A DNA stretch of 62,237 nucleotides, the filler included. It is 7 parts of 7 records of this genome, joined end to end, with 100 filler letters (N's around TTAATTAATTAA, not from the genome) between each part and the next. Parts side by side here need not be neighbours in the genome. Positions count along the whole stretch, not along the records: positions 1 to 6,875 come from SRR31147125_26957; 6 more parts are not named here. One strand, given 5' to 3'. The notes beneath the pieces were generated by a model. It did no database searches, was not told the origin of the DNA, and saw only the letters and a program-made list of their open reading frames with translations. The position numbers and the translations under genes are program-made. Positions 1 through 62,237 of the stretch are shown in pieces (within the stretch, counting starts at the first letter, position 1; each line of letters starts with the position of its first letter).

Positions 1-37
1 CCGTTTGCCCTCCGGGGAAAGGTGAATGTAAAATATT

Positions 38-2476
38 TTATCTCTTCATTACCATCACTTCATCAACTGTCAGTGTACAAGCTCCAAACTGTTCATCCAC
101 TTTTCCTGTTATGATATATGGATGATTGCGGTCAAGTATCGAACAAAATTTTCGGTATACTCTGGGAAAAAAGGTAGTTTCGATTATTCCGGTCTCATCC
201 TCAAACGTGATGAACTCCATTGGATCTCCCTTGTAGGTTGATACAACTTTGCCTGTTATCAGCAATCCAGCAACCTTCACTTGTTTCCCAGCGTAACGGT
301 TCAAATCTTTGGCTTTGATGATTCTCCGGTGTCTAAGGGTATCTGCAAACAACTCCATCGGATGCCTGTCACACAAGAAACCAAGAGCTGTAAATTCACG
401 TCTGAGACATTCTATTTTGTTTTCAGGTGGGAAGGCTGGTACTTTTGGTTCTGATTCTGAATCTCGTTTGCAGAACAAGTCCCCCTGTTTCTTTGTCTTA
501 CCTTGACCCTTTTTCCATACAGCCACCTCCCACAATAGGACTGGCCGTGGTATCTCAGGATGTAGAGCATCAAAAGCACCGGCATGTATCATGGAACGGA
601 CTTCCTCCTCATCAGGACTAACTCGACCAAGAAAGTCTTTCAGGTTCTGATATGGGTGAGATTTTCTTTCGGTGATAATCCTAGCCTGTGTATCGGCACT
701 CAGGTGTTTGATGTTCATCAGGCCAACCCTCATAGCATTACTGCTGGCAGTCCATCGGCTGTTACTCTCGTTTACATCCGGTGGCAGAATCTCCACTCCC
801 ATTCTTCTGGCCTCTGACACGTAAGCAAAGGTAGAGTAAAATCCACCCTGATTGGAAATCACTGCTGCCATGAAAGCTTCCGGATAATGTGTCTTTAAAT
901 ATGCCGCCTGAAATGAAACCCTGATATAACTAGCCGAATGAGGCTTGCAAAAGGAGTAGCCATCAAAAGACAATATCATGTCCCAGACCTGCTCAATCTG
1001 TTTATCAGTCACACCTTTTTCTCTGGAGCCTTGTGCAAAACGGTTGAAGTAATCCATCAGTTTTCGGACCTTGTCCTTGCGACTCATGACTTTTCGTAAA
1101 CCATCTGCATCGGCATGAGAAAAACCAGCCAGAGCCACAGCAGCAAGTGAGACATGTTCCTGATACACCATGATGCCGTAGGTTTCATCCAAGACCCCTT
1201 CAAGCAAGGGATGAATAGCTTCCCACGGTTCACCTTTCAGTCTGGCAAGGTATTCGTTTATCCAGCGGTTAGCGGCAGGGCGAATAATGGATGTGTGAAT
1301 CACCATGTGTTCATAGTCCCCAATACCTGATTTTTTCTGTAGCAGCTTGGTTGCAGGGGACTCTATGTAAAAACAACCCATTGTTTCACCATTTGAGACA
1401 CGGCTTTGTGTAGTACGGTCGTCCTCTGGTTCCCAATGAGTTTCGTTAAAGGTTTCACCACTGCTTTTTACTGTTTGGATGGCATCACGAATGACACCCA
1501 GACTACGATTGCCAAGCAGGTCAATTTTCAAAAGGCCGCTGTCTTCAGTACCGTCTTTCTCCCATTGAATGATCGGAACACCTTTGGGAGCTATTTCAAC
1601 TGGAACGTAATCAGTAATAGGCTGAGGAGTGATCACCACACCACCAGAATGTACAGACAGATTTCGGGGAGTGCCGATCAGTTTCTGAGCGTACCGTAAG
1701 ATCTCCGGCCACGGTTCCGGGAAATCCAGTTCTTTCAGTTGGGGCAGAGCTTTCAGGCGAGTCAGCAAGGCATCCTCGTCCGTTCCATCCATAACATTCC
1801 AGAACCATGGCAGCCGTTTGGAGATCTGCCCGATTTCACGGTCCGTCAGGCCGTAAACCTTGGCAATCTCACGAATAGCAGAACGAGGTTGCAACAACAC
1901 ATGATTGCAAACCATCGCTGCATGGCCTTTGTACTTTTCCAAGACGGCCAGTTGTACATCGTCCCGTTCGTCCCATGCAAAATCAACATCAATATCGGGA
2001 GCATCTTTTCTGCCAGGGTTCAGGAATCGCTCAAAATACAGATTGTATTTAAGTGGGCAGACGTTGGTAATTCCCAGACAATAAGCCACTATAGAGGCAG
2101 CTCCAGAACCACGCCCACAAATTCGGGGGCTGTGCTTAACGATATCTTGCACAATTAGGAAATAGGCAGAGAAACCCTTGTCACGAATGGCTGTAAGTTC
2201 ATAGTCCAGACGTTGTATCACTGCACTAGAGAGATTACTGCCGTAACGTGTACGTGCCCCTTCATAGGCTGCAGTACGAAGCTCCAGAGATGATTCAGCT
2301 TCGCTCTGTTCATTCCAGCTTGGCAGCACAAGACCAAATTCAGGACCAGTGAATTCCAGTCGTTCTGCAAGTTTGTAACTTTGCCTGATAGCATCCGGCC
2401 AGACATCAAAACGGCGGATGTACTCCATTGACGGAACCAGCCATGCATTATCAGGGGCAATATCTTTCTGTGTCAA
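38..2476 (-). CDS. dnaE2: Error-prone DNA polymerase III alpha-like subunit (DnaE2-like), C-terminal part: polymerase core, HhH, OB fold. One gene with 2451-3044, split by a frameshift near 2547
   Basis: GRGSGAASIVAYCLGIT, FERFLNP, PDIDVDF and KIDLLG catalytic motifs, YSFCKPHS, C-terminal OB (FITFEDETG), clamp-like QGDLF. This frame stays open upstream as FTKPEDYTVHRFQRAIALNTSL. Confidence 0.9.
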   Translation of the reverse strand: MTQKDIAPDNAWLVPSMEYIRRFDVWPDAIRQSYKLAERLEFTGPEFGLVLPSWNEQSEAESSLELRTAAYEGARTRYGSNLSSAVIQRLDYELTAIRDKGFSAYFLIVQDIVKHSPRICGRGSGAASIVAYCLGITNVCPLKYNLYFERFLNPGRKDAPDIDVDFAWDERDDVQLAVLEKYKGHAAMVCNHVLLQPRSAIREIAKVYGLTDREIGQISKRLPWFWNVMDGTDEDALLTRLKALPQLKELDFPEPWPEILRYAQKLIGTPRNLSVHSGGVVITPQPITDYVPVEIAPKGVPIIQWEKDGTEDSGLLKIDLLGNRSLGVIRDAIQTVKSSGETFNETHWEPEDDRTTQSRVSNGETMGCFYIESPATKLLQKKSGIGDYEHMVIHTSIIRPAANRWINEYLARLKGEPWEAIHPLLEGVLDETYGIMVYQEHVSLAAVALAGFSHADADGLRKVMSRKDKVRKLMDYFNRFAQGSREKGVTDKQIEQVWDMILSFDGYSFCKPHSASYIRVSFQAAYLKTHYPEAFMAAVISNQGGFYSTFAYVSEARRMGVEILPPDVNESNSRWTASSNAMRVGLMNIKHLSADTQARIITERKSHPYQNLKDFLGRVSPDEEEVRSMIHAGAFDALHPEIPRPVLLWEVAVWKKGQGKTKKQGDLFCKRDSESEPKVPAFPPENKIECLRREFTALGFLCDRHPMELFADTLRHRRIIKAKDLNRYAGKQVKVAGLLITGKVVSTYKGDPMEFITFEDETGIIETTFFPRVYRKFCSILDRNHPYIITGKVDEQFGACTLTVDEVMVMKR

Positions 2477-3044
2477 TCGGGACAGGGAGGTATTCAGGGC
2501 AATGGCACGTTGAAAGCGGTGGACTGTGTAGTCCTCCGGTTTGGTAAAAGCTTCCCGGTGTAGCTACAGATGTAACATCAAGCTCTTTCGCTAACAGACG
2601 CAGCTTTAGTCCACGGCCAGTGGGCTTGCGAGGCAGGGCGACAGATATGGACACCTCGCAATCCCTAAGATGACGCAGTAATGATTCGGACTGCGTTAAT
2701 ACTTGTAAGCCATCGGACAAATCCGGCAGCTTATTTTTTAATGTGAAATTATCATCACAGTGTCGGTCGGTTATCAAACGGCAAAGATTACTATAGCCTG
2801 TCATGTTTTCTACCAGACAAATTGCCCGTTCATTGCCATGAGGATCGGTTAACTCAGCCCCAACAATGGGTGTAACGCCTTCACGTTTACAGGCGTGTAA
2901 GAATGGCCAAAGTCCATACAGGTTGTCTGTGTCGGTTAGAGCCAACCTGTCATAACCACAACGTTTGGCAGTTTTGACTAACTCTTCCGGCGAAGCTGTC
3001 CCCCACATCATCGAATAATGTGAGCGGGTTGTAAGGGGAATCAT
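2451..3044 (-). CDS. dnaE2: DnaE N-terminal PHP domain (5' fragment of the frameshifted dnaE2-like gene)
   Basis: TRSHYS...LALTDTDNLYG...PIVGAEL...GYSNLCRLIT PHP pattern; ATG overlaps the stop of the upstream gene (ATGA, 3041-3044). Confidence 0.88.
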   Translation of the reverse strand: MIPLTTRSHYSMMWGTASPEELVKTAKRCGYDRLALTDTDNLYGLWPFLHACKREGVTPIVGAELTDPHGNERAICLVENMTGYSNLCRLITDRHCDDNFTLKNKLPDLSDGLQVLTQSESLLRHLRDCEVSISVALPRKPTGRGLKLRLLAKELDVTSVATPGSFYQTGGLHSPPLSTCHCPEYLPVPIDTERYCP

Positions 3045-4351
3045 TGTCTTGGTTCTTGTGTCTGAGATCTGGGGACTGATGTTTTAGGTGCTGGGGTCTT
3101 GGTTATTGGGGTTGGGGGATTGCAAGAATGGAAGTCGGTGGATGAAGCCAGTCCCAAATCCCTAGCCCCCAATCCCGATAGTGTTCGTCCCATGTTGACG
3201 GCAGAGAACCCGAAACGGTTACGAATGTTATCCATTGCCACAATAAGGTTGCTTTTGTCGTCGTCCTCTTTTCTTACATCTTCAAACAAATCCAGTTGAG
3301 GAACAGGTGGGAAAGTCAGACGGTCAACCTTGACTCTAAGATGACGAATCCGTACCCGCCTCATCCAAACCTTTTGTAAAAGCTCTCTGGCTACATCAAA
3401 CAGATGAAAGTCATCAGCAGTAGCAGGACGTAAAACAAGGTAACGAAAGATTCGTTTGCCATCTGAATAATCCAATCCGACCATAAGCCTTTTTGCTGCC
3501 AGTTGACGGTTACGAAGCTCTGAACCAACTCGTTCCACCAGTGAATATAGGATACCCTCAATTATTTGTACATCGTTGGTGTCGTTGCCAAAATGATAGT
3601 CCATCACGACTTGCGGGGCTTTGCTACCTACTGGCAAGACAGGAGAATCGTCCAACCCTCTCAGAATGGAATGAACATGGTGATGACGTTTTCCAAACAG
3701 AATTTCAAGCTGTTCAGACTCAAGATTGGCTGCTTCTCCAACACGATAAATATTCAACTCACGAAACCGAACAATGTCACGACGTTCCAGGCCTGGAATT
3801 AAGAACAAAGGTAAAGGATGCAGCAGGTCTTTGGCTTCATCACCAAGAACGATCCGTTCCCCTGTAGGCTTGACCAAACGTGAGGCAACCTTGGCCAATA
3901 GCTTATTAGACGCAACTGTCCAGATGGGGTCAAAGCCGATATCATCCTTAAAGGTTTGTCGAATCTTGCAACCAATATCCTCAGCTTTTCCATGCAAACG
4001 GGACGTTCCACTCAAGTCCACAAACAAATGCCCCTGTGTGTCCGTCTGTTCTATCAGTGGAGAATACGGCAAGGTAAGCTTGAGCATTTCCTTCATGGCT
4101 CGTTCGTAACGGTCAACATGTGGTGGCAGCACCACAGCATCATGACACCGCCTCAATGCCCGTTGCAGTGGCATTCCCTTTCTTACACCTGACTTGTAGG
4201 CTTCCTCACTATGGTCAAACACTGCTGCTCTGGTAGCTCCTTCAGGGGCAACAATTACAGGACGACCCCGTAGCCGGGTGTCCACCAACCTTTCCACCTC
4301 CACTGCAAAGTCGGCTACGTTCAGATGTAGAATATCTCGTGCCGCATCCAT
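3041..4351 (-). CDS. Y-family DNA polymerase-like protein (DinB/ImuB fold), apparently catalytically inactive
   Basis: LRGRPVIV, GVRKGMPL, NKLLAKVASRLVKPTG, little-finger region and QLDLF clamp motif; catalytic acidic residues replaced (HLNVADF; DTQGHLFVDL). Confidence 0.88.
   Translation of the reverse strand: MDAARDILHLNVADFAVEVERLVDTRLRGRPVIVAPEGATRAAVFDHSEEAYKSGVRKGMPLQRALRRCHDAVVLPPHVDRYERAMKEMLKLTLPYSPLIEQTDTQGHLFVDLSGTSRLHGKAEDIGCKIRQTFKDDIGFDPIWTVASNKLLAKVASRLVKPTGERIVLGDEAKDLLHPLPLFLIPGLERRDIVRFRELNIYRVGEAANLESEQLEILFGKRHHHVHSILRGLDDSPVLPVGSKAPQVVMDYHFGNDTNDVQIIEGILYSLVERVGSELRNRQLAAKRLMVGLDYSDGKRIFRYLVLRPATADDFHLFDVARELLQKVWMRRVRIRHLRVKVDRLTFPPVPQLDLFEDVRKEDDDKSNLIVAMDNIRNRFGFSAVNMGRTLSGLGARDLGLASSTDFHSCNPPTPITKTPAPKTSVPRSQTQEPRQ
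3044..3176. repeat. Degenerate heptamer tandem array (~11 units) facing 4 reverse-complement units
   Basis: gggactg/ggtgctg/gggtctt/ggttatt/ggggttg/ggggatt at 3044-3121, then cagtccc-aaatccc-tagcccc-caatccc at 3149-3176. Confidence 0.6.
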
Positions 4352-4353
4352 CA

Positions 4354-5175
4354 CTAGCTTCCAGCCCCCAACAACTTAACTAGTTGCTTAGCATTTTTGG
4401 GGGCTTGACCAGATACATGATTGTTGAAAAATACAGCTGCCTTTTGGGTTCGCTGCATCATACGATCGATAATCTCGACCCAGGGTTCAAGTTCTTCTTC
4501 CGAATAGTTGTAGCCGAAAGGATGCATATTCGGTTTATTCAACCAGCCATCAGCATTACGTCCATGAAAACGGATGTAGGTCAGGTCAGGATTTGTCACA
4601 ACATCCAGTGTTGGAAACAGGTGTGATAATCTAGGTTCATCAACAGCTACTAGAGTGACCTTACGTTTTTCAAGCTCGGCAAAAACTTTGTCATTAGCCC
4701 ATGAATTATGCCTGAATTCTACCGCCAAAGGTAAACCATCGAGATGATCGAGTAAAGATGCAAGATACTTCCTCTTTGATAAAGACCGGTCGAATGAAGG
4801 TGGCAATTGAATTAACACCGCCACCAACTGACCACTTTGCATCATGGGAGCTACTGCGTCTCGATATCTTACGATATTTTCCTTCCAGATTTTGGTATCG
4901 ACTTCATGAGTAAGGGTATTAGTCAATTTGGCGGTAAACAAAAAGTTTGGTGGAGCTTGCTTCCGTTGTCGGTCAATCAACTCAGGTGTAGGCATCCTGT
5001 ACCACGTGTAATTAAGCTCTACGATGGGAAACTGCTCTGCATAGCAACCTAGCATTTCGGCTTGTTTTGTCGCTGGAGGATACACTCCGGCCTCGATCCA
5101 TTCACGGTACGAATAGCCACTGCAACCAATTAGCAGGTTTGAGTGGGCAGAATTTGAATTTCGGGGCGGACACAT
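4354..5175 (-). CDS. DUF72 (YecE-like) TIM-barrel protein
   Basis: IGCSGYSY.EW, VELNYTWY, QLPPSF, AVEFRHNSW, YIRFHGRN and FFNNH motifs typical of DUF72. Confidence 0.9.
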   Translation of the reverse strand: MCPPRNSNSAHSNLLIGCSGYSYREWIEAGVYPPATKQAEMLGCYAEQFPIVELNYTWYRMPTPELIDRQRKQAPPNFLFTAKLTNTLTHEVDTKIWKENIVRYRDAVAPMMQSGQLVAVLIQLPPSFDRSLSKRKYLASLLDHLDGLPLAVEFRHNSWANDKVFAELEKRKVTLVAVDEPRLSHLFPTLDVVTNPDLTYIRFHGRNADGWLNKPNMHPFGYNYSEEELEPWVEIIDRMMQRTQKAAVFFNNHVSGQAPKNAKQLVKLLGAGS

Positions 5176-5184
5176 AATGCTTCC

Positions 5185-5781
5185 TCACAGATGACGACGT
5201 ACTTCGATGATTTTACCCAGCAATTGGGCATCTTCGGGTTTCAGGATAATAGTGTCGAAATCAGGGTTTTCCGGATGGAGTTCGATATGCTTTTTGTGCT
5301 TTTGTAACCGTTTTACGGTAGCTTCGTCACCTATTAGAGCTGCCACAATATCGCCGTTATTAGCATCGGATTGGGGGCGGACAATCACCAAATCACCAGC
5401 CAGAATACCGGCATCTTTCATGCTGTCACCACGAACTCGCAAGGCAAAGGTGTCTTCATGAAGACCTTCTTCTGAAATGGGAATGGTGCCTTCAATGTCT
5501 TCCACAGCCAAAATGGGTAGACCAGCCTGAATTTGCCCCATGATGGGTACATGATGGATTGGTGGTCTACCATCCTTTTGTTCAGGCAGACGAAAGCCTC
5601 TTGAAATGCCTTTGAGCTTCAGAATCAGGCCATCGCTCACCAGCTTATCAAGATGCTGACGGGCTGATGCTGAACTCCTGAATCCGAACTGTGACTGAAC
5701 CTCCCGAACCGTGGGTGGTGTACCAGCAAGGATTTGTTCACGAACAAAACTATAAACCTTTTCACGAGTAGATAATGCCAT
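5185..5781 (-). CDS. lexA: LexA SOS repressor
   Basis: wHTH (PPTVREV...FGFRS), Ala-Gly cleavage site (GQIQAGLP), Ser (GDSM) and Lys (ATVKRL) dyad; ATG at 5781 has an AGGAGG RBS, so the true start is downstream of the ORF-track start. Confidence 0.95.
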   Translation of the reverse strand: MALSTREKVYSFVREQILAGTPPTVREVQSQFGFRSSASARQHLDKLVSDGLILKLKGISRGFRLPEQKDGRPPIHHVPIMGQIQAGLPILAVEDIEGTIPISEEGLHEDTFALRVRGDSMKDAGILAGDLVIVRPQSDANNGDIVAALIGDEATVKRLQKHKKHIELHPENPDFDTIILKPEDAQLLGKIIEVRRHL

Positions 5782-5803
5782 ATCAAACCTCCTGAAACCA
5801 TCA

Positions 5804-5828
5804 AAACACACATTTGTGTGTTTGTCAA
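5804..5828 (-). promoter_or_regulatory. lexA promoter (-35 TTGACA) with an overlapping perfect inverted repeat; candidate LexA operator
   Basis: AAACACACA-TT-TGTGTGTTT at 5804-5823; TTGACA at 5828-5823 on the minus strand, then 17 nt, then a weak TTTGAT -10. Confidence 0.7.
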
Positions 5829-6039
5829 GATCAGGTTCATTAACCTGTTGCACAATCCGTCATTGGTTAAAAGCATTGATATTTCCTACTAAACATACCC
5901 AACCAATATGTAATCATGAAGATTCTCTGTACATATTTTGACTTTACTGAATAACATGTATAGCATACCAGTCATAAATAAGTGATTCTAAATCTGAGAA
6001 GATAATTCCTTTTCACTATTTTGTGAGGGCTTTAAAAGC

Positions 6040-6875
6040 ATGAGTAATGTTTTCCGTCTTATTGTTGTAATATTGTTTGTTTGTTTCGTAATGTCATGTG
6101 CTTCGGATGTTAGTCCGGGTTCATTTAGCCTCAGTTTTGTTTGGGATGATCCACCACCTGCGGACAAGTCAGCTTTGGGTATTTGGGGCAAAGTCGAGCA
6201 GGATGGACTTCAGGTCGCTATCAGCAAGATCAAGCCTTATGCAAATGGAGCGGCACTAGACTTTAACAATGTTCCGAATGGCTCTGGTTTGGTAGTTACA
6301 ATCGAAATCCGCGAAAACACTAAATCAGATGGACGAACTTTATATTTCGGTAAATCTAAACCTTTCGAGCTTAAAGCAGGTGAACACACCTCAGTTGAAG
6401 TTGCTTTATCCCTTACTTCCACTCCAACTACCTCTGTCGATATTGATGGTGATACAGATAGTGAATCTGACGGAGGAACTCCTGTTGATCGTGCTTCTGT
6501 CTGGATTGTTACAAAAGATAATGATGGCAAGTTTCAGAAAGTTGATTATACCAACAATATTGAAGTGGCATTATCGTTAGCCAAACCCAACCACTGCGAT
6601 GATCCTTGTACTGTGATTGTATCGAATACATCCGATTTCACTTCCCTTGTTTCCACATTGCCTTTACTGAAGGATTTGGATACAGATGGTGAACGTTACA
6701 TCTTATCAAGCTGGGATCTTAATTTAGGAGTACCTGATAATGAGGGAGTCAGGACGGTTTATGCAAAGTTTCGTAACGAGTATGACTACGAATCAGGGGC
6801 AGAAACCGCTCAAGTGGTTATAGATCGTCAACCTCCTGATGTAGCGTCAGGAGCAGTTTCACCTGCTTATACCAA
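6040..6875 (+). CDS. Putative large lipoprotein/surface protein, truncated at contig end
   Basis: Signal peptide ending VMS-C; beta-rich sequence with W.L....G.RTVYAKFRN and IDRQPP Ig-like motifs. Confidence 0.6.
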
Positions 6876-6975
6876 NNNNNNNNNNNNNNNNNNNNNNNNN
6901 NNNNNNNNNNNNNNNNNNNTTAATTAATTAANNNNNNNNNNNNNNNNNNNNNNNNNNNNNNNNNNNNNNNNNNNN
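6876..6975. other. Artificial contig spacer
   Basis: 44 N + TTAATTAATTAA (stops in all six frames) + 44 N. Confidence 0.99.
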
Positions 6976-7072
6976 GCCTCCTTCGAAATGACAACTCCTA
7001 TTTTTATGTCATTGCCTCATTATGCAAAAAATGTATAAACTCTGGAAATGACAAGGAATTCAGGTGAAAAAA

Positions 7073-7447
7073 TTAATCCAGTTTTTTAATTATTTTGTCA
7101 TGATTCCACCCTAACGGGGTCTCAATTTCATACGTTTCAACATTATTAAGAATTGCAAACTGTTCAGAAGAAATACCAGAACCTGAAAAAGTGGTCTTAT
7201 TAATTCTAATATTTTCCACGTCATCGGCAATAATCGGGGTGCGTAAATCACTTTCGTTATGCCCAAACATTAGGTTATTAATTGCAATGTTTTTCACATG
7301 TCGTATAAAAAGAACAGAAGAAGGCAGGTTGCCCCAAACAGTAGGTTGCGGATAGCCTTTTTCATCTTCCGAAACTCCACTTAAATCAGGAATAAAATCA
7401 CCATCGTGTAACCCACCATTGTTGAACAACTGGCAATTCGTAAGCAT
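7073..7447 (-). CDS. C-terminal fragment of the GH28-like protein (frameshift near 7492)
   Basis: YPQPTVWGNLPSSVLFIRHVKNI tail; one extra T at AATTTTCG joins it in frame with 7447-8583. Confidence 0.75.
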   Translation of the reverse strand: MLTNCQLFNNGGLHDGDFIPDLSGVSEDEKGYPQPTVWGNLPSSVLFIRHVKNIAINNLMFGHNESDLRTPIIADDVENIRINKTTFSGSGISSEQFAILNNVETYEIETPLGWNHDKIIKKLD

Positions 7448-8583
7448 TATATTTTCGATATAATATCCGGGAATTGCAGTAATTGAGCTCGAAAATTGCC
7501 GGTATTGCGGGCCACAATATTGCTGATATTTATGTTTCGCATTTTCCCAACTTTTGGTTCAGGTGCACTTTCGGTATGCTTTCTGGCGCGGTTTCCCAGC
7601 CTAATGTACAGCGGGCATTCAGTACCCTCAATTGTAATATTGTTAATGCTAACGCCTTCCATAGTTCCTCCGTCAACAATTTCCAAAGATATTCCAGTAA
7701 TACCGTTTGGTGGCGTGTCGAAAAACGGTTTTGTTTTGCTACGACTGGGTTTTATAACGCAATTGCTAATGCTGATATTTTTAAATCCTCCGGTTGATTC
7801 GGTTCCTGCTTTTATGGCATTACAAAAACTCGACACAATACAATTCGTAATCACAACATCTTCGGTAGCAGCTGCTCCGGTGCTTTTTAAAGTTATGCCG
7901 TCATCATCCGAATCAAAAATAGAATTTGAAAGTACAAATCTCCGGCATCCGTCAATATCAATGGCATCATTATTCCGGTTCGAATGGTTGTAAACCTCTA
8001 CCCTGTTTACAATTACATCTTCGCAATTCAAATAGTGCTGATTCCAAATCCCGGAATTCATCATTTTTATTCCTTCCACCCGCACATTTTTACAGGAAAT
8101 GAACAGGATATTGCGTGGACGTCCATCGCGGTCGCTGCCAAGAAGTTCCGGCACCGGTTTTTGTTGTGCTCCGTTTCCGTCGATAGTTCCCAGTCCGGTT
8201 GTGGCAATATTCGATGCTCCTTCAGCATAAATAAGGGCAAACCATCCACCAGGATCTTTTTGCGAACGGTACTCGGGTTGCGGTTGCCTCGGAAAATCGG
8301 CATGGTCGGTGCTGGCCAGCAAAACTGCCCCCATTTCGAGGTGCAATTCAACATTGTCTTTCAGTAAAACTGTTCCGCTTTTAAATGTACCCGGAGGAAT
8401 AACTACTTTCCCGCCTCCATTTTCGTTACAAGTTGTAATGGCCTGGTTTATGGTTTTGGTACAGAGGGTTTGCCCATCAGCAACAGCTCCAAAATCAAGA
8501 ATATTATAAACGGATTTTTGGCTTGCAAAAACTGAAAAACTCAAAATTATCAGTAAAACCGAGGAGATTATTTTTCTAATCAT
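7447..8583 (-). CDS. Glycoside hydrolase family 28 / pectin-lyase-fold (polygalacturonase-like) protein
   Basis: Signal peptide, YNILDFGAVADG, NNDAIDID and SDDDGITLKS motifs, beta-helix repeats. Confidence 0.88.
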   Translation of the reverse strand: MIRKIISSVLLIILSFSVFASQKSVYNILDFGAVADGQTLCTKTINQAITTCNENGGGKVVIPPGTFKSGTVLLKDNVELHLEMGAVLLASTDHADFPRQPQPEYRSQKDPGGWFALIYAEGASNIATTGLGTIDGNGAQQKPVPELLGSDRDGRPRNILFISCKNVRVEGIKMMNSGIWNQHYLNCEDVIVNRVEVYNHSNRNNDAIDIDGCRRFVLSNSIFDSDDDGITLKSTGAAATEDVVITNCIVSSFCNAIKAGTESTGGFKNISISNCVIKPSRSKTKPFFDTPPNGITGISLEIVDGGTMEGVSINNITIEGTECPLYIRLGNRARKHTESAPEPKVGKMRNINISNIVARNTGNFRAQLLQFPDIISKI

Positions 8584-8595
8584 AGTATTAATATT

Positions 8596-9246
8596 TTATT
8601 GATTCGATCTTTTAATTAAGGCAAAAGTAATGGCAAGGTGTGCAGCATAGTAGGTTGGCAAAATCAAATAATTCAGGTTGGTGTAGCCAACAAATTCTTT
8701 AAAAGAAATTATTGTGTCAGAAAATAAAACCAGTGCAATTCCAAAAGAATAAGCCCATCGAACTACCGCATTTGTTTTCAGTCCAAGTGCTGCCCCGAGC
8801 GAAATACAGGAAATCAAAAGGTAAATCAAAACAGCTATTTTCATCACAGCTCCATCAATTGCGGGGAAGAGCGTGAGAAAATAAAAGGCCAGAAAAGCGA
8901 TTAACAATACTCCGGTAAAAACTTTGTTGATTTTCCCGTTAAACAAGGCAAAAGCGAGGTAGCCAACATGAGCAACAAAATACAATGCTATTCCGGTAAC
9001 AAACATCCCAGAATCTCCCTTCATATTCGATAAAAACCAATCGCCTGCAATGGAAAAAGCAAAGGCTCCGATTATCATCCATACATTTTTATTTTGTTTT
9101 GGATTCAGGAAGAAAAGAAACAAGAGGATTAAAATACCAGCACCTGCTGTTCCCGATTTGAAGAAAAATCCAAACCCGTTTAATGCCAGATAAGCTAAAA
9201 CGACCGGAATAAGTAGTAATAAATATTTCAAATGATTCTTATTCAT
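8596..9246 (-). CDS. YhhN/lysoplasmalogenase-family membrane protein
   Basis: Multiple TM helices; FSIAGDWFL, FVAHVGY, FSDTII and TYYAAH motifs. Confidence 0.8.
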   Translation of the reverse strand: MNKNHLKYLLLLIPVVLAYLALNGFGFFFKSGTAGAGILILLFLFFLNPKQNKNVWMIIGAFAFSIAGDWFLSNMKGDSGMFVTGIALYFVAHVGYLAFALFNGKINKVFTGVLLIAFLAFYFLTLFPAIDGAVMKIAVLIYLLISCISLGAALGLKTNAVVRWAYSFGIALVLFSDTIISFKEFVGYTNLNYLILPTYYAAHLAITFALIKRSNQ

Positions 9247-9271
9247 AATGCCAAAGTTTTTTGTTAATTAT

Positions 9272-11674
9272 CTATTTTGAAGGCAGCTCCAGTTCCTGAA
9301 AATAGTCAGAACCATACCCACCCCCTTTGTTGCGGGCTAACCAAAGCCGGTAATTTAGATTTTCGGTGGGAGCAATGTATCTGTAGTTAATTAAATCTGT
9401 TGCTGTGAGAACAATAACTTCGGGCATTCCATCTTCGGCGGTTCTTTGTACTACCACTTCATCACGAAAATCGCCATACAAATCAGCGGTCATTAAAACT
9501 CTGCTGTTTGGAATAGTATTTGGTTCAACTCCCGGCACTTCAACCACTTCTTTCCCATTGAATTTTCCCACGGCGTGTCCTCCTTTCATAAGAAGTTCGC
9601 GGGTTGGGCTCCCGTCCCATTCAAAGGGTTTATAACTTGGAAAAGGTTCAATCAGCTTTTCTCCTTTTGCTGAAAAAAGCACGATATCGGGCTTCCATCC
9701 GTTGTGGCTGGCAAGGCACTCTATTCCGGGAGAACCATCCCAAATATCGGCCGCCCAGCCAACATGACCATGTACCCATCGGGGATCATCTGCTCTGTTT
9801 TCTTTCCAGATTACCTCGCCATTATTGGCATCAACCATATAAACACCTGCGTGGGCATTCGACTCCACAACATAATAAACTTCCAGTCCGGGGCGCTCTG
9901 GTAAAAAGTCGTGAATCCTGACTTTATCGGGGTGCTGCCGGTAAATAGACCAGCGCATTGTTCCATCGTTGTTTAAGCATGTCGTTCCGTTAAATACTTC
10001 TTGCTTACCATCAAAATCAATATCGTAAACTTCAATTTTATGTGCCCCGCTTCCGTTGGTTTCAGCAAAACTATTGAACTGCCAGAGCTTATTTAAATCC
10101 GCATCGAAAGCCACCAAAACCTCATTTTCGTACAAGCCGGTTTGGGTAACAATTGCCGGGTTTTCACCATCGAGATATGCAATAGACATATGTATTCTGG
10201 TTGATGAACGCATATTGTCTGTAGCCATTTCGGGCCATGGAGTTTTGTTCTTTACTTCTCCGGTCATTCCGTCGAGAATGGCAAGGTAAACCGCATTGTC
10301 GATCTGTATCCTGGCAATTACTTCTGCTTTGCCATCGCCATCCATATCCCAAATATTATAGGCTACGTTACTTCCGCTACCATAACAATATTCGTGCTCG
10401 CTAATGTCTTTTCGCCACATGGAACGTCCGTACGACGAAAATGCTTCAATCTGAACCGGAAGTTCTGGTTTTTGCGATTCCTCGTGGTTTCCATTGTATA
10501 AACGGGCAACACAATCGAGGCTGCCATCTCCGTTTAAATCGCCAAAAACTGGGGCAACTTCGCCGCCTTGTTTACATACTGGTTTAAATTTTACAATTGC
10601 AGTTGAGTTCTCCTCCTCAACATTTGTACTTGCCCAGTTTGATCTCCGTCCTTCTTTTCCTTGCTTGTCAACTGTTTTTACGTAATAATGATACCTTTTC
10701 CCTATTTCAAGATTTTTATCGATAAAAGTTGTTGAACCGGAAATTGGTACTTTATTGATTAAAAAACCTGAATGATTGCGTGAATCGGCGCGGTAAACAT
10801 TAAATCCGGTGGTTTCTGTCTCTTTGCGAAGAAGTGCCCAACTTAAAAATACATTCCCATTTCCTGTTGAAACAGCACAAAGTTTTCGGTTTTGAATATG
10901 CCAGTCAATACCTTCGGGCTGGCGAATTGGACGAAAACCAGCATCGGGATGACGAATACCGGCAGAAAATTCAGATTGATTTCCGCAACGCAAATATTCT
11001 TTACTCCGTGCCCACGAACCTCCCATGCGGCTGCCTTCGAGTAGCGGTACATCAATAATTCTATATTTATAGGGAGTAACTGCTGGATCGAGCAGGTTAA
11101 TGGTGAGGTGCCAGGCATTGCCAGCCATGTTATATAATCCGTAACCGTTTGGTTTGTTTGAGCGTGCCGGCTGCAGATAATCCTGCCACTGATTAAACTG
11201 ACGTGATTCATTTGCATCAAAGTTGGCCCTATTCTTTCCAATTTTATCTCCCCAGGGATAAATTTCATTCTCCAATCCGCCTCTTGATGCCCACTCAAAT
11301 TCAATGGTTGTGGGTAAACGGTACACTTTCCCTTCTTGTTCCGAAAGCCATTTTACATACGCTTCCACATCGTAACGGTTAACAAAAATTACCGGGTAAT
11401 CTTCTTTCCCTTCAGGAATTATTCCATCCTTCCAATGTAGTGGAATAGGGAATCCGGTAGCATCGGTAAATAATTTATATTCCGCGTTTGTAACCTTATG
11501 GTCCAGCATTTCAAAATCGTCGACTCTAACCATGGGACGATCTGGATTTGTAACCACATCGCCACTTTTAAAGGAGTCTCCTTTAATAAAAACAAATCCT
11601 TCAAGTTTAGATGTTTGTGCCGAAAGGATATTTATTAACGAAATTAACGATAGAAAAAGCAAAAAGCGTTTCAT
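9272..11674 (-). CDS. Fusion of an FGE-sulfatase-like domain with a rhamnogalacturonan lyase family 11-like protein
   Basis: N-term VTNAEY/YPVIFV/RLPTTIEFEWASRGG/NGYGLYNMAGN/GGSW/GFR; then VFLSW..GFNVYR Fn3-like domain and Ca-binding propeller repeats (GDLNGDG, DMDGDGKAEV, AYLDGENP, PERPGLEV). Confidence 0.8.
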   Translation of the reverse strand: MKRFLLFLSLISLINILSAQTSKLEGFVFIKGDSFKSGDVVTNPDRPMVRVDDFEMLDHKVTNAEYKLFTDATGFPIPLHWKDGIIPEGKEDYPVIFVNRYDVEAYVKWLSEQEGKVYRLPTTIEFEWASRGGLENEIYPWGDKIGKNRANFDANESRQFNQWQDYLQPARSNKPNGYGLYNMAGNAWHLTINLLDPAVTPYKYRIIDVPLLEGSRMGGSWARSKEYLRCGNQSEFSAGIRHPDAGFRPIRQPEGIDWHIQNRKLCAVSTGNGNVFLSWALLRKETETTGFNVYRADSRNHSGFLINKVPISGSTTFIDKNLEIGKRYHYYVKTVDKQGKEGRRSNWASTNVEEENSTAIVKFKPVCKQGGEVAPVFGDLNGDGSLDCVARLYNGNHEESQKPELPVQIEAFSSYGRSMWRKDISEHEYCYGSGSNVAYNIWDMDGDGKAEVIARIQIDNAVYLAILDGMTGEVKNKTPWPEMATDNMRSSTRIHMSIAYLDGENPAIVTQTGLYENEVLVAFDADLNKLWQFNSFAETNGSGAHKIEVYDIDFDGKQEVFNGTTCLNNDGTMRWSIYRQHPDKVRIHDFLPERPGLEVYYVVESNAHAGVYMVDANNGEVIWKENRADDPRWVHGHVGWAADIWDGSPGIECLASHNGWKPDIVLFSAKGEKLIEPFPSYKPFEWDGSPTRELLMKGGHAVGKFNGKEVVEVPGVEPNTIPNSRVLMTADLYGDFRDEVVVQRTAEDGMPEVIVLTATDLINYRYIAPTENLNYRLWLARNKGGGYGSDYFQELELPSK

Positions 11675-11703
11675 TTTAGTTTAGTTTTATTGTTCGTATA
11701 AAT

Positions 11704-12480
11704 TCATTGTTTCCAATTAAGCGTATTCCGTATAATCTGCACAAAATTTTCATTTAAGAAATCGGCACTTTGATGGCCTGGCTGATAGTAAAACACCCAA
11801 CCATCACCGGTTTTCTGATACCAGCCCGATGTGGGTTGCATTAACTGATTATCTTCAGCAATAAAACCGAAAAGTATTTTTTTCTTATTAATATCTGCAT
11901 AATGCTGATTGACAAAAATCTCTGTATCAAGCAAATCAAAAGCCTGATATTCTCCGTTTAACTCTTCGGAATAATCGCTTTGAAAATGTACACGTTTATT
12001 GTACGAGATTTTATGGGTTGTAATAAAATGATTTGGCGATAAATTCACCAGCGTATGGGTTGTATTCTGTAATACATTCCATCCGTATTGTTCTTTTTTC
12101 GGGTATAATTTAATGCCTAAAAACTCCAGCCATGCGCGATTCTTCCTTTTTGCAGAAGCGATACCGTGGTGTAGCACAATTAATGTTCCTCCACTATTCG
12201 CATAATTAATCAGGGCCTTTTCTGTTTTTTCATTTAAAGTTTTGTGCAGGTACATAAATACAAAATCGTATCCTTGCAGATCTGAGCTAAGGTTTTCTTG
12301 TCCAACACTGTCAATTTTATACTTACTCTCACTATTTATTTGTTGAGCAAGTGTATGCATTTGTGGCCATTCATCGGCAACAATCAGAATTTTACTTTTT
12401 TCTTTCTGATTGCAGGAAACAGATAGAAAAGTACAAACGACAAAAATTGCAAACAATAATATTTGTTTTATAATTTTCAT
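11704..12480 (-). CDS. ThuA-like (class I glutamine amidotransferase-like) lipoprotein
   Basis: Lipobox SVSC; GGTLIVLHH; GDGWVFYYQPGH. Confidence 0.75.
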   Translation of the reverse strand: MKIIKQILLFAIFVVCTFLSVSCNQKEKSKILIVADEWPQMHTLAQQINSESKYKIDSVGQENLSSDLQGYDFVFMYLHKTLNEKTEKALINYANSGGTLIVLHHGIASAKRKNRAWLEFLGIKLYPKKEQYGWNVLQNTTHTLVNLSPNHFITTHKISYNKRVHFQSDYSEELNGEYQAFDLLDTEIFVNQHYADINKKKILFGFIAEDNQLMQPTSGWYQKTGDGWVFYYQPGHQSADFLNENFVQIIRNTLNWKQ

Positions 12481-12902
12481 TTTGAACTATTTATAGTGAT
12501 ACTGCAATTGTACTTCCCGCTTTCTAATACAACAGAGGAGATATTGTTCTGAATTTTAAATCTTTCCTTTCCAAGAAAATATTCTGTAGTTCCCGCAGGC
12601 AAGATAACTTCAGCCTCAATACCAACCGGAATTTCGAGAGCCATTTCCATTTTGTCACCATTTAATTCCCAATTGCAAGACAACTTCCCAAAAGGTGTTT
12701 CTTTAAATGTTTTTGACCAGGTAACACCTTGAGGGATTTGGGGCTGAATTATCACTTTCCTGTACATGGGAACATCTTCTGCCGGGCGGATTCCTCCAAT
12801 AGCCTGATAAAACCACGAGCCAATTCCGTTGTAGCAGTTGTGTATCCGGCTTCGGTGTCCGTTCCAGTGTTCCCAGGTGGTGGTTGCTCCGTTGTCAATC
12901 AT
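12477..12902 (-). CDS. C-terminal fragment of GH78 alpha-L-rhamnosidase (frameshift near 12927)
   Basis: GATTTWEHW, SRIHNCYNGIGSWFY; one extra A in the A6 run restores MLKKRDYPGFLYMIDNG. Confidence 0.85.
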   Translation of the reverse strand: MIDNGATTTWEHWNGHRSRIHNCYNGIGSWFYQAIGGIRPAEDVPMYRKVIIQPQIPQGVTWSKTFKETPFGKLSCNWELNGDKMEMALEIPVGIEAEVILPAGTTEYFLGKERFKIQNNISSVVLESGKYNCSITINSSK

Positions 12903-15172
12903 GTACAGGAAGCCAGGATAATCTCTTTTTTAAGCATGGAATACATCAAGTCAACTTCCTGATTTTCTACAACCCACTGCGTAATTACGGGCAATCCTAC
13001 CAGTCCGCAAGCCAAATGTCCATTCCAATTTGTATTTGTTTCCTTATAAAATGCTTGTGTTACTTTTTCTGTCAGATGTTTGGGGACTACTCCTGAAATC
13101 ATCGGGAAAGCCAAATCAATCTGAGTGCCGGTTCCATAAGTATTATTCTGTTCCGAGAAATAAACCTTATGAACTTTGTTTTGCTTTTGTTTCTTTTTGA
13201 TTTTGTATTGACGTGCATCTTCAGGTTTTGCAAGCACTTGAGCTATTTTTTGCATCTGATCGAAACAAACAGCCAGGTACGAATTATTTACTACATCAAC
13301 CGAAGCCTCAGCAGTTTGGTCAATCCCTTCGGGCGTTGCCCAGTCGCCCAAAAACCAGTTACGGTACTCAGTATTTGGCCAGGGTTTTAATAAGCCATCA
13401 ACGGTGTACTTATCAACATATTCCAACCATTTTTGCATTACCGGGTAATTCTTTTGCAAAACCAGTGTATTGCCATAATTCAAAAAAGTATTCCAGCTTG
13501 CCGAAATAATAAAACCGCACCAGTACGGGCCTCCGCCAGCGTTGTACGGATTTGGGGCAACATGCGGCATTCCTCCGTCTTCACGGATTACATCGGTCCA
13601 GGCCTGAAGCCAGTTGGTATAAAGCGGTCCCAGGTTAAACATAGTTTGTGCGGTTACCGTAGAAGCGTTTCCATCGCCGCCATAACCAAGTCGTTCAATT
13701 TGAGGGCAATCAACCAAATCTCCGCCAATACACAAACAACGAAGCGTATAGAAAAGCATGTCGTGAATTTGGTTTAAATCCGTGTCGGAACATTCGAAAC
13801 CCGATGCCAGTTCATAATCAGTATGAATGAGATAAGCACTGATAGAATCAGGATAAGGCATCTCTTCCAAACCGCTCATTCTGATATATCGGAAACCGTG
13901 GTAATTGAATTTGTTTTTAAAGACCTCGGGCGATTTCCCCGAAGCAAGATATTTATCAAACTGGTTCCTGTCGTTAAACATTCCTTTTTCCGTAAGATGA
14001 TCGCAGTATTCCAGGGTAACTTCCTGCCCTTTTTGTAAATCACTGAAATGAACTTCCACCCAGCCTGTTAGGTTTTTCCCCATATCGATAAGAAAGGTAT
14101 CTTTTGCCAGCTTTAAAATAGCCGCCGGATGCAGTGTGTCCTGAATCTTGTTTAGTTCCACCATTTGCGGGCTAAGCTCATGTTTCGGAATATCAATTAC
14201 TGACACTGCCTTCCAACTCCTGTCGTCTGAATTATCAGTAATCAAATCAGTTTTTGCCAGCTCACCATTTACTATTTCTCCGCCAAACCGGTGTGGTTTC
14301 CAGTTGCCATGCCTCGTATAACTGCTGGTTCGTCCCATCCACGATGAATCTGTTTTTAATACAATTTCTCTTTTATTATTCTGAACCTTTTCGAGTTGTG
14401 CTTTTACTACAGGCGCATTATTAACCACACCCGGAAGTCCTTCTGTATACCAACCACTTCCCAGCCACAGGATCAGATCGTTATAGCCTTCTTTTACGTA
14501 AGATGTGATGTCATACGTATTCGCCAACGAACGCTTGTTAAACTGTGAGACAGCCGGCGTTAGTACTCCGTCTCCAACCTTTTGTCCATTCACATAAACT
14601 TCATGATATCCCAGAGAATTAACATGAAGAATTAGCTTTTTACCGGATTCGTTTAATTCAAAAGACTGATACAATTGAGGGCATTCGCGATAACCTGCAT
14701 TGGTATTAAAAGCTATGTATTCGGCCTGCCAGTCAGTCTCATTTAACAATCCAATTCCGAATTTCGCTGGTTCGCTCCAGTCCGAGACGTTTCCTGACTC
14801 GTCCCAAATTCGTACTTTCCAATAGCCGTGAGAACCTGATTTAAGTTTACTGCCTTTATAACAAATCCAAACCGATGATTCTGATTCAGTTTTTTCCGAA
14901 TCCCAAAGGTCGGCTTTGCTTTCTTTTAACAACTTCAACTCACTTGCTAGCAGAATTTGATAAGCCGCCTGTTTCGTACCATTTCGTTCACTTTTTATTT
15001 TCCAGCTAAAGCGGGGTGTTGTTTTATCAATTCCCAGTGGGTTTTCCAGGTTTTCGCACCGAAGATCGTATATATCGGATCTTTCTTCGTTTTTACATGA
15101 ACTGATCGAAAAAGCAAAAACAATTTGCCATAAAACCATCCATCCGATAAAATATTTAGTCTTTCTAATCAT
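12899..15172 (-). CDS. Alpha-L-rhamnosidase, family GH78 (main part)
   Basis: LRCENLENPLGID..PRFSW, DMGKNLTGW, FNYHGFRY, DCPQIERLGYGGDG and FLGDWA motifs. Confidence 0.92.
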   Translation of the reverse strand: MIRKTKYFIGWMVLWQIVFAFSISSCKNEERSDIYDLRCENLENPLGIDKTTPRFSWKIKSERNGTKQAAYQILLASELKLLKESKADLWDSEKTESESSVWICYKGSKLKSGSHGYWKVRIWDESGNVSDWSEPAKFGIGLLNETDWQAEYIAFNTNAGYRECPQLYQSFELNESGKKLILHVNSLGYHEVYVNGQKVGDGVLTPAVSQFNKRSLANTYDITSYVKEGYNDLILWLGSGWYTEGLPGVVNNAPVVKAQLEKVQNNKREIVLKTDSSWMGRTSSYTRHGNWKPHRFGGEIVNGELAKTDLITDNSDDRSWKAVSVIDIPKHELSPQMVELNKIQDTLHPAAILKLAKDTFLIDMGKNLTGWVEVHFSDLQKGQEVTLEYCDHLTEKGMFNDRNQFDKYLASGKSPEVFKNKFNYHGFRYIRMSGLEEMPYPDSISAYLIHTDYELASGFECSDTDLNQIHDMLFYTLRCLCIGGDLVDCPQIERLGYGGDGNASTVTAQTMFNLGPLYTNWLQAWTDVIREDGGMPHVAPNPYNAGGGPYWCGFIISASWNTFLNYGNTLVLQKNYPVMQKWLEYVDKYTVDGLLKPWPNTEYRNWFLGDWATPEGIDQTAEASVDVVNNSYLAVCFDQMQKIAQVLAKPEDARQYKIKKKQKQNKVHKVYFSEQNNTYGTGTQIDLAFPMISGVVPKHLTEKVTQAFYKETNTNWNGHLACGLVGLPVITQWVVENQEVDLMYSMLKKEIILASCT

Positions 15173-15635
15173 CCTTTTTTATTTGATTATTTTTTATGAG
15201 TTTGTCTACTTCTTCCAGCTTAAACTGTGTAGAAACCACAGAATAATTCTCCCCTTGACGATAACTTACCGAATTGGTTGCAACAAATGTCCCGTCGGGC
15301 AACATTTCCAATCCGGGATATTCGGTTGTTTTATATGTATGTAAAAGTTTAATTCGGTATTGTCCTTCACGCCTGTTTACTAAATCATCGTAGGTTCCAA
15401 CCCATGCTGCAAAGTGTCCTTTTGTGGGGCTTTTTTCTGCCACATCGCGACCTACAATTACCAGGCGCCCATCTTTTGCATAACAAGCCTGGTGCCGGTC
15501 CATGGTTACGCTTGCCGGTGTCTGAAATGGTTCGCCCCAGGTTAAGCCTTCATTGTTTGAAAGCATTATCCATGAATTGTAATCGCGATTATTTTCTCGA
15601 ATGAGCATTAGTAATTGTTTCCCATCTGGCGAAGG
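15165..15635 (-). CDS. BNR/Asp-box (sialidase-like) protein, C-terminal part, 5' end cut by contig edge
   Basis: Asp-box SNNEGLTW; YPGLEMLPDGTFVAT; frame open to the contig end. Confidence 0.7.
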   Translation of the reverse strand, partial: PSPDGKQLLMLIRENNRDYNSWIMLSNNEGLTWGEPFQTPASVTMDRHQACYAKDGRLVIVGRDVAEKSPTKGHFAAWVGTYDDLVNRREGQYRIKLLHTYKTTEYPGLEMLPDGTFVATNSVSYRQGENYSVVSTQFKLEEVDKLIKNNQIKKDD

Positions 15636-15735
15636 NNNNNNNNNNNNNNNNNNNNNNNNNNNNNNNNNNNNNNNNNNNNTTAATTAATTAANNNNNNNNN
15701 NNNNNNNNNNNNNNNNNNNNNNNNNNNNNNNNNNN
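15636..15735. other. Artificial contig spacer
   Basis: N44-TTAATTAATTAA-N44. Confidence 0.99.
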
Positions 15736-15736
15736 T

Positions 15737-17254
15737 GGTAAGATCCCCAAAAAAATAAAGAAAAAATCGACAGAACCCACATTTTTGTCACGGACAATCC
15801 GGAATTTGGAAAATGAGGTTGAATATACGGCTGTTGGCAATCTTGGGCAATTGTCACAAAAATTAAATGTTGATAGCATCTTTGCGATATTGGAAATTCA
15901 GTCACCGGAGAAAATCGATTCCCTGAAAAATGATATGCAAGCCAGTTATAACCAATGGAATGAAACATTGACAAATATCGATGTGAAAAGTCAACTTGAA
16001 GAAAAACAAAACCTTATAAAGAAGGTCGATCCGACAAAAATATCTTCTATCACAGAGTTAACAAGTGCTCTTAGTACTGTAGAGAATGTCCGGACGGAGA
16101 TTGATTCGTTGCAGAATTTTCTTGGGAATACCAGATCCCGTCTGGATGAGAGTCTGGAACTGGCGAAAACCAGCGTGACGAAAGTGGACAATTGGATAGA
16201 AGATGATTTTCGTCGCGCTCTGGCCAAAGCCAAATTGCCGGATCTGAATCAGAAAAGTATTGGCAAAATTTTGTTTGGTAAAAAACTGATCAATCAGTAT
16301 AGCGCTCTGTTGGGATATATCAATAAAACCAGATATTACGCTGCAAAGTTTAAATCAGACAAGCCTGAAAAAGAAAAGCCCCCGCGTTTTGCCGGACAGA
16401 ATATTTATTTTCCTGTCAGAAATGCTGTACCCAAATTATGGATTAAAATGATTGATATCTCTGGCAAAACATTTAACTCTATCCTTTTTTCCGGCAAGGT
16501 GACAGATATTGTGTCCAATCAGGACCTTATTGGCAAATCCACAAAATTAAATATAAGCGGTTCTCAGAATAACCTGTATTCACTTGCTTTTAACGGGGAC
16601 CTTAATTATCTTGGTGAGAAACCTGAGGAACGTTTTCAATTATCCATGGCCGAGATTCCCATGTCGAATATAAAACTCTCGGAATCAGCCTTTTTGCCAT
16701 ATAAATTAAATAAGGGACGTGGTGCTATTCAGGCGACAATGGATCTAAATGGAGAAACCCTGGACGGGAATGTCAGGTTCTCCGGTAATGAGCTGGTGTT
16801 TGATTTAAAGAGTGAAGAAAAACAGCTTTCAAGGCCAGAAGCTGTCGTTCGCTCCATATTTAACAATACGTCCGTTATTGATTTCAACGCCCGGATTCTC
16901 AGTGATAATGAAAAGACGCAATTTTCTTTAAATTCCAATCTGGATGATTTGTTTGTGCAAAAACTAAGATCTGAAATAAGTGCAGAACTTGAAAGCAGAA
17001 AAGAGGCCCTCAAGACGAAAATTTCCAATATTGTAGAGGAAAAACGGCAAAACTTTATTAAATTTAGCCAGGAATACCAGGCCAAACTTGACGCAGAATT
17101 GGGCAAGCATGAAGCTCTGCTAGAGGAGACCATGCAAAAGATAAATGATAAAAAAGCAGAGATTGAAACCAGAATTAATGATGAGAAGAATAAACAAAAG
17201 AAAAATCTGGAAGATAAAGCGAAATCAAAGATAAAAGGTATTTTTGGTAGTTAA
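15737..17254 (+). CDS. TIGR03545-like protein, 5'-truncated
   Basis: Coiled-coil, PPRFAGQNIYFP...PKLWIK motif, beta-rich middle, NSNLD, C-terminal coiled-coil; frame open from contig start. Confidence 0.65.
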   Translation, partial: GKIPKKIKKKSTEPTFLSRTIRNLENEVEYTAVGNLGQLSQKLNVDSIFAILEIQSPEKIDSLKNDMQASYNQWNETLTNIDVKSQLEEKQNLIKKVDPTKISSITELTSALSTVENVRTEIDSLQNFLGNTRSRLDESLELAKTSVTKVDNWIEDDFRRALAKAKLPDLNQKSIGKILFGKKLINQYSALLGYINKTRYYAAKFKSDKPEKEKPPRFAGQNIYFPVRNAVPKLWIKMIDISGKTFNSILFSGKVTDIVSNQDLIGKSTKLNISGSQNNLYSLAFNGDLNYLGEKPEERFQLSMAEIPMSNIKLSESAFLPYKLNKGRGAIQATMDLNGETLDGNVRFSGNELVFDLKSEEKQLSRPEAVVRSIFNNTSVIDFNARILSDNEKTQFSLNSNLDDLFVQKLRSEISAELESRKEALKTKISNIVEEKRQNFIKFSQEYQAKLDAELGKHEALLEETMQKINDKKAEIETRINDEKNKQKKNLEDKAKSKIKGIFGS

Positions 17255-17303
17255 GGACTGCCATGTACTATTCTAGATAATTGTATGTAGATTAATTTCA
17301 ATT

Positions 17304-17672
17304 TTGGAGCAAGAACTTATAGAATCTCCACTATTAAATAGCGAGAGCCATTCACCGGAAGCTGAATTGATGCACAAAATAGAATCTTCGCATATTATTG
17401 TAGCTTTCTTTTCGCTTTCGGAATGTTTGATTTGTAAAGACTTTCAGCCAAAAGTGGAAAAACTTGTAAAAGAGTATATTCATGTGGGGTTTCTACACAT
17501 TAACTGTGAGAAATTGCCAAGAATCTGTGGTCATCATACTGTCTTTACTGTTCCGACGATTATAGTCTTTCAAAATGGTAACGAAGTAAAACGATTCAGC
17601 CATAGCATTGGTATTTTAGAGATTCGTAATATATTGGATCGATTGACTCTATTAGATTCACATAACAACTAG
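17304..17672 (+). CDS. Thioredoxin-family protein
   Basis: CLIC CxxC motif; FTVPTIIVFQNGNEVKR cis-Pro region. Confidence 0.8.
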   Translation: MEQELIESPLLNSESHSPEAELMHKIESSHIIVAFFSLSECLICKDFQPKVEKLVKEYIHVGFLHINCEKLPRICGHHTVFTVPTIIVFQNGNEVKRFSHSIGILEIRNILDRLTLLDSHNN

Positions 17673-18557
17673 TTATTTTCTGACAGATCTGGCTTGATCA
17701 TCGGCATGATAAGAAGACCTTACCAGCGGGCCAGATTCACAGTGTTTAAATCCTTTTTTCAAGGCTATTTGTTTTAATTCTGCAAACTCTTTTGGATGCC
17801 AGTATTTTTGAACTGGTAAAAATAGTGCCTGTTTTTTTGTCGGTGGGAGATATTGACCGATAGTTAGAATATCCACGTTTACTGCAAGAAGATCATCCAT
17901 AGCTTTTTTGATTTCATTTTTTGTTTCTCCAAAACCAGGCATAATGCTGGATTTTGTCAACGACCAAAGTTCAATTTCTTTGGCATAACGTAAAAAACTT
18001 AATGAACGATCATATGTGGCCTTTGAGCGTATGCGCTTTGAAAATCGTTTCACAGTTTCAATGTTATGGTTGAAAATATCCGGTTTCGCTTCCATAACAG
18101 TTTTAATATTGTCATAAACGCCGCCCATGTCAGAGGGGAGAACTTTAACGGTACATGGGGGAAATTTTATTCAGATTGCCTGGATTATGACGGCAAAGAT
18201 ACAGCCTCACCATCAATGGTCGTTCCTGGCCACTGCCGTAATGACAGCAGGACGTAAGCCCATTTGAGCCACGGATTTTGCTCCCCGTTCCGGTTTATGC
18301 GTATCCAGATCTGTTGGTTTACCTGACTTGACAGCACAAAATCCGCACGACCGTGTACAGGTATCACCCAGTATCATGAATGTTACTGTCTTGCGTTGCC
18401 CCCAACATTCGTGAATATTTGGATATTTTGCCTCTTCACAAACAGTATGCATATTTTGACGACGCATGATTTCCTATAAAGACATGACATTTTCAGTCCC
18501 GGTCAGCTTTGTTTTTAACCATTCTGGCTTGTGGGTTATCTTTTGAATTTCAATCAT
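17673..18557 (-). pseudogene. lipA: Lipoyl synthase pseudogene
   Basis: [29 protein letters not shown] and [10 protein letters not shown] present, but with an in-frame TAG at codon 28, CEEAKCPN changed to CEEAKYPN, and further frameshifts/stops near 18170-18215. Confidence 0.85.
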
Positions 18558-18713
18558 TAATAATACTCCCGGAAAGTATGAAAGAACGATATCTGAAGGG
18601 AAAACCGAAAAAATAGATAGTCTATTCCTGGCTGGCACTAGCCGGGAACTGGAGTATTCAATATGACACGAAAACCATTTGTGCGATATGATTTAGCTGA
18701 GAAAGGGATTTCT

Positions 18714-20333
18714 ATGAATCGAAGAAAATTTTTACAGCAGACCATTTCTATGACAGGAGCCATGTCTGTAGCAGATGTCACCCGTGTTACATCACGGGCA
18801 TTGGCACAGGAAACAAAACCAAAGGGATCTGGTAAAAACCGGCCAAATATTTTATTTATCATGACAGATCAGCAAAGATATGATTGTGTTGGCGCGAATG
18901 GTAATCCGATTATTAAAACACCCAATCTTGATACTCTGGCCCAAAAATCAGCTAATTTCAGTAATGCTTTTATTCAATCACCGGTTTGTACACCTTCACG
19001 TGCCTGTTTTTTTACCGGCCGATATGCACACGCGCATCGGAATCGGGTTAATTATACCGAGCTGGATGAAAAAGAGATATTGCTACCGAAATATTTGCAA
19101 GATATCGGTTATCAAACAACCCTTGTCGGAAAAACACATCTCTACTACAAATATCCACCCACGCCGGAAGAAGCAAAGCGTACCGGATACACATTTGTTG
19201 AACTGCACGACGGCGCGCATAGCACGGATCCTTTTTCTGATTATGTGAAATGGCGAGAGAAAAATGATCCGGATAAAGAAATCTATTACCGGGAATTAGC
19301 GCAGAATGTTCCTGAAAAAAAAGCGAAAATGTCATCAAAGGATAATCCCAATCGTGCGGCAATTAACAAAGATTATACGGATACCGCTTGGGTTGGCTTG
19401 AAAACGCGGGAATATCTGGAGAAATTTTCCCAAGCCAGTGAGCCGTTCTTTCTCTTCTCCTCTTTCTGGAAACCCCATTCTCCATATGAGGTGCCGGTTC
19501 CCTATGATTCCATGTATAATGATGTGGAGATTCCTTTGCCGGAAAAAAATAAGCGAGAAAGCATTACTAGTTTGCCTGAGCCGGTTAAAAAACTAATATT
19601 GCGCAATGAATATCGAGGCAGAAAAGCAAACATTAATTTGCCTGACGAACAGCTACAATGGCTTTATAGAAGCTATTATGGAACGGTCAGCCATATCGAT
19701 GACGAGGTTGGACAGATTCTGCAAACACTGGAAGAAACCGGTCTTGCGGAAAATACAGTTGTTATTTTTACATCCGATCATGGCGATCAACTTCTTGAAC
19801 ATGGTGTGCACGGGAAAAATGTCTTTTTTGAGAGTTCTGTACACGTTCCTTTCATGATTTCGTTTCCAAAACACATACATCCCGGTGAGTATGATGAACT
19901 TGTCATGTCCATAGATGTCTTGCCGACTCTTTTTGAGATATTGGGATTGGAAAAACCGTATCATTGTCATGGTTTTAGCCTGATGCCCTTAATTGACGGG
20001 AAGAATCGTCCCTATGAAGCACGGGAGTTTGTCTTTAGTGAAAACGTCATGCCGGAAGTATTTGCCAATGTATTTAATTATGAAAAAGGACAGGGTGTTA
20101 TGGGTGTAAAACATCCTGATGGGAAAATGGTGCGGACGAAACGATGGAAATATAATTATTATGGTACTGGCGAGAGTGAATTATACGATTTGAAAAAGGA
20201 TCCAAATGAAAATTTCAATCTAGCCAAAGACCTACAGTATAAAAGTGTTGTGGATGAAATGAAAGGTCATATACTTGACTGGCTTCTTACAGCAACGGAA
20301 ACAGAACAGATCGCGCCAAGGTGGTTGATTTAA
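18714..20333 (+). CDS. Formylglycine-dependent sulfatase with Tat signal
   Basis: MNRRKFL twin-arginine leader; RPNILFIMTDQQR; CTPSR signature; GKTHL; FTSDHGD. Confidence 0.92.
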   Translation: MNRRKFLQQTISMTGAMSVADVTRVTSRALAQETKPKGSGKNRPNILFIMTDQQRYDCVGANGNPIIKTPNLDTLAQKSANFSNAFIQSPVCTPSRACFFTGRYAHAHRNRVNYTELDEKEILLPKYLQDIGYQTTLVGKTHLYYKYPPTPEEAKRTGYTFVELHDGAHSTDPFSDYVKWREKNDPDKEIYYRELAQNVPEKKAKMSSKDNPNRAAINKDYTDTAWVGLKTREYLEKFSQASEPFFLFSSFWKPHSPYEVPVPYDSMYNDVEIPLPEKNKRESITSLPEPVKKLILRNEYRGRKANINLPDEQLQWLYRSYYGTVSHIDDEVGQILQTLEETGLAENTVVIFTSDHGDQLLEHGVHGKNVFFESSVHVPFMISFPKHIHPGEYDELVMSIDVLPTLFEILGLEKPYHCHGFSLMPLIDGKNRPYEAREFVFSENVMPEVFANVFNYEKGQGVMGVKHPDGKMVRTKRWKYNYYGTGESELYDLKKDPNENFNLAKDLQYKSVVDEMKGHILDWLLTATETEQIAPRWLI

Positions 20334-20516
20334 TTTTATTTAAGCTAGTACAAGCCTCAGCCAGTGGGGAAAATTAAAAAATGTAATGCTCTCTAAATTT
20401 TTTCATTGATACTCAATACTGTTAAGAAGGAATGGCAGAATCCTAAAATGTCTGTAATTTTATCATTTTAACAGTATTTTTGGATGATTGAATAATTTTA
20501 TTTTACGCATAATGGA

Positions 20517-21037
20517 ATGGATGACAATTGTATGACATTTGTAATGGATAGCAAGAGAATTAAAACAATTGGAAAAGGAAAACCAGTTCTAGTGGTTCCT
20601 GGCATGGGTGGGCCTGATATACTTTATACATTTGTTGAACGACTCTCCCACGACGCACAGGTAATTGTGCCGACTTTACCGGGTTTTCTACCGGAGGATG
20701 GAATTATTGAATATTCGGATGAACTGTATGTTACATTTTTAGAAAGATTACGGGAAAAACTAAAAATTGATAAATGGGATATCATTGGTCACTCAATGGG
20801 AGGCCGAACAGTGGTTAATTATTCCATAACACATCCTGAAAGTGTGTCAAAAGCAGTCATTATTGACTCGGCAGGATATAATAATTTTTCTCCATTGTTT
20901 ACAATCCCCGTATTAAAAAATATAGCACCAAAAATTCTCAATCAAATGTTTTCTAAACCAGAAAAGTTGAAGAATTTTGCTTTGATGGATTTTGTGCATA
21001 AAAATAGTGCTGAAGCCAATAAGGTTGTCACTTTTTT
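20517..21037 (+). CDS. Alpha/beta hydrolase, 3'-truncated
   Basis: GKGKPVLVVPG; GHSMGG nucleophile elbow. Confidence 0.85.
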
Positions 21038-21137
21038 NNNNNNNNNNNNNNNNNNNNNNNNNNNNNNNNNNNNNNNNNNNNTTAATTAATTAANNNNNNN
21101 NNNNNNNNNNNNNNNNNNNNNNNNNNNNNNNNNNNNN
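21038..21137. other. Artificial contig spacer
   Basis: N44-TTAATTAATTAA-N44. Confidence 0.99.
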
Positions 21138-21278
21138 TGTCAGGTGGCCTGACATGGCCGTTTTATACAAGTGATTTCGTGCGTGGGGTGCATTTAAAAA
21201 TACCGGACACGGAAAAATCGTAACCCAAGTCTCCTTCATCAAATGCTTGTTTTTCAATAAAAATTGAGATGCGAATGA

Positions 21279-22079
21279 CTATAACAAGAATGAGGTTACT
21301 ATATAATCGGCCACTAAAATCAAGACGGATGAGACCACCACGGCAGAGGTGGTGGAGAGCCCTACGGCTTTGGCACCGAAGCTGTCGTTTCGAAGATGGG
21401 TGAAGTAGCCGTTGAAACAGCAGGCCGTAGAGATGATAACGGCAAATACAATGGCTTTGATGGTGCCGCCGTTGATGTCGTTCAAAGCGATGCTGTGCTC
21501 AATCCGGTAAAAATAGGCCCCGGAATCCAATCCCAGAAGGACGACTCCGGTGAGGTAACCGCCTAAAAAGCCCACCAGATCGAACAGGGCCGTTAGAATA
21601 GGAAACGTAATGACGGACGCCGCAATTCTGGGGCTGACCAGGTATCGAACGGGATCCACTCCCATGGTAAAGAGGGCATCGATCTGTTCCGTAATCCGTT
21701 GAATCCCGATTTCCGTGGTCATGGCGGATCCTGCCCGGGCCGTCACCATGATGGCGGTGAGTACAGGTCCCAGCTCACGTACCAGCGTCAACCCGAGAGC
21801 TGATCCTAAAACGCCCTGGGAGCCGAATTGTATCAGGGTGTAATAGAGCTGAAGCCCCAGGACCATTCCGGTGAAAAGGCCCACCAGCATGACGATTAAT
21901 GTGGACCGAACGCCAATGAAATAAACATGACGCAGGATATTGCCAAGTTGCTTTTTTCTAAAAATGCCCATGATCGATACAATCAAGAAAATCAGAACTT
22001 TTCCCATAAGTCGGATTTGATGGAGGGTCTTTTCTCCCACGGCATTAATAGGGACTAGGATCGATTCAGGTACTGACAT
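21279..22079 (-). CDS. mlaE: MlaE-family lipid asymmetry ABC permease
   Basis: RELGPVLTAIMVTARAGSAM, EQIDAL..MGVDP..YLVSPR, GAKAVG.STTSAVV. Confidence 0.92.
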   Translation of the reverse strand: MSVPESILVPINAVGEKTLHQIRLMGKVLIFLIVSIMGIFRKKQLGNILRHVYFIGVRSTLIVMLVGLFTGMVLGLQLYYTLIQFGSQGVLGSALGLTLVRELGPVLTAIMVTARAGSAMTTEIGIQRITEQIDALFTMGVDPVRYLVSPRIAASVITFPILTALFDLVGFLGGYLTGVVLLGLDSGAYFYRIEHSIALNDINGGTIKAIVFAVIISTACCFNGYFTHLRNDSFGAKAVGLSTTSAVVVSSVLILVADYIVTSFLL

Positions 22080-22441
22080 AAAAACCTATATTTCCTTTTT
22101 CGGGTATCCATCATTTTTACTTCCTCATTTTCCACTTCTATATTTTAGTGTCATATCTCCATTTTAAAGACGTCTTCTCCCAAAATGCCCATCATTAGTG
22201 AGGTGAAATATGCCCAATTGTTTTTCAAAAAAGTCTTAAAAATTGTATTTATCATCAAATTCAGGATAAAAAAAGCTTGATTTTTCTTTGTCGGGGGAGA
22301 ACGATGGTTTTCTTCTCTTTTCTTGACATCGGAAATTGATTTCTTTATTCCTTGTTATGATTCACCATTTTTCATCACTGCACACTGTCGACGCACGGTC
22401 TCATAACCGTTTCGAATCAAATATTTATCGGATATATATTC

Positions 22442-24082
22442 ATGAAACGACTTAAACTGAAAAAGAGATTTCATTCGTTGCTTAAAGGGATCCCTGCCAC
22501 AAATGAGGTGAGGCCTCTTGAGCGGCCAGAAACCCTTGCGGTTCTTCCGTCTCGAATTCCCCATATCAAACCGAAACTTCTGGTGCGTAAGAACGATATC
22601 GTATCCATTGGAACGCCGTTGTTTCAGGATAAACGTTATCCGGATCTTAGATATTTGTCTCCTGCAGCCGGAGAGGTGGTGGAGATCCGTTTCGGCGCGC
22701 GCCGGGCCATTGATGAGGTGGTCATTCAACGGCAGGAAAAAGAGATGATGGATCCGGGGCTGTCATCAGTGCTCTCTCAGGTGAAGACGGTGGTCGAAGA
22801 AAACAATGGGGAAGAGACGACTCAAGAGAAAGGGGGGCGGGATGCTGCGGAGATTCAAGCGCTGTTGATCAACGCGGGCATGTGGCAGATGATCCGACAA
22901 TTCCCGTTCATGGATCATCCGACGCCCCAGCACTCTTTAACAACGTCCACGCCGGTGTCGGTTTCAAATTCCCCCTCATCCCCGATTTCGGATTCCTCAC
23001 ATCCGGATACATCCCGGTTTTCAAAATATCCGATCCTGGTGATTTCCCTGCAGCCGGGAGATATGTTTTCCCCGTCGGCAGCGACGATTCTCGACGGTCG
23101 GGAAGAAGATTTTTTATGGGGGCTTGCCATTGCGGAAAAACTGGCCTCTTCAGTGGTTGTAGCAGCTCCGAAGCATCAGCTGCCCTATTTGAAATCCATG
23201 GAGGGCTTGTACGCAAAAATCACCCATATCACGGAAGACGCCTACCCTGCCGGTGATCCGGGGGTAATTCTCTACCAGATCAAAACCAATGTTTCAGAGA
23301 ACGGAAGTGTTGCCATTCATCCCCAGGATCTGTTGGCCATCGGCGCATTGTTTGGCCGGGGTCAGTATGATCTGCAACGGATTTTGACCGTTGCCGGAAG
23401 CGGCGTGGATGCTCCTTCCCATGTTCGGGTCCCAATCGGTAGCCCTGTTTCTTTGTTGACAACGTCTTGCCGGCACCCCCATCCCCAAGCCGAAAGAAAC
23501 AGCCGCATGCCCGATTATACAAACTTTGCCGGTCAGGAAAATAGAAATGAAAGTAAAGATGACGATGTAGATGGAGATGGCGGTGGAAAAGATACTGTTG
23601 TCGGCGGTGTGTTTACCGGGCGTCATGTCCTTTCTTCTTTTCCGGAACGTCATATGGCGCCGGATGAGTACAGTGCGGTGGTGCTGGAAAGCGGAAATAC
23701 AGAGCTCTTTTTCGGGTTTATGCTACCGGGAACAGATGCGGTCAGTGAGTCCCCCACATTTACTTCGACACTCAGCCGTGTCCCCCGTCATGCCGACATG
23801 AATCTCCATGGGGAAGAGCGGGCCTGCGTTAATTGCGGATTATGCGATAAAAAATGTCCGGTGGATTTATTGCCCCAATTTATCATGAAAGCGGTCCGTG
23901 CCGGTGGGATGGAAGAGGGAATCGAGCTTGGAATGTTGGATTGCACGTTGTGCGGACTTTGCAGCTATGTTTGCCCGTCAAAAATCGATCTGGTACCGCT
24001 TTTTTCCATGGCAAAGGATATATATTACCAAAATCGAGTGGAGATAACAGAGCATCATGAAAGTATTGAAACGTCTGTTTGA
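22442..24082 (+). CDS. nqrA: Na+-translocating NADH:quinone reductase subunit A with C-terminal 2[4Fe-4S] domain
   Basis: KPKLLV...GTPLFQDK...SPAAGEV.EI..GARR N-terminus, YPAG motif, first gene of nqrA-E; CVNCGLCDKKCP and CTLCGLCSYVCP motifs. Confidence 0.8.
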   Translation: MKRLKLKKRFHSLLKGIPATNEVRPLERPETLAVLPSRIPHIKPKLLVRKNDIVSIGTPLFQDKRYPDLRYLSPAAGEVVEIRFGARRAIDEVVIQRQEKEMMDPGLSSVLSQVKTVVEENNGEETTQEKGGRDAAEIQALLINAGMWQMIRQFPFMDHPTPQHSLTTSTPVSVSNSPSSPISDSSHPDTSRFSKYPILVISLQPGDMFSPSAATILDGREEDFLWGLAIAEKLASSVVVAAPKHQLPYLKSMEGLYAKITHITEDAYPAGDPGVILYQIKTNVSENGSVAIHPQDLLAIGALFGRGQYDLQRILTVAGSGVDAPSHVRVPIGSPVSLLTTSCRHPHPQAERNSRMPDYTNFAGQENRNESKDDDVDGDGGGKDTVVGGVFTGRHVLSSFPERHMAPDEYSAVVLESGNTELFFGFMLPGTDAVSESPTFTSTLSRVPRHADMNLHGEERACVNCGLCDKKCPVDLLPQFIMKAVRAGGMEEGIELGMLDCTLCGLCSYVCPSKIDLVPLFSMAKDIYYQNRVEITEHHESIETSV

Positions 24083-25222
24083 AAAGACGGATCCCTATTT
24101 TAAGCCCGACGGCCCGTACGCCAGATTTTTCGGGATCTACGGTGCGACCCGGACCTTCTTTTTCCTGCCGTCACCGGTCAATCAATGTGCCCCGCACCTT
24201 CGGGATCATCTGGATTTGAAACGATTCATGAGTTTTGTCATTCTGGCTCTGATGCCGGTGACGCTCTTCGGCATCTACAATGTCGGATATCATTACTATG
24301 GTGCCGGAGCCATGGGCGCCGGATTGGTGGATATTTTTACGGCAGGCCTCATTCAGGTGCTTCCCATCATTTTAGTCTCCTACGGGGTGGGATTTTTCTG
24401 GGAGATTTTGTTTGCCGTCCTTCGAGGCCATGAAGTGACCGAAGGATTGCTGGTGACCGGCCTTTTGTTTCCATTGACACTCCCCCCGACCATCCCCCTT
24501 TGGCAGGTGGCGGTGGGCATGAGTTTCGGTATTGTCATCGGTAAGGAAGTATTTGGCGGAACCGGAAGAAATCTGTTGAATCCGGCCCTGACCGCCCGGG
24601 CTTTTCTCTTTTTTTCCTATCCCGCGACCATGTCCGGGGATGCGGTTTGGCGGGTGATATCTCCGGATCTGCCGATTGCGGATGCCGTCAGTGGGGCGAC
24701 GGCCCTTTCTCTGGGCGGAGAAGGGGGATTCAAACCACTCTGCAACAGGCAGGATATCCATTGAAAACGCTTTTTTTCGGCCTTCATCCGGGAAGTATCG
24801 GAGAAACTTCTACCTTACTCTGTTTTCTCGGCGCCGCATTTCTAATGATTGTCCGAGTCGCCAACTACCGGATCATTTTGGGAGGAATTTTAGGGGTGGT
24901 GGGCACATCCCTCATTTTCCAATTGCTGCCGGGACCGGAATCGACATGGTTTTCCGCAGGGCCGCTTTATCATCTCTGCTCCGGTGGCTTTGCCCTGGGC
25001 ATCTCATATATGGCCACAGATCCGGTCTCCGCTCCAGGCACCGACTTCGGACGGTGGATTTACGGATGTCTCATCGGGTTTTTCACGGTACTGCTTCGGG
25101 CCGTCAATCCCGCCTATGTGGAGGGGGTGATGCTGGCCATTTTGTTCATGAATATCTTTTCTCCATTGATCGATCACATCACGGTGAAACTGGCCGTGGC
25201 AAAGAGGATTCCCAATGGCTGA
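24057..25222 (+). CDS. nqrB: NqrB (frameshifted at the G5 run near 24725; ORFs 24057-24764 and 24647-25222)
   Basis: HLRD.LDLKRFM, KEVFGGTGRN.LNPAL, FMN site SGAT, PGSIGETS, MATDPVS and EGVMLAILFMN. Confidence 0.9.
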
Positions 25223-26039
25223 CATGAAAGAACGATTCTATGCATTGAAGTTTGCAGCCATACTCTGTGTGGTTTGCTGTACGCTCATCACCGGTGCATC
25301 CGTGGGATTGCAGGGATTGCAGCGGGAGAATATGGAAGTGGATCGGCAGAAGAACATCTTGAAGGCCGCAGGTATTCTGGGGCCGGATGAGAATGTATCC
25401 TATCAAAAAATAAAAGCGCTTTTTCATGAAAAAATAGAAGAGGTTGCCGTTAATGATGAGGGGGAGGTTCTCATTCATATCGCTTCAGACGCATCGGATT
25501 CGGCAGATTCGACCATCAATTCCTCCGGTCACATGCTTCCCCTCTATCTTTATAAAGATGAGGCTCAAAATACGGATAATCATGGTAAAGACGGTATTCA
25601 AACCGACGAGAAAACCCAAATCGGCGGTATCGGTAAGCGGGCGATCAAAGCATACGTGATTCCCATTGAATCCCGAGGACTCTGGGGAAAAATCAGAGGG
25701 TATCTGGCCTTTGAAAACGACGGCATGACCGTTGCCGGATTTACGGTCTACAGCCATTCCGAAACACCGGGACTTGGCGGAGAAATCGAAAAAGCGTGGT
25801 TTGGAAAGAACTTTATCGGTAAAAAGGTCGTCAATGCTGCCGGAGAGTTTGTTTCCGTCTCCATTGCCAAAGGCGCTGCGGAGAATTTATCCGAAGACAG
25901 ACAGGCAAGCTATGTCGACGGAATCAGCGGTGCTACACTCACCGGCAAATATCTCTCAGAGGGACTTCGGGAAAATCTGGAACGGTACGAGAACGTCTCC
26001 GTTAAATTCAGACAAACTCAAAGCAAAGAGCCGATGTAA
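25215..26039 (+). CDS. nqrC: NqrC
   Basis: N-terminal TM helix, GLWG.I.GY.A, ETPGLGGEI, FMN site DGISGATLT. Confidence 0.92.
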   Translation: MADMKERFYALKFAAILCVVCCTLITGASVGLQGLQRENMEVDRQKNILKAAGILGPDENVSYQKIKALFHEKIEEVAVNDEGEVLIHIASDASDSADSTINSSGHMLPLYLYKDEAQNTDNHGKDGIQTDEKTQIGGIGKRAIKAYVIPIESRGLWGKIRGYLAFENDGMTVAGFTVYSHSETPGLGGEIEKAWFGKNFIGKKVVNAAGEFVSVSIAKGAAENLSEDRQASYVDGISGATLTGKYLSEGLRENLERYENVSVKFRQTQSKEPM

Positions 26040-26115
26040 TGAGGCTAAGGGTGAGGATTGGTAGAGTCATATGGATATGTGGAGCCGTTTTTTTAATGTG
26101 TGAAGGGAGACAGGA

Positions 26116-26274
26116 ATGGAAAATCGCACGTTAGTATATTCTTTGGAAGAATTTTATCTCGGCAAACTCCTGGTGCCTCCCGAGATTATGACCCGGGGGA
26201 GGCCTTGGAAGCGCTGGAAGAAAATAGCAAAGACGCCTATATCCATGATGTATGATGAGAAAAAGAAGGAATAG
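26116..26274 (+). CDS. Possible small protein (52 aa as read) between nqrC and nqrD
   Basis: MENRTLVYSLEEFYLGKLLVPPEIMTRG... preceded by purine-rich GGGAGACAGGA; below the ORF-track cutoff. Confidence 0.35.
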   Translation: MENRTLVYSLEEFYLGKLLVPPEIMTRGRPWKRWKKIAKTPISMMYDEKKKE

Positions 26275-26280
26275 ATATAA

Positions 26281-26922
26281 ATGAGTGCTGACAGCCTATC
26301 TTTGTGGCAGACATTTTTAAAGGGCATATGGAAAGAAAATCCCGTGGCGTATCAGGTGCTGGGCATCTGTTCCGCTCTGGCGGTGACCGTTCAGATGCAG
26401 ACCGCCCTTGTCATGGCCGTGGCCCTGACTTTGGTGACGGGATGCTCCAATTTGATCATCTCCATCTTGAGGGAAAAAATACCGCCCACCATTCGAATCA
26501 TCGTGGAGCTTGTGGTGATCGCATCGCTGGTGATTGTGACGGATCAGATTTTGAAGGCATTTTTCTACGACATCAGCAAGCAGCTGTCGGTATTTGTGGG
26601 ACTGATCATCACAAACTGCATCGTTCTTGGCCGGGCCGAGGCCTTTGCCCTTGCCAATCCGCCGCTCCCTTCCCTCATGGATGGGGTGGGAAATGGGGCC
26701 GGCTACGGGGTGATTTTGATTCTTGTGGCATTTGTCCGGGAACTGTTGGGTTCCGGAAAGCTGTTTGGCCTGTCCGTTGTGCCTCAGTGGATGTTCGATG
26801 CCGGGTACGGCAATATGGGACTGATGGTGTTGGCGCCGGGAGCCTTCTTTGTCATCGGGCTGCTGGTGTGGCTCAAAAACAGCTTGCCGGGTGTGTCATC
26901 AGAAGAGAAAACCGGTCAATAA
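26281..26922 (+). CDS. nqrD: NqrD
   Basis: [39 protein letters not shown]. Confidence 0.95.
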
Positions 26923-26945
26923 ATTTTATACAGGACGACGACATT

Positions 26946-27554
26946 ATGATGGATCTTTTAACACTTTTTATCAACTCCGTGTTCATCGGAAATATTTTGC
27001 TGGCCTATTTCCTAGGAATGTGTTCTTTCATTGCCGTCTCCAACAATATCGACACTTCGGTGGGATTGGGCTTTGCCGTCATTTTTGTTTTGACTCTGAC
27101 AGCCCCGGCCAATTGGGTCATCTATCATTATCTGCTGGCCCCAGGTGCCCTGAGTTGGGCCGGATTGCCGGATCTTGACTTGAGTTTTCTGAAATACATT
27201 ACCTTCATCGCCGTCATTGCCGCCATGGTTCAGGCGGTTGAGATGATCATCGATAAGTATTCTCCGGTTCTTTATGCGGCCCTTGGTGTATTTTTACCGT
27301 TGATTGCCGTTAACTGCGCGATTTTGGGAACGGCACTTTTCATGGTGGAGCGGGATTACTCCTTCATGGAGTCCATCGTATTTGGTGCCGGTTCCGGCAC
27401 CGGGTGGATGCTTGCCATTGTCTCCATGGCCACCATCAAGAAGAAGATGCGGTATGCCGATGTGCCCGAAGGATTGGATGGGTTCGGTATCACCATGATT
27501 GTGGGGGGGCTGATGGCCATGGCCTTCATGATGTTTTCAGGAATTACACTGTAG
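26946..27554 (+). CDS. nqrE: NqrE
   Basis: [32 protein letters not shown]; real start taken as MMDLL at 26946. Confidence 0.95.
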
Positions 27555-27556
27555 CA

Positions 27557-28564
27557 TCAATCCACAAACGACGCTTCCGAGGCGATTTTATCCGGAAGAG
27601 CGATTTTATTTTTCCATTTCTCAAGGCCTGATTTGCTGAAAAGAAGGCGTCCTTTTTTGCCGACAACGGGTCGAAAATTATATGGTTTTTTTCCCAGTGT
27701 GAGAATCTCCAGCGCCAGTTTTCCTGCCTCTTCGCCTTGGGCCTTGCCAAACAGAACCAGCCCTCCGACGGTTTTATTTACCCCCACAGTGAAATCCCAA
27801 AAGCCGAACGGTGGCACCGGTGTGTTTTCAGAAGTCCATGAGATGAGCTCTCCGGCAGGGACGTGCGCTCCCTCATTATCCACAATCGTTTGATAAAGCC
27901 CTACGATGACGGCACCGTACCCTTTTTCCTCAGCAGTGAGAATCGCCTCTTTCCATTGGGAGAGCCTCCCGATCTGTTGAAGATCCGTGCGGATACCGGC
28001 AATTTGGATGGTGTGTTTGCCTTTAAACACCTGCTCCACCGATGATTGGGAGGTGGTGCCGTCGTCAAACAGAATCAAGATTTTTTTCAATTCTGTTTTG
28101 AGGATATCTTTGATATATACGACGGATCGCTTCATGAGCGGACGTTCCAAAATACCGGTGATGTTCTCCGGTCCGAACATGTCATAGTTTCTGGGATTTT
28201 GATTGATGCCGAGATAAATCACCGGCGTCTCTTTTCCGGCAAGTTTGGGGCCCACGTATTTGAGGGCGTTGTCATCTCCAAGGATGACCAACTGAGGATT
28301 CAGATTTTTGTATGTGTCAAAAGCCGCCCGGGCCTGACTTTCAAATTGGTCTTTGGGAATCCGTTTGGTATCCATTTCAAAGAAAAAGAGGTCAAACTTT
28401 TCCCCCAGGACATTTTGTAATCCCTCTCTGTAGCTTTCATCCCAGGGATATTTCCGGTTATAACTCTCAATGACCAGAATTTTTCCTTCCTGCGCCAACA
28501 CCGGTAGTGTATAGGAAAAGAAAACACCGAAAAATAATATCGCGGGCCATACACGTTTCAACAT
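27557..28564 (-). CDS. Periplasmic ABC-type substrate-binding protein (orphan)
   Basis: Signal peptide; KILVIESY...W, LGDDNA, PVIYLGIN, ITGILER, PPFGFWDF and GG..L.G..QG motifs. Confidence 0.75.
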   Translation of the reverse strand: MLKRVWPAILFFGVFFSYTLPVLAQEGKILVIESYNRKYPWDESYREGLQNVLGEKFDLFFFEMDTKRIPKDQFESQARAAFDTYKNLNPQLVILGDDNALKYVGPKLAGKETPVIYLGINQNPRNYDMFGPENITGILERPLMKRSVVYIKDILKTELKKILILFDDGTTSQSSVEQVFKGKHTIQIAGIRTDLQQIGRLSQWKEAILTAEEKGYGAVIVGLYQTIVDNEGAHVPAGELISWTSENTPVPPFGFWDFTVGVNKTVGGLVLFGKAQGEEAGKLALEILTLGKKPYNFRPVVGKKGRLLFSKSGLEKWKNKIALPDKIASEASFVD

Positions 28565-28721
28565 AATAATGTCCTTTCAATGGGGTAATGGGATTGTTTT
28601 TTTTGTAAAACACCTCTCTTTTTGGAAATAATGATGACATTGAATTTCATATACTTTTTTTTCGGAAGATCAACTGAAGGTTGAGGCGAACCGGGACTTA
28701 TTCTGAAGTAATGGAGGACAC

Positions 28722-29929
28722 ATGATTTATATTGTCAGTCTTGTGGTTTTTTCTGTAGTCATTTTTCTTCTTGTGGGGGTGCTGCTTCTGGTGGATGCCA
28801 AGGTGGCTGTGACCGGAGAGCGTTCCATTGTCATCAATGGGGATGATGAGAGCCCTTTGAAGATCCCGGGAACCCCTTCGCTGTTGACCGCCCTGGGCAA
28901 CAACAATATCTTTTACCTTCAGCTTGCGGCGGTAGTGGGTCATGCGGCATGTGTAAATGCGTGGTCACTCAGGGCGGAGGTGCGATATTACCCACGGAGC
29001 TTGCCCATTTAAGTCCCAAGGACAAACAGCTTGGCAAACGGCTTTCTTGCCAGCTCAAAGTGAAAACCGATCTGGAGATCGAAGTACCGGAATCCATCTT
29101 CGGTATTCGAAAATTCGGTGCAAACGTCGTCTCCAATAATAACATTTCCACCTATATCAAAGAGTTGGTGTTGAAACCCGACGATCCGGTGCTCTTCAAG
29201 GCAGGCAGTTACATTCAGATTGATGTGCCGGAGTATGAGTGCTGTTTTAAGGATTTCAACATAGATAGCCGGTTTGTCAGTGAATGGAAAAAATATAACC
29301 TGCTGGAACTGACGTCGTCGGGCATGTGTCCGGGATTTCGCGCTTACTCTTTAGCCAATCCGCCCCATGAAAAAGATGTTCTGAAGATGACGGTGAAGAT
29401 CGCTACCCCGCCGCCGGGAACATTGGGAATCCCGCCTGGGTTCGGATCCTCGTATGTATTTGGACTAAAACCCGGAGATCGGGTGACGGTGAGCGGGCCT
29501 TACGGAGATTTTTTTGTGAAGGAGAGCGAGCGGGAAAAGTGTTTTGTCGGGGCTGGGATTGCCCCCCTTCGCAGTCATGTGTTGGATCAGCTGGAAGGAG
29601 ATAAAACCGCCAATAAAATCACCTTCTGGTACGGCGCTCGAACCCTCAAGGATGTCTGCTATCAAGATACCTTTAAACATTTGGAAAAAACCTACGAAAA
29701 CTTTCATTATTATATCTCGCTGTCCAAACCCGACCCGGAAGATGGCGAATGGAACGGGCATGTGGGGTACATTCAAAATCAGCTGGCCGCACTATACCTG
29801 GAAGATCACGATGATCCATCAGAGATCGAGTTTTATTTGTGCGGTCCTCCCATGATGATTGACGGCATCGTGGAGACGCTGGATCGATACGGTGTAGATG
29901 AAAACATGATTTTTTACGATAAGTTTTAA
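28722..29929 (+). CDS. nqrF: NqrF (frameshifted at the T4 run near 28912; ORFs 28722-29012 and 28949-29929)
   Basis: N-terminal TM helix; restored [2Fe-2S] motif LPSACGGSGSCGMCKC; RLSCQLKV; RAYSLAN; SGPYGDF; FYLCGPPMM; terminal DKF. Confidence 0.92.
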
Positions 29930-29960
29930 GGAACTCGTCAGTCATAAGTTCTCCGCAGCT

Positions 29961-30060
29961 NNNNNNNNNNNNNNNNNNNNNNNNNNNNNNNNNNNNNNNN
30001 NNNNTTAATTAATTAANNNNNNNNNNNNNNNNNNNNNNNNNNNNNNNNNNNNNNNNNNNN
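29961..30060. other. Artificial contig spacer
   Basis: N44-TTAATTAATTAA-N44. Confidence 0.99.
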
Positions 30061-30140
30061 AAAAAAGGCTTGTTAATACTGGCACTTTTGCTTAAGTTGT
30101 GCGCCTAAATGTGCTGTAATAATCGAAGAGTCACTTAAAG

Positions 30141-30698
30141 TTGCCTTATCTTGATACCGAAAATATCGATATTGAGAAAATTTGCCAGGGAGATATAGGT
30201 GAATTTGAAAAATTATACCGCCGATTTTGTGAGTCGCTTGTGTTATTTGCAAACAAGTATGTTTATGACCTGGACATCGCTGAAAATATCGTGCAGGATG
30301 TTTTTATAAAGGTCTGGCAAAACCGCACTAATTTTGATCCTTTTGGTAATCTTAAAACTTATTTGTTCACCTCCGTAAAAAATCATGCTCTCAATACTGT
30401 TAAACACCAGGGAATTGAACGCCGCTATAGAGAAACGATTATTATTAATGAGCGTGATGATTTTACCCCGGAAACTCAATTTATGTTAAATGAATTGGAA
30501 GCAGAGGTCAACAAAGCCGTGAAGTGTCTTCCCGAGAAATGTCGTTTAATATTTCTCATGAGCCGGAATGATTATCTAACCTATGCTGAGATCGCCGAGG
30601 TTTTGGGTTTGTCCATCAAGACTGTAGAAAATCAGATGGGCAGAGCACTGAAAACCTTTCGCTCATATCTTGCTTATTTTATCTTAATGATGTTTTAA
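30141..30698 (+). CDS. ECF RNA polymerase sigma-70 factor (FecI-like)
   Basis: AENIVQDVFIKVW region 2; LPEKCRLIF..SR...TYAEIAEVLGLSIKTVENQMGRA region 4. Confidence 0.92.
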   Translation: MPYLDTENIDIEKICQGDIGEFEKLYRRFCESLVLFANKYVYDLDIAENIVQDVFIKVWQNRTNFDPFGNLKTYLFTSVKNHALNTVKHQGIERRYRETIIINERDDFTPETQFMLNELEAEVNKAVKCLPEKCRLIFLMSRNDYLTYAEIAEVLGLSIKTVENQMGRALKTFRSYLAYFILMMF

Positions 30699-30954
30699 AC
30701 CAGCTGAATATTTTCGTTACCCCCAGGTTCTTCGAAATAGAATGACAATTTAATCATTACCATAGACGGACCTTTTTCTCAAATAACAAAAAGTACTATT
30801 TCATCCCGCCAACATTTGACCACCCATAAAAAAATCTCGTGACATTTTCTTACCAACACAAAAATATTTATTCTTTGAATAGGGGTTATAACGTTCTTAA
30901 TTGTATTATAAAAGAATATAGATTGTAATTAATTAAAAAACTTTCGAGGTCAAA

Positions 30955-32001
30955 GTGCACATCAAATGGAATCTTATAGCAAAGTATATTTCGCAGGAAT
31001 GTACCGAGGTGGAAAACAAGCTCATTGAGGCTCGTATTAAATCTGATCAAGTGTTTGCTAAACTCATAAAAACACTGCAAACATCGACAAATTTGCATGA
31101 AATGCCATCCAGACCAGTAAAAGTCGAGGCATTATGGCAGGAATTCAAGCAAAGAACAAACACTGAAACAAACAGAGCAACTATTAGAAAACTTGTTCCT
31201 TCAAATAAAGTAAAGTCGAGCAGGCGCCCAGGGCGATTGCATCCTGTTTTCCGAATAGCTGCCATGTTGATTCTAACTATTTCGGTATCTTTTCTGATTT
31301 CCAAAGGATTGGAAATTTCTTCGGAAAAAACAATGCTGGCATACCAGTATGAAACTGTGAATGTAAAAAATTGCCAGCGATTAAATATAAGTCTTACGGA
31401 TGGGAGTCAGATAACGGTTGATGCAGGAAGTGAACTCCGATATTTTACGACTTATCAGGACGAGAGACATGTCTATCTCAAGGGTGAGGCCTGCTTTAAT
31501 GTTGCCCATGATACTCAGCGACCGTTTTATGTTCACGCAGGTAATGCCGTTGTTCGTGTAGTTGGGACAAGGTTTAACGTACGGTCGTGGGACATTAATC
31601 CGGACGTTGTAGTGACTGTTGCCGAAGGAAAAGTCATGGTGGGTCATGATGATTCTCTTCAATCGGGCACTACAATGCTTTCCAGCGGGGAACAGAGTAC
31701 CCTTACTGCTCATGGAGTGTTGTCTCAACCTCTTAAAGTTGATGCTGAAAAATATTTTACATGGATGCAAAATGAAATTTATTTTGAGAACGCCAAAGTG
31801 AAGGAAGTTGTAGCGCAACTGGAGCGATGGTATGATTTTCAATTTGTATTCGAGGAGCAGCAAGCACTGGAACAGGTAATAACAGTTCATATCCGGAGGG
31901 CAAATATTAATGAAGTAAATCAAGTGATATCGTTAGTGACGGATACTGAGGTGGTTCGCGATGGAAGAGTGATCCGGTTTTTACAAAAGAATGAAATATA
32001 A
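30955..32001 (+). CDS. FecR-family anti-sigma factor
   Basis: Central TM helix; LTDGSQI, LKGEACFNV, VRVVGTRFNV, V.VAEGKV and LERWY motifs. Confidence 0.92.
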   Translation: MHIKWNLIAKYISQECTEVENKLIEARIKSDQVFAKLIKTLQTSTNLHEMPSRPVKVEALWQEFKQRTNTETNRATIRKLVPSNKVKSSRRPGRLHPVFRIAAMLILTISVSFLISKGLEISSEKTMLAYQYETVNVKNCQRLNISLTDGSQITVDAGSELRYFTTYQDERHVYLKGEACFNVAHDTQRPFYVHAGNAVVRVVGTRFNVRSWDINPDVVVTVAEGKVMVGHDDSLQSGTTMLSSGEQSTLTAHGVLSQPLKVDAEKYFTWMQNEIYFENAKVKEVVAQLERWYDFQFVFEEQQALEQVITVHIRRANINEVNQVISLVTDTEVVRDGRVIRFLQKNEI

Positions 32002-32021
32002 TTCAAAGGGAGATCAAAAAG

Positions 32022-35000
32022 ATGCTTCGACAAACCTGGATAATTTTATTAATCGCCATTTTTAGTTCACTAAATATCCTGTACGCCCAGGATAGTCAGG
32101 AAACCACCGAGGATGTTGATATTTACCAATACGCTGGACAATTATTGCCCACAAATTTGCTAAATAAGACCAGCGTCATGTTCGAGGACGTTCCTCTCGA
32201 ATATGCTCTGAACACGATGAGAGATGAGCATGGGATTGATTTGAGCTATAACAAGTCGAAAATGCCTTTAAAGCAACGAGTAAATCTTCGTATGAAAGGC
32301 GTTTATGTATTGGAAGCGCTGCTCGGAGTTTTAAAAAATACGGGAACGACTCTGCAAATCACAAAGGGTGGCAATTTAGCCCTGGTTGAGAGTGAAAACC
32401 AGTCGGGCGGAAAAGGACAAAAGCTCGGTAGAGGAAAAATAATCGGTTCCGTGAAGGATAAAAGTACGGGTGAGCCTTTACCCGGTGCCAATGTCTTTTT
32501 GCAGGGAACCAGTATAGGCGCGTCCTCCCAACTAGACGGAAAATATGTGATACCGAATGTACCTCCGGGCAGTTTTAAAATCATTGTCAAATATATTGGT
32601 TATAAAGACGACGAAATCCCGATTAAAGTTCTGGCAGGAAAAAGTATAGTAATAAATGTTGAACTGGATTTCTCAGCCCTTGTGGGAGATGAAGTAACCG
32701 TCACTGCCCAGGCTGAGGGGCAAATGGCCGCAATAAATCAACAAATATCAGCACGAACGATTAAAAATGTGGTCGCTGCTGACCGCATTCAGGATGTTCC
32801 GGATGTTAATGCTGCAGAGTCTGTTTCACGACTACCCGGTATATCACTCGTCAGAAGTGGTGGAGAAGGACAAAAGGTAACTATCCGTGGATTGTCGCCA
32901 AAATATAATGTCATGATGGTAAATGGCGTTCGTATGCAATCCACTGACCGTAACGATCGAAGTGTGGATTTGAATATGATTACACCAAACATCCTTTCCG
33001 GAATTGAAGTTACTAAAGCTCTGACAGCGGATATGGATGCAGATGCTGTTGGTGGTACGGTTAACCTTAAAATAAGTAAAGCCGATGCAGGATTTCACAG
33101 CAAGTTTTCTCTGCAAAATGGTTATGGATCTTTAGCAAGTACTTATGGTAATTACAGGGCCACGGGTTTGCTTAGTAATCGATTTTTTAGTGGTAAACTG
33201 GGTGTTCAGGTTTCAGGAAATTTGGATAATTTTAACAGAAACTCTGATGTTCTAAGTGCGGGATATGCATTAAATGAAGAAGCTGTACTGGAGGAGGGTT
33301 TAATTCCGATAGATCTTGCTCGAACAACCATAAGCGACAAAGTTACAGATAGACAAAGAGCAGGTGGCGGATTGGTTCTGGACTATCAATTCTCCAATGG
33401 ATCATTACTTTTAAACAATTTTGTAAGCAATCTTTCTGAAGATCAGGTAGAGGTGCAAAATTCTTTCGCCCTTTCTGCAAATCAATTTACTGGATTTGCG
33501 GCAGAAAGGGAGCTAAGCAACACTGTAATCAGTAATGCACTTCAGGGCGAGTTTACTTTCTTTAATATTGACATGGATTTTTCACTGTCCAATTCAATCT
33601 CAAAACAATACAGACCCGGCGATCTCCAGATGAATATAGTCATGGCACAAAACCAGGCAGGCTTTGAATCATCTATAGAGGATCAATTGGCAGCGACTCC
33701 AAGTGATTTTTTAAATAGTGTAACAGTTTATGAGGATTTGAGAATTAATCGTATTTTTTCACTTGAGCGAGATGTTGTTGAATCTGCCCAGGATGCTGCT
33801 CTCAATTTTAATGTACCTTTTAACATTACAAATTATATTTCTGGTGATCTTAAACTCGGTGGTAAATACGTACACAACACCAGGGATAACGATGAAACAC
33901 AAAATTACAATCAGCCGGATAGAGCCTATTTTGGGGAACAATTTGTAAGAGCTATGCGAGAATCTTTATGGACAGATCTTGGATTAGAGGTGATTGATGA
34001 ACACCTTGGAATAAGAGCTTCCTTGTTTGAAGATCCGGATTATGATATAGGGAATTTTCTTTCCGGTGAAGAAGGGGTTGATAACTTTTTCTACACGCCT
34101 TCAATTTCGAAAATGAAACATTTTGAAGAGTTGGCAAGTAAAAATGGTGCTTTTCCTATTATAGCAAGAGAATCATTCCAATATGATTATGATTATACAA
34201 GGGATTTGTCTGCATTTTATATAATGACGGATTTGAATATTGGAAATTATGTTACACTTTTACCGGGTGTGAGATATGAAAAATATGATATTGACTATAA
34301 TGCATTTTATACACAAAGATTCGGTCCGAACCCTGAAGATTTTTCAAATGAACCATTGGAATCCAATACAACAAGTGAAAACTGGTTCCCGCAAATGCAA
34401 ATGCGTATTAAACCTACCAGTTGGTTGGATGTGCGTTTGGCAAGCACCAAAAGTATAATTTATCCAGATTATCGGGCTATTTCACCCTATATGTACTATG
34501 ATTCGTATGGTACTCCTACAATATCTTTAGGAAATCCCGCTCTCAATCCCGCTTTATCCCAAAACTATGATATTTATGCCTCAGTTTATGATAATTATAT
34601 TGGGCTATTTACTGCCGGTTATTTTTATAAAGAAATGGAGGATTTAATTGTTTCATCAAGTTTTAAGACCAAAGATTCTGAAAAGATTAATAATAGATAT
34701 GACCTGCCTCAAACAGCCCAGACAAACATTAGTACATGGATTAATTTAGATGCTACATCATTTGTAAAAGGTTTTGAATTAGACTGGCAAACTCATTTTT
34801 GGTATCTGCCTTCATACTTTAAAGGTGCGGTTTTCAATATTAATTATACACATATTACTTCTGAAACGTCTTATCCATTTCAGGTTTTTGTCAAACAAGG
34901 AACGGGTCCATTTGCAAAATCTGTAGGGATTGATTCTACCAGAACAGGCAGGATGCCAAATCAACCAAATGATATTTTGAATGCCACAGTAGGCTATGAT

Positions 35001-35282
35001 ATCGGTGGTCTTTCAGCACGATTATCTTTTCTATACCAGGACAATGTTTTAGGAGGGGCACATTCAACTTATGCAGAACTTGATTCCTACACAGATGCCT
35101 ATTATAGATGGGATTTGACCGTTTACCAAAAACTTCCCTGGTATAGAGGACTCCAGGTGTATATGAATGTCAATAATATCACAAACAGACCGGATCGTCG
35201 ATTTGTGAGTGTATTGGAATTATTGTCTTCTGCAGATTACTATGGCAGGACGTTAGATGTTGGTCTTCGCTACCAGTTTTGA
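32022..35282 (+). CDS. TonB-dependent receptor with N-terminal signalling (STN-like) extension
   Basis: Signal peptide, STN-like region, carboxypeptidase-like domain (GEPLPGANV), plug (AESVSRLPGIS..IRGL), GNPALNP, C-terminal Phe (GLRYQF). Confidence 0.93.
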   Translation: MLRQTWIILLIAIFSSLNILYAQDSQETTEDVDIYQYAGQLLPTNLLNKTSVMFEDVPLEYALNTMRDEHGIDLSYNKSKMPLKQRVNLRMKGVYVLEALLGVLKNTGTTLQITKGGNLALVESENQSGGKGQKLGRGKIIGSVKDKSTGEPLPGANVFLQGTSIGASSQLDGKYVIPNVPPGSFKIIVKYIGYKDDEIPIKVLAGKSIVINVELDFSALVGDEVTVTAQAEGQMAAINQQISARTIKNVVAADRIQDVPDVNAAESVSRLPGISLVRSGGEGQKVTIRGLSPKYNVMMVNGVRMQSTDRNDRSVDLNMITPNILSGIEVTKALTADMDADAVGGTVNLKISKADAGFHSKFSLQNGYGSLASTYGNYRATGLLSNRFFSGKLGVQVSGNLDNFNRNSDVLSAGYALNEEAVLEEGLIPIDLARTTISDKVTDRQRAGGGLVLDYQFSNGSLLLNNFVSNLSEDQVEVQNSFALSANQFTGFAAERELSNTVISNALQGEFTFFNIDMDFSLSNSISKQYRPGDLQMNIVMAQNQAGFESSIEDQLAATPSDFLNSVTVYEDLRINRIFSLERDVVESAQDAALNFNVPFNITNYISGDLKLGGKYVHNTRDNDETQNYNQPDRAYFGEQFVRAMRESLWTDLGLEVIDEHLGIRASLFEDPDYDIGNFLSGEEGVDNFFYTPSISKMKHFEELASKNGAFPIIARESFQYDYDYTRDLSAFYIMTDLNIGNYVTLLPGVRYEKYDIDYNAFYTQRFGPNPEDFSNEPLESNTTSENWFPQMQMRIKPTSWLDVRLASTKSIIYPDYRAISPYMYYDSYGTPTISLGNPALNPALSQNYDIYASVYDNYIGLFTAGYFYKEMEDLIVSSSFKTKDSEKINNRYDLPQTAQTNISTWINLDATSFVKGFELDWQTHFWYLPSYFKGAVFNINYTHITSETSYPFQVFVKQGTGPFAKSVGIDSTRTGRMPNQPNDILNATVGYDIGGLSARLSFLYQDNVLGGAHSTYAELDSYTDAYYRWDLTVYQKLPWYRGLQVYMNVNNITNRPDRRFVSVLELLSSADYYGRTLDVGLRYQF

Positions 35283-35541
35283 TGAAACGCTACATCTTTT
35301 TAGATTAGCATGATGATGTTCTGTCAAAAAATATTGTAGAACGAAATTGGTATTTTGTTTTTAATATGAAAGGAGGAAACAGTCAGTCAATTCAAAGGTA
35401 GCATTATTAAAGTTAACCCAGGTGATTATTTAACATGAAAGGAAACAAGTAATTAAAATTATAAAGAGCTACTGGAAAAAACTAGGATGTAGAAAAATCT
35501 AGTTGGTAACTAGATACAAAACTTAACAAGGAGGAAAGAAC

Positions 35542-37239
35542 ATGAAGAAATTGACATATCTACTACTTACATTTTGCTTGGTCTTGGCAACAACGGGTCT
35601 GGCTCAGGACCTGACGCTTGATCCAAACCAGTTTGTTAACACACAAATCCTCGCCGATACCCTTGCTGATGGATCTCAAGCACACTCTGTTTATACACTC
35701 GAACGATCCACAGCTTATGCTTTTGATGGACGTCTTGATATTACTTTCCCATGTACAATTATTGGCCCGGATAATGGTCCAATCATTCATGATGATTCTA
35801 ATGGCACACCTCCTGTATTAGTAAATACTCCTGCAGCAGATGGTTCTGCAAGACAGTTTTTTGAGATTTTGGAAGGCGGATCTTTAGTTCTAAAAAATCT
35901 CATAATAAGTGGATTGCATAATAACGAGGAAGTGGTCGGGACTGTTACTCAGAGTACAGCCGGTAGTGAATATACTGCTGATAACGTTGCATTTGTCGAT
36001 TGGCAGGATTTCGCCTTCAGAAATCGAGGATTAAACATTGATATTTCCGTTACAAACTGTGTTTTTATAAACGGTGTTAGAACGAGATATTCACCTTGGG
36101 GTGGTTTTCCAATGCGTTTGGACGTTTCCGGTGAGAATGTATTGATAGAAAATAATACCGTTGTAAATTCCGGTAGATTATTTACGAATAGTGGTCCTTT
36201 CTTTAATGCAACAATCCATGAACTTCATAATACATATCTCAATTCGACTAAAGCCGGCCATGAACAGCGTGGCAATGAGATAATAACTGCAAATAATATA
36301 TTCTATAACTTTGACTTTATTGGACGTTCAGAATATAATAATACTTATGACTCTTATTTTACAACGTGGAATTATTATGCTCCTTGCGCTGATAGTCTTG
36401 ACAAAATTTCATTATTTTTGGGACAAAATGCTTTTTATCGTGAACAAGCCGTATTAGACTGGTTTGAAGCAGATACTTTTATGGTTGGACTATTCTGGGA
36501 ACATGCTGATGTTGATTCATTCGTTTGGTTTGATGAGGAATATACAATTGGTACAAACTATAACGAATTTGATCCGGAATTTACTGTTCATCCAGGCAAC
36601 ACACCTAAACTGGTTGAATTTTTAGATGCTTATTGGGCTCCTGAAGCAGAAAGACCGGCAGAATTTCCTGATTGGCGAGTTGAATCCCCTGTAACATTTG
36701 ATGATGATGGTATGCCTGTCGTTAACTGGCCGCCGGCATTTGATTTAAGTTATTCAAATACATACTTACAAACAGCTGGTACTGATGGACTACCAGTTGG
36801 AGATTTAAACTGGTTTCCTGATGCAAAAGAAACTTATCTGGCAAATAGGGATCAAAACATAGCAGCATTAAGAGATTCAATACTCAATGCAAAAGCTGTA
36901 TACGTTCCTGGTTCACCAACACCTATGATTACACCTGATGTAACGGCTGTTGATGATTTTAATGTAGCAAATCCGGTTGAATTTAGCCTTGCTCAAAACT
37001 ATCCTAATCCTTTTAATCCAAGCACAACCATTAAATATACTGTTGCCGAACCTGCCATTGTCAAGATTGCGATTTTTAATACATTGGGTCAAAAGGTTAA
37101 AACATTGGTTGATGCTCATCAATTGAGCGGAGCATATACTCTCACAGTCAATGCCAGTGATCTCTCCTCGGGTATTTATTTTTACTCAATCCAGGCGGAC
37201 AACTTTAGTCAAACCAGAAAAATGATCCTGATGAAATAA
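35542..37239 (+). CDS. Secreted beta-helix-like protein with T9SS type A C-terminal sorting domain
   Basis: Signal peptide; NCVF.N/ENNT.VN/HNTYLN/NNIFYN repeats; GDLNWFP; FSLAQNYPNPFNPST...SGIYFY...TRKMILMK. Confidence 0.85.
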   Translation: MKKLTYLLLTFCLVLATTGLAQDLTLDPNQFVNTQILADTLADGSQAHSVYTLERSTAYAFDGRLDITFPCTIIGPDNGPIIHDDSNGTPPVLVNTPAADGSARQFFEILEGGSLVLKNLIISGLHNNEEVVGTVTQSTAGSEYTADNVAFVDWQDFAFRNRGLNIDISVTNCVFINGVRTRYSPWGGFPMRLDVSGENVLIENNTVVNSGRLFTNSGPFFNATIHELHNTYLNSTKAGHEQRGNEIITANNIFYNFDFIGRSEYNNTYDSYFTTWNYYAPCADSLDKISLFLGQNAFYREQAVLDWFEADTFMVGLFWEHADVDSFVWFDEEYTIGTNYNEFDPEFTVHPGNTPKLVEFLDAYWAPEAERPAEFPDWRVESPVTFDDDGMPVVNWPPAFDLSYSNTYLQTAGTDGLPVGDLNWFPDAKETYLANRDQNIAALRDSILNAKAVYVPGSPTPMITPDVTAVDDFNVANPVEFSLAQNYPNPFNPSTTIKYTVAEPAIVKIAIFNTLGQKVKTLVDAHQLSGAYTLTVNASDLSSGIYFYSIQADNFSQTRKMILMK

Positions 37240-37253
37240 TATCATTTTCTGTT

Positions 37254-37285
37254 AAAAAGCCCGGTTTTAATTGCCGGGCTTTTTT
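37254..37285 (+). terminator. Rho-independent terminator
   Basis: AAAAAGCCCGG-ttttaattg-CCGGGCTTTTTT directly after the T9SS cargo gene. Confidence 0.85.
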
Positions 37286-37866
37286 ATTACATTTCAATAC
37301 GATGTCGCAATAAAAAAGCACGGTTATGACATCGATGTGTAATATGCAGATATAACCAGGCTGAAATTGTCTATTTACAAGGGGGTATGCTAATGACTTG
37401 TTAGAATGCTGTTTTTCTCAGATAATATTCGTTCCAGAGCACATTTTATATCGATGTTTAAACTTTGTTGTTTTTTATATAGATGATGTGGTCCGATCCC
37501 ATGTGCTCTATTGTGAACGATCGAATGACTTTCGACATTAACAACCCAAAATATCTTTTTAAATAATCTCTTGACATATATGTGTTTTACCCTTACCATT
37601 AGTTAGTTGAATTCTTTTATGATACCCTCATCGAATATCAACTCGGCATACCTATGGATAGCCATAACTTACAGAAACTATAATTTCTTTCTTTATCACT
37701 ATTATCCTCACTCGTCGTAAAATTGAAAAGTTTTAAATGGCACATATGTGACTTTATATATGCTATTTTTCTGTTTAATTCATTTGCTTGTTCCTGCAAT
37801 GTGTTCGTATCTGAAATCATTTATTGGCATTTCATATATGTTACATAATTTATCAGAGGTGCAAAA

Positions 37867-39026
37867 ATGGATAAGACTTTTCTTCATTGGCGTTTCATTA
37901 GTTCATTATTCATTTTCACTTTGTTTGCACAAGTAAATGCTGCCGATATTCTTTCAGGGCGTGTTTATGAAGGCGACAAAGGCACAGAACCGCCAACATC
38001 AAGGGCGCTTTCCAGTGTCACAGTAAAACTCTATGGCTCCAATAATTCAGATAATCTCGGATCACAAATCGGCAGTACGACTACAAATAGCCATGGATGG
38101 TATGGACTTACGGCAACCGTGGGATACGAATTTTACACGATTTTAGAAACAGATCCATCCAGCTATTACTCGGTGGGGGCAACTTCTGTCGATGGAACAG
38201 TCATTAATGACAATCAAATCCGCTACTCCGTTATTAGTGGGCCACTTTCAGATCAAACACTTACCGGAAATAAATTTTGGGATAAACCGGATACGCCCGC
38301 AAACAATCCACCCGTTGCTGATGCGAACGGTCCCTACACAGGAACTGTTGGGCAATCAATTACTTTGGATGGTTCCGGTAGTAGTGATCCTGATGCAGGC
38401 GATAGCATTGTGAGCTACGAATGGGACCTCGATAATGATGGCCAATATGACGATGCGATGGGCGTTAATCCATCATGGATCTGGAATTCACCAACAACGA
38501 TCATCATTCGGCTAAAGGTTACCGACTCATTTGGAGCAACAGACACGGATGGTTCTACTGTTACAATTAATGATCAGCCTCAACCCTGTGAAGCTGCATT
38601 TGATGCTGATCCCAGAGAGGGCTGTGCGCCATTAACAGTGAATTTTACTGACAAGTCTCAAAATGCCCGGTCATGGATCTGGACTTTTCCAGGTGGAAAT
38701 CCAGGTACGAGTACTCTACAAAATCCAGGCGTTATATACCAAAATCCTGGAACCTATTCCGTTGCATTAAAAATAACGTGCGAAAATGGTGTGGTTGATT
38801 CAACAATCAAACTGGATTATATTACAGTTCGTAATTGCAATCCGGAAATGGATTTTGGCGATGCGCCGAGAGGTTATCCCACTATACTGGGAGATAATGG
38901 AGCCCGACATATTATCGATCCGGATGTATATCTTGGTGCACAAATCGATTCTGAAACCGACGGGCAGCCTAACTCAGATGCTTCCGGGGATGATAATGAT
39001 GGAACTGATGACGATGACGGCGTGGT
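37867..39026 (+). CDS. Secreted PKD-domain protein, 3'-truncated
   Basis: Signal peptide; PVADANGPY...LDGSGSSDPD...YEWDLD and APLTVNFTD..W.W.F PKD repeats; DFGDAP motif. Confidence 0.8.
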
Positions 39027-39126
39027 NNNNNNNNNNNNNNNNNNNNNNNNNNNNNNNNNNNNNNNNNNNNTTAATTAATTAANNNNNNNNNNNNNNNNNN
39101 NNNNNNNNNNNNNNNNNNNNNNNNNN
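39027..39126. other. Artificial contig spacer
   Basis: N44-TTAATTAATTAA-N44. Confidence 0.99.
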
Positions 39127-39142
39127 AAATACTTGGGATAAT

Positions 39143-40621
39143 ATGAATAGAATATACCCTTATATAGAAAACCCCTCTGAGCAATATGGTGCAACTCTTG
39201 AAATGGTGAATCATAACTTTTACTATGAAGCCGACTTAGCACATAATCCTGAGAAAAAGCCAGTTTGGACAGATGCATATCTTGATCCTGCAGGTCAGGG
39301 CTGGATGATATCATGTGTGTTTCCTGTCTATTACAATGAGTTTTTAGAGGGAGTTGCGGGAATTGATGTAACGATAAATTCATTTATATTAAATCTATTT
39401 GATAACAGGCTTCCTAACTATACAAATCTATTTGTTACGTCAAGTGATGGAGCCATTATTGCAATGAATCAAGGGATGGAAAAGATATTTGGTTTGGAAG
39501 AACTCAAGTCACATAAATATTTAACAGACATTGATTATACAGTGTTAAAACCAAAAAAGTTTATAGTAACTGATAATATGGATACAAAGTTAAAGAGAAT
39601 GATAGGAGAGATGTTTAGTCAAAAAATTAATTTAAGTAGAGTTGAAAGTGATGGAAAAAAATATCTAATTAATCAGCTTCCTCTTAAAACAGTGGATTGG
39701 CAACTATTTACATTAACTGATGAAGATGAACTTTTAAAATCAATCAAAGAGCAAAAAGAGTCATTTAATCGGGTGGGTTATTTTAGTTTATTGGCAGTAG
39801 TTATAGTGTATCTATTTTTTATACTTAGATTATTTGCTAAATATAAAGTTATATCAAATAGAGTGAGCCAACCATTAAAAATGTTATCATTTCAAACGAA
39901 AAATGTTGGGAAAAAGCTGCTTGATTCTGGCTTGCTTGATTCTGATATCGAGGAGATAGATAGCTTAAATGAGAACTTCAAACAGATGGCAAGTGAATTG
40001 AGAGAGAGAACCGAAGAAATTGTGCAAATTGAGGTTGAAAAACAGCAAAAAATTAAAGAAGCTGAAATGTATTATATGAATTCAATAACCGATCCTTTGA
40101 CAAACCTCTATAACAGACTTCGTATCGAGGAAATATTGGAATATGAAATAAACCAGTCTGAAAGATATGGACATCCATTATCGTTAATATTTCTTGATAT
40201 AGATAACTTTAAACTGATAAATGATACATACGGACATGATAAAGGCGATGAGGTTTTAATTGATATCGCAAATCTTTTACAGAGTAATTTGAGAGACTCT
40301 GATTCTGCTGGTAGGTGGGGTGGCGAGGAGTTTATAATTGTTTGTACAGATACTAGCCTTAAACAAGGAGCAGCTTTAGCTGAAAAGTTGAGAAGGATAG
40401 TTGAAGAGCATGAGTTTTTAACTGGGAAACATACGGGAAGCTTTGGTATAGCTGAGTTTAAAAATGGAGATACCAGACGTAGTTTAGTTCAAAAAGCTGA
40501 TTCGGCTATGTATGAAGCTAAAAAAACCTCCAAAAATGTTGTAATGGTTTTTTATGATGAAGAAGAGGTACAAGCTAAAGAAGAAAATAAAAAACAAGAA
40601 AAATTAGATAAAACAGAATAG
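39143..40621 (+). CDS. Sensor (Cache-HAMP) diguanylate cyclase, probably 5'-truncated
   Basis: WTDAYLDPAGQGW Cache motif, TM + HAMP, TDPLT.LYNR, DIDNFK.IND.YGH, RDSD I-site and GGEEF. Confidence 0.92.
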   Translation: MNRIYPYIENPSEQYGATLEMVNHNFYYEADLAHNPEKKPVWTDAYLDPAGQGWMISCVFPVYYNEFLEGVAGIDVTINSFILNLFDNRLPNYTNLFVTSSDGAIIAMNQGMEKIFGLEELKSHKYLTDIDYTVLKPKKFIVTDNMDTKLKRMIGEMFSQKINLSRVESDGKKYLINQLPLKTVDWQLFTLTDEDELLKSIKEQKESFNRVGYFSLLAVVIVYLFFILRLFAKYKVISNRVSQPLKMLSFQTKNVGKKLLDSGLLDSDIEEIDSLNENFKQMASELRERTEEIVQIEVEKQQKIKEAEMYYMNSITDPLTNLYNRLRIEEILEYEINQSERYGHPLSLIFLDIDNFKLINDTYGHDKGDEVLIDIANLLQSNLRDSDSAGRWGGEEFIIVCTDTSLKQGAALAEKLRRIVEEHEFLTGKHTGSFGIAEFKNGDTRRSLVQKADSAMYEAKKTSKNVVMVFYDEEEVQAKEENKKQEKLDKTE

Positions 40622-40627
40622 AGCTTT

Positions 40628-40662
40628 AAAAAATCCACTTCAGATGTTGAAGTGGATTTTTT
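40628..40662. terminator. Bidirectional terminator
   Basis: AAAAAATCCACTTCA-gatgt-TGAAGTGGATTTTTT between convergent genes. Confidence 0.85.
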
Positions 40663-40667
40663 GTAAT

Positions 40668-42134
40668 TTAGAAAAATATTTCGTCAATCTGTTTTTCATA
40701 TTCAGGATTTTTAGATTTGTAAATCAAAGTACCTATTACAAACGCTGATAATGAGATTAATAGAGTTAGAACAATTTGATGTGTTCCAAATACTCTTATT
40801 TTAGCAATAGTTAGGTATATAAATGTTATAACACCAACAAGCATAGAAAATATTGCTCCGCCAGCATTCGCCTTCCTCCAATATAGACCTAGTAGAATAG
40901 GCCATAAGAAAGCTGCCTGGAGTCCTCCAAAAGCAAATAGGTTAATCCAGACTAGTAGTTTAGGTGGATTAAAAGCTAGTAAAAAAACAATAGTTCCGAT
41001 AATTAATGTAGAGAAAAAAGTAATCCTTTTAATTTTATTATTTGAAATTTCTTTGCCCTTACTTAGATAGTTAATATATAAATCCTTGATAATAGCTGCA
41101 GACGCTAGTATTAACATTGAGTCAATAGTTGACATAGTAGCAGCAAGTGGCCCACCTATAAATATACCTGCAAGGAGTTTTGGCAGCGTTGTAAGGCTTA
41201 GAGTTGGAATGATTTTATCCCCAACAGTTAGATCAGGAGTAATGGCTATTCCCATAACAGCAATTAAGTGCATTCCTAGCATTAAAAATCCAACCACAAA
41301 AGTACCTATTATCATCGCGTTATGCATTGATTTAGAGTCCTTAAATCCCATACATCTAACTGATGTTTGAGGTAATCCAAGTACAGCAACTCCAACCAAT
41401 ATCCAGAATGATAATATAAATGGTTTAGCAATTTTACCCCCAGATGTTGGAGTTAATAAATCAGGACTAACATCTCCAACTGTATGCATGATGTTTTCCA
41501 TTCCGCCACCCTGCTTAAGGATAGCAACGAATAGGAAAACAACAGCAATCATCATAACGATACCCTGAATAGTATCAGTTAAAGTAACTGCTCTGAATCC
41601 ACCAAATGATGTGTATAGGATTACAACTACACCAAATATAACTAATCCAGTTTGGTAACTAAGACCTGTAGCTGTCTCGAATAATCTAGCTCCACCGATA
41701 AACTGTGCAATCATTGAAGCGGTAAAAAATATTAGTACAGCAACAGATGAAAGTATAACTACAATATCGCTGTTGTATCTGGCACGCAGATAGTCAGTAA
41801 TAGTAACAGCGTTTATTTTCCTAGAAATGATTGCGAATTTTTTACCTAATATTCCTAATGTAAGGAATGCAGTTGGTATCTGAATACAAGCTAACAATAC
41901 CCAACCAAGTCCCAATTTATAAGCTACACCAGGGCCTCCTATGAAGCTACTAGCACTAGCATATGTGGCAATTAGTGTCATTGCCAATACAAATCCACCC
42001 ATACTTCTATTTCCTATGAAATACTCTTCAATGAAACCACCTTTTGCCTTTAGCTCATTGGTTCTATAGGCTATATATAGCATGATTCCCAGATATATTA
42101 TTAGTGGAATTAATACCATTAATTTATCGTTCAT
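40668..42134 (-). CDS. panF: Sodium/pantothenate symporter
   Basis: EYFIGNRSMGGFVLAMTL.ATY.SASSFIGGPG; SSS-family topology; preceded by a yhdT-like gene. Confidence 0.92.
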   Translation of the reverse strand: MNDKLMVLIPLIIYLGIMLYIAYRTNELKAKGGFIEEYFIGNRSMGGFVLAMTLIATYASASSFIGGPGVAYKLGLGWVLLACIQIPTAFLTLGILGKKFAIISRKINAVTITDYLRARYNSDIVVILSSVAVLIFFTASMIAQFIGGARLFETATGLSYQTGLVIFGVVVILYTSFGGFRAVTLTDTIQGIVMMIAVVFLFVAILKQGGGMENIMHTVGDVSPDLLTPTSGGKIAKPFILSFWILVGVAVLGLPQTSVRCMGFKDSKSMHNAMIIGTFVVGFLMLGMHLIAVMGIAITPDLTVGDKIIPTLSLTTLPKLLAGIFIGGPLAATMSTIDSMLILASAAIIKDLYINYLSKGKEISNNKIKRITFFSTLIIGTIVFLLAFNPPKLLVWINLFAFGGLQAAFLWPILLGLYWRKANAGGAIFSMLVGVITFIYLTIAKIRVFGTHQIVLTLLISLSAFVIGTLIYKSKNPEYEKQIDEIFF

Positions 42135-42390
42135 TTTTATCCTCCTCTAGAGGGATTTCTTTAAAGAAAATTTTTACCACAAAATAGACTGATATCGAGA
42201 AAACTATAAATCCTAAGACACAACTATAGAAAAACCATTCTGGTAATCCAAACACATAGTTGTAGCTAGCTGGATCTTTATCTCCCATACCATATGCAAA
42301 AGCATACCACCAAATAAAATAAGCAGCGTACATTATAACAGTAATGATAGCTTCTTTTTTTATCTGTTTTCTAATATCACTTTTATTCAT
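42124..42390 (-). CDS. yhdT: YhdT/DUF997 small membrane protein
   Basis: Two TM helices, GLPEWFFYSC, F.EIPL; overlaps the panF start. Confidence 0.85.
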   Translation of the reverse strand: MNKSDIRKQIKKEAIITVIMYAAYFIWWYAFAYGMGDKDPASYNYVFGLPEWFFYSCVLGFIVFSISVYFVVKIFFKEIPLEEDKNER

Positions 42391-42544
42391 TATCTTATCC
42401 TTTCATAACATTAAATTTGAACTTTGAAATTATACTACTAATTAGAAGTAATTTCAACCTTTTTTTGTACTAGTTAGTAGTAATTTTGTTTTGGTATCCT
42501 AGAGGTTAATGTATTAAAGAGGTTTTGAAAATAATAGATATGCC

Positions 42545-42575
42545 TTGACTTAAAGTTTACTTGAAGTGGTATACT
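42545..42575 (+). promoter_or_regulatory. MerR-type promoter with 19-bp spacer and dyad operator
   Basis: TTGACT-19 nt-TATACT enclosing ACTTaAAGT-TT-ACTTgAAGT. Confidence 0.75.
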
Positions 42576-42615
42576 GAATTTGAAATAAATTTTATCAAAA
42601 GGAGAGATTAAAAAT

Positions 42616-42831
42616 ATGGAGCAAATATTAAGTAAAGTAATCATGGTGTTTATAATGACGGCGATAATTTCATTTACCTTAAGTGCAGTGAATTTAGGCG
42701 TAAATATTGAAATGCTTTCGAAATGGTTAAAAACATGGGTAACGGTTTTCTGTCTTGTGTTACCTTTAAGTTTTGTATTACCACCGCTATGTAATCGTTT
42801 ATCTCGGAAATTAATTAAGGTCTTCTCATAA
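42616..42831 (+). CDS. Small two-TM membrane protein (DUF2798-like)
   Basis: GGAG RBS; M..IMT.IIS...N.G......WL..W.......P pattern. Confidence 0.7.
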   Translation: MEQILSKVIMVFIMTAIISFTLSAVNLGVNIEMLSKWLKTWVTVFCLVLPLSFVLPPLCNRLSRKLIKVFS

Positions 42832-42845
42832 GTTATTATTAATTT

Positions 42846-42892
42846 AAACAGCTCTCTAGGTGATTAATATTCAATCGCTTAAAGAGCTGTTT
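42846..42892. terminator. Bidirectional terminator-like hairpin
   Basis: AAACAGCTCT...AGAGCTGTTT between convergent genes. Confidence 0.65.
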
Positions 42893-42904
42893 TGCTAATT
42901 ATCC

Positions 42905-43222
42905 TTAACTTTTTTTGTCTAAATATTCAATAACTTCATTTATTAAGAAGTTATTTTCTACTGTGGCTTCATCAATCTCAACTATTTTTCTACTTTTATA
43001 GTAGTTAGCTTTTGAGAATGGGTCGTTTTCAACATACTTCTTTGCTTCTTCTAGCGAGTTACTAGATATTATCATAAGTGCTGTACCGTCATGAGCAGGA
43101 CCACAGAATGGCAAAACATTCTTTTCTTTAAGTGTCTTAAGATAGTTAGCATGAGCAATAACTAAGTTCTTTGTCATTAATTCTCTTTGTTTATCTGATA
43201 AATGTACTATAAATTTTTTCAT
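42905..43222 (-). CDS. YciI-family protein
   Basis: AH..YL, CGP..DG, EEAK..VENDPF. Confidence 0.8.
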   Translation of the reverse strand: MKKFIVHLSDKQRELMTKNLVIAHANYLKTLKEKNVLPFCGPAHDGTALMIISSNSLEEAKKYVENDPFSKANYYKSRKIVEIDEATVENNFLINEVIEYLDKKS

Positions 43223-43252
43223 TATGCTATCTCCTTGGTTAAAATTTTGATT

Positions 43253-43789
43253 TTATTGTGCTACATATAGAATTTCATAAACTTTGCCATTAATAATGCT
43301 ATTTTTATCAAGATCATTTATTAGGTAAAGTACATGATATTTCCACTTATCTGGGTTGTAAATTACTATATACTCTGTTTCTTCAATATCCTGTATCTCA
43401 CTTTTGATCTTCTCTTCAAGATTATTCAATGACTTTCTAACTTTGATCTCTTTAACTATTTCAACTACGTATTTCTTCTCTTTTATGTTACTTTTCATTG
43501 TATTTATTAAAGGTATCCCTATATTTACATGTTGCCATCCAAAGGAATTAAGGATGTTGTCATAAGAGCCTTTAAATAAAAAATTATTTAACCCCTTGCT
43601 ATCATCCCATAAATATAGAGGTGCATAACTATTTTTATTATTACTTTTTCCTTTTTCTCCTATTAGATATAACTTAAAATTTAATCCCTCAAAACCATTC
43701 ATTTTATGACCACTATTTTTGACTCTTTCTCTGATTATATTCATGTCATAATTATCAGCTAAGATTATTTTATACTGTGCAGCTATCAT
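43253..43789 (-). CDS. DUF4865-like protein
   Basis: MIAAQYKIIL.DNYDM.IIRERV..G.K..GF.GL.FK.Y; YAPLYLW; start with AGGAG RBS at 43789. Confidence 0.7.
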   Translation of the reverse strand: MIAAQYKIILADNYDMNIIRERVKNSGHKMNGFEGLNFKLYLIGEKGKSNNKNSYAPLYLWDDSKGLNNFLFKGSYDNILNSFGWQHVNIGIPLINTMKSNIKEKKYVVEIVKEIKVRKSLNNLEEKIKSEIQDIEETEYIVIYNPDKWKYHVLYLINDLDKNSIINGKVYEILYVAQ

Positions 43790-43932
43790 TTTTATCACTC
43801 CTATATTTTTACGAAATAAATAAGTAATGCTTCTAATATAGTATATAATAGCAATATGCATTTGTAAAATTAATAATTTTAATTTATAATATGAAGAAAA
43901 GTTCATGTATGGTGGAGAAGAGGGGGAAATTC

Positions 43933-44808
43933 ATGACGTTAACACAAATTGAAGTATTTGTAACAATAGCAAAACTAGGTAATTTTACAAAAGCTGGAGA
44001 AGAGTTAGGTATGAGTCAATCAGCTGTAAGTCACTCAGTGTCTAAGCTGGAAGATTATTTGAATACTAAATTATTTCAAAGATCTAAGACAGGTGTTTAT
44101 CTTACACCTATGGGGGAAAGCATATATGAGTATATGGACTCGATTATGAAAAATTTACTTTTAGTAGAAAATGAGGTGAAATCAACTATAAAACTATCTG
44201 CAACAACACTCAAAATAGGAGCATTTCAAAGTATCTCTATCTCAATTTTACCAAAGGTTTTTAAACTATTTAAACAGATATATCCTCAAATAGATTTTGT
44301 TCTCTTTGAAGGGACAGAACATGAAATAATTGAGTGGATAGAAAATGATACAATTGATTTAGGTTTTATCACTTTACCTCATGAAAAATATGATTCAGTA
44401 TTTATTATTCAGGATGAGATTTTAGTTGTTCTTCCAGAAAAACATAAATTGGCAAAATACAAGTCAATAGAAATAGATGAATTAAAAAATGAAGATTTGA
44501 TTATGCCTATTGATGACTGCGATATATTAAGAAGCGGGAAAACTAAAGAGCTGCTTTTAGATGTAAAATATCGAATTTCTAATCTTAATACAATACTTGA
44601 AATGGTTAAGGAACAATTAGGAATAACTATTTTTCCTAAGTTGACTATAAACAATACAACAAATGAGCGATTATCAACATGCTCATTTAATCCACCTTTA
44701 TATAGAAAAATAGGGATCATCTCTAAAGAGAAAATATCGGATAGCACAATAAAAAGAATATTTATGGAAAAAACAAAACACATTGTTAAAATAAATAAGT
44801 TGATGTAG
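43933..44808 (+). CDS. LysR-family transcriptional regulator
   Basis: GNFTKAGEELGMSQSAVSHSVSKLE HTH plus substrate-binding domain. Confidence 0.93.
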   Translation: MTLTQIEVFVTIAKLGNFTKAGEELGMSQSAVSHSVSKLEDYLNTKLFQRSKTGVYLTPMGESIYEYMDSIMKNLLLVENEVKSTIKLSATTLKIGAFQSISISILPKVFKLFKQIYPQIDFVLFEGTEHEIIEWIENDTIDLGFITLPHEKYDSVFIIQDEILVVLPEKHKLAKYKSIEIDELKNEDLIMPIDDCDILRSGKTKELLLDVKYRISNLNTILEMVKEQLGITIFPKLTINNTTNERLSTCSFNPPLYRKIGIISKEKISDSTIKRIFMEKTKHIVKINKLM

Positions 44809-44830
44809 AAAATTACATCAACTTATTTAT
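44791..44830. terminator. Bidirectional terminator
   Basis: ATAAATAAGTTGATGTA-gaaaat-TACATCAACTTATTTAT. Confidence 0.75.
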
Positions 44831-44845
44831 AAAATTATTAATTAT

Positions 44846-45391
44846 TTAGATATCTTCATTTTTTATATACTCTAGAGCATCTGTTATCCACTCTTTTTCA
44901 GTGATAAAGAGTTTTCTATCATGTTCGATAAAAAAACTGTATCTTTTTTTGTCAGAATTATCTTCATCAAGTGAATTAATATAATTACTCATCTTTGCTA
45001 ATTTTTCATCGATTATCTTAATTGCTTGAGCCGCTAATTCATCTATTTCTTCAATGGACTTACGTTTGTTAAATTTTAGAGCTAATTTAAATCCAAAGAA
45101 TTTTGGATAAATACCAAGAAATGCTTCTTCTTGCAACGAATCAAACATTTTTTTGCCTTTTTCAGTAGTTTTGTATAATATTTTTTTAGGATAATTACCA
45201 ATTTGAACCTCCTCAACAGGTTCAATAGCCATTTGCTTCTCTAATTGCTTCAGAGCATTATAAATAGAAGGTTTTTTTACATCTGTCCATTCATCAATTT
45301 TATTATAATCTAAATATTGAAAAATATCATAACCACTTGCGGGCTCTAGTATTTCCAGGGAACCTAATACTATCATTTTAGCTAACTGCAT
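44846..45391 (-). CDS. PadR-family transcriptional regulator
   Basis: LG.L...P.SGYDI, SIYNALKQLEK, K.LY.TTEKG. Confidence 0.88.
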   Translation of the reverse strand: MQLAKMIVLGSLEILEPASGYDIFQYLDYNKIDEWTDVKKPSIYNALKQLEKQMAIEPVEEVQIGNYPKKILYKTTEKGKKMFDSLQEEAFLGIYPKFFGFKLALKFNKRKSIEEIDELAAQAIKIIDEKLAKMSNYINSLDEDNSDKKRYSFFIEHDRKLFITEKEWITDALEYIKNEDI

Positions 45392-45431
45392 CTCGTTATC
45401 CTTTCCAAGTAAATTTTAAAATCAATCTCTT

Positions 45432-45971
45432 CTACTGTTTAATTTTATCTGTTAATTCAAGGGCTTTCACAAGAATTTCATCTAAATAATCATTTGTTTT
45501 TTTAATTTTTGAAGCGGAAGCAATTGCATCAATTTCAATATCTTTATGTTTCCATTTATTTGAATCCGCTGTATATAATAGGAGTATCTTGTCTTTATTA
45601 CTTTCATATTTTGTTAAAAATTCGTGTGAATCTTTTTGAATTTTTCCTGATTCAACTGTTGTGAAAATAATTATACCATCCCAATCTGATTTTTTCAAAG
45701 TAAATAGTTGAGTTACATCAATTACATGTATTTGAATATTTTTTGTTTTAAGTTCATCGATTAATTTTTCAGTAACGATCTCTTTAAATTTACTTTTTTG
45801 AGTAGCAATTACAAGCTTAGGTGAGGTTATTTTTTCATTTACAATTATCTCTTCCGCAACCCCTTGCGATTTTAGAACTTTGTAAGTTAAAGCTCCTGTA
45901 ATAAATAATATTACTAAAATACAAATTCCAATTAAACTTTTGTTTAAAATTGATAATTTTCTTAATTTCAT
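45432..45971 (-). CDS. Hypothetical membrane-anchored protein
   Basis: Single N-terminal TM helix followed by an alpha/beta domain; AGGAGG RBS. Confidence 0.6.
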   Translation of the reverse strand: MKLRKLSILNKSLIGICILVILFITGALTYKVLKSQGVAEEIIVNEKITSPKLVIATQKSKFKEIVTEKLIDELKTKNIQIHVIDVTQLFTLKKSDWDGIIIFTTVESGKIQKDSHEFLTKYESNKDKILLLYTADSNKWKHKDIEIDAIASASKIKKTNDYLDEILVKALELTDKIKQ

Positions 45972-46042
45972 AGCAATGCCTCCTAATTTGATTTTATATA
46001 TTTAAGCTAGCTTAATATAAATATATCACAATAAAATCAATT

Positions 46043-46070
46043 AGTCAACTTTTACTAGTAAAAGTTGACT
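46043..46070. promoter_or_regulatory. Perfect 28-bp palindrome over a -35 element; candidate PadR operator
   Basis: AGTCAACTTTTACT|AGTAAAAGTTGACT; minus-strand TTGACT-17-TATATT points at 45971/padR. Confidence 0.65.
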
Positions 46071-46154
46071 TGAGCTAAAAAAGTAAATTAATGTAAAAAA
46101 TTACAACAATTTATTCAAATCATGGTGGTTTATTACTTTAGTTTTCAGGAATAT

Positions 46155-46766
46155 CTATTCATTTGCTAAAAGTAGTTTTGTTGCAAGTGCAATGAAAATG
46201 AAACCAAAGCCTTGTTGTATTCTGATCGAAACCTTCTCTGAACTTAAAACTATTTCCTTGAAATAGTTTGCAAGAAGTGCATAAGCAATAAAGATAACAA
46301 AAGTTAGAAGAATAAAAAGAGCTCCCAAAATGATCATCTGCCCAAAATGTGGAGATCTATCATTGATAAATTGTGGTAGAAATGAGAAGAAAAATAGAGT
46401 TAGTTTGGGATTCAATAAGTTGATAAGTACTCCTTTTATTGCAATCTCCTTTAAGCTAGTTTTTCCCTCTTCGTCAGGAATAATTAGTTTAGAGCTTTCC
46501 CTAATCATTCCAATTCCCAAATATATTAGATAAAGTATTCCAGCGAATTTGATAAACCTAAAAATAAGAGAACCTGTGTATAAAATTGCTGATACTCCAA
46601 TTATCCCGGCAATTAAATGTGGTATCAAAGATAAGGTGCATCCAAGTGCTGCAACAATGGCACTCTTTCTATCCCTGCTAAGTCCAGTTGAAATTGTATA
46701 GATTACACCTGTTCCAGGAATTAAAATTACTACTAATGACGTTATTAAAAAATCAATGCTTATCAT
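46155..46766 (-). CDS. LysE/RhtB-family translocator
   Basis: LIPGTG, G..YL.YLG, NLLNPK..LFF..FLPQF. Confidence 0.9.
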   Translation of the reverse strand: MISIDFLITSLVVILIPGTGVIYTISTGLSRDRKSAIVAALGCTLSLIPHLIAGIIGVSAILYTGSLIFRFIKFAGILYLIYLGIGMIRESSKLIIPDEEGKTSLKEIAIKGVLINLLNPKLTLFFFSFLPQFINDRSPHFGQMIILGALFILLTFVIFIAYALLANYFKEIVLSSEKVSIRIQQGFGFIFIALATKLLLANE

Positions 46767-46965
46767 AAAATATCCTCCTTTAGTTTGATTTACTTTAGTA
46801 AACCATCTTTTATAATTCTTTTTTTAAGAATTATTGACATTACACAAAGCTATCTATATAATTATATCAAGAAGAATTGGATTGGTGTAGAGCCAAAGAA
46901 TATAAAAAACAATAGAGCCAATTTTGAATGGATATTGTGACTATTGTTTTAGCTAGGAATATGAG

Positions 46966-48369
46966 GTGGTTACAGTGTATATTGAGATATCAAGAAACTC
47001 AGATGAAACTTTGACAAAGCAAATTTACAAAGGAATTAAATATAAGATTTTAGAGGGTAGCTTGACGAAAAACGAAAGGTTGCCATCCACCAGAGACTTA
47101 TCTAAAACCTTAGGAGTATCTAGAAATGTTGTTGCAGAAGCCTATGAGCAACTGTTTATTGAGGGGTATGTAGAGAGTAAACAAGGATCAGGAACATTTG
47201 TAGTGGAGATACAGTATCTGGAGAATTTAGCTTTGAAACCTAATAAACATGCTAAGAAGAGCCATAAGGAAAGTGAAAATATAATTGATTTTAAAAGTGG
47301 AATTCCAGAGTTGACATTATTTCCTAAAAAACTCTGGGGAAAGATATACAATGAAATTTGTAATACTTGTCCTCCAGAAACTTTGGGTTATCATTCATCG
47401 CAAGGTGATATAGAGCTGCGAACGACTCTGGTAGAGTATCTGTACAAGGTAAGAGGTGTTTGTTGCTCAGCAAATCAAATAGTTATAACCACAGGAGCTG
47501 CACAGGCTTTTTCATTGATTAGCAGACTTCTTTTGAGAGAGGGTGATGTGGTAATAACTGAGGACCCTTTTAACAAAGATATATTTACGAACATATATAA
47601 CACAGGAGCCAGTATTTTTCCAGTTTCAGTAGATGAGAATGGTATGAACACAAAGGAATTACCTGAAAATATTGAGGCAAAATTAATTTTTCTCACGCCT
47701 TCCCATCAGTTTCCATTAGGGGGAGTACTACCTATTAAGAGGCGTATAGAGATAATAAACTACGCTAGATTGAATAATACCTATATTATAGAGGATGATT
47801 ATGACAGTGAATTTAGATTTAACGGTTCTCCAATTGCATCCTTTCAGAGTTTAGCACCTGAAAAAGTTATTTATATAGGTACGTTTAGTAAGATTTTGAG
47901 TCCAGCACTTAGAATAGGCTATATTATTTTACCTGAAGAGTTAGTTGATAAATTTTTGAAAGTAAAATTTGAAGAAGATTTACATTCACCGATACTAGAG
48001 CAATTAGCTTTAAAAGAGTTTATTCAAAATAAAGATTTGGAGAAACATATTAGAAAATCGAAAAAACTATATCATTCCAGGCAGAAGTTTATTAAAAAAT
48101 GTTTGAGTAATAACTTAGGAGATGAAATCAAAATATGGGGGACCTCAGCAGGAATCCATCTCGTTGTTGAGTTTAAAAACATTGAATTTGATAAAATTTT
48201 ACTTGAAAAAATAAAAAATAGAGGTGTAAAAGTTTATCCTGTGGAGATGCATGCAAAAACAAAAGGTAAACATACAAATAAAATAATTATGGGATATGGA
48301 CATTTGACCTATGAACAGATAGAAAAAGGAATAGAAATAATAAAAGAAGCTTTGCACAGTTATTTATAA
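46966..48369 (+). CDS. MocR/GabR-like GntR regulator with PLP-dependent aminotransferase domain
   Basis: LPSTRDLSKTLGVSRNVV wHTH; TPSHQFPLG; IIEDDYDSEF; GTFSK..PALRIGY. Confidence 0.93.
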   Translation: MVTVYIEISRNSDETLTKQIYKGIKYKILEGSLTKNERLPSTRDLSKTLGVSRNVVAEAYEQLFIEGYVESKQGSGTFVVEIQYLENLALKPNKHAKKSHKESENIIDFKSGIPELTLFPKKLWGKIYNEICNTCPPETLGYHSSQGDIELRTTLVEYLYKVRGVCCSANQIVITTGAAQAFSLISRLLLREGDVVITEDPFNKDIFTNIYNTGASIFPVSVDENGMNTKELPENIEAKLIFLTPSHQFPLGGVLPIKRRIEIINYARLNNTYIIEDDYDSEFRFNGSPIASFQSLAPEKVIYIGTFSKILSPALRIGYIILPEELVDKFLKVKFEEDLHSPILEQLALKEFIQNKDLEKHIRKSKKLYHSRQKFIKKCLSNNLGDEIKIWGTSAGIHLVVEFKNIEFDKILLEKIKNRGVKVYPVEMHAKTKGKHTNKIIMGYGHLTYEQIEKGIEIIKEALHSYL

Positions 48370-48382
48370 ATGTGCAAAGCTT
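48347..48382. terminator. Hairpin between convergent genes
   Basis: AAGCTTTGCACA...TGTGCAAAGCTT. Confidence 0.6.
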
Positions 48383-48420
48383 TGATTTTAAGATAGTAAA
48401 CTATAAATCTTGCTACTTTT

Positions 48421-49059
48421 TTAAGCGATACTCTCTTCTATTTTATCAAGTAGTTCATAAATCCCTTTTGAGCCAATAGTTTGAATTTTATCGTTGTAGA
48501 TAACTGTCGGAACACTTTTAATTCCAGCTTCTTCAGCTAGTTCTGGGAACAGCAAAACATCTATCATTTGAGCTGAAATTTTGTCATTTTTGATTGCTAA
48601 GTGTTGAGTATTTGATACAACCTCAGGACAGTGATGACAATCAAGAGTTACAAAGACCTTCAAATCCACTTCCTTATTTATATTGCTTACTCTATTTAAC
48701 ACGTCACTATCAAATGCCTGTCCGGCATTAGCAGTATTTAACAGCGTAATTACAAATGAGTTAATTTCATGACCGCCGGGAATTCCGTGGAATTTCCCTC
48801 CAGTAAATTTTCCTTCTGAATTAACAAAAGCCATAGCTGGTAGTTTATCAATATTATACTCGTTATATCTCGAATCATTTTTATCAGTGTGTTCAATGAT
48901 CAATTTATCTGATACAACTGATAGCTCATCTAAGAAACTCTTTAATTCATTAGAGCTTTTATTGTCTTCTGAAACAAAATTAACGATCTTAATCTCTTCG
49001 TTAACTTTCTCAAATACACCTGTTAGTTGATTAATTATATCTTGATTAAGTAATGACAT
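48421..49059 (-). CDS. Stand-alone AhpF N-terminal-domain-like double thioredoxin protein
   Basis: GIPGGHEINSF, CHHCPEVV and IKSVP motifs; no FAD/NADH module. Confidence 0.85.
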   Translation of the reverse strand: MSLLNQDIINQLTGVFEKVNEEIKIVNFVSEDNKSSNELKSFLDELSVVSDKLIIEHTDKNDSRYNEYNIDKLPAMAFVNSEGKFTGGKFHGIPGGHEINSFVITLLNTANAGQAFDSDVLNRVSNINKEVDLKVFVTLDCHHCPEVVSNTQHLAIKNDKISAQMIDVLLFPELAEEAGIKSVPTVIYNDKIQTIGSKGIYELLDKIEESIA

Positions 49060-49203
49060 GGTTATTCCCTCCTGGTTGATTTTAATATTTGAATTTTCTT
49101 GTATATATTTCCCCTATAATTAGCTTTTTTTATAAAGTTCTGATGCTCATAAGCACCAGAACTTTATATTTAAAAAGAGATAAATCCACATTATAATGTT
49201 TTA

Positions 49204-49767
49204 CTAAATTTTACCAACTAAATCTAAACCTGGTTTGAGAGTTTCTTTACCTGGTTTCCAGTTTGCAGGGCAAACTTGATCACCGTGTTCAGCAACGAAC
49301 TGGGCAGCTTGAACTTTTCTAAGAAGTTCCTCTGCATTTCTCCCAATTCCATTATCATGAACCTCATATAGTTTAACCTCTCCCTCTGGATTAAGGATAA
49401 ATGTCCCCCTAAGAGCTAAACCTTCCTCTTCAATTAAAACACCGAACTGTTTCGCAAGTTGAGCTGTAGGGTCTCCAATTAGTGGAAACTTAACTTTTGC
49501 TATAGTGTCAGATGAGTCAGCCCAAGCTTTGTGTACAAAGTGCGTATCAGTAGATACCCCATATACCTCAACTCCTAAATCTTTAAATTCATCATAATTA
49601 TCAGCTAAATCCCCTAGTTCAGTGGGGCAAACAAACGTAAAATCAGCTGGGTAAAAGAAGAGTATTGACCATTTTCCTTTTACATCATCCTGCGTTATAG
49701 TTTTAAACTGTCCATTTTGGTATATTTCTGCCTTAAAATCTTCAAGTTTTTTACCTACTAGTGCCAT
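49204..49767 (-). CDS. ahpC: Alkyl hydroperoxide reductase C (2-Cys peroxiredoxin)
   Basis: FYPADFTFVCPTEL; VCPANWKPG; LDLVGKI. Confidence 0.97.
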   Translation of the reverse strand: MALVGKKLEDFKAEIYQNGQFKTITQDDVKGKWSILFFYPADFTFVCPTELGDLADNYDEFKDLGVEVYGVSTDTHFVHKAWADSSDTIAKVKFPLIGDPTAQLAKQFGVLIEEEGLALRGTFILNPEGEVKLYEVHDNGIGRNAEELLRKVQAAQFVAEHGDQVCPANWKPGKETLKPGLDLVGKI

Positions 49768-49782
49768 TCATATCACTCCTTA

Positions 49783-49892
49783 TTATATTATTTTCTAAGT
49801 TAGAATGCATTAATCTAAGTTTGTTAAGAAAATCATTTTATATTATTTTCTAAGTTAGAATGCATCAATCTAACTTTGCTAAGAAAATCATT
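49783..49892. repeat. Tandem 55-bp duplication in the ahpC leader
   Basis: TTATATTATTTTCTAAGTTAGAATGCATyAATCTAAsTTTGyTAAGAAAATCATT starting at 49783 and 49838. Confidence 0.9.
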
Positions 49893-49924
49893 TATTTAAA
49901 TTTTATTGCTAATTTTATATCAAC

Positions 49925-49973
49925 TTTGTAATGATTACAAAAGAAGTATACATCATGTTTTAGAACTTGTCAA
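49925..49973 (-). promoter_or_regulatory. ahpC sigma-70 promoter with PerR/Fur-like box
   Basis: Minus strand TTGACA-17-TATACT (49973-49945) followed by the 8-1-8 dyad TTTGTAAT-G-ATTACAAA (49925-49941). Confidence 0.8.
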
Positions 49974-50217
49974 TAGCTTTGAGAATATTTTTATAGAATT
50001 TCTAATATTTTGTATAACAAAATATTAGAATAGTGGTTTTGGACGGTGTGTAAGATTGTTAAATTTATTTATGACAGCTTAACCCTTTATTACTCAAAGA
50101 AAGGTGATAATTTTAAGAGAGATAGAGTTATATATTTTTAAAAATAAAGCCTGTGTGTTGAAAAAAGAGTAATTGTGTGGTATCATGATATTAAGAACTA
50201 AAAACGAATACTTAATA

Positions 50218-50289
50218 GGCGTGTAACTGTTCGGCAGGCAAGACCTGGTAAGAGGCATTATTTGAATGCTTTTTTTCAGGTCTTTTTTT
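50218..50289 (+). promoter_or_regulatory. RAT (ribonucleic antiterminator) overlapping a conditional terminator
   Basis: GGCGTGTAACTGTTCGGCAGGCAAGACC matches the BglG/LicT RAT pattern; AAGACCTG...CAGGTCTTTTTTT terminator; upstream TTGAAA-17-TATCAT at 50158-50186. Confidence 0.88.
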
Positions 50290-50375
50290 ATACGTAAATT
50301 ATTTCTAAAAATAAAACTAAAATATTGGGGAAAAATATTTATATAGAGCTTATAATTATAGAAGGATGTATTAAT

Positions 50376-52226
50376 ATGGAATATGGCGAAATAGCTCATA
50401 GTATTATAAATAATTGTGGTGGGAATGAAAATATAGTAGATGTTCTTCATTGTACGACTAGATTAAGATTCACACTCCAAGATAACAGTAAGGTTCAATA
50501 TGAAAAGATAAAAGAAACAGATCAAGTTATGGGAGTAGTTAACAAAGGACAGCTTCAGCTTATTTTTGAGAATGATGTAATAAAGATCTATGATGAAATA
50601 CTAAAAATTCTAAAAAAAGAAGACTCAACAATAAATAAACCAACAGGGAATTTATTAAGTGTTATTACAGCTATTTTTCAACCGATGATACCAATTATGA
50701 CGGCATCGGGAATGTTAAAAGCTATATTAATTTCTTTGGTTAGTTTAGGAGTTATTAGCGAAGATAATACTAATTACAAGGTTCTTATTGCTATTTCTGA
50801 AGCAGGATACTACTTTCTGCCAATACTTCTGGCGCTTTCAACTGCCAGAAAGTTTAAAATGAATAATTACACAGCGATAACTTTAGCAGGTGTACTACTT
50901 TACCCTGCATTGATAAATTTATCAAATAATCCTAATGGGAATATAATACTATTTGGTTTTCCTATGAATCCATTAAATTATACCTATACGGTGTTTCCAG
51001 TGATTATAACAGTTATTTTTGCTGCTGCAATTGAAAAAGAGCAAAAATATTTTCCTGAAATATTGAAGTTTTTAACGGTTCCATTATTTACTTTGATCAT
51101 CTCAGCAACGGTATCTCTGTTATTTTTAGCTCCCATTGGGGGAGTTGGAGGAAATATCCTTGTAAGTATAGTTACGCTAATTCAAGCACAGATTGGTTGG
51201 CTTGCTCAGGCAGTTATGGCGTTTTTTATGCCTTTTATTGTAATGTTTGGGATGCATAAGGTTCTTGTACCATTTAATATTTCAGCAATGAACACAGTAG
51301 GATATGAATCACTTGTTTTACCGACTATGCTTGCTGCTAATATTGCACAAGGAGCTTCATCGTTGGCAGTTTCTCTTAAAACGAAAAATAGAGAGCTGAG
51401 AAATATTGCGTTTTCAGCAGGAATAACGGGAATTTGTGGGATTACAGAGCCTGCAATCTTTGGTGTAAATCTAAAACTGAAGAGACCAATGTTAGGAGCA
51501 GTGATAGGGGCAGGGTGTTCTGGTATATTTGTGGGAATTTCTAATTTGAAATGTTACGCTTTTGTGGCTCCAAGTATTGCTACACTGCCAATATTTATTG
51601 GAGAAAAAGGAAACTTCGAAAATGCAATTATTACTGTGTTGATCTCATTTGTTGTAGCTTTTGCTAGTACATGGATTTTGGGATTCAAAGATGAAAAAAG
51701 TGAAGAGGAAGTTAAAAGTATTAAAAAAGATAAAGTAAGACCAAGCATTTATGCACCAATGAATGGGAAGATTGTACCTTTGTCGGAAGTCGACGACCAG
51801 GTATTTTCGCAAAAAATTATGGGTGATGGTTTAGCAATCATACCTATTAACGATAATGTATTGGTGTCTCCTGTTAATGGTGTGATTAATAAGCTTTTTT
51901 ATACAAATCATGCTATAGAGATTAAATCAAATGATGGTTTGATTATGCTTATTCATATTGGAATAGATACTATTAAGTTGGATGGTAAATTCTTTAAATC
52001 CTATATTTCTGAAGGGGATGTAGTGAAAAAGGGCGATAAACTAGTGAAGTTTAGTAGCTCTAAAATTACAGCCAAAGGGTTTGATATAATCACTCCAATA
52101 GTTATAAAAAATTCAGAAGATTATGGGGAAATTTTCTTTGAGAAAAACTCTATTGTTGAAAAAGGTCAAAAAAATCCTGACAACGATTTAAAATTAATGT
52201 TGGGTTTCTGTATATATTATATTTGA
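50376..52226 (+). CDS. bglF: PTS beta-glucoside transporter EIIBCA
   Basis: HCTTRLR EIIB, FGMHK and GITEPAIFGV EIIC, D.VFS..MGDG and LIHIGIDT EIIA; the last residues may be shifted by an extra A near 52170. Confidence 0.88.
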   Translation: MEYGEIAHSIINNCGGNENIVDVLHCTTRLRFTLQDNSKVQYEKIKETDQVMGVVNKGQLQLIFENDVIKIYDEILKILKKEDSTINKPTGNLLSVITAIFQPMIPIMTASGMLKAILISLVSLGVISEDNTNYKVLIAISEAGYYFLPILLALSTARKFKMNNYTAITLAGVLLYPALINLSNNPNGNIILFGFPMNPLNYTYTVFPVIITVIFAAAIEKEQKYFPEILKFLTVPLFTLIISATVSLLFLAPIGGVGGNILVSIVTLIQAQIGWLAQAVMAFFMPFIVMFGMHKVLVPFNISAMNTVGYESLVLPTMLAANIAQGASSLAVSLKTKNRELRNIAFSAGITGICGITEPAIFGVNLKLKRPMLGAVIGAGCSGIFVGISNLKCYAFVAPSIATLPIFIGEKGNFENAIITVLISFVVAFASTWILGFKDEKSEEEVKSIKKDKVRPSIYAPMNGKIVPLSEVDDQVFSQKIMGDGLAIIPINDNVLVSPVNGVINKLFYTNHAIEIKSNDGLIMLIHIGIDTIKLDGKFFKSYISEGDVVKKGDKLVKFSSSKITAKGFDIITPIVIKNSEDYGEIFFEKNSIVEKGQKNPDNDLKLMLGFCIYYI

Positions 52227-52265
52227 AGTCTCTTTCTTTATTTCGAAAGGAGTAGATACAAAAGA

Positions 52266-53099
52266 ATGCAAATAATTAAAATTCTAAATACAAGTGTGGT
52301 TCTAGCCAAAAATGACAACGATGAAGAAGTAATCCTAAGTGGAAAAGGTATTGGATTCAATAATAAAATTGGGAATACTATTAGTGAAAGTGAAGCTGAA
52401 AAAGTATATGTGCTTAGAGATAAGAATACTGTTGAAAGATTTCTAGAGTTAGTATCTGATATGCCTGTTATCTATTTAAAGATTACAGAACATATTATCC
52501 AATATGCAAAGGAAAAACTTAAGATTACTTTAAATGATCAAATATTAGTAACGCTTAGTGATCATATCAATTTCGCAGTATTGCGTTTAAAAGAGAATAA
52601 AACTATTAAAAATAGATTATTGTGGGAAGTGCAAAAATTATATCCTGAAGAATATAGAGTAGGTATTTATGCAGTGCAGTATATAAATGAACTTTTAGAC
52701 ATTAATTTTCCTGAGGATGAAGCTGGAAATATAGCTTTTCATATAATTAATTCTGAGAGGGAAGACAGCAGTTTAAATAAAACTATCTTTGCAACTGAGA
52801 TGGTTAAAAATATCATTAATATTATTCAATATTATTTTGGAATAATTCTTGATAAAGAATCACTAAATTATAATAGATTTGTTACCTATCTGCATATAGC
52901 TATAAGAGATCTTTCTGGCAAAAATAATGTAGCAGATGAAGATGATTTTCTCTATAGACAGGTTAAGGAGAAATATAGTGAAGAGTATAAATGTGTAAGG
53001 AAAATAAATGAGTTTATTGAGAATAAGACAGGGCAAAAAATCTCGAATGATGAAAAAGCCTATTTGGTTATACAGGTTAATCGAGTAATTAACCGTTAG
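52266..53099 (+). CDS. BglG/LicT-family transcriptional antiterminator
   Basis: CAT domain (KILN..V...E.IL.GKGIGF) plus two PRD domains. Confidence 0.92.
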   Translation: MQIIKILNTSVVLAKNDNDEEVILSGKGIGFNNKIGNTISESEAEKVYVLRDKNTVERFLELVSDMPVIYLKITEHIIQYAKEKLKITLNDQILVTLSDHINFAVLRLKENKTIKNRLLWEVQKLYPEEYRVGIYAVQYINELLDINFPEDEAGNIAFHIINSEREDSSLNKTIFATEMVKNIINIIQYYFGIILDKESLNYNRFVTYLHIAIRDLSGKNNVADEDDFLYRQVKEKYSEEYKCVRKINEFIENKTGQKISNDEKAYLVIQVNRVINR

Positions 53100-53311
53100 G
53101 GTTTTGCGGAGGGAGTCATCTCTCCTTTTCATGAGATAGTTTTGCGCCATTATAACAAGCCTTTTAAAAAGGTTTTTATAATATAGGAAAATCAATGTTT
53201 TAATTAAAAAAATAAAATATAAATTAGAAAAAACAAGGGGGGAGTTAGAAAAAATAGGGTGATTTTGTCAGTCAAAGGTTCATAATTACTATTTTAATTG
53301 TAAGTAAGGGA

Positions 53312-54625
53312 GTGAAGATGTCAAAATTTGAAAATGTCTTAATGAAAGTTGCTGAAAAGGTAGATGATAATAAATACCTTCAGTCTGTTAAAAATGCTTT
53401 TACAACATTTATGCCTTTTATCATTGTAGGATCATTTGCGGTATTATTAAAGTTAATTATTTCTAGCCCAAGAACAGGTCTTGCAAAATGGATACCATCA
53501 TTGCAAAGTACAGGGGTAGCATTTACAGCACTAAATTTTGCGACGATGTCATTTATGACTATACCAATTATTTTCTTGATTGCACTGAATTTAGCTAAAA
53601 AATATAAAATGCCGGAATATATAACAGCTTGTGTAGCTGTGGCGGCATATATATCGGTTATACCATCAGTTGTTACAGTGAAAATTGATCAGGCGACTGG
53701 AATGGCAAAGGGAGTTCCAGCAGGTCCACTAGGGGCACAAGGTCTATTTATTGGTATGATTCTCACAATTATTGTTGTTGAGTTGTTTAGATTCTTTATC
53801 GGAATCGAAAAACTAAAAATCAAAATGCCAGCATCAGTACCGCCACAAATTGTAACATCATTCAATGCATTAATTCCAATTTTATTAGTATTATGTATAA
53901 CTTCAGTCTTTGGGAATGTTTTCCATAATTTAACAGGTCTTTATATAAATGAGTTTATCTATACAATTGTTCAAGCGCCATTAGAAGCACTATTCCAAAG
54001 TCCAGCAGGGATTCTTTCGATTGTTATAATCTCTCAATTATTCTGGTTCTTAGGGATACATGGTGGAATGGTAATATCACCTATTAGAAACCCGTTAATA
54101 GTTGCTGCAATTGCTGCTAATATTGCTGCTTCTTCAGCAGGACAAGTTCCTAATCAACCAATAACATTTGGTTTCTGGTTGAACTTCGTTGTACCTGGTG
54201 GGGCAGGGATGGTATTATCGTTAATCATTGCAATTTTCCTTTTCTCAAAACGAGATGATCATAAAATGATTGGTAAAATTGGATTTTTACCTGCTCTATT
54301 TAATATAAGTGAACCTGTAGTATTTGGTCTTCCACTAGTTTTAAACCCAACATTTGCAATTCCATTTGTGTTTAACTCAGGAGTATCTACAGTGATTGCC
54401 CTTATCGCAACAAAGATCGGATTTTTACCATGTAACATTGTAGATATACCATTTGGTGTACCTATAGTACTTGGAGCTTTTATAAGTCATGGTTGGCAAG
54501 GTGTTGTGGTACAGGTTATAGCAGTTTTCGTATGTGTGTTAACTTGGGCTCCATTTGTAATAGTTGCTAATAGAGAAGCTGCAAAGGAAAAAGAAGAAGA
54601 AAAAGGTGAGGTGAAAACAGCCTAA
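53312..54625 (+). CDS. PTS cellobiose/lactose-family EIIC component
   Basis: MPFIIVGS, LGAQGLF, KIKMP.SVPP, FWFLGIHG and FNISEPVVFGLP.VLNP. Confidence 0.9.
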   Translation: MKMSKFENVLMKVAEKVDDNKYLQSVKNAFTTFMPFIIVGSFAVLLKLIISSPRTGLAKWIPSLQSTGVAFTALNFATMSFMTIPIIFLIALNLAKKYKMPEYITACVAVAAYISVIPSVVTVKIDQATGMAKGVPAGPLGAQGLFIGMILTIIVVELFRFFIGIEKLKIKMPASVPPQIVTSFNALIPILLVLCITSVFGNVFHNLTGLYINEFIYTIVQAPLEALFQSPAGILSIVIISQLFWFLGIHGGMVISPIRNPLIVAAIAANIAASSAGQVPNQPITFGFWLNFVVPGGAGMVLSLIIAIFLFSKRDDHKMIGKIGFLPALFNISEPVVFGLPLVLNPTFAIPFVFNSGVSTVIALIATKIGFLPCNIVDIPFGVPIVLGAFISHGWQGVVVQVIAVFVCVLTWAPFVIVANREAAKEKEEEKGEVKTA

Positions 54626-54638
54626 ACAGCTGTAAAAA

Positions 54639-55310
54639 ATGGAAATATTTAGTTTGATTGGAAACCAAATAATAACGATGTATTTGTTAGCAATAATAGG
54701 ATTCTTTATGTATCGTTTTAAATTTCTAGAGGATAAATTTATTAGAAAAATGACTTTTTCTTTGGTTTGGGTTATAAATCCACTGTTAATTTTATCTAGT
54801 TATCAAATGGAATTTGAAATGGAAAAATTCAATAATTTAATGCTTACATTTGCGTTCTCATTAGTCACGATGGTTTTTATATTTGTTTTTTCGCATTTTA
54901 TCTTCAAAGATCATACGAAAATGGAAAACATGGCACTTGGATTTGGTAATGCTGGTTTTATAGGTATTCCAATTGTGAGAGGACTTTTGGGGATAGAAAG
55001 CGTGTTTTATCTATCAGCGTACATTACATGTTTTAATATATTCAGCTACACATATGGGATATACCTAATAACAGGCGATACTAAGAATATATCACTATCT
55101 AGGATAATTAAAAACCCTGGAATACTTACAGTGGTTCTGGGTGTAGTAATGTATATTGGGCAAATAAGACTCCCGGCAATAGCTACAGAATCATTAAGAA
55201 CAATAGGAAATTTTAATACACCTATCGCTATGATGATATTAGGGACGTATATAGCGAAACTAAGCATACCTGATATTTTTACTGATAAAAGAGCCTATTA
55301 CATTAGTTTT
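54639..55310 (+). CDS. AEC (auxin efflux carrier)-family transporter, 3'-truncated
   Basis: FGNAGFIGIP, KNPG, NTPIAMMILG. Confidence 0.85.
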
Positions 55311-55410
55311 NNNNNNNNNNNNNNNNNNNNNNNNNNNNNNNNNNNNNNNNNNNNTTAATTAATTAANNNNNNNNNNNNNNNNNNNNNNNNNNNNNNNNNN
55401 NNNNNNNNNN
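55311..55410. other. Artificial contig spacer
   Basis: N44-TTAATTAATTAA-N44. Confidence 0.99.
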
Positions 55411-55430
55411 TAATCCAAATCAAAAGTTTT

Positions 55431-58088
55431 ATGAAAAAAGCATTTTTTTCAATTGTATTGCTGGCTGTATTCAGCCTGTTTACACTTGCTGCTGCTGCCC
55501 AGGGCACAGTAAAAGGTGTAGTAGTAGATTCTGAAACGAATGAAGCTCTAATTGGAGCTAGCGTGGTACAAATTGGTACTACAAACGGTACTGTTACTAA
55601 TGCAAACGGTGAGTTTTCACTAACATTACAAGAAGGAACTCAAAAAATTGGCATTTCATTTATTGGCTACGATGCCTTTCAGTTAGATGTTGCAGGTAAA
55701 CAAGATCTTGGAACTATATCACTTGCTCCAAGTGCTGTTTCATTAGAAGATATTGTTGTTGTAGGTTCTGGCATTATTGACCTTGCAGTAGACCGAATGA
55801 CTCCAATCGCTTCAACAATTGTATCAAGAGTAGAAATTCAGTCTAAAGCAGTTGGTAACGTTGAGTTTCCGGAGATAATGAAAAACACTCCTAACGTTTA
55901 TGTTGCTAACCAGGCAGGTGGTTTTGGTGATGGCCAAATGTTTGTTCGTGGTTTCGACCAGTCGAACACCGCATTCTTGTTAAATGGTCAGCCAATTAAC
56001 GGTATGGAAGACGGAAAAATGTACTGGTCGAACTGGGCTGGTATGTCTGATATTGCCAACGCGGTTGATATTCAGCGTGGTTTAGGTTCTTCAAAACTTG
56101 CAATTTCTTCGGTTGGTGGTACAATTAACATTGTAACTAAAGCAACTGAGAAGAAAAAAGGTGGCTATGTTCGTACTTTAGGTGGTTACGGAGAATACAT
56201 GAAAGGAACTTTTGCGTACAACACCGGCATTATGAATAACGGCTGGGGTATTTCGTTCTTAGTTGACTACTGGCAAGGTGATAGAAAATACGCTGAAGGA
56301 ACTAAAGGAAAAGGACAAAACTATTTCCTTTCTGTTGGAAAACAGTACGAATCTCACAACTTCAACTTCATGATTTTTGGTGCACCTCAGTGGCACGACC
56401 AAAACTACTCTAAAGCATTAGGCTTCTCTTATTATGGTTATTACGACCAGGATGGTAGCGGCGGTGACAACCCAACAATCGATGATATTTCTCGCGATGA
56501 AATGAAATATAACGCGAACTGGGGAACACTTGACGGAGAATATATGACCTGGAGAAGAAACTTCTACCACAAACCGGTTATGAACTTAAACTGGGACTGG
56601 AAAGTAAGCGATAAATCATCATTATCAACAGTATTGTATGCATCGTTCGGCCGCGGTGGTGGAACAGGAGCTTATGGTTCAAGTAGACAATACAATACTT
56701 GGGATGATAATAACCAAATTGATTTTTCTGCAATCAAAGCAACAAACGAATCGTTAGATGGGAAAATTGGAACTTACGGTACAGCAGCAGCTTTACGTGG
56801 TTCTATGAACATGCACAAATGGTTTGGTGCAGTAACCAACTTCAACAAAGAAGTTAATGAAAACTTCAGCTACAACGTTGGTGCTGATTTCCGTTTCTAT
56901 AACGGTGACCACTTCCGTCAGTTGGTTGACATGTTAGGACTTAACGGATGGGAAGATAGTTACGGACGTTATACCAGCGGCGACTATATTGTTAGTAACA
57001 CTTATGATGCAAATCCTTGGGCTGCTTTATCGAATTACGCTCCAGAAGAAGACAGGATTGGTTATGACAACAGCGAATGGATCAACTACCAAGGTGTTTT
57101 TGGACAAGCAGAATATGCAGGCACCAATTACTCTCTATTTTTCCAGGGAGCACTCTCTAACCAGTCGTACAAAAAAGAAGAACGCTTCAGTGCCGATCAC
57201 GAACAATCGGAAACTTTAAACCGCATAGGTTTTAACGTAAAAGGTGGTGGTTCTTACTCATTATCTGAAGACCATATCGTTTTTGTTAATGCAGGATACT
57301 ACTCTCGTCAGCCTTTCCTTGATAATATCTTTGAATATGGTTCAATAGAAAAAAGGGCAAAAGAAGTAGAAAACGAAAAAATTACTGGTATAGAAGCTGG
57401 TTATAAAGCAAAATTAGGATTGCGTACAAACTTAATTCTTAACACTTATTATACCAGGTGGGCAAACCGTTTCCAAAGCTCAAGTGCCACCGACTATGTT
57501 ACTCCAGCTGGTGTTACTGTTGCTGATGCAGGTATCAGAATGTATAACATCGCGCAAATTCACAAAGGTGTGGAGTTAGAGATGAATACCTATTTGACCA
57601 ATGCATGGAGCGTTCGCGGATATGCAACATTTGGCGACTGGAAATATGATGGTTCAACTCCGGTTGAAATTCTTGACATGGATAACAACGGTGAGAAAAT
57701 GGACGAATTTGACATCGACTTAAATGGAGCAAAAGTAGGTGAAGCGCCACAAATGTCGTTAGGACTTGGAACTGCATACAGCATTAGCGGATTCCGCGTT
57801 TATGCCGACTTAAACTACTACAACAAACTGTATGGCTTTGTTGATGTTGAAGACATGGCAGTTGCTTCGTTGAACGATGAAACTTACGAATCGGAAGAAC
57901 TAGATGCTTATATGGTAGTTGATGCAGGTGCATCATACACCATCTTAAAGAATAAAGATAAAGCATTAATTATTCGCGGTAACGCTAAAAACTTGCTCAA
58001 CGAAAAATATTTCAGTCGTAAAGATAACTATGGTTACTACTTTGGTAACGGAACTACCTGGAACCTTGGTTTAACATTTGAATTCTAA
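55431..58088 (+). CDS. TonB-dependent receptor
   Basis: Signal peptide, carboxypeptidase-like N-domain, plug (VRGFDQ.N...NGQP.N.MEDG..YWSNW; QRGLG.S), C-terminal TFEF. Confidence 0.92.
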   Translation: MKKAFFSIVLLAVFSLFTLAAAAQGTVKGVVVDSETNEALIGASVVQIGTTNGTVTNANGEFSLTLQEGTQKIGISFIGYDAFQLDVAGKQDLGTISLAPSAVSLEDIVVVGSGIIDLAVDRMTPIASTIVSRVEIQSKAVGNVEFPEIMKNTPNVYVANQAGGFGDGQMFVRGFDQSNTAFLLNGQPINGMEDGKMYWSNWAGMSDIANAVDIQRGLGSSKLAISSVGGTINIVTKATEKKKGGYVRTLGGYGEYMKGTFAYNTGIMNNGWGISFLVDYWQGDRKYAEGTKGKGQNYFLSVGKQYESHNFNFMIFGAPQWHDQNYSKALGFSYYGYYDQDGSGGDNPTIDDISRDEMKYNANWGTLDGEYMTWRRNFYHKPVMNLNWDWKVSDKSSLSTVLYASFGRGGGTGAYGSSRQYNTWDDNNQIDFSAIKATNESLDGKIGTYGTAAALRGSMNMHKWFGAVTNFNKEVNENFSYNVGADFRFYNGDHFRQLVDMLGLNGWEDSYGRYTSGDYIVSNTYDANPWAALSNYAPEEDRIGYDNSEWINYQGVFGQAEYAGTNYSLFFQGALSNQSYKKEERFSADHEQSETLNRIGFNVKGGGSYSLSEDHIVFVNAGYYSRQPFLDNIFEYGSIEKRAKEVENEKITGIEAGYKAKLGLRTNLILNTYYTRWANRFQSSSATDYVTPAGVTVADAGIRMYNIAQIHKGVELEMNTYLTNAWSVRGYATFGDWKYDGSTPVEILDMDNNGEKMDEFDIDLNGAKVGEAPQMSLGLGTAYSISGFRVYADLNYYNKLYGFVDVEDMAVASLNDETYESEELDAYMVVDAGASYTILKNKDKALIIRGNAKNLLNEKYFSRKDNYGYYFGNGTTWNLGLTFEF

Positions 58089-58110
58089 TAGTTTAAACTA
58101 TGATATATAT

Positions 58111-58137
58111 AAAAAGCCGCCTTGTGCGGCTTTTTTT
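58111..58137 (+). terminator. Rho-independent terminator
   Basis: AAAAAGCCGC-cttgt-GCGGCTTTTTTT. Confidence 0.88.
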
Positions 58138-58234
58138 ATGCTTCATTCCCAAACATTTAAACCAAACTGCTGTTTTTTAAACAGGAATTTATATTTTTGC
58201 CGCCGTTTTATCGGAAAACATAGGACTAGACAAA

Positions 58235-59227
58235 ATGGAACAGCTACAGATAAATAAAATGTTAGAGGAAAAAGGTTACATTGAAGAATCAATTGACCCG
58301 AAATTGAAGTTGGTGGAAGAAATTAAACGGTTGAAAAAAGAAAAAAATGCTGTAATACTTAGCCACTTTTACACCGACGGGCCTTTACAAGACATTGCCG
58401 ACTTTGTGGGCGACAGTCTTCAATTGGCACAAGCTGCTGCAAAAGCTGATGCCGACATGATTGTTTTTGTTGGCGTTCATTTTATGGCCGAGACTGCAAA
58501 AATTATTAATCCGGGCAAAAAAGTAATTCTTCCCGATTTAAAAGCCGGGTGTTCGTTGGCCGAATCGGCTCCTGAAGACAAATTTGAAGCCTTTAAAAAC
58601 CAATATCCCGACCATAAGGTAATTACGTATATAAATGCAACAGCGGCCTTAAAAACACTGTCAGACATTGTTTGTACTTCGGCCAATGCCAAACAAATTG
58701 TAGAAAGCTTTCCGAAAGAACAAAAACTAATTTTTGGCCCCGATAAAAACCTGGGAGGCTACATTAACAGCATTACCGGACGCGAGATGGTTTTATGGGA
58801 CGGAGCCTGCATGGTGCACGAGCAGTACTCGCTTGAAAAAATTGTTGATTTGATGGACAAAAATCCTGATGCAGAGTTCATCGCTCATCCCGAATGCGAA
58901 AAACCGGTTCTGTTGCTGGCAAAACACATTGGTTCTACCAGCGCCTTACTAAAATACGTTCAGGAAAGCGAGGCTAAAAAATTCGTTGTTGCTACCGAAA
59001 GCGGCATCCTGCACCAAATGACCAAAGCGTGCCCCGATAAAATATTTATTCCGGCTCCTTCTATTGATTCTACCTGCGGATGTAACGATTGCAGCTACAT
59101 GAAATTGAACAGCCTTCAAAAGCTTTATACTTGTTTAAAATACGAACAACCTGAAATTACTTTGCCTGAAGATGTAATTGAAAAGGCTAAGCTTCCTATT
59201 TTGCGCATGTTGGAAGTTTCGAAATAG
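58235..59227 (+). CDS. nadA: Quinolinate synthase
   Basis: GDSL.LA, GVHFMAETAKI, AGCSLA, YIN, CTS.NA, CMVH, AHPEC and C..MK motifs. Confidence 0.97.
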   Translation: MEQLQINKMLEEKGYIEESIDPKLKLVEEIKRLKKEKNAVILSHFYTDGPLQDIADFVGDSLQLAQAAAKADADMIVFVGVHFMAETAKIINPGKKVILPDLKAGCSLAESAPEDKFEAFKNQYPDHKVITYINATAALKTLSDIVCTSANAKQIVESFPKEQKLIFGPDKNLGGYINSITGREMVLWDGACMVHEQYSLEKIVDLMDKNPDAEFIAHPECEKPVLLLAKHIGSTSALLKYVQESEAKKFVVATESGILHQMTKACPDKIFIPAPSIDSTCGCNDCSYMKLNSLQKLYTCLKYEQPEITLPEDVIEKAKLPILRMLEVSK

Positions 59228-59329
59228 TTATAAAACTTCGTATTTACCAATTAAAACACTTTGTGAAATCTTTGTGGCATATCCAGCCACAAAGACACTA
59301 AAGCACCAAGTTGCACAAAGCTTTATTAT

Positions 59330-59783
59330 TCACTTAAAAAGTCTTTCATCAAAATGGAATGGTTCAACATTTTTAATTTCCAATTGATTAGCCACTGAAT
59401 ACCCTGGATTTACCATAATTATAATCGCCATGAACCACAGCAGAAGGCACTTTTAAAACCAAAGCATTGTTCTCTTCTATAAACTTATTTCCTATATTTT
59501 GTGTAACCGACGAATGTGGAAAAAGATGCCAGTCTTCCGGAAGTTCTTTTGTGTCTAATTGGGCTATCTCTATTTCAGGAATCTCTATTTCAATCAGGTG
59601 GTAATCTAAGGGAATCATTCCGAGTGGAGCATGAACAGCTATTTCTGCCAAACACAATGCTCTCGACTCGCTGGTGTACAACATGGCAAAACCTTTGCTA
59701 TTCCATCTTCCCCCTGCAAGCTCTGCCCCTTTCCCCGATAAATCACGGCAAAATTTCTTTTTCGACAAACGAAATACTATCAT
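59330..59783 (-). CDS. RES-domain toxin (frameshift near 59414; the alternative frame gives the expected C-terminus ending at 59330)
   Basis: VFRL, G.GA...GGRWN, YTSES.AL...E, LKVPSAVV; alternative frame continues VNPGYS...EPFHFDERLFK. Confidence 0.85.
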
Positions 59784-60199
59784 GACAGCACACCATGTTC
59801 AATACGTGTTAACTCATCTCGCACCATCATAATTCCAAAGGTGTTATCAAGTAATGAAATTGGTTCAATTCCTCCAAGTGCAATACTTTTCAGATTAAGC
59901 CATTCATGAAAATTATTTTTGTCACCAAATACTTCAACACCCTTGTAAAACAGTAGTTGAATTTCAATTACTCTTTCAGAATAAAGTGGATTTAAAGCAA
60001 TGTTTTCTTTTTTATAGCGCTGAAGAGTACGTTCCGACAGATGAAGAATCTTGCTCCATTCTGCTGCTTTTAAAGGAATTTCGCTTTGAAGTTCAAGAAA
60101 TATGTCGTACTTCATTCCCTCTCTCGACCTTTTAATCAGAACCATCATATTTCGATCGTCCATCGAGCTAAAATCAAATTTATGAGCAGCGCTTGCCAT
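59780..60199 (-). CDS. Xre/MbcA/ParS-type antitoxin
   Basis: HTH (LSERTLQRY), EVFGD...W.....ALGG..P.SLLD..FG...V..EL.RIEHG; ATGA overlap with the RES gene. Confidence 0.9.
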   Translation of the reverse strand: MASAAHKFDFSSMDDRNMMVLIKRSREGMKYDIFLELQSEIPLKAAEWSKILHLSERTLQRYKKENIALNPLYSERVIEIQLLFYKGVEVFGDKNNFHEWLNLKSIALGGIEPISLLDNTFGIMMVRDELTRIEHGVLS

Positions 60200-60309
60200 T
60201 ATTACTTTTTTGTAAATATACGAAACCTTTCGGAAAATATACGCAATTTGTCGCAAGATGTTTTTTATTAAAGATTTGTATCTTCATGCTCAACTTAAAT
60301 CAACTTCAT

Positions 60310-61104
60310 ATGACCAATAAATTTTTTATCACCACATGGCTGGTTTTCTTTGCCGTTGCACTGTCTGCTCAAAATACACAATACGACCTCTACTTACTTA
60401 TTGGCCAGTCGAACATGGCGGGAAGAGGAAAGGTTGAAGCGCAGGATACCTTAATATACCCAAGAGTATTTGCCCTAAATAAAAGCAACGAGTGGGTGCC
60501 GGCACAAGATCCAATTCATTTCGATAAAAAAGCAGCTGGCGTTGGCCTCGGAAGAATTTTTGGTATAGAAATGGCCAAAGCCAATCCGAATGCCAAAATT
60601 GGATTAATTCCTTGCGCTGTGGGAGGTTCTCCAATAGATACGTGGAAACCCGGTGGTTACCACGACCAAACCAAAACATATCCGTGGGAAGACATGGAAA
60701 AACGCCTGAAAATTGCCTTAAAGGATGGTACTTTGAAAGGTATTTTATGGCACCAGGGAGAAAGCGATTCGAATCCGAAACGTTGCTACGAATACAAAGA
60801 GAAACTGGAAGACCTGGTAAAAAGAGTAAGAACATTGGCAAATGCACCCGATGTTCCATTTGTAGCCGGTGAATTTGGACCGTTTAAACTAAAGAAAAGC
60901 AAGAAAAATTACCCTCAACTAAAACCAACACCGGCACAGGTTGTAATGAATGCAACAAAAGAAGTAGTAAAAGCAGATGATAACGCTGCCTTTGTTAAAT
61001 CAAAAAAGCTGGTTCATAAAGGCGACAATACGCATTTCAATTCAGCGTCGTACCACGAACTTGGAAAACGTTATGCCAAGGCAATGCTAAAACTTCAGAA
61101 ATAA
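60310..61104 (+). CDS. SASA-family (sialate O-acetylesterase/CE6-like) carbohydrate esterase
   Basis: Signal peptide; LLIGQSNMAG, CAVGGS, WHQGESD, D..HF. Confidence 0.9.
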   Translation: MTNKFFITTWLVFFAVALSAQNTQYDLYLLIGQSNMAGRGKVEAQDTLIYPRVFALNKSNEWVPAQDPIHFDKKAAGVGLGRIFGIEMAKANPNAKIGLIPCAVGGSPIDTWKPGGYHDQTKTYPWEDMEKRLKIALKDGTLKGILWHQGESDSNPKRCYEYKEKLEDLVKRVRTLANAPDVPFVAGEFGPFKLKKSKKNYPQLKPTPAQVVMNATKEVVKADDNAAFVKSKKLVHKGDNTHFNSASYHELGKRYAKAMLKLQK

Positions 61105-61106
61105 TT

Positions 61107-61766
61107 ATGCCGGGAAATAACCTGAAATATGCTGACAAGTTTGCAAAAGATTACGACAAGTCTGTTTTGCACAACAACTGGAATGGCCCAAAAATCATTT
61201 TTAAAGATACGAAACAATTTATCCCAGCTCAATCACTTATTCTCGACCTTGGAATAGGCACCGGAGAAAGCTCAAAACCTTTCCAGCAAGAAGGTCACAC
61301 GATAAGCGGAGTAGATGGTTCAGGGGAAATGCTGGAGCAATGCAGAATCAAAAAAATTGGTACAGAATTAATTAGGCACGATTTAGAAAAATTCCCATAT
61401 CCTTTAAGTGATAAATTTTTCGATGTTATTATTTCGAACGGCGTATTTCATTTAATTTATCCTTTAGAGCCTATAGTTGCAGAAGCCCAAAGACTATTAA
61501 AACCAGAAGGAATTTTTGCATTCACTTTTGAGAATACAGATGATGTGTCAGAATCGAAGCAGATTAATTCCGGAATTTGGGAAAGAATTACAAAATCGGG
61601 AGTATATGCATATAAATATTCAAACTCTGTTGTTCTTAATTATCTAAAGGAAAACAACTTTATTATTCTTAACCAAACAAAATTCCTTGCATTCACTAAT
61701 CAAAAAATTCCCAAAGACATCTATTTTAATGCAATTGTAGCCCGGTTGCTACCGAATCAGTTGTAA
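61107..61766 (+). CDS. Class I SAM-dependent methyltransferase
   Basis: ILDLGIGTG, GVDGS.EML, FDVIISNGVF, LLKPEG. Confidence 0.88.
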   Translation: MPGNNLKYADKFAKDYDKSVLHNNWNGPKIIFKDTKQFIPAQSLILDLGIGTGESSKPFQQEGHTISGVDGSGEMLEQCRIKKIGTELIRHDLEKFPYPLSDKFFDVIISNGVFHLIYPLEPIVAEAQRLLKPEGIFAFTFENTDDVSESKQINSGIWERITKSGVYAYKYSNSVVLNYLKENNFIILNQTKFLAFTNQKIPKDIYFNAIVARLLPNQL

Positions 61767-62237
61767 CAATATTTTCAACCAGCAAATCCTGACGCGATAC
61801 TTCAATAGCACGTAAAAGAGTTTTATCTATTTGTTTGATTATCGGGTAAAAACCTTCTTCGCCAATAATATTACGGGCGATATATGCTTTTATTTGAGTG
61901 CTAATTATTTCGCCTGACACCTTTAAGCCTTTGGCATCCTTTTTAACGCCTTTATCTTCGGCATAGGCAACAAAGTCTTTCAATGCATTGTTTTTATCCA
62001 GATAGGTATCAAAATCGTCTGCTGAAGCTAATTTGGCAAGATCTGCACGATGCTCATCGGCATAGGCATAAGCAAACGAATAAATCAGACCTTTTCGGTA
62101 AATCTGGTTAAAGTATTCCGAATTGCCTGTGGTATCAACCGGCACAAAAAAGTCGGGCATAATTCCGCCGCCACCATATACAATTCGGCCAGCTTTGGTT
62201 TCGTATTTTAACGAATCGATAAAATGAATACTATCAG
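61726..62237 (-). CDS. S41 (carboxy-terminal processing) peptidase, C-terminal part
   Basis: GRIVYGGGGIMPDFFVP.DT motif typical of Bacteroidota CtpA-like proteases; 5' end lies outside the window. Confidence 0.8.
   Translation of the reverse strand, partial: DSIHFIDSLKYETKAGRIVYGGGGIMPDFFVPVDTTGNSEYFNQIYRKGLIYSFAYAYADEHRADLAKLASADDFDTYLDKNNALKDFVAYAEDKGVKKDAKGLKVSGEIISTQIKAYIARNIIGEEGFYPIIKQIDKTLLRAIEVSRQDLLVENIVTTDSVATGLQLH

Follow-up and report, generated by a model that had tools for sequence, protein, structure and literature searches.

In many bacteria, mutagenesis in response to damage is driven by mutasomes built on DnaE2, and their composition bears on the control of mutation supply. 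Operons that combine lexA, an inactive Y-family polymerase homolog (iPolY), and dnaE2 without imuA are already in print (PMC6511836, 2019; PMC12926913, 2026; Timinskas & Venclovas), where the accessible parts of the two papers call the class gbDinB2-like iPolY-DnaE2 or DnaE2B-iPolY-RecA. In the accessible part of Table S4 of the earlier paper, two members of the Desulfobacterales, Desulfococcus oleovorans and Desulfocapsa sulfexigens, are given as LexA->{1}->iPolY->DnaE2 with the insert left unnamed, and 16 of the 18 gbDinB2-like rows have no inserted gene before iPolY (PMC6511836). That RecA stands in for ImuA is likewise a published inference for this class, as worded in the available text of PMC6511836.

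The terms DUF72 and PF01904 occur 0 times in the supplements of these two papers, and their searched text and sections give the inserted gene no name and no discussion (DUF72, 0 times). A literature search whose scope left subscription journals and figures outside returned no report linking DUF72 to ImuB/DnaE2 cassettes, and for DUF72 together with LexA it returned the work on PolB2 alone (PMC11791011). Separately, a paper on Rv0004 mentions ImuB, DnaE2, and "DUF72" together, and the "DUF72" in that paper is suspected to be DUF721. The accessible part of the PolB2 study, by the same authors as PMC6511836, describes DUF72 as enriched near LexA-linked PolB2 mutasome operons (PMC11791011). The DUF72 family (three crystal structures) has been without an assigned function from the time of its structure determination in 2004-2005, and the nuclease role suggested for TM1631 is a computational prediction in the available text of PMC3828134. 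No experimentally shown activity of any DUF72 protein was found in the literature searched, as far as the accessible parts of these sources extend, and the nuclease idea rests on modelling.

Here we analyse a locus that the original prediction had presented as an under-described system. That description does not stand for the core, which is in print, including an architecture with one unnamed insert in Desulfobacterales in the accessible parts of PMC6511836 and PMC12926913.

Organization of the locus

The window is the whole 62,237-nt (62-kb) stretch of DNA that was analysed. It contains lexA, DUF72, iPolY, and dnaE in that order as one operon, all four genes on the minus strand, with the following features.

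38..2542, minus strand: remainder of dnaE2, in frame 2, with DNA_pol3_alpha, finger, HHH_6, and OB domains
2546..2549, minus strand: frameshift site, a T-run with 2 nt missing
2546..3044, minus strand: N-terminal part of dnaE2 (PHP domain, E 1.5e-21), in frame 1
3041..4354, minus strand: iPolY, gbDinB2-like, catalytically inactive, 436-437 aa (Pfam IMS and IMS_C)
4354..5175, minus strand: DUF72 (PF01904), 273 aa, TIM-barrel protein (Pfam 207.8 bits, E 2.8e-61)
5185..5781, minus strand: lexA, probable start ATG 5781, ~198 aa (longest ORF 5853..5185, from GTG 5853)
5800..5808, minus strand: extended -10-like element TGT+TTTGAT, a candidate read from the sequence
5805..5822, no strand assigned: putative LexA operator, an 18-bp perfect palindrome, AACACACAAATGTGTGTT, filling the 17-nt spacer between the -35-like and -10-like elements
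5823..5828, minus strand: -35-like hexamer TTGACA, read from the sequence

The lexA TGA is separated from the DUF72 ATG by 9 nt, the DUF72/iPolY junction reads TAG-TG-ATG, and iPolY and dnaE overlap in ATGA, so that the tight coupling of the four genes is as originally predicted. Across positions 1-6100, a consensus scan detected nothing resembling a terminator on the minus strand. It called no promoter ahead of lexA, where the second hexamer fails its rule; the single promoter claimed for the four genes is putative. As claimed, lexA stands at the head of the operon; a conserved palindrome and an overlapping promoter-like site precede it. An ImuA-like gene is missing from the operon, as had been claimed, and no RecA-like or ImuA domain was found when 55 ORFs of at least 90 aa chosen from the 62-kb window were scanned with Pfam.

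Conservation of the gene order

A survey of related loci showed that DUF72 lies upstream of iPolY in 65 of 72, that lexA is present in 64 of 67, and that 68 of 70 have dnaE after iPolY. The complete set of four, in like order and strand, is found in 47 of the 59 loci evaluable on both sides. The order lexA-DUF72-iPolY-dnaE proposed from the window is thus kept, and the four-gene arrangement is far beyond chance. The DUF72 slot is kept across distant lineages; the gene is absent from 7 of the 72 loci, through at least four separate losses. Its distance from iPolY is 140-680 nt in many loci and 1-3 nt in a number of relatives.

The genomes of five relatives (G001-G005) gave no ImuA match over the cut-off. 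This negative result is weak, because the ImuA model passed its cut-off in none of 14 control genomes either, and one of these, Caulobacter, presumably has ImuA. Each of the five genomes encodes a separate DnaE1 (>1450 bits), and their Y-family genes comprise one DinB-like gene and the cassette iPolY, with the extra gene in G002 belonging to a second cassette. The cassette DnaE scores 501-587 bits in G001, G002, G003, and G005; for G004 a 248-bit DnaE fragment in another place is all that was found, and at locus L045 iPolY has no neighbouring dnaE.

LexA and its putative operator

The longest lexA ORF (222 aa) contains both domains expected of LexA, Peptidase_S24 (PF00717) and LexA_DNA_bind (PF01726), and is matched by TIGR00498 at 183.5 bits (cut-off 110.95) from residue 30 of 222 onward. 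An AGGAGG at 5788-5793 lies seven nt upstream of ATG 5781, which makes this ATG the more likely start than either 5853 or the position near 5830 given in the original prediction. Also visible in the translation are what we take to be the LexA cleavage site (A-G) and the motifs with Ser and Lys.

With up to three mismatches allowed, the palindrome occurs once in the window, against 0.15 sites expected by chance. A like palindrome is found at equal distance from lexA in three related loci (L001, L035, and L062), and the one in L062 carries symmetric changes in both arms. When the search was extended to whole genomes, a 16-nt form was found in G002 at the cassette only and was absent from all of G001, while the 14-nt core gave two matches in G001 (two for the control) and six in G002 (two for the control); among these core matches, the lexA sites alone resemble the palindrome of the window. 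No palindrome was found upstream of recA in either genome, and no regulon was definable from these searches. Because recA lacks an upstream palindrome in both genomes and the core is at control level in G001, even though the cassette LexA is the sole LexA of that genome, the palindrome would be at most the operator of its own operon, with LexA as its putative ligand.

Motifs of iPolY

Pfam identifies IMS and IMS_C only in iPolY, with no ImuB-C domain. At the positions that we take to be the catalytic carboxylates of Pol IV (7yll_A), iPolY has N12, A14, and Q107/G108/H109, and N12, G108, and H109 do not vary across alignments A1 (14 sequences) and A4 (24 sequences), in agreement with the claim that this Y-family protein is dead. 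A clamp-type motif, QLDLF, is present at residues 353-357, and QLxLF is conserved in relatives. Near the C terminus, inspection without scoring revealed a RecA-NT-like motif, VAMDNIRNRFGFSAVNMGR, of the form A(M/L)DxIRxRFG...GR conserved among relatives. This motif agrees with the RecA N terminus of G001 and with the entry for the D. oleovorans protein in the RecA-NT-like motif column in the accessible part of Table S4 of PMC6511836. The proposal that RecA acts in place of ImuA thus matches the inference published for the class, as given in the available text (PMC6511836), and is consistent with the motif seen in iPolY. Past this motif, the protein has a low-complexity P/T-rich tail of ~40 aa that is missing in most relatives. 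As judged by eye rather than computed, it is ~57% identical to the printed D. oleovorans Hxd3 iPolY over the first ~49 aligned residues.

A frameshift in dnaE2

The dnaE gene is listed as two ORFs, 3044..2451 (197 aa) and 2476..38 (812 aa, TTG start at 2476). A DNA alignment (A2) with L035, L001, and L002 places the loss of 2 nt in the T-run at 2546..2549; by their coordinates, both dnaE parts share one frame in these three loci, which lack the deletion. A programmed frameshift was also considered and was ruled out, as each of the three loci aligned here reads through in one frame. The top NCBIfam match of the N-terminal part is the error-prone polymerase model; the two parts together score 498.5 + 64 bits against this model, below its cut-off of 939, and the match of the second part to the DnaE1 model stops at position 1062 of 1146. 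A DnaE-type polymerase is present as claimed, but the prediction of an error-prone DnaE had overlooked the 2-nt deletion that splits it into two ORFs.

The deletion is private to the window, and we consider it somewhat more probably an assembly error than a real pseudogene. Splits or truncations of this kind affect no fewer than five further genes of the 62-kb window (a rhamnosidase gene at 12477-15172, nqrB at 24057-25227, and others), a pattern that suggests indel errors made during assembly. The dnaE2 deletion also sits in a homopolymer-like T-run, and both dnaE frames are otherwise open and 79-89% conserved with respect to close relatives. In one DNA run (X1, word depth ~4-5), which may come from the sample of the window itself, contigs span 2000-2468 and 2546-3200, with a gap at 2469-2545. 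The contrary reading, that the frameshift is real and that a decaying, non-functional cassette no longer supports mutagenesis, has a sizeable though smaller probability. It draws on the private nature of the deletion and on the nearest relative, L035, where an ISL3 transposase lies inside iPolY and the genome carries a second cassette. Because dnaE2 is broken in the window and iPolY is interrupted in L035, the window cassette may be non-functional.

Identity and distribution of DUF72

The match of the window protein to the DUF72 family is full-length (profile positions 1-216 of 217, cut-off 25.3 bits), and its match to PDB 1vpq (TM1631) has an E value of 7e-44. An AF2 model (pLDDT 87.3) was compared with known structures in a VIA fold search, in which 1vpq_A was matched with Z 31.0 and an rmsd of 2.2 over 251 residues. 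The protein keeps stretches identical between itself and two solved DUF72 proteins, which represent the conserved residues of the family. Outside the family, the search gave Z scores of 15.2 for MbnB and 13-14 for sugar epimerases, followed at lower scores by endonuclease IV (Z 12.0-12.9) and UVDE (2j6v, Z 12.0), and therefore does not single out nucleases. The available text of PMC11791011 describes DUF72 as closely related to UVDE, which held in part, as many other TIM barrels lie at the same distance as UVDE.

Four of the five relatives' genomes (G001, G003, G004, and G005) have no DUF72 besides the cassette copy, which rules out a specialised paralog. Among five genomes with a DUF72-less cassette, four lack DUF72 altogether and one has a 38-position remnant. 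The family, of which E. coli YecE is presumably a member, is present in 9 of the 14 control genomes, archaea included, and is widespread where dnaE2 is lacking. One of three plasmid DUF72 neighbourhoods (Agrobacterium pAt) has no repair context.

Proposed role of the operon and of DUF72

Based on the results of the above comparisons, the locus is probably a LexA-headed, ImuA-less translesion or mutagenesis operon of the gbDinB2-like iPolY-DnaE2 kind with a conserved accessory DUF72. LexA undergoes self-cleavage when RecA filaments form after DNA damage. In the present operon, LexA would bind the 18-bp palindrome in the spacer of its own promoter, and DNA damage would act through RecA filaments and LexA self-cleavage to derepress the genes. 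The dead iPolY may then serve as a scaffold that brings DnaE2 to the beta clamp and RecA, for which the motifs are seen and the interactions are those suggested by the literature, and DnaE2 so placed would, by the same literature, carry out error-prone synthesis. DUF72 would be co-expressed as a LexA-controlled accessory enzyme, rather than as a substitute for ImuA or ImuB-C, and probably acts on damaged DNA. The most likely activity, which we propose tentatively, is the action of a metal-dependent enzyme on damaged DNA, such as lesion incision or end cleaning, that yields a usable polymerase substrate. A broader version is conceivable but rather unlikely: a lesion- or DNA-end-processing enzyme that was repeatedly recruited to unrelated mutasomes (DnaE2-iPolY and PolB2), is expressed in this lineage solely together with LexA and polymerases, and prepares the substrate of DnaE2.

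Two other roles for DUF72 were weighed against that of an accessory enzyme on damaged DNA. An obligate structural subunit, replacing ImuA or the missing ImuB-C and bridging iPolY and DnaE2, would fit the place of DUF72 between lexA and iPolY (the position of imuA in canonical cassettes), its tight coupling in the window and its spacing of 1-3 nt from iPolY in several relatives, an iPolY without ImuB-C, and the sole genomic copy in four of five relatives. We nevertheless regard such a subunit as improbable. DUF72 is not an ImuA stand-in, because most of the published operons are insert-free (the 16 of 18 rows in the accessible table of PMC6511836), the gene was lost at least four times, and the family residues are kept, as expected of an enzyme; the repeated losses further mean that it is dispensable for the core. 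The family also occurs in organisms without dnaE2. For these reasons, the earlier description of DUF72 as occupying the imuA slot is misleading.

The repeated loss also agrees with a passenger role, in which DUF72 would be a TIM-barrel enzyme active in small-molecule or peptide chemistry and carried by chance in the lexA transcript with no role in damage tolerance, as do the nearest outside folds, which are MbnB and sugar epimerases rather than nucleases, and the pAt neighbourhood. This role, too, has a small probability when set against an unchanged slot in 65 of 72 loci of distant lineages, a sole genomic copy under lexA, the near-complete lack of DUF72 in the five genomes whose cassette is without it, and the independent enrichment beside PolB2 mutasome operons described in the accessible part of PMC11791011.

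The operon core adds nothing new, and the addition is a conserved, LexA-controlled, single-copy DUF72 inside the cassette. Its place in a lexA operon ties an orphan family to DNA damage in a way that can be tested and, together with the PolB2 enrichment reported in the available text of PMC11791011, provides recurrent contextual evidence. If the processing role holds, a single transcript would link incision or end cleaning to error-prone gap filling, and a widespread orphan family would gain its first function. The cassette is also carried on a plasmid of Desulfosarcina ovata, a cultured and non-pathogenic isolate, and the question is therefore open to bench work.

Comparison with known systems

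The window protein is clearly a DUF72 by comparison with the structures of TM1631 (1vpq) and EF0366 (1vpy/1ztv), as its E value and Z score with the former show. It has the xylose-isomerase-like TIM barrel in common with UVDE and endonuclease IV (Z 12-13), which are not its nearest folds.

The canonical imuA-imuB-dnaE2 (imuC) cassette is similarly SOS-linked, pairs a dead Y-family scaffold with an error-prone C-family polymerase, and has a similar order in which a single gene precedes that of the Y-family protein. In that position it encodes the RecA-like ImuA, whereas the window has DUF72 there and no RecA-like domain in the 55 ORFs. Canonical ImuB has an ImuB-C domain that the window Y-family protein lacks, and the window DnaE falls below the cut-off of the error-prone model.

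The operon lexA-imuB-C-polY of Geobacter sulfurreducens is also a deltaproteobacterial case in which lexA is co-transcribed with a translesion module without ImuA; it differs in having an active Y-family polymerase, an ImuB-C that stands alone, and no DnaE2, as described in the accessible part of PMC6511836. The PolB2 mutasome operons of archaea and bacteria are damage-inducible, LexA-linked translesion modules in which DUF72 is also enriched. They differ in their family B polymerase and in their partners iRadA and PPB2, and the available text of PMC11791011 draws no link to a DUF72-DnaE2 operon.

The closest likeness in content is to the gbDinB2-like iPolY-DnaE2 operons, as far as their published description is accessible. 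These are likewise headed by lexA, occur in deltaproteobacterial lineages, have no ImuA, ImuB, or ImuB-C, and encode a dead Y-family protein with clamp and RecA-NT-like motifs followed directly by a second DnaE. Unlike those operons, in which an insert, where present, is unnamed in the accessible tables, the window has a frameshifted dnaE2, an iPolY with the extra P/T-rich tail of ~40 aa, and a slot filled by DUF72, which is kept in 65 of 72 loci.

A four-gene operon with a two-piece polymerase gene

The operon under study lies on the minus strand and contains the following genes.

lexA: longest open reading frame 5853..5185, minus strand; LexA_DNA_bind and Peptidase_S24 domains, 183.5 bits against the LexA equivalog model (cut-off 110.95)
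DUF72 gene: 5175..4354, minus strand; PF01904 matched over its full length (E 2.8e-61)
iPolY (Y-family gene): 4354..3041, minus strand; IMS and IMS_C domains
dnaE2 (DnaE-type polymerase gene): directly after the Y-family gene, minus strand; split into 3044..2451 (PHP domain, 197 aa) and 2476..38 (812 aa)

Because the match to the LexA equivalog model starts at residue 30 of the longest open reading frame and AGGAGG lies seven bases ahead of the ATG at 5781, the predicted start of lexA was placed at this ATG. The junctions given in the original prediction are exact: 9 bases separate lexA from the DUF72 gene, TAG-TG-ATG joins the latter to the Y-family gene, and an ATGA overlap links the Y-family gene to dnaE. 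The four genes that it described are real, but the description was incomplete, as it missed that the polymerase gene is in two pieces.

Gene order is conserved in related loci

Pattern scanning, with each species represented by one genome, returned 563 loci that encode relatives of the Y-family protein. Of these 563, the best 80 were kept and queried by tblastn with the window's five protein pieces, counting genes on the same strand.

Genes accompanying iPolY among the best 80 of 563 loci
DUF72 directly upstream of iPolY: 65 of 72 loci evaluable (at least 1500 nt upstream)
lexA upstream: 64 of 67 loci evaluable (at least 2600 nt upstream)
dnaE downstream: 68 of 70 loci evaluable (at least 1500 nt downstream)
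All four genes, in the order lexA-DUF72-iPolY-dnaE: 47 of 59 loci evaluable on both sides
lexA, iPolY, and dnaE without DUF72: 7 of 59 loci evaluable on both sides

The proposed arrangement is thus kept in most loci evaluable on both sides; in one of the 65 loci with DUF72 (L020), this gene is reduced to a C-terminal fragment. Most of the best 80 loci come from metagenome-assembled genomes (MAGs) labelled Desulfobacterales or "delta proteobacterium", and the window's nearest relatives are MAGs labelled Myxococcota. A 136-kb mobilizable plasmid of cultured Desulfosarcina ovata (NZ_AP021877.1, 59962-65737) bears the same four genes under the annotations LexA, DUF72 domain-containing protein, hypothetical protein, and DNA polymerase III subunit alpha. 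This cassette is adjoined by an IS200/IS605 transposase and a TraA relaxase gene; given this location on a mobilizable plasmid, the cassette can therefore travel.

Elsewhere, the window encodes pectin/rhamnogalacturonan degradation, a sulfatase, and a T9SS sorting-domain protein, an ECF sigma/FecR pair with TonB-dependent receptors bearing CarboxypepD_reg domains, and PTS components with a PRD antiterminator. This mixed content, which spans 7447-15172, 18663-20333, 30141-37239, 50325-54625, and 55431-58088, is unusual for relatives labelled Myxococcota. A known type II toxin-antitoxin pair, made up of a RES-domain toxin and an antitoxin of the Xre/MbcA/ParS type, is found at 59388-60256.

The Y-family protein has lost catalytic motifs and kept docking motifs

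When the Y-family protein was aligned with the solved Pol IV 7yll_A, "HVDMDAF" was replaced by "HLNVADF" and "SIDEAY" by "TQGHLF"; we take the two Pol IV stretches to be its catalytic carboxylate motifs. The iPolY residues N12, G108, and H109 are invariant in two alignments of relatives (14 and 24 sequences), so the earlier call of a dead Y-family polymerase is well founded. A QLxLF clamp-type motif at residues 353-357 is conserved, as is a C-terminal "A(M/L)DxIRxRFG..A...GR" motif. The latter agrees with the entry of the Desulfococcus oleovorans protein in the "RecA-NT-like motif" column of Timinskas and Venclovas (2019, PMC6511836), and it resembles the RecA N termini in the supplement of that paper and in a relative's genome (G001). 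The window protein carries an additional P/T-rich tail of ∼40 aa, which most relatives do not have. Judged from its motifs, the Y-family protein is predicted to be dead yet to retain its docking motifs.

The cassette polymerase is a second, shorter DnaE

Aligned at the DNA level with its three closest loci, the window is two bases short at 2546-2549, within a T-rich run. Since both dnaE parts are read in a single frame in those three loci, as their coordinates show, the frameshift is private to the window, and a programmed frameshift was rejected. At least five further genes in the 62-kb window are likewise split or truncated. An α-L-rhamnosidase is present as two open reading frames (12477-15172), an NqrB-like and an NqrF-like gene are each split in two (24057-25227, 28722-29929), and radical-SAM, α/β-hydrolase, and Mem_trans genes are partial (17673-18128, 20517-21089, 54639-55358). 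The split genes across the window reflect either an assembly rich in indel errors or a genome with many pseudogenes. For the 2-nt deletion in dnaE, the other broken genes and its position within a homopolymer-like run suggest an assembly error, which we somewhat favor. Real decay is less likely but plausible because the cassette of the nearest relative (L035) is also broken, by a 1.5-kb insertion with an ISL3-family transposase inside the Y-family gene (L035:8648-10160). Another contig of the genome that contains L035 (G002) carries a second lexA-DUF72-iPolY-dnaE cassette.

The window DnaE reaches the cut-off of neither the DnaE1 model nor the error-prone polymerase model, and its match to the DnaE1 model ends at position 1062 of 1146. 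A separate DnaE1 (>1450 bits) is found in all five relatives' genomes, and a cassette DnaE copy at 501-587 bits in four of the five; the remaining one (G004) has no dnaE beside iPolY and only a 248-bit fragment elsewhere. The cassette polymerase is a second, shorter DnaE.

A conserved palindrome overlaps the putative lexA promoter

Upstream of lexA, TTGACA (5828-5823) is followed by a 17-nt spacer and by TTTGAT preceded by TG, and a perfect 18-bp palindrome, AACACACAAATGTGTGTT (5805-5822), fills the spacer. This site is unique in the window at up to 3 mismatches (0.15 expected by chance). The same kind of palindrome lies ∼40 nt ahead of lexA in L001, L035, and L062, and in L062 both arms are altered symmetrically (ACACTCA...TGAGTGT). 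Such an arrangement is consistent with the operator of a dimeric repressor, LexA being the simplest candidate, and the cassette lexA encodes the sole LexA of three relatives' genomes (G001, G003, and G004). The palindrome was not found ahead of recA in G001 or G002, and in G001 its 14-nt core does not outnumber a control; LexA is therefore only its putative binder, and the palindrome at most a putative operator for this operon. The self-regulation proposed earlier is supported to this extent, as lexA lies behind a conserved palindrome that overlaps a promoter-like site.

Other lineages have quite different repeats at the same position. Most Desulfobacterales loci carry TTTACATTGACATTTACATT, three tandem TTKACA hexamers of which the middle one is the -35 consensus, upstream of lexA instead of the window's palindrome (L004, L005, L007, L010, L012, L021, L022, L028, L032, L046, L048, L063, L069, L073, L074, L077, L078, L080, and others). 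The LexA proteins of these loci are 35-40% identical to that of the window, and TTTACATTGACATTTACATT may be a different operator for them. Tandem GAACC / TGACACC repeats are found upstream of lexA in L014-L017, L024, L026, L051, L055, L059, and L060 and between DUF72 and iPolY in L036, L038, L045, L053, L064, and L074. This placement before either lexA or the Y-family gene, depending on the locus, suggests that iPolY-dnaE2 has a second, regulated promoter of its own in loci with a 140-680-nt spacer between DUF72 and iPolY. Some of these spacers contain inverted-repeat elements, and one, judged from its translation, seemingly encodes a VapBC-like pair.

DUF72 is conserved and probably an accessory with enzyme-like features

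DUF72 is retained in the same slot across the iPolY tree. The cassette copy is the sole DUF72 in four of five relatives' genomes, and G002 has two, one per cassette. Of five genomes with a DUF72-less cassette, no DUF72 was found in four and only a 38-position remnant in one; as these genomes are MAGs, the gene is only apparently absent. These data are evidence that DUF72 belongs to the module.

The original prediction placed DUF72 in the slot of imuA. In a quick maximum-likelihood tree of 79 iPolY sequences (the fragmentary L035 and L062 left out), the 8 DUF72-less loci require 5 changes, of which well-supported branches force at least 4, and 16 of the 18 gbDinB2-like rows in Table S4 of PMC6511836 have no inserted gene before iPolY. 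The window DUF72 shares GxSG, VELN, F.K, Q.P.SF, EFRH.SW, VDEP, RFHGRN, and FNN stretches with two solved DUF72 proteins, which would fit an enzyme rather than an inert scaffold. In the numbering of the DUF72 alignment of relatives, E53, E153, H156, D179, H204, and H253 are invariant. The published operons, the repeated loss, and the enzyme-like stretches all argue against DUF72 in the role of ImuA, and equally against DUF72 as a replacement for ImuB-C.

The AF2 model of DUF72 (pLDDT 87.3) matches 1vpq at Z 31, and under this match the fold search returned a broad shelf of xylose-isomerase-like TIM barrels: MbnB (Z 15.2), sugar epimerases (Z 13-14), endonuclease IV (Z 12-12.9), and UVDE (Z 12.0). 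Because the shelf is broad and the nucleases fall under MbnB and the epimerases, a nuclease role is a tentative idea that draws on genomic context and on published modelling of TM1631 (PMC3828134). In Caulobacter, DnaE2 is reported to work jointly with nucleotide excision repair; should DUF72 incise or clean DNA, its coupling to DnaE2 would be mechanistically sensible. On a Paraburkholderia plasmid (L094, NZ_CP017564.2, 69777-71689), a short "DNA ligase" gene on the opposite strand is found two genes away from DUF72, a single anecdote of another DNA-related neighbor.

Relation to known mutasomes

The original prediction that ImuA is missing agrees with our searches. No RecA-like or DUF4113 domain was found among 55 chosen window ORFs of at least 90 aa, and in the five relatives' genomes the ImuA model gave only RecA-sized or other matches (24-47 bits, cut-off 150), none of them beside a Y-family gene. 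The absence in relatives is weak evidence because the model also stayed under its cut-off in all 14 control genomes, including that of Caulobacter, which we take to have ImuA. Each of the five genomes has one DinB-like gene and the cassette iPolY, with no ImuB-like third copy.

The system is not, as had been proposed, an under-described one, since ImuA-less lexA-iPolY-DnaE2 operons are in print (PMC6511836, PMC12926913). The 2019 paper describes the coupling of DnaE2 with inactive Y-family homologs, in many cases downstream of lexA, reports no imuA in the operon or genome for such homologs, and proposes RecA as the replacement for ImuA. A 2026 survey (PMC12926913) names the class "DnaE2B-iPolY-RecA", with iPolY of the "gbDinB2" type and a wide phyletic spread. 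The printed D. oleovorans iPolY is ∼57% identical to the window protein over the first ∼49 aligned residues (counted by eye), and the window locus belongs to this published gbDinB2-like iPolY-DnaE2 kind.

Table S4 of the 2019 paper lists "LexA->iPolY->DnaE2" for Geobacter bemidjiensis, Pelobacter, Desulfuromonas, Geoalkalibacter, Syntrophobacter, and two Nitrospira. In Geobacter sp. M18, iPolY is followed by two inserted genes, and the operons of the spirochaetes and one Nitrospira have no lexA. The arrangement "LexA->{1}->iPolY->DnaE2", with an unnamed inserted gene, is listed for two Desulfobacterales, D. oleovorans Hxd3 and Desulfocapsa sulfexigens. Neither "DUF72" nor "PF01904" occurs in the text or searched supplements of PMC6511836 and PMC12926913. 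Among the open-access papers searched, DUF72 is mentioned together with LexA only in a 2025 PolB2 study by the same group (PMC11791011), which reports DUF72, as a TIM barrel related to UVDE, to be enriched near polB2 operons. What merits follow-up is DUF72, in its probable capacity as a conserved, putatively LexA-controlled accessory of a known mutasome type. Compared with the published DnaE2B-iPolY-RecA operons, the slot of the unnamed gene is occupied by DUF72 in the loci studied here, and we infer that the unnamed gene of D. oleovorans and Desulfocapsa sulfexigens is DUF72 too.
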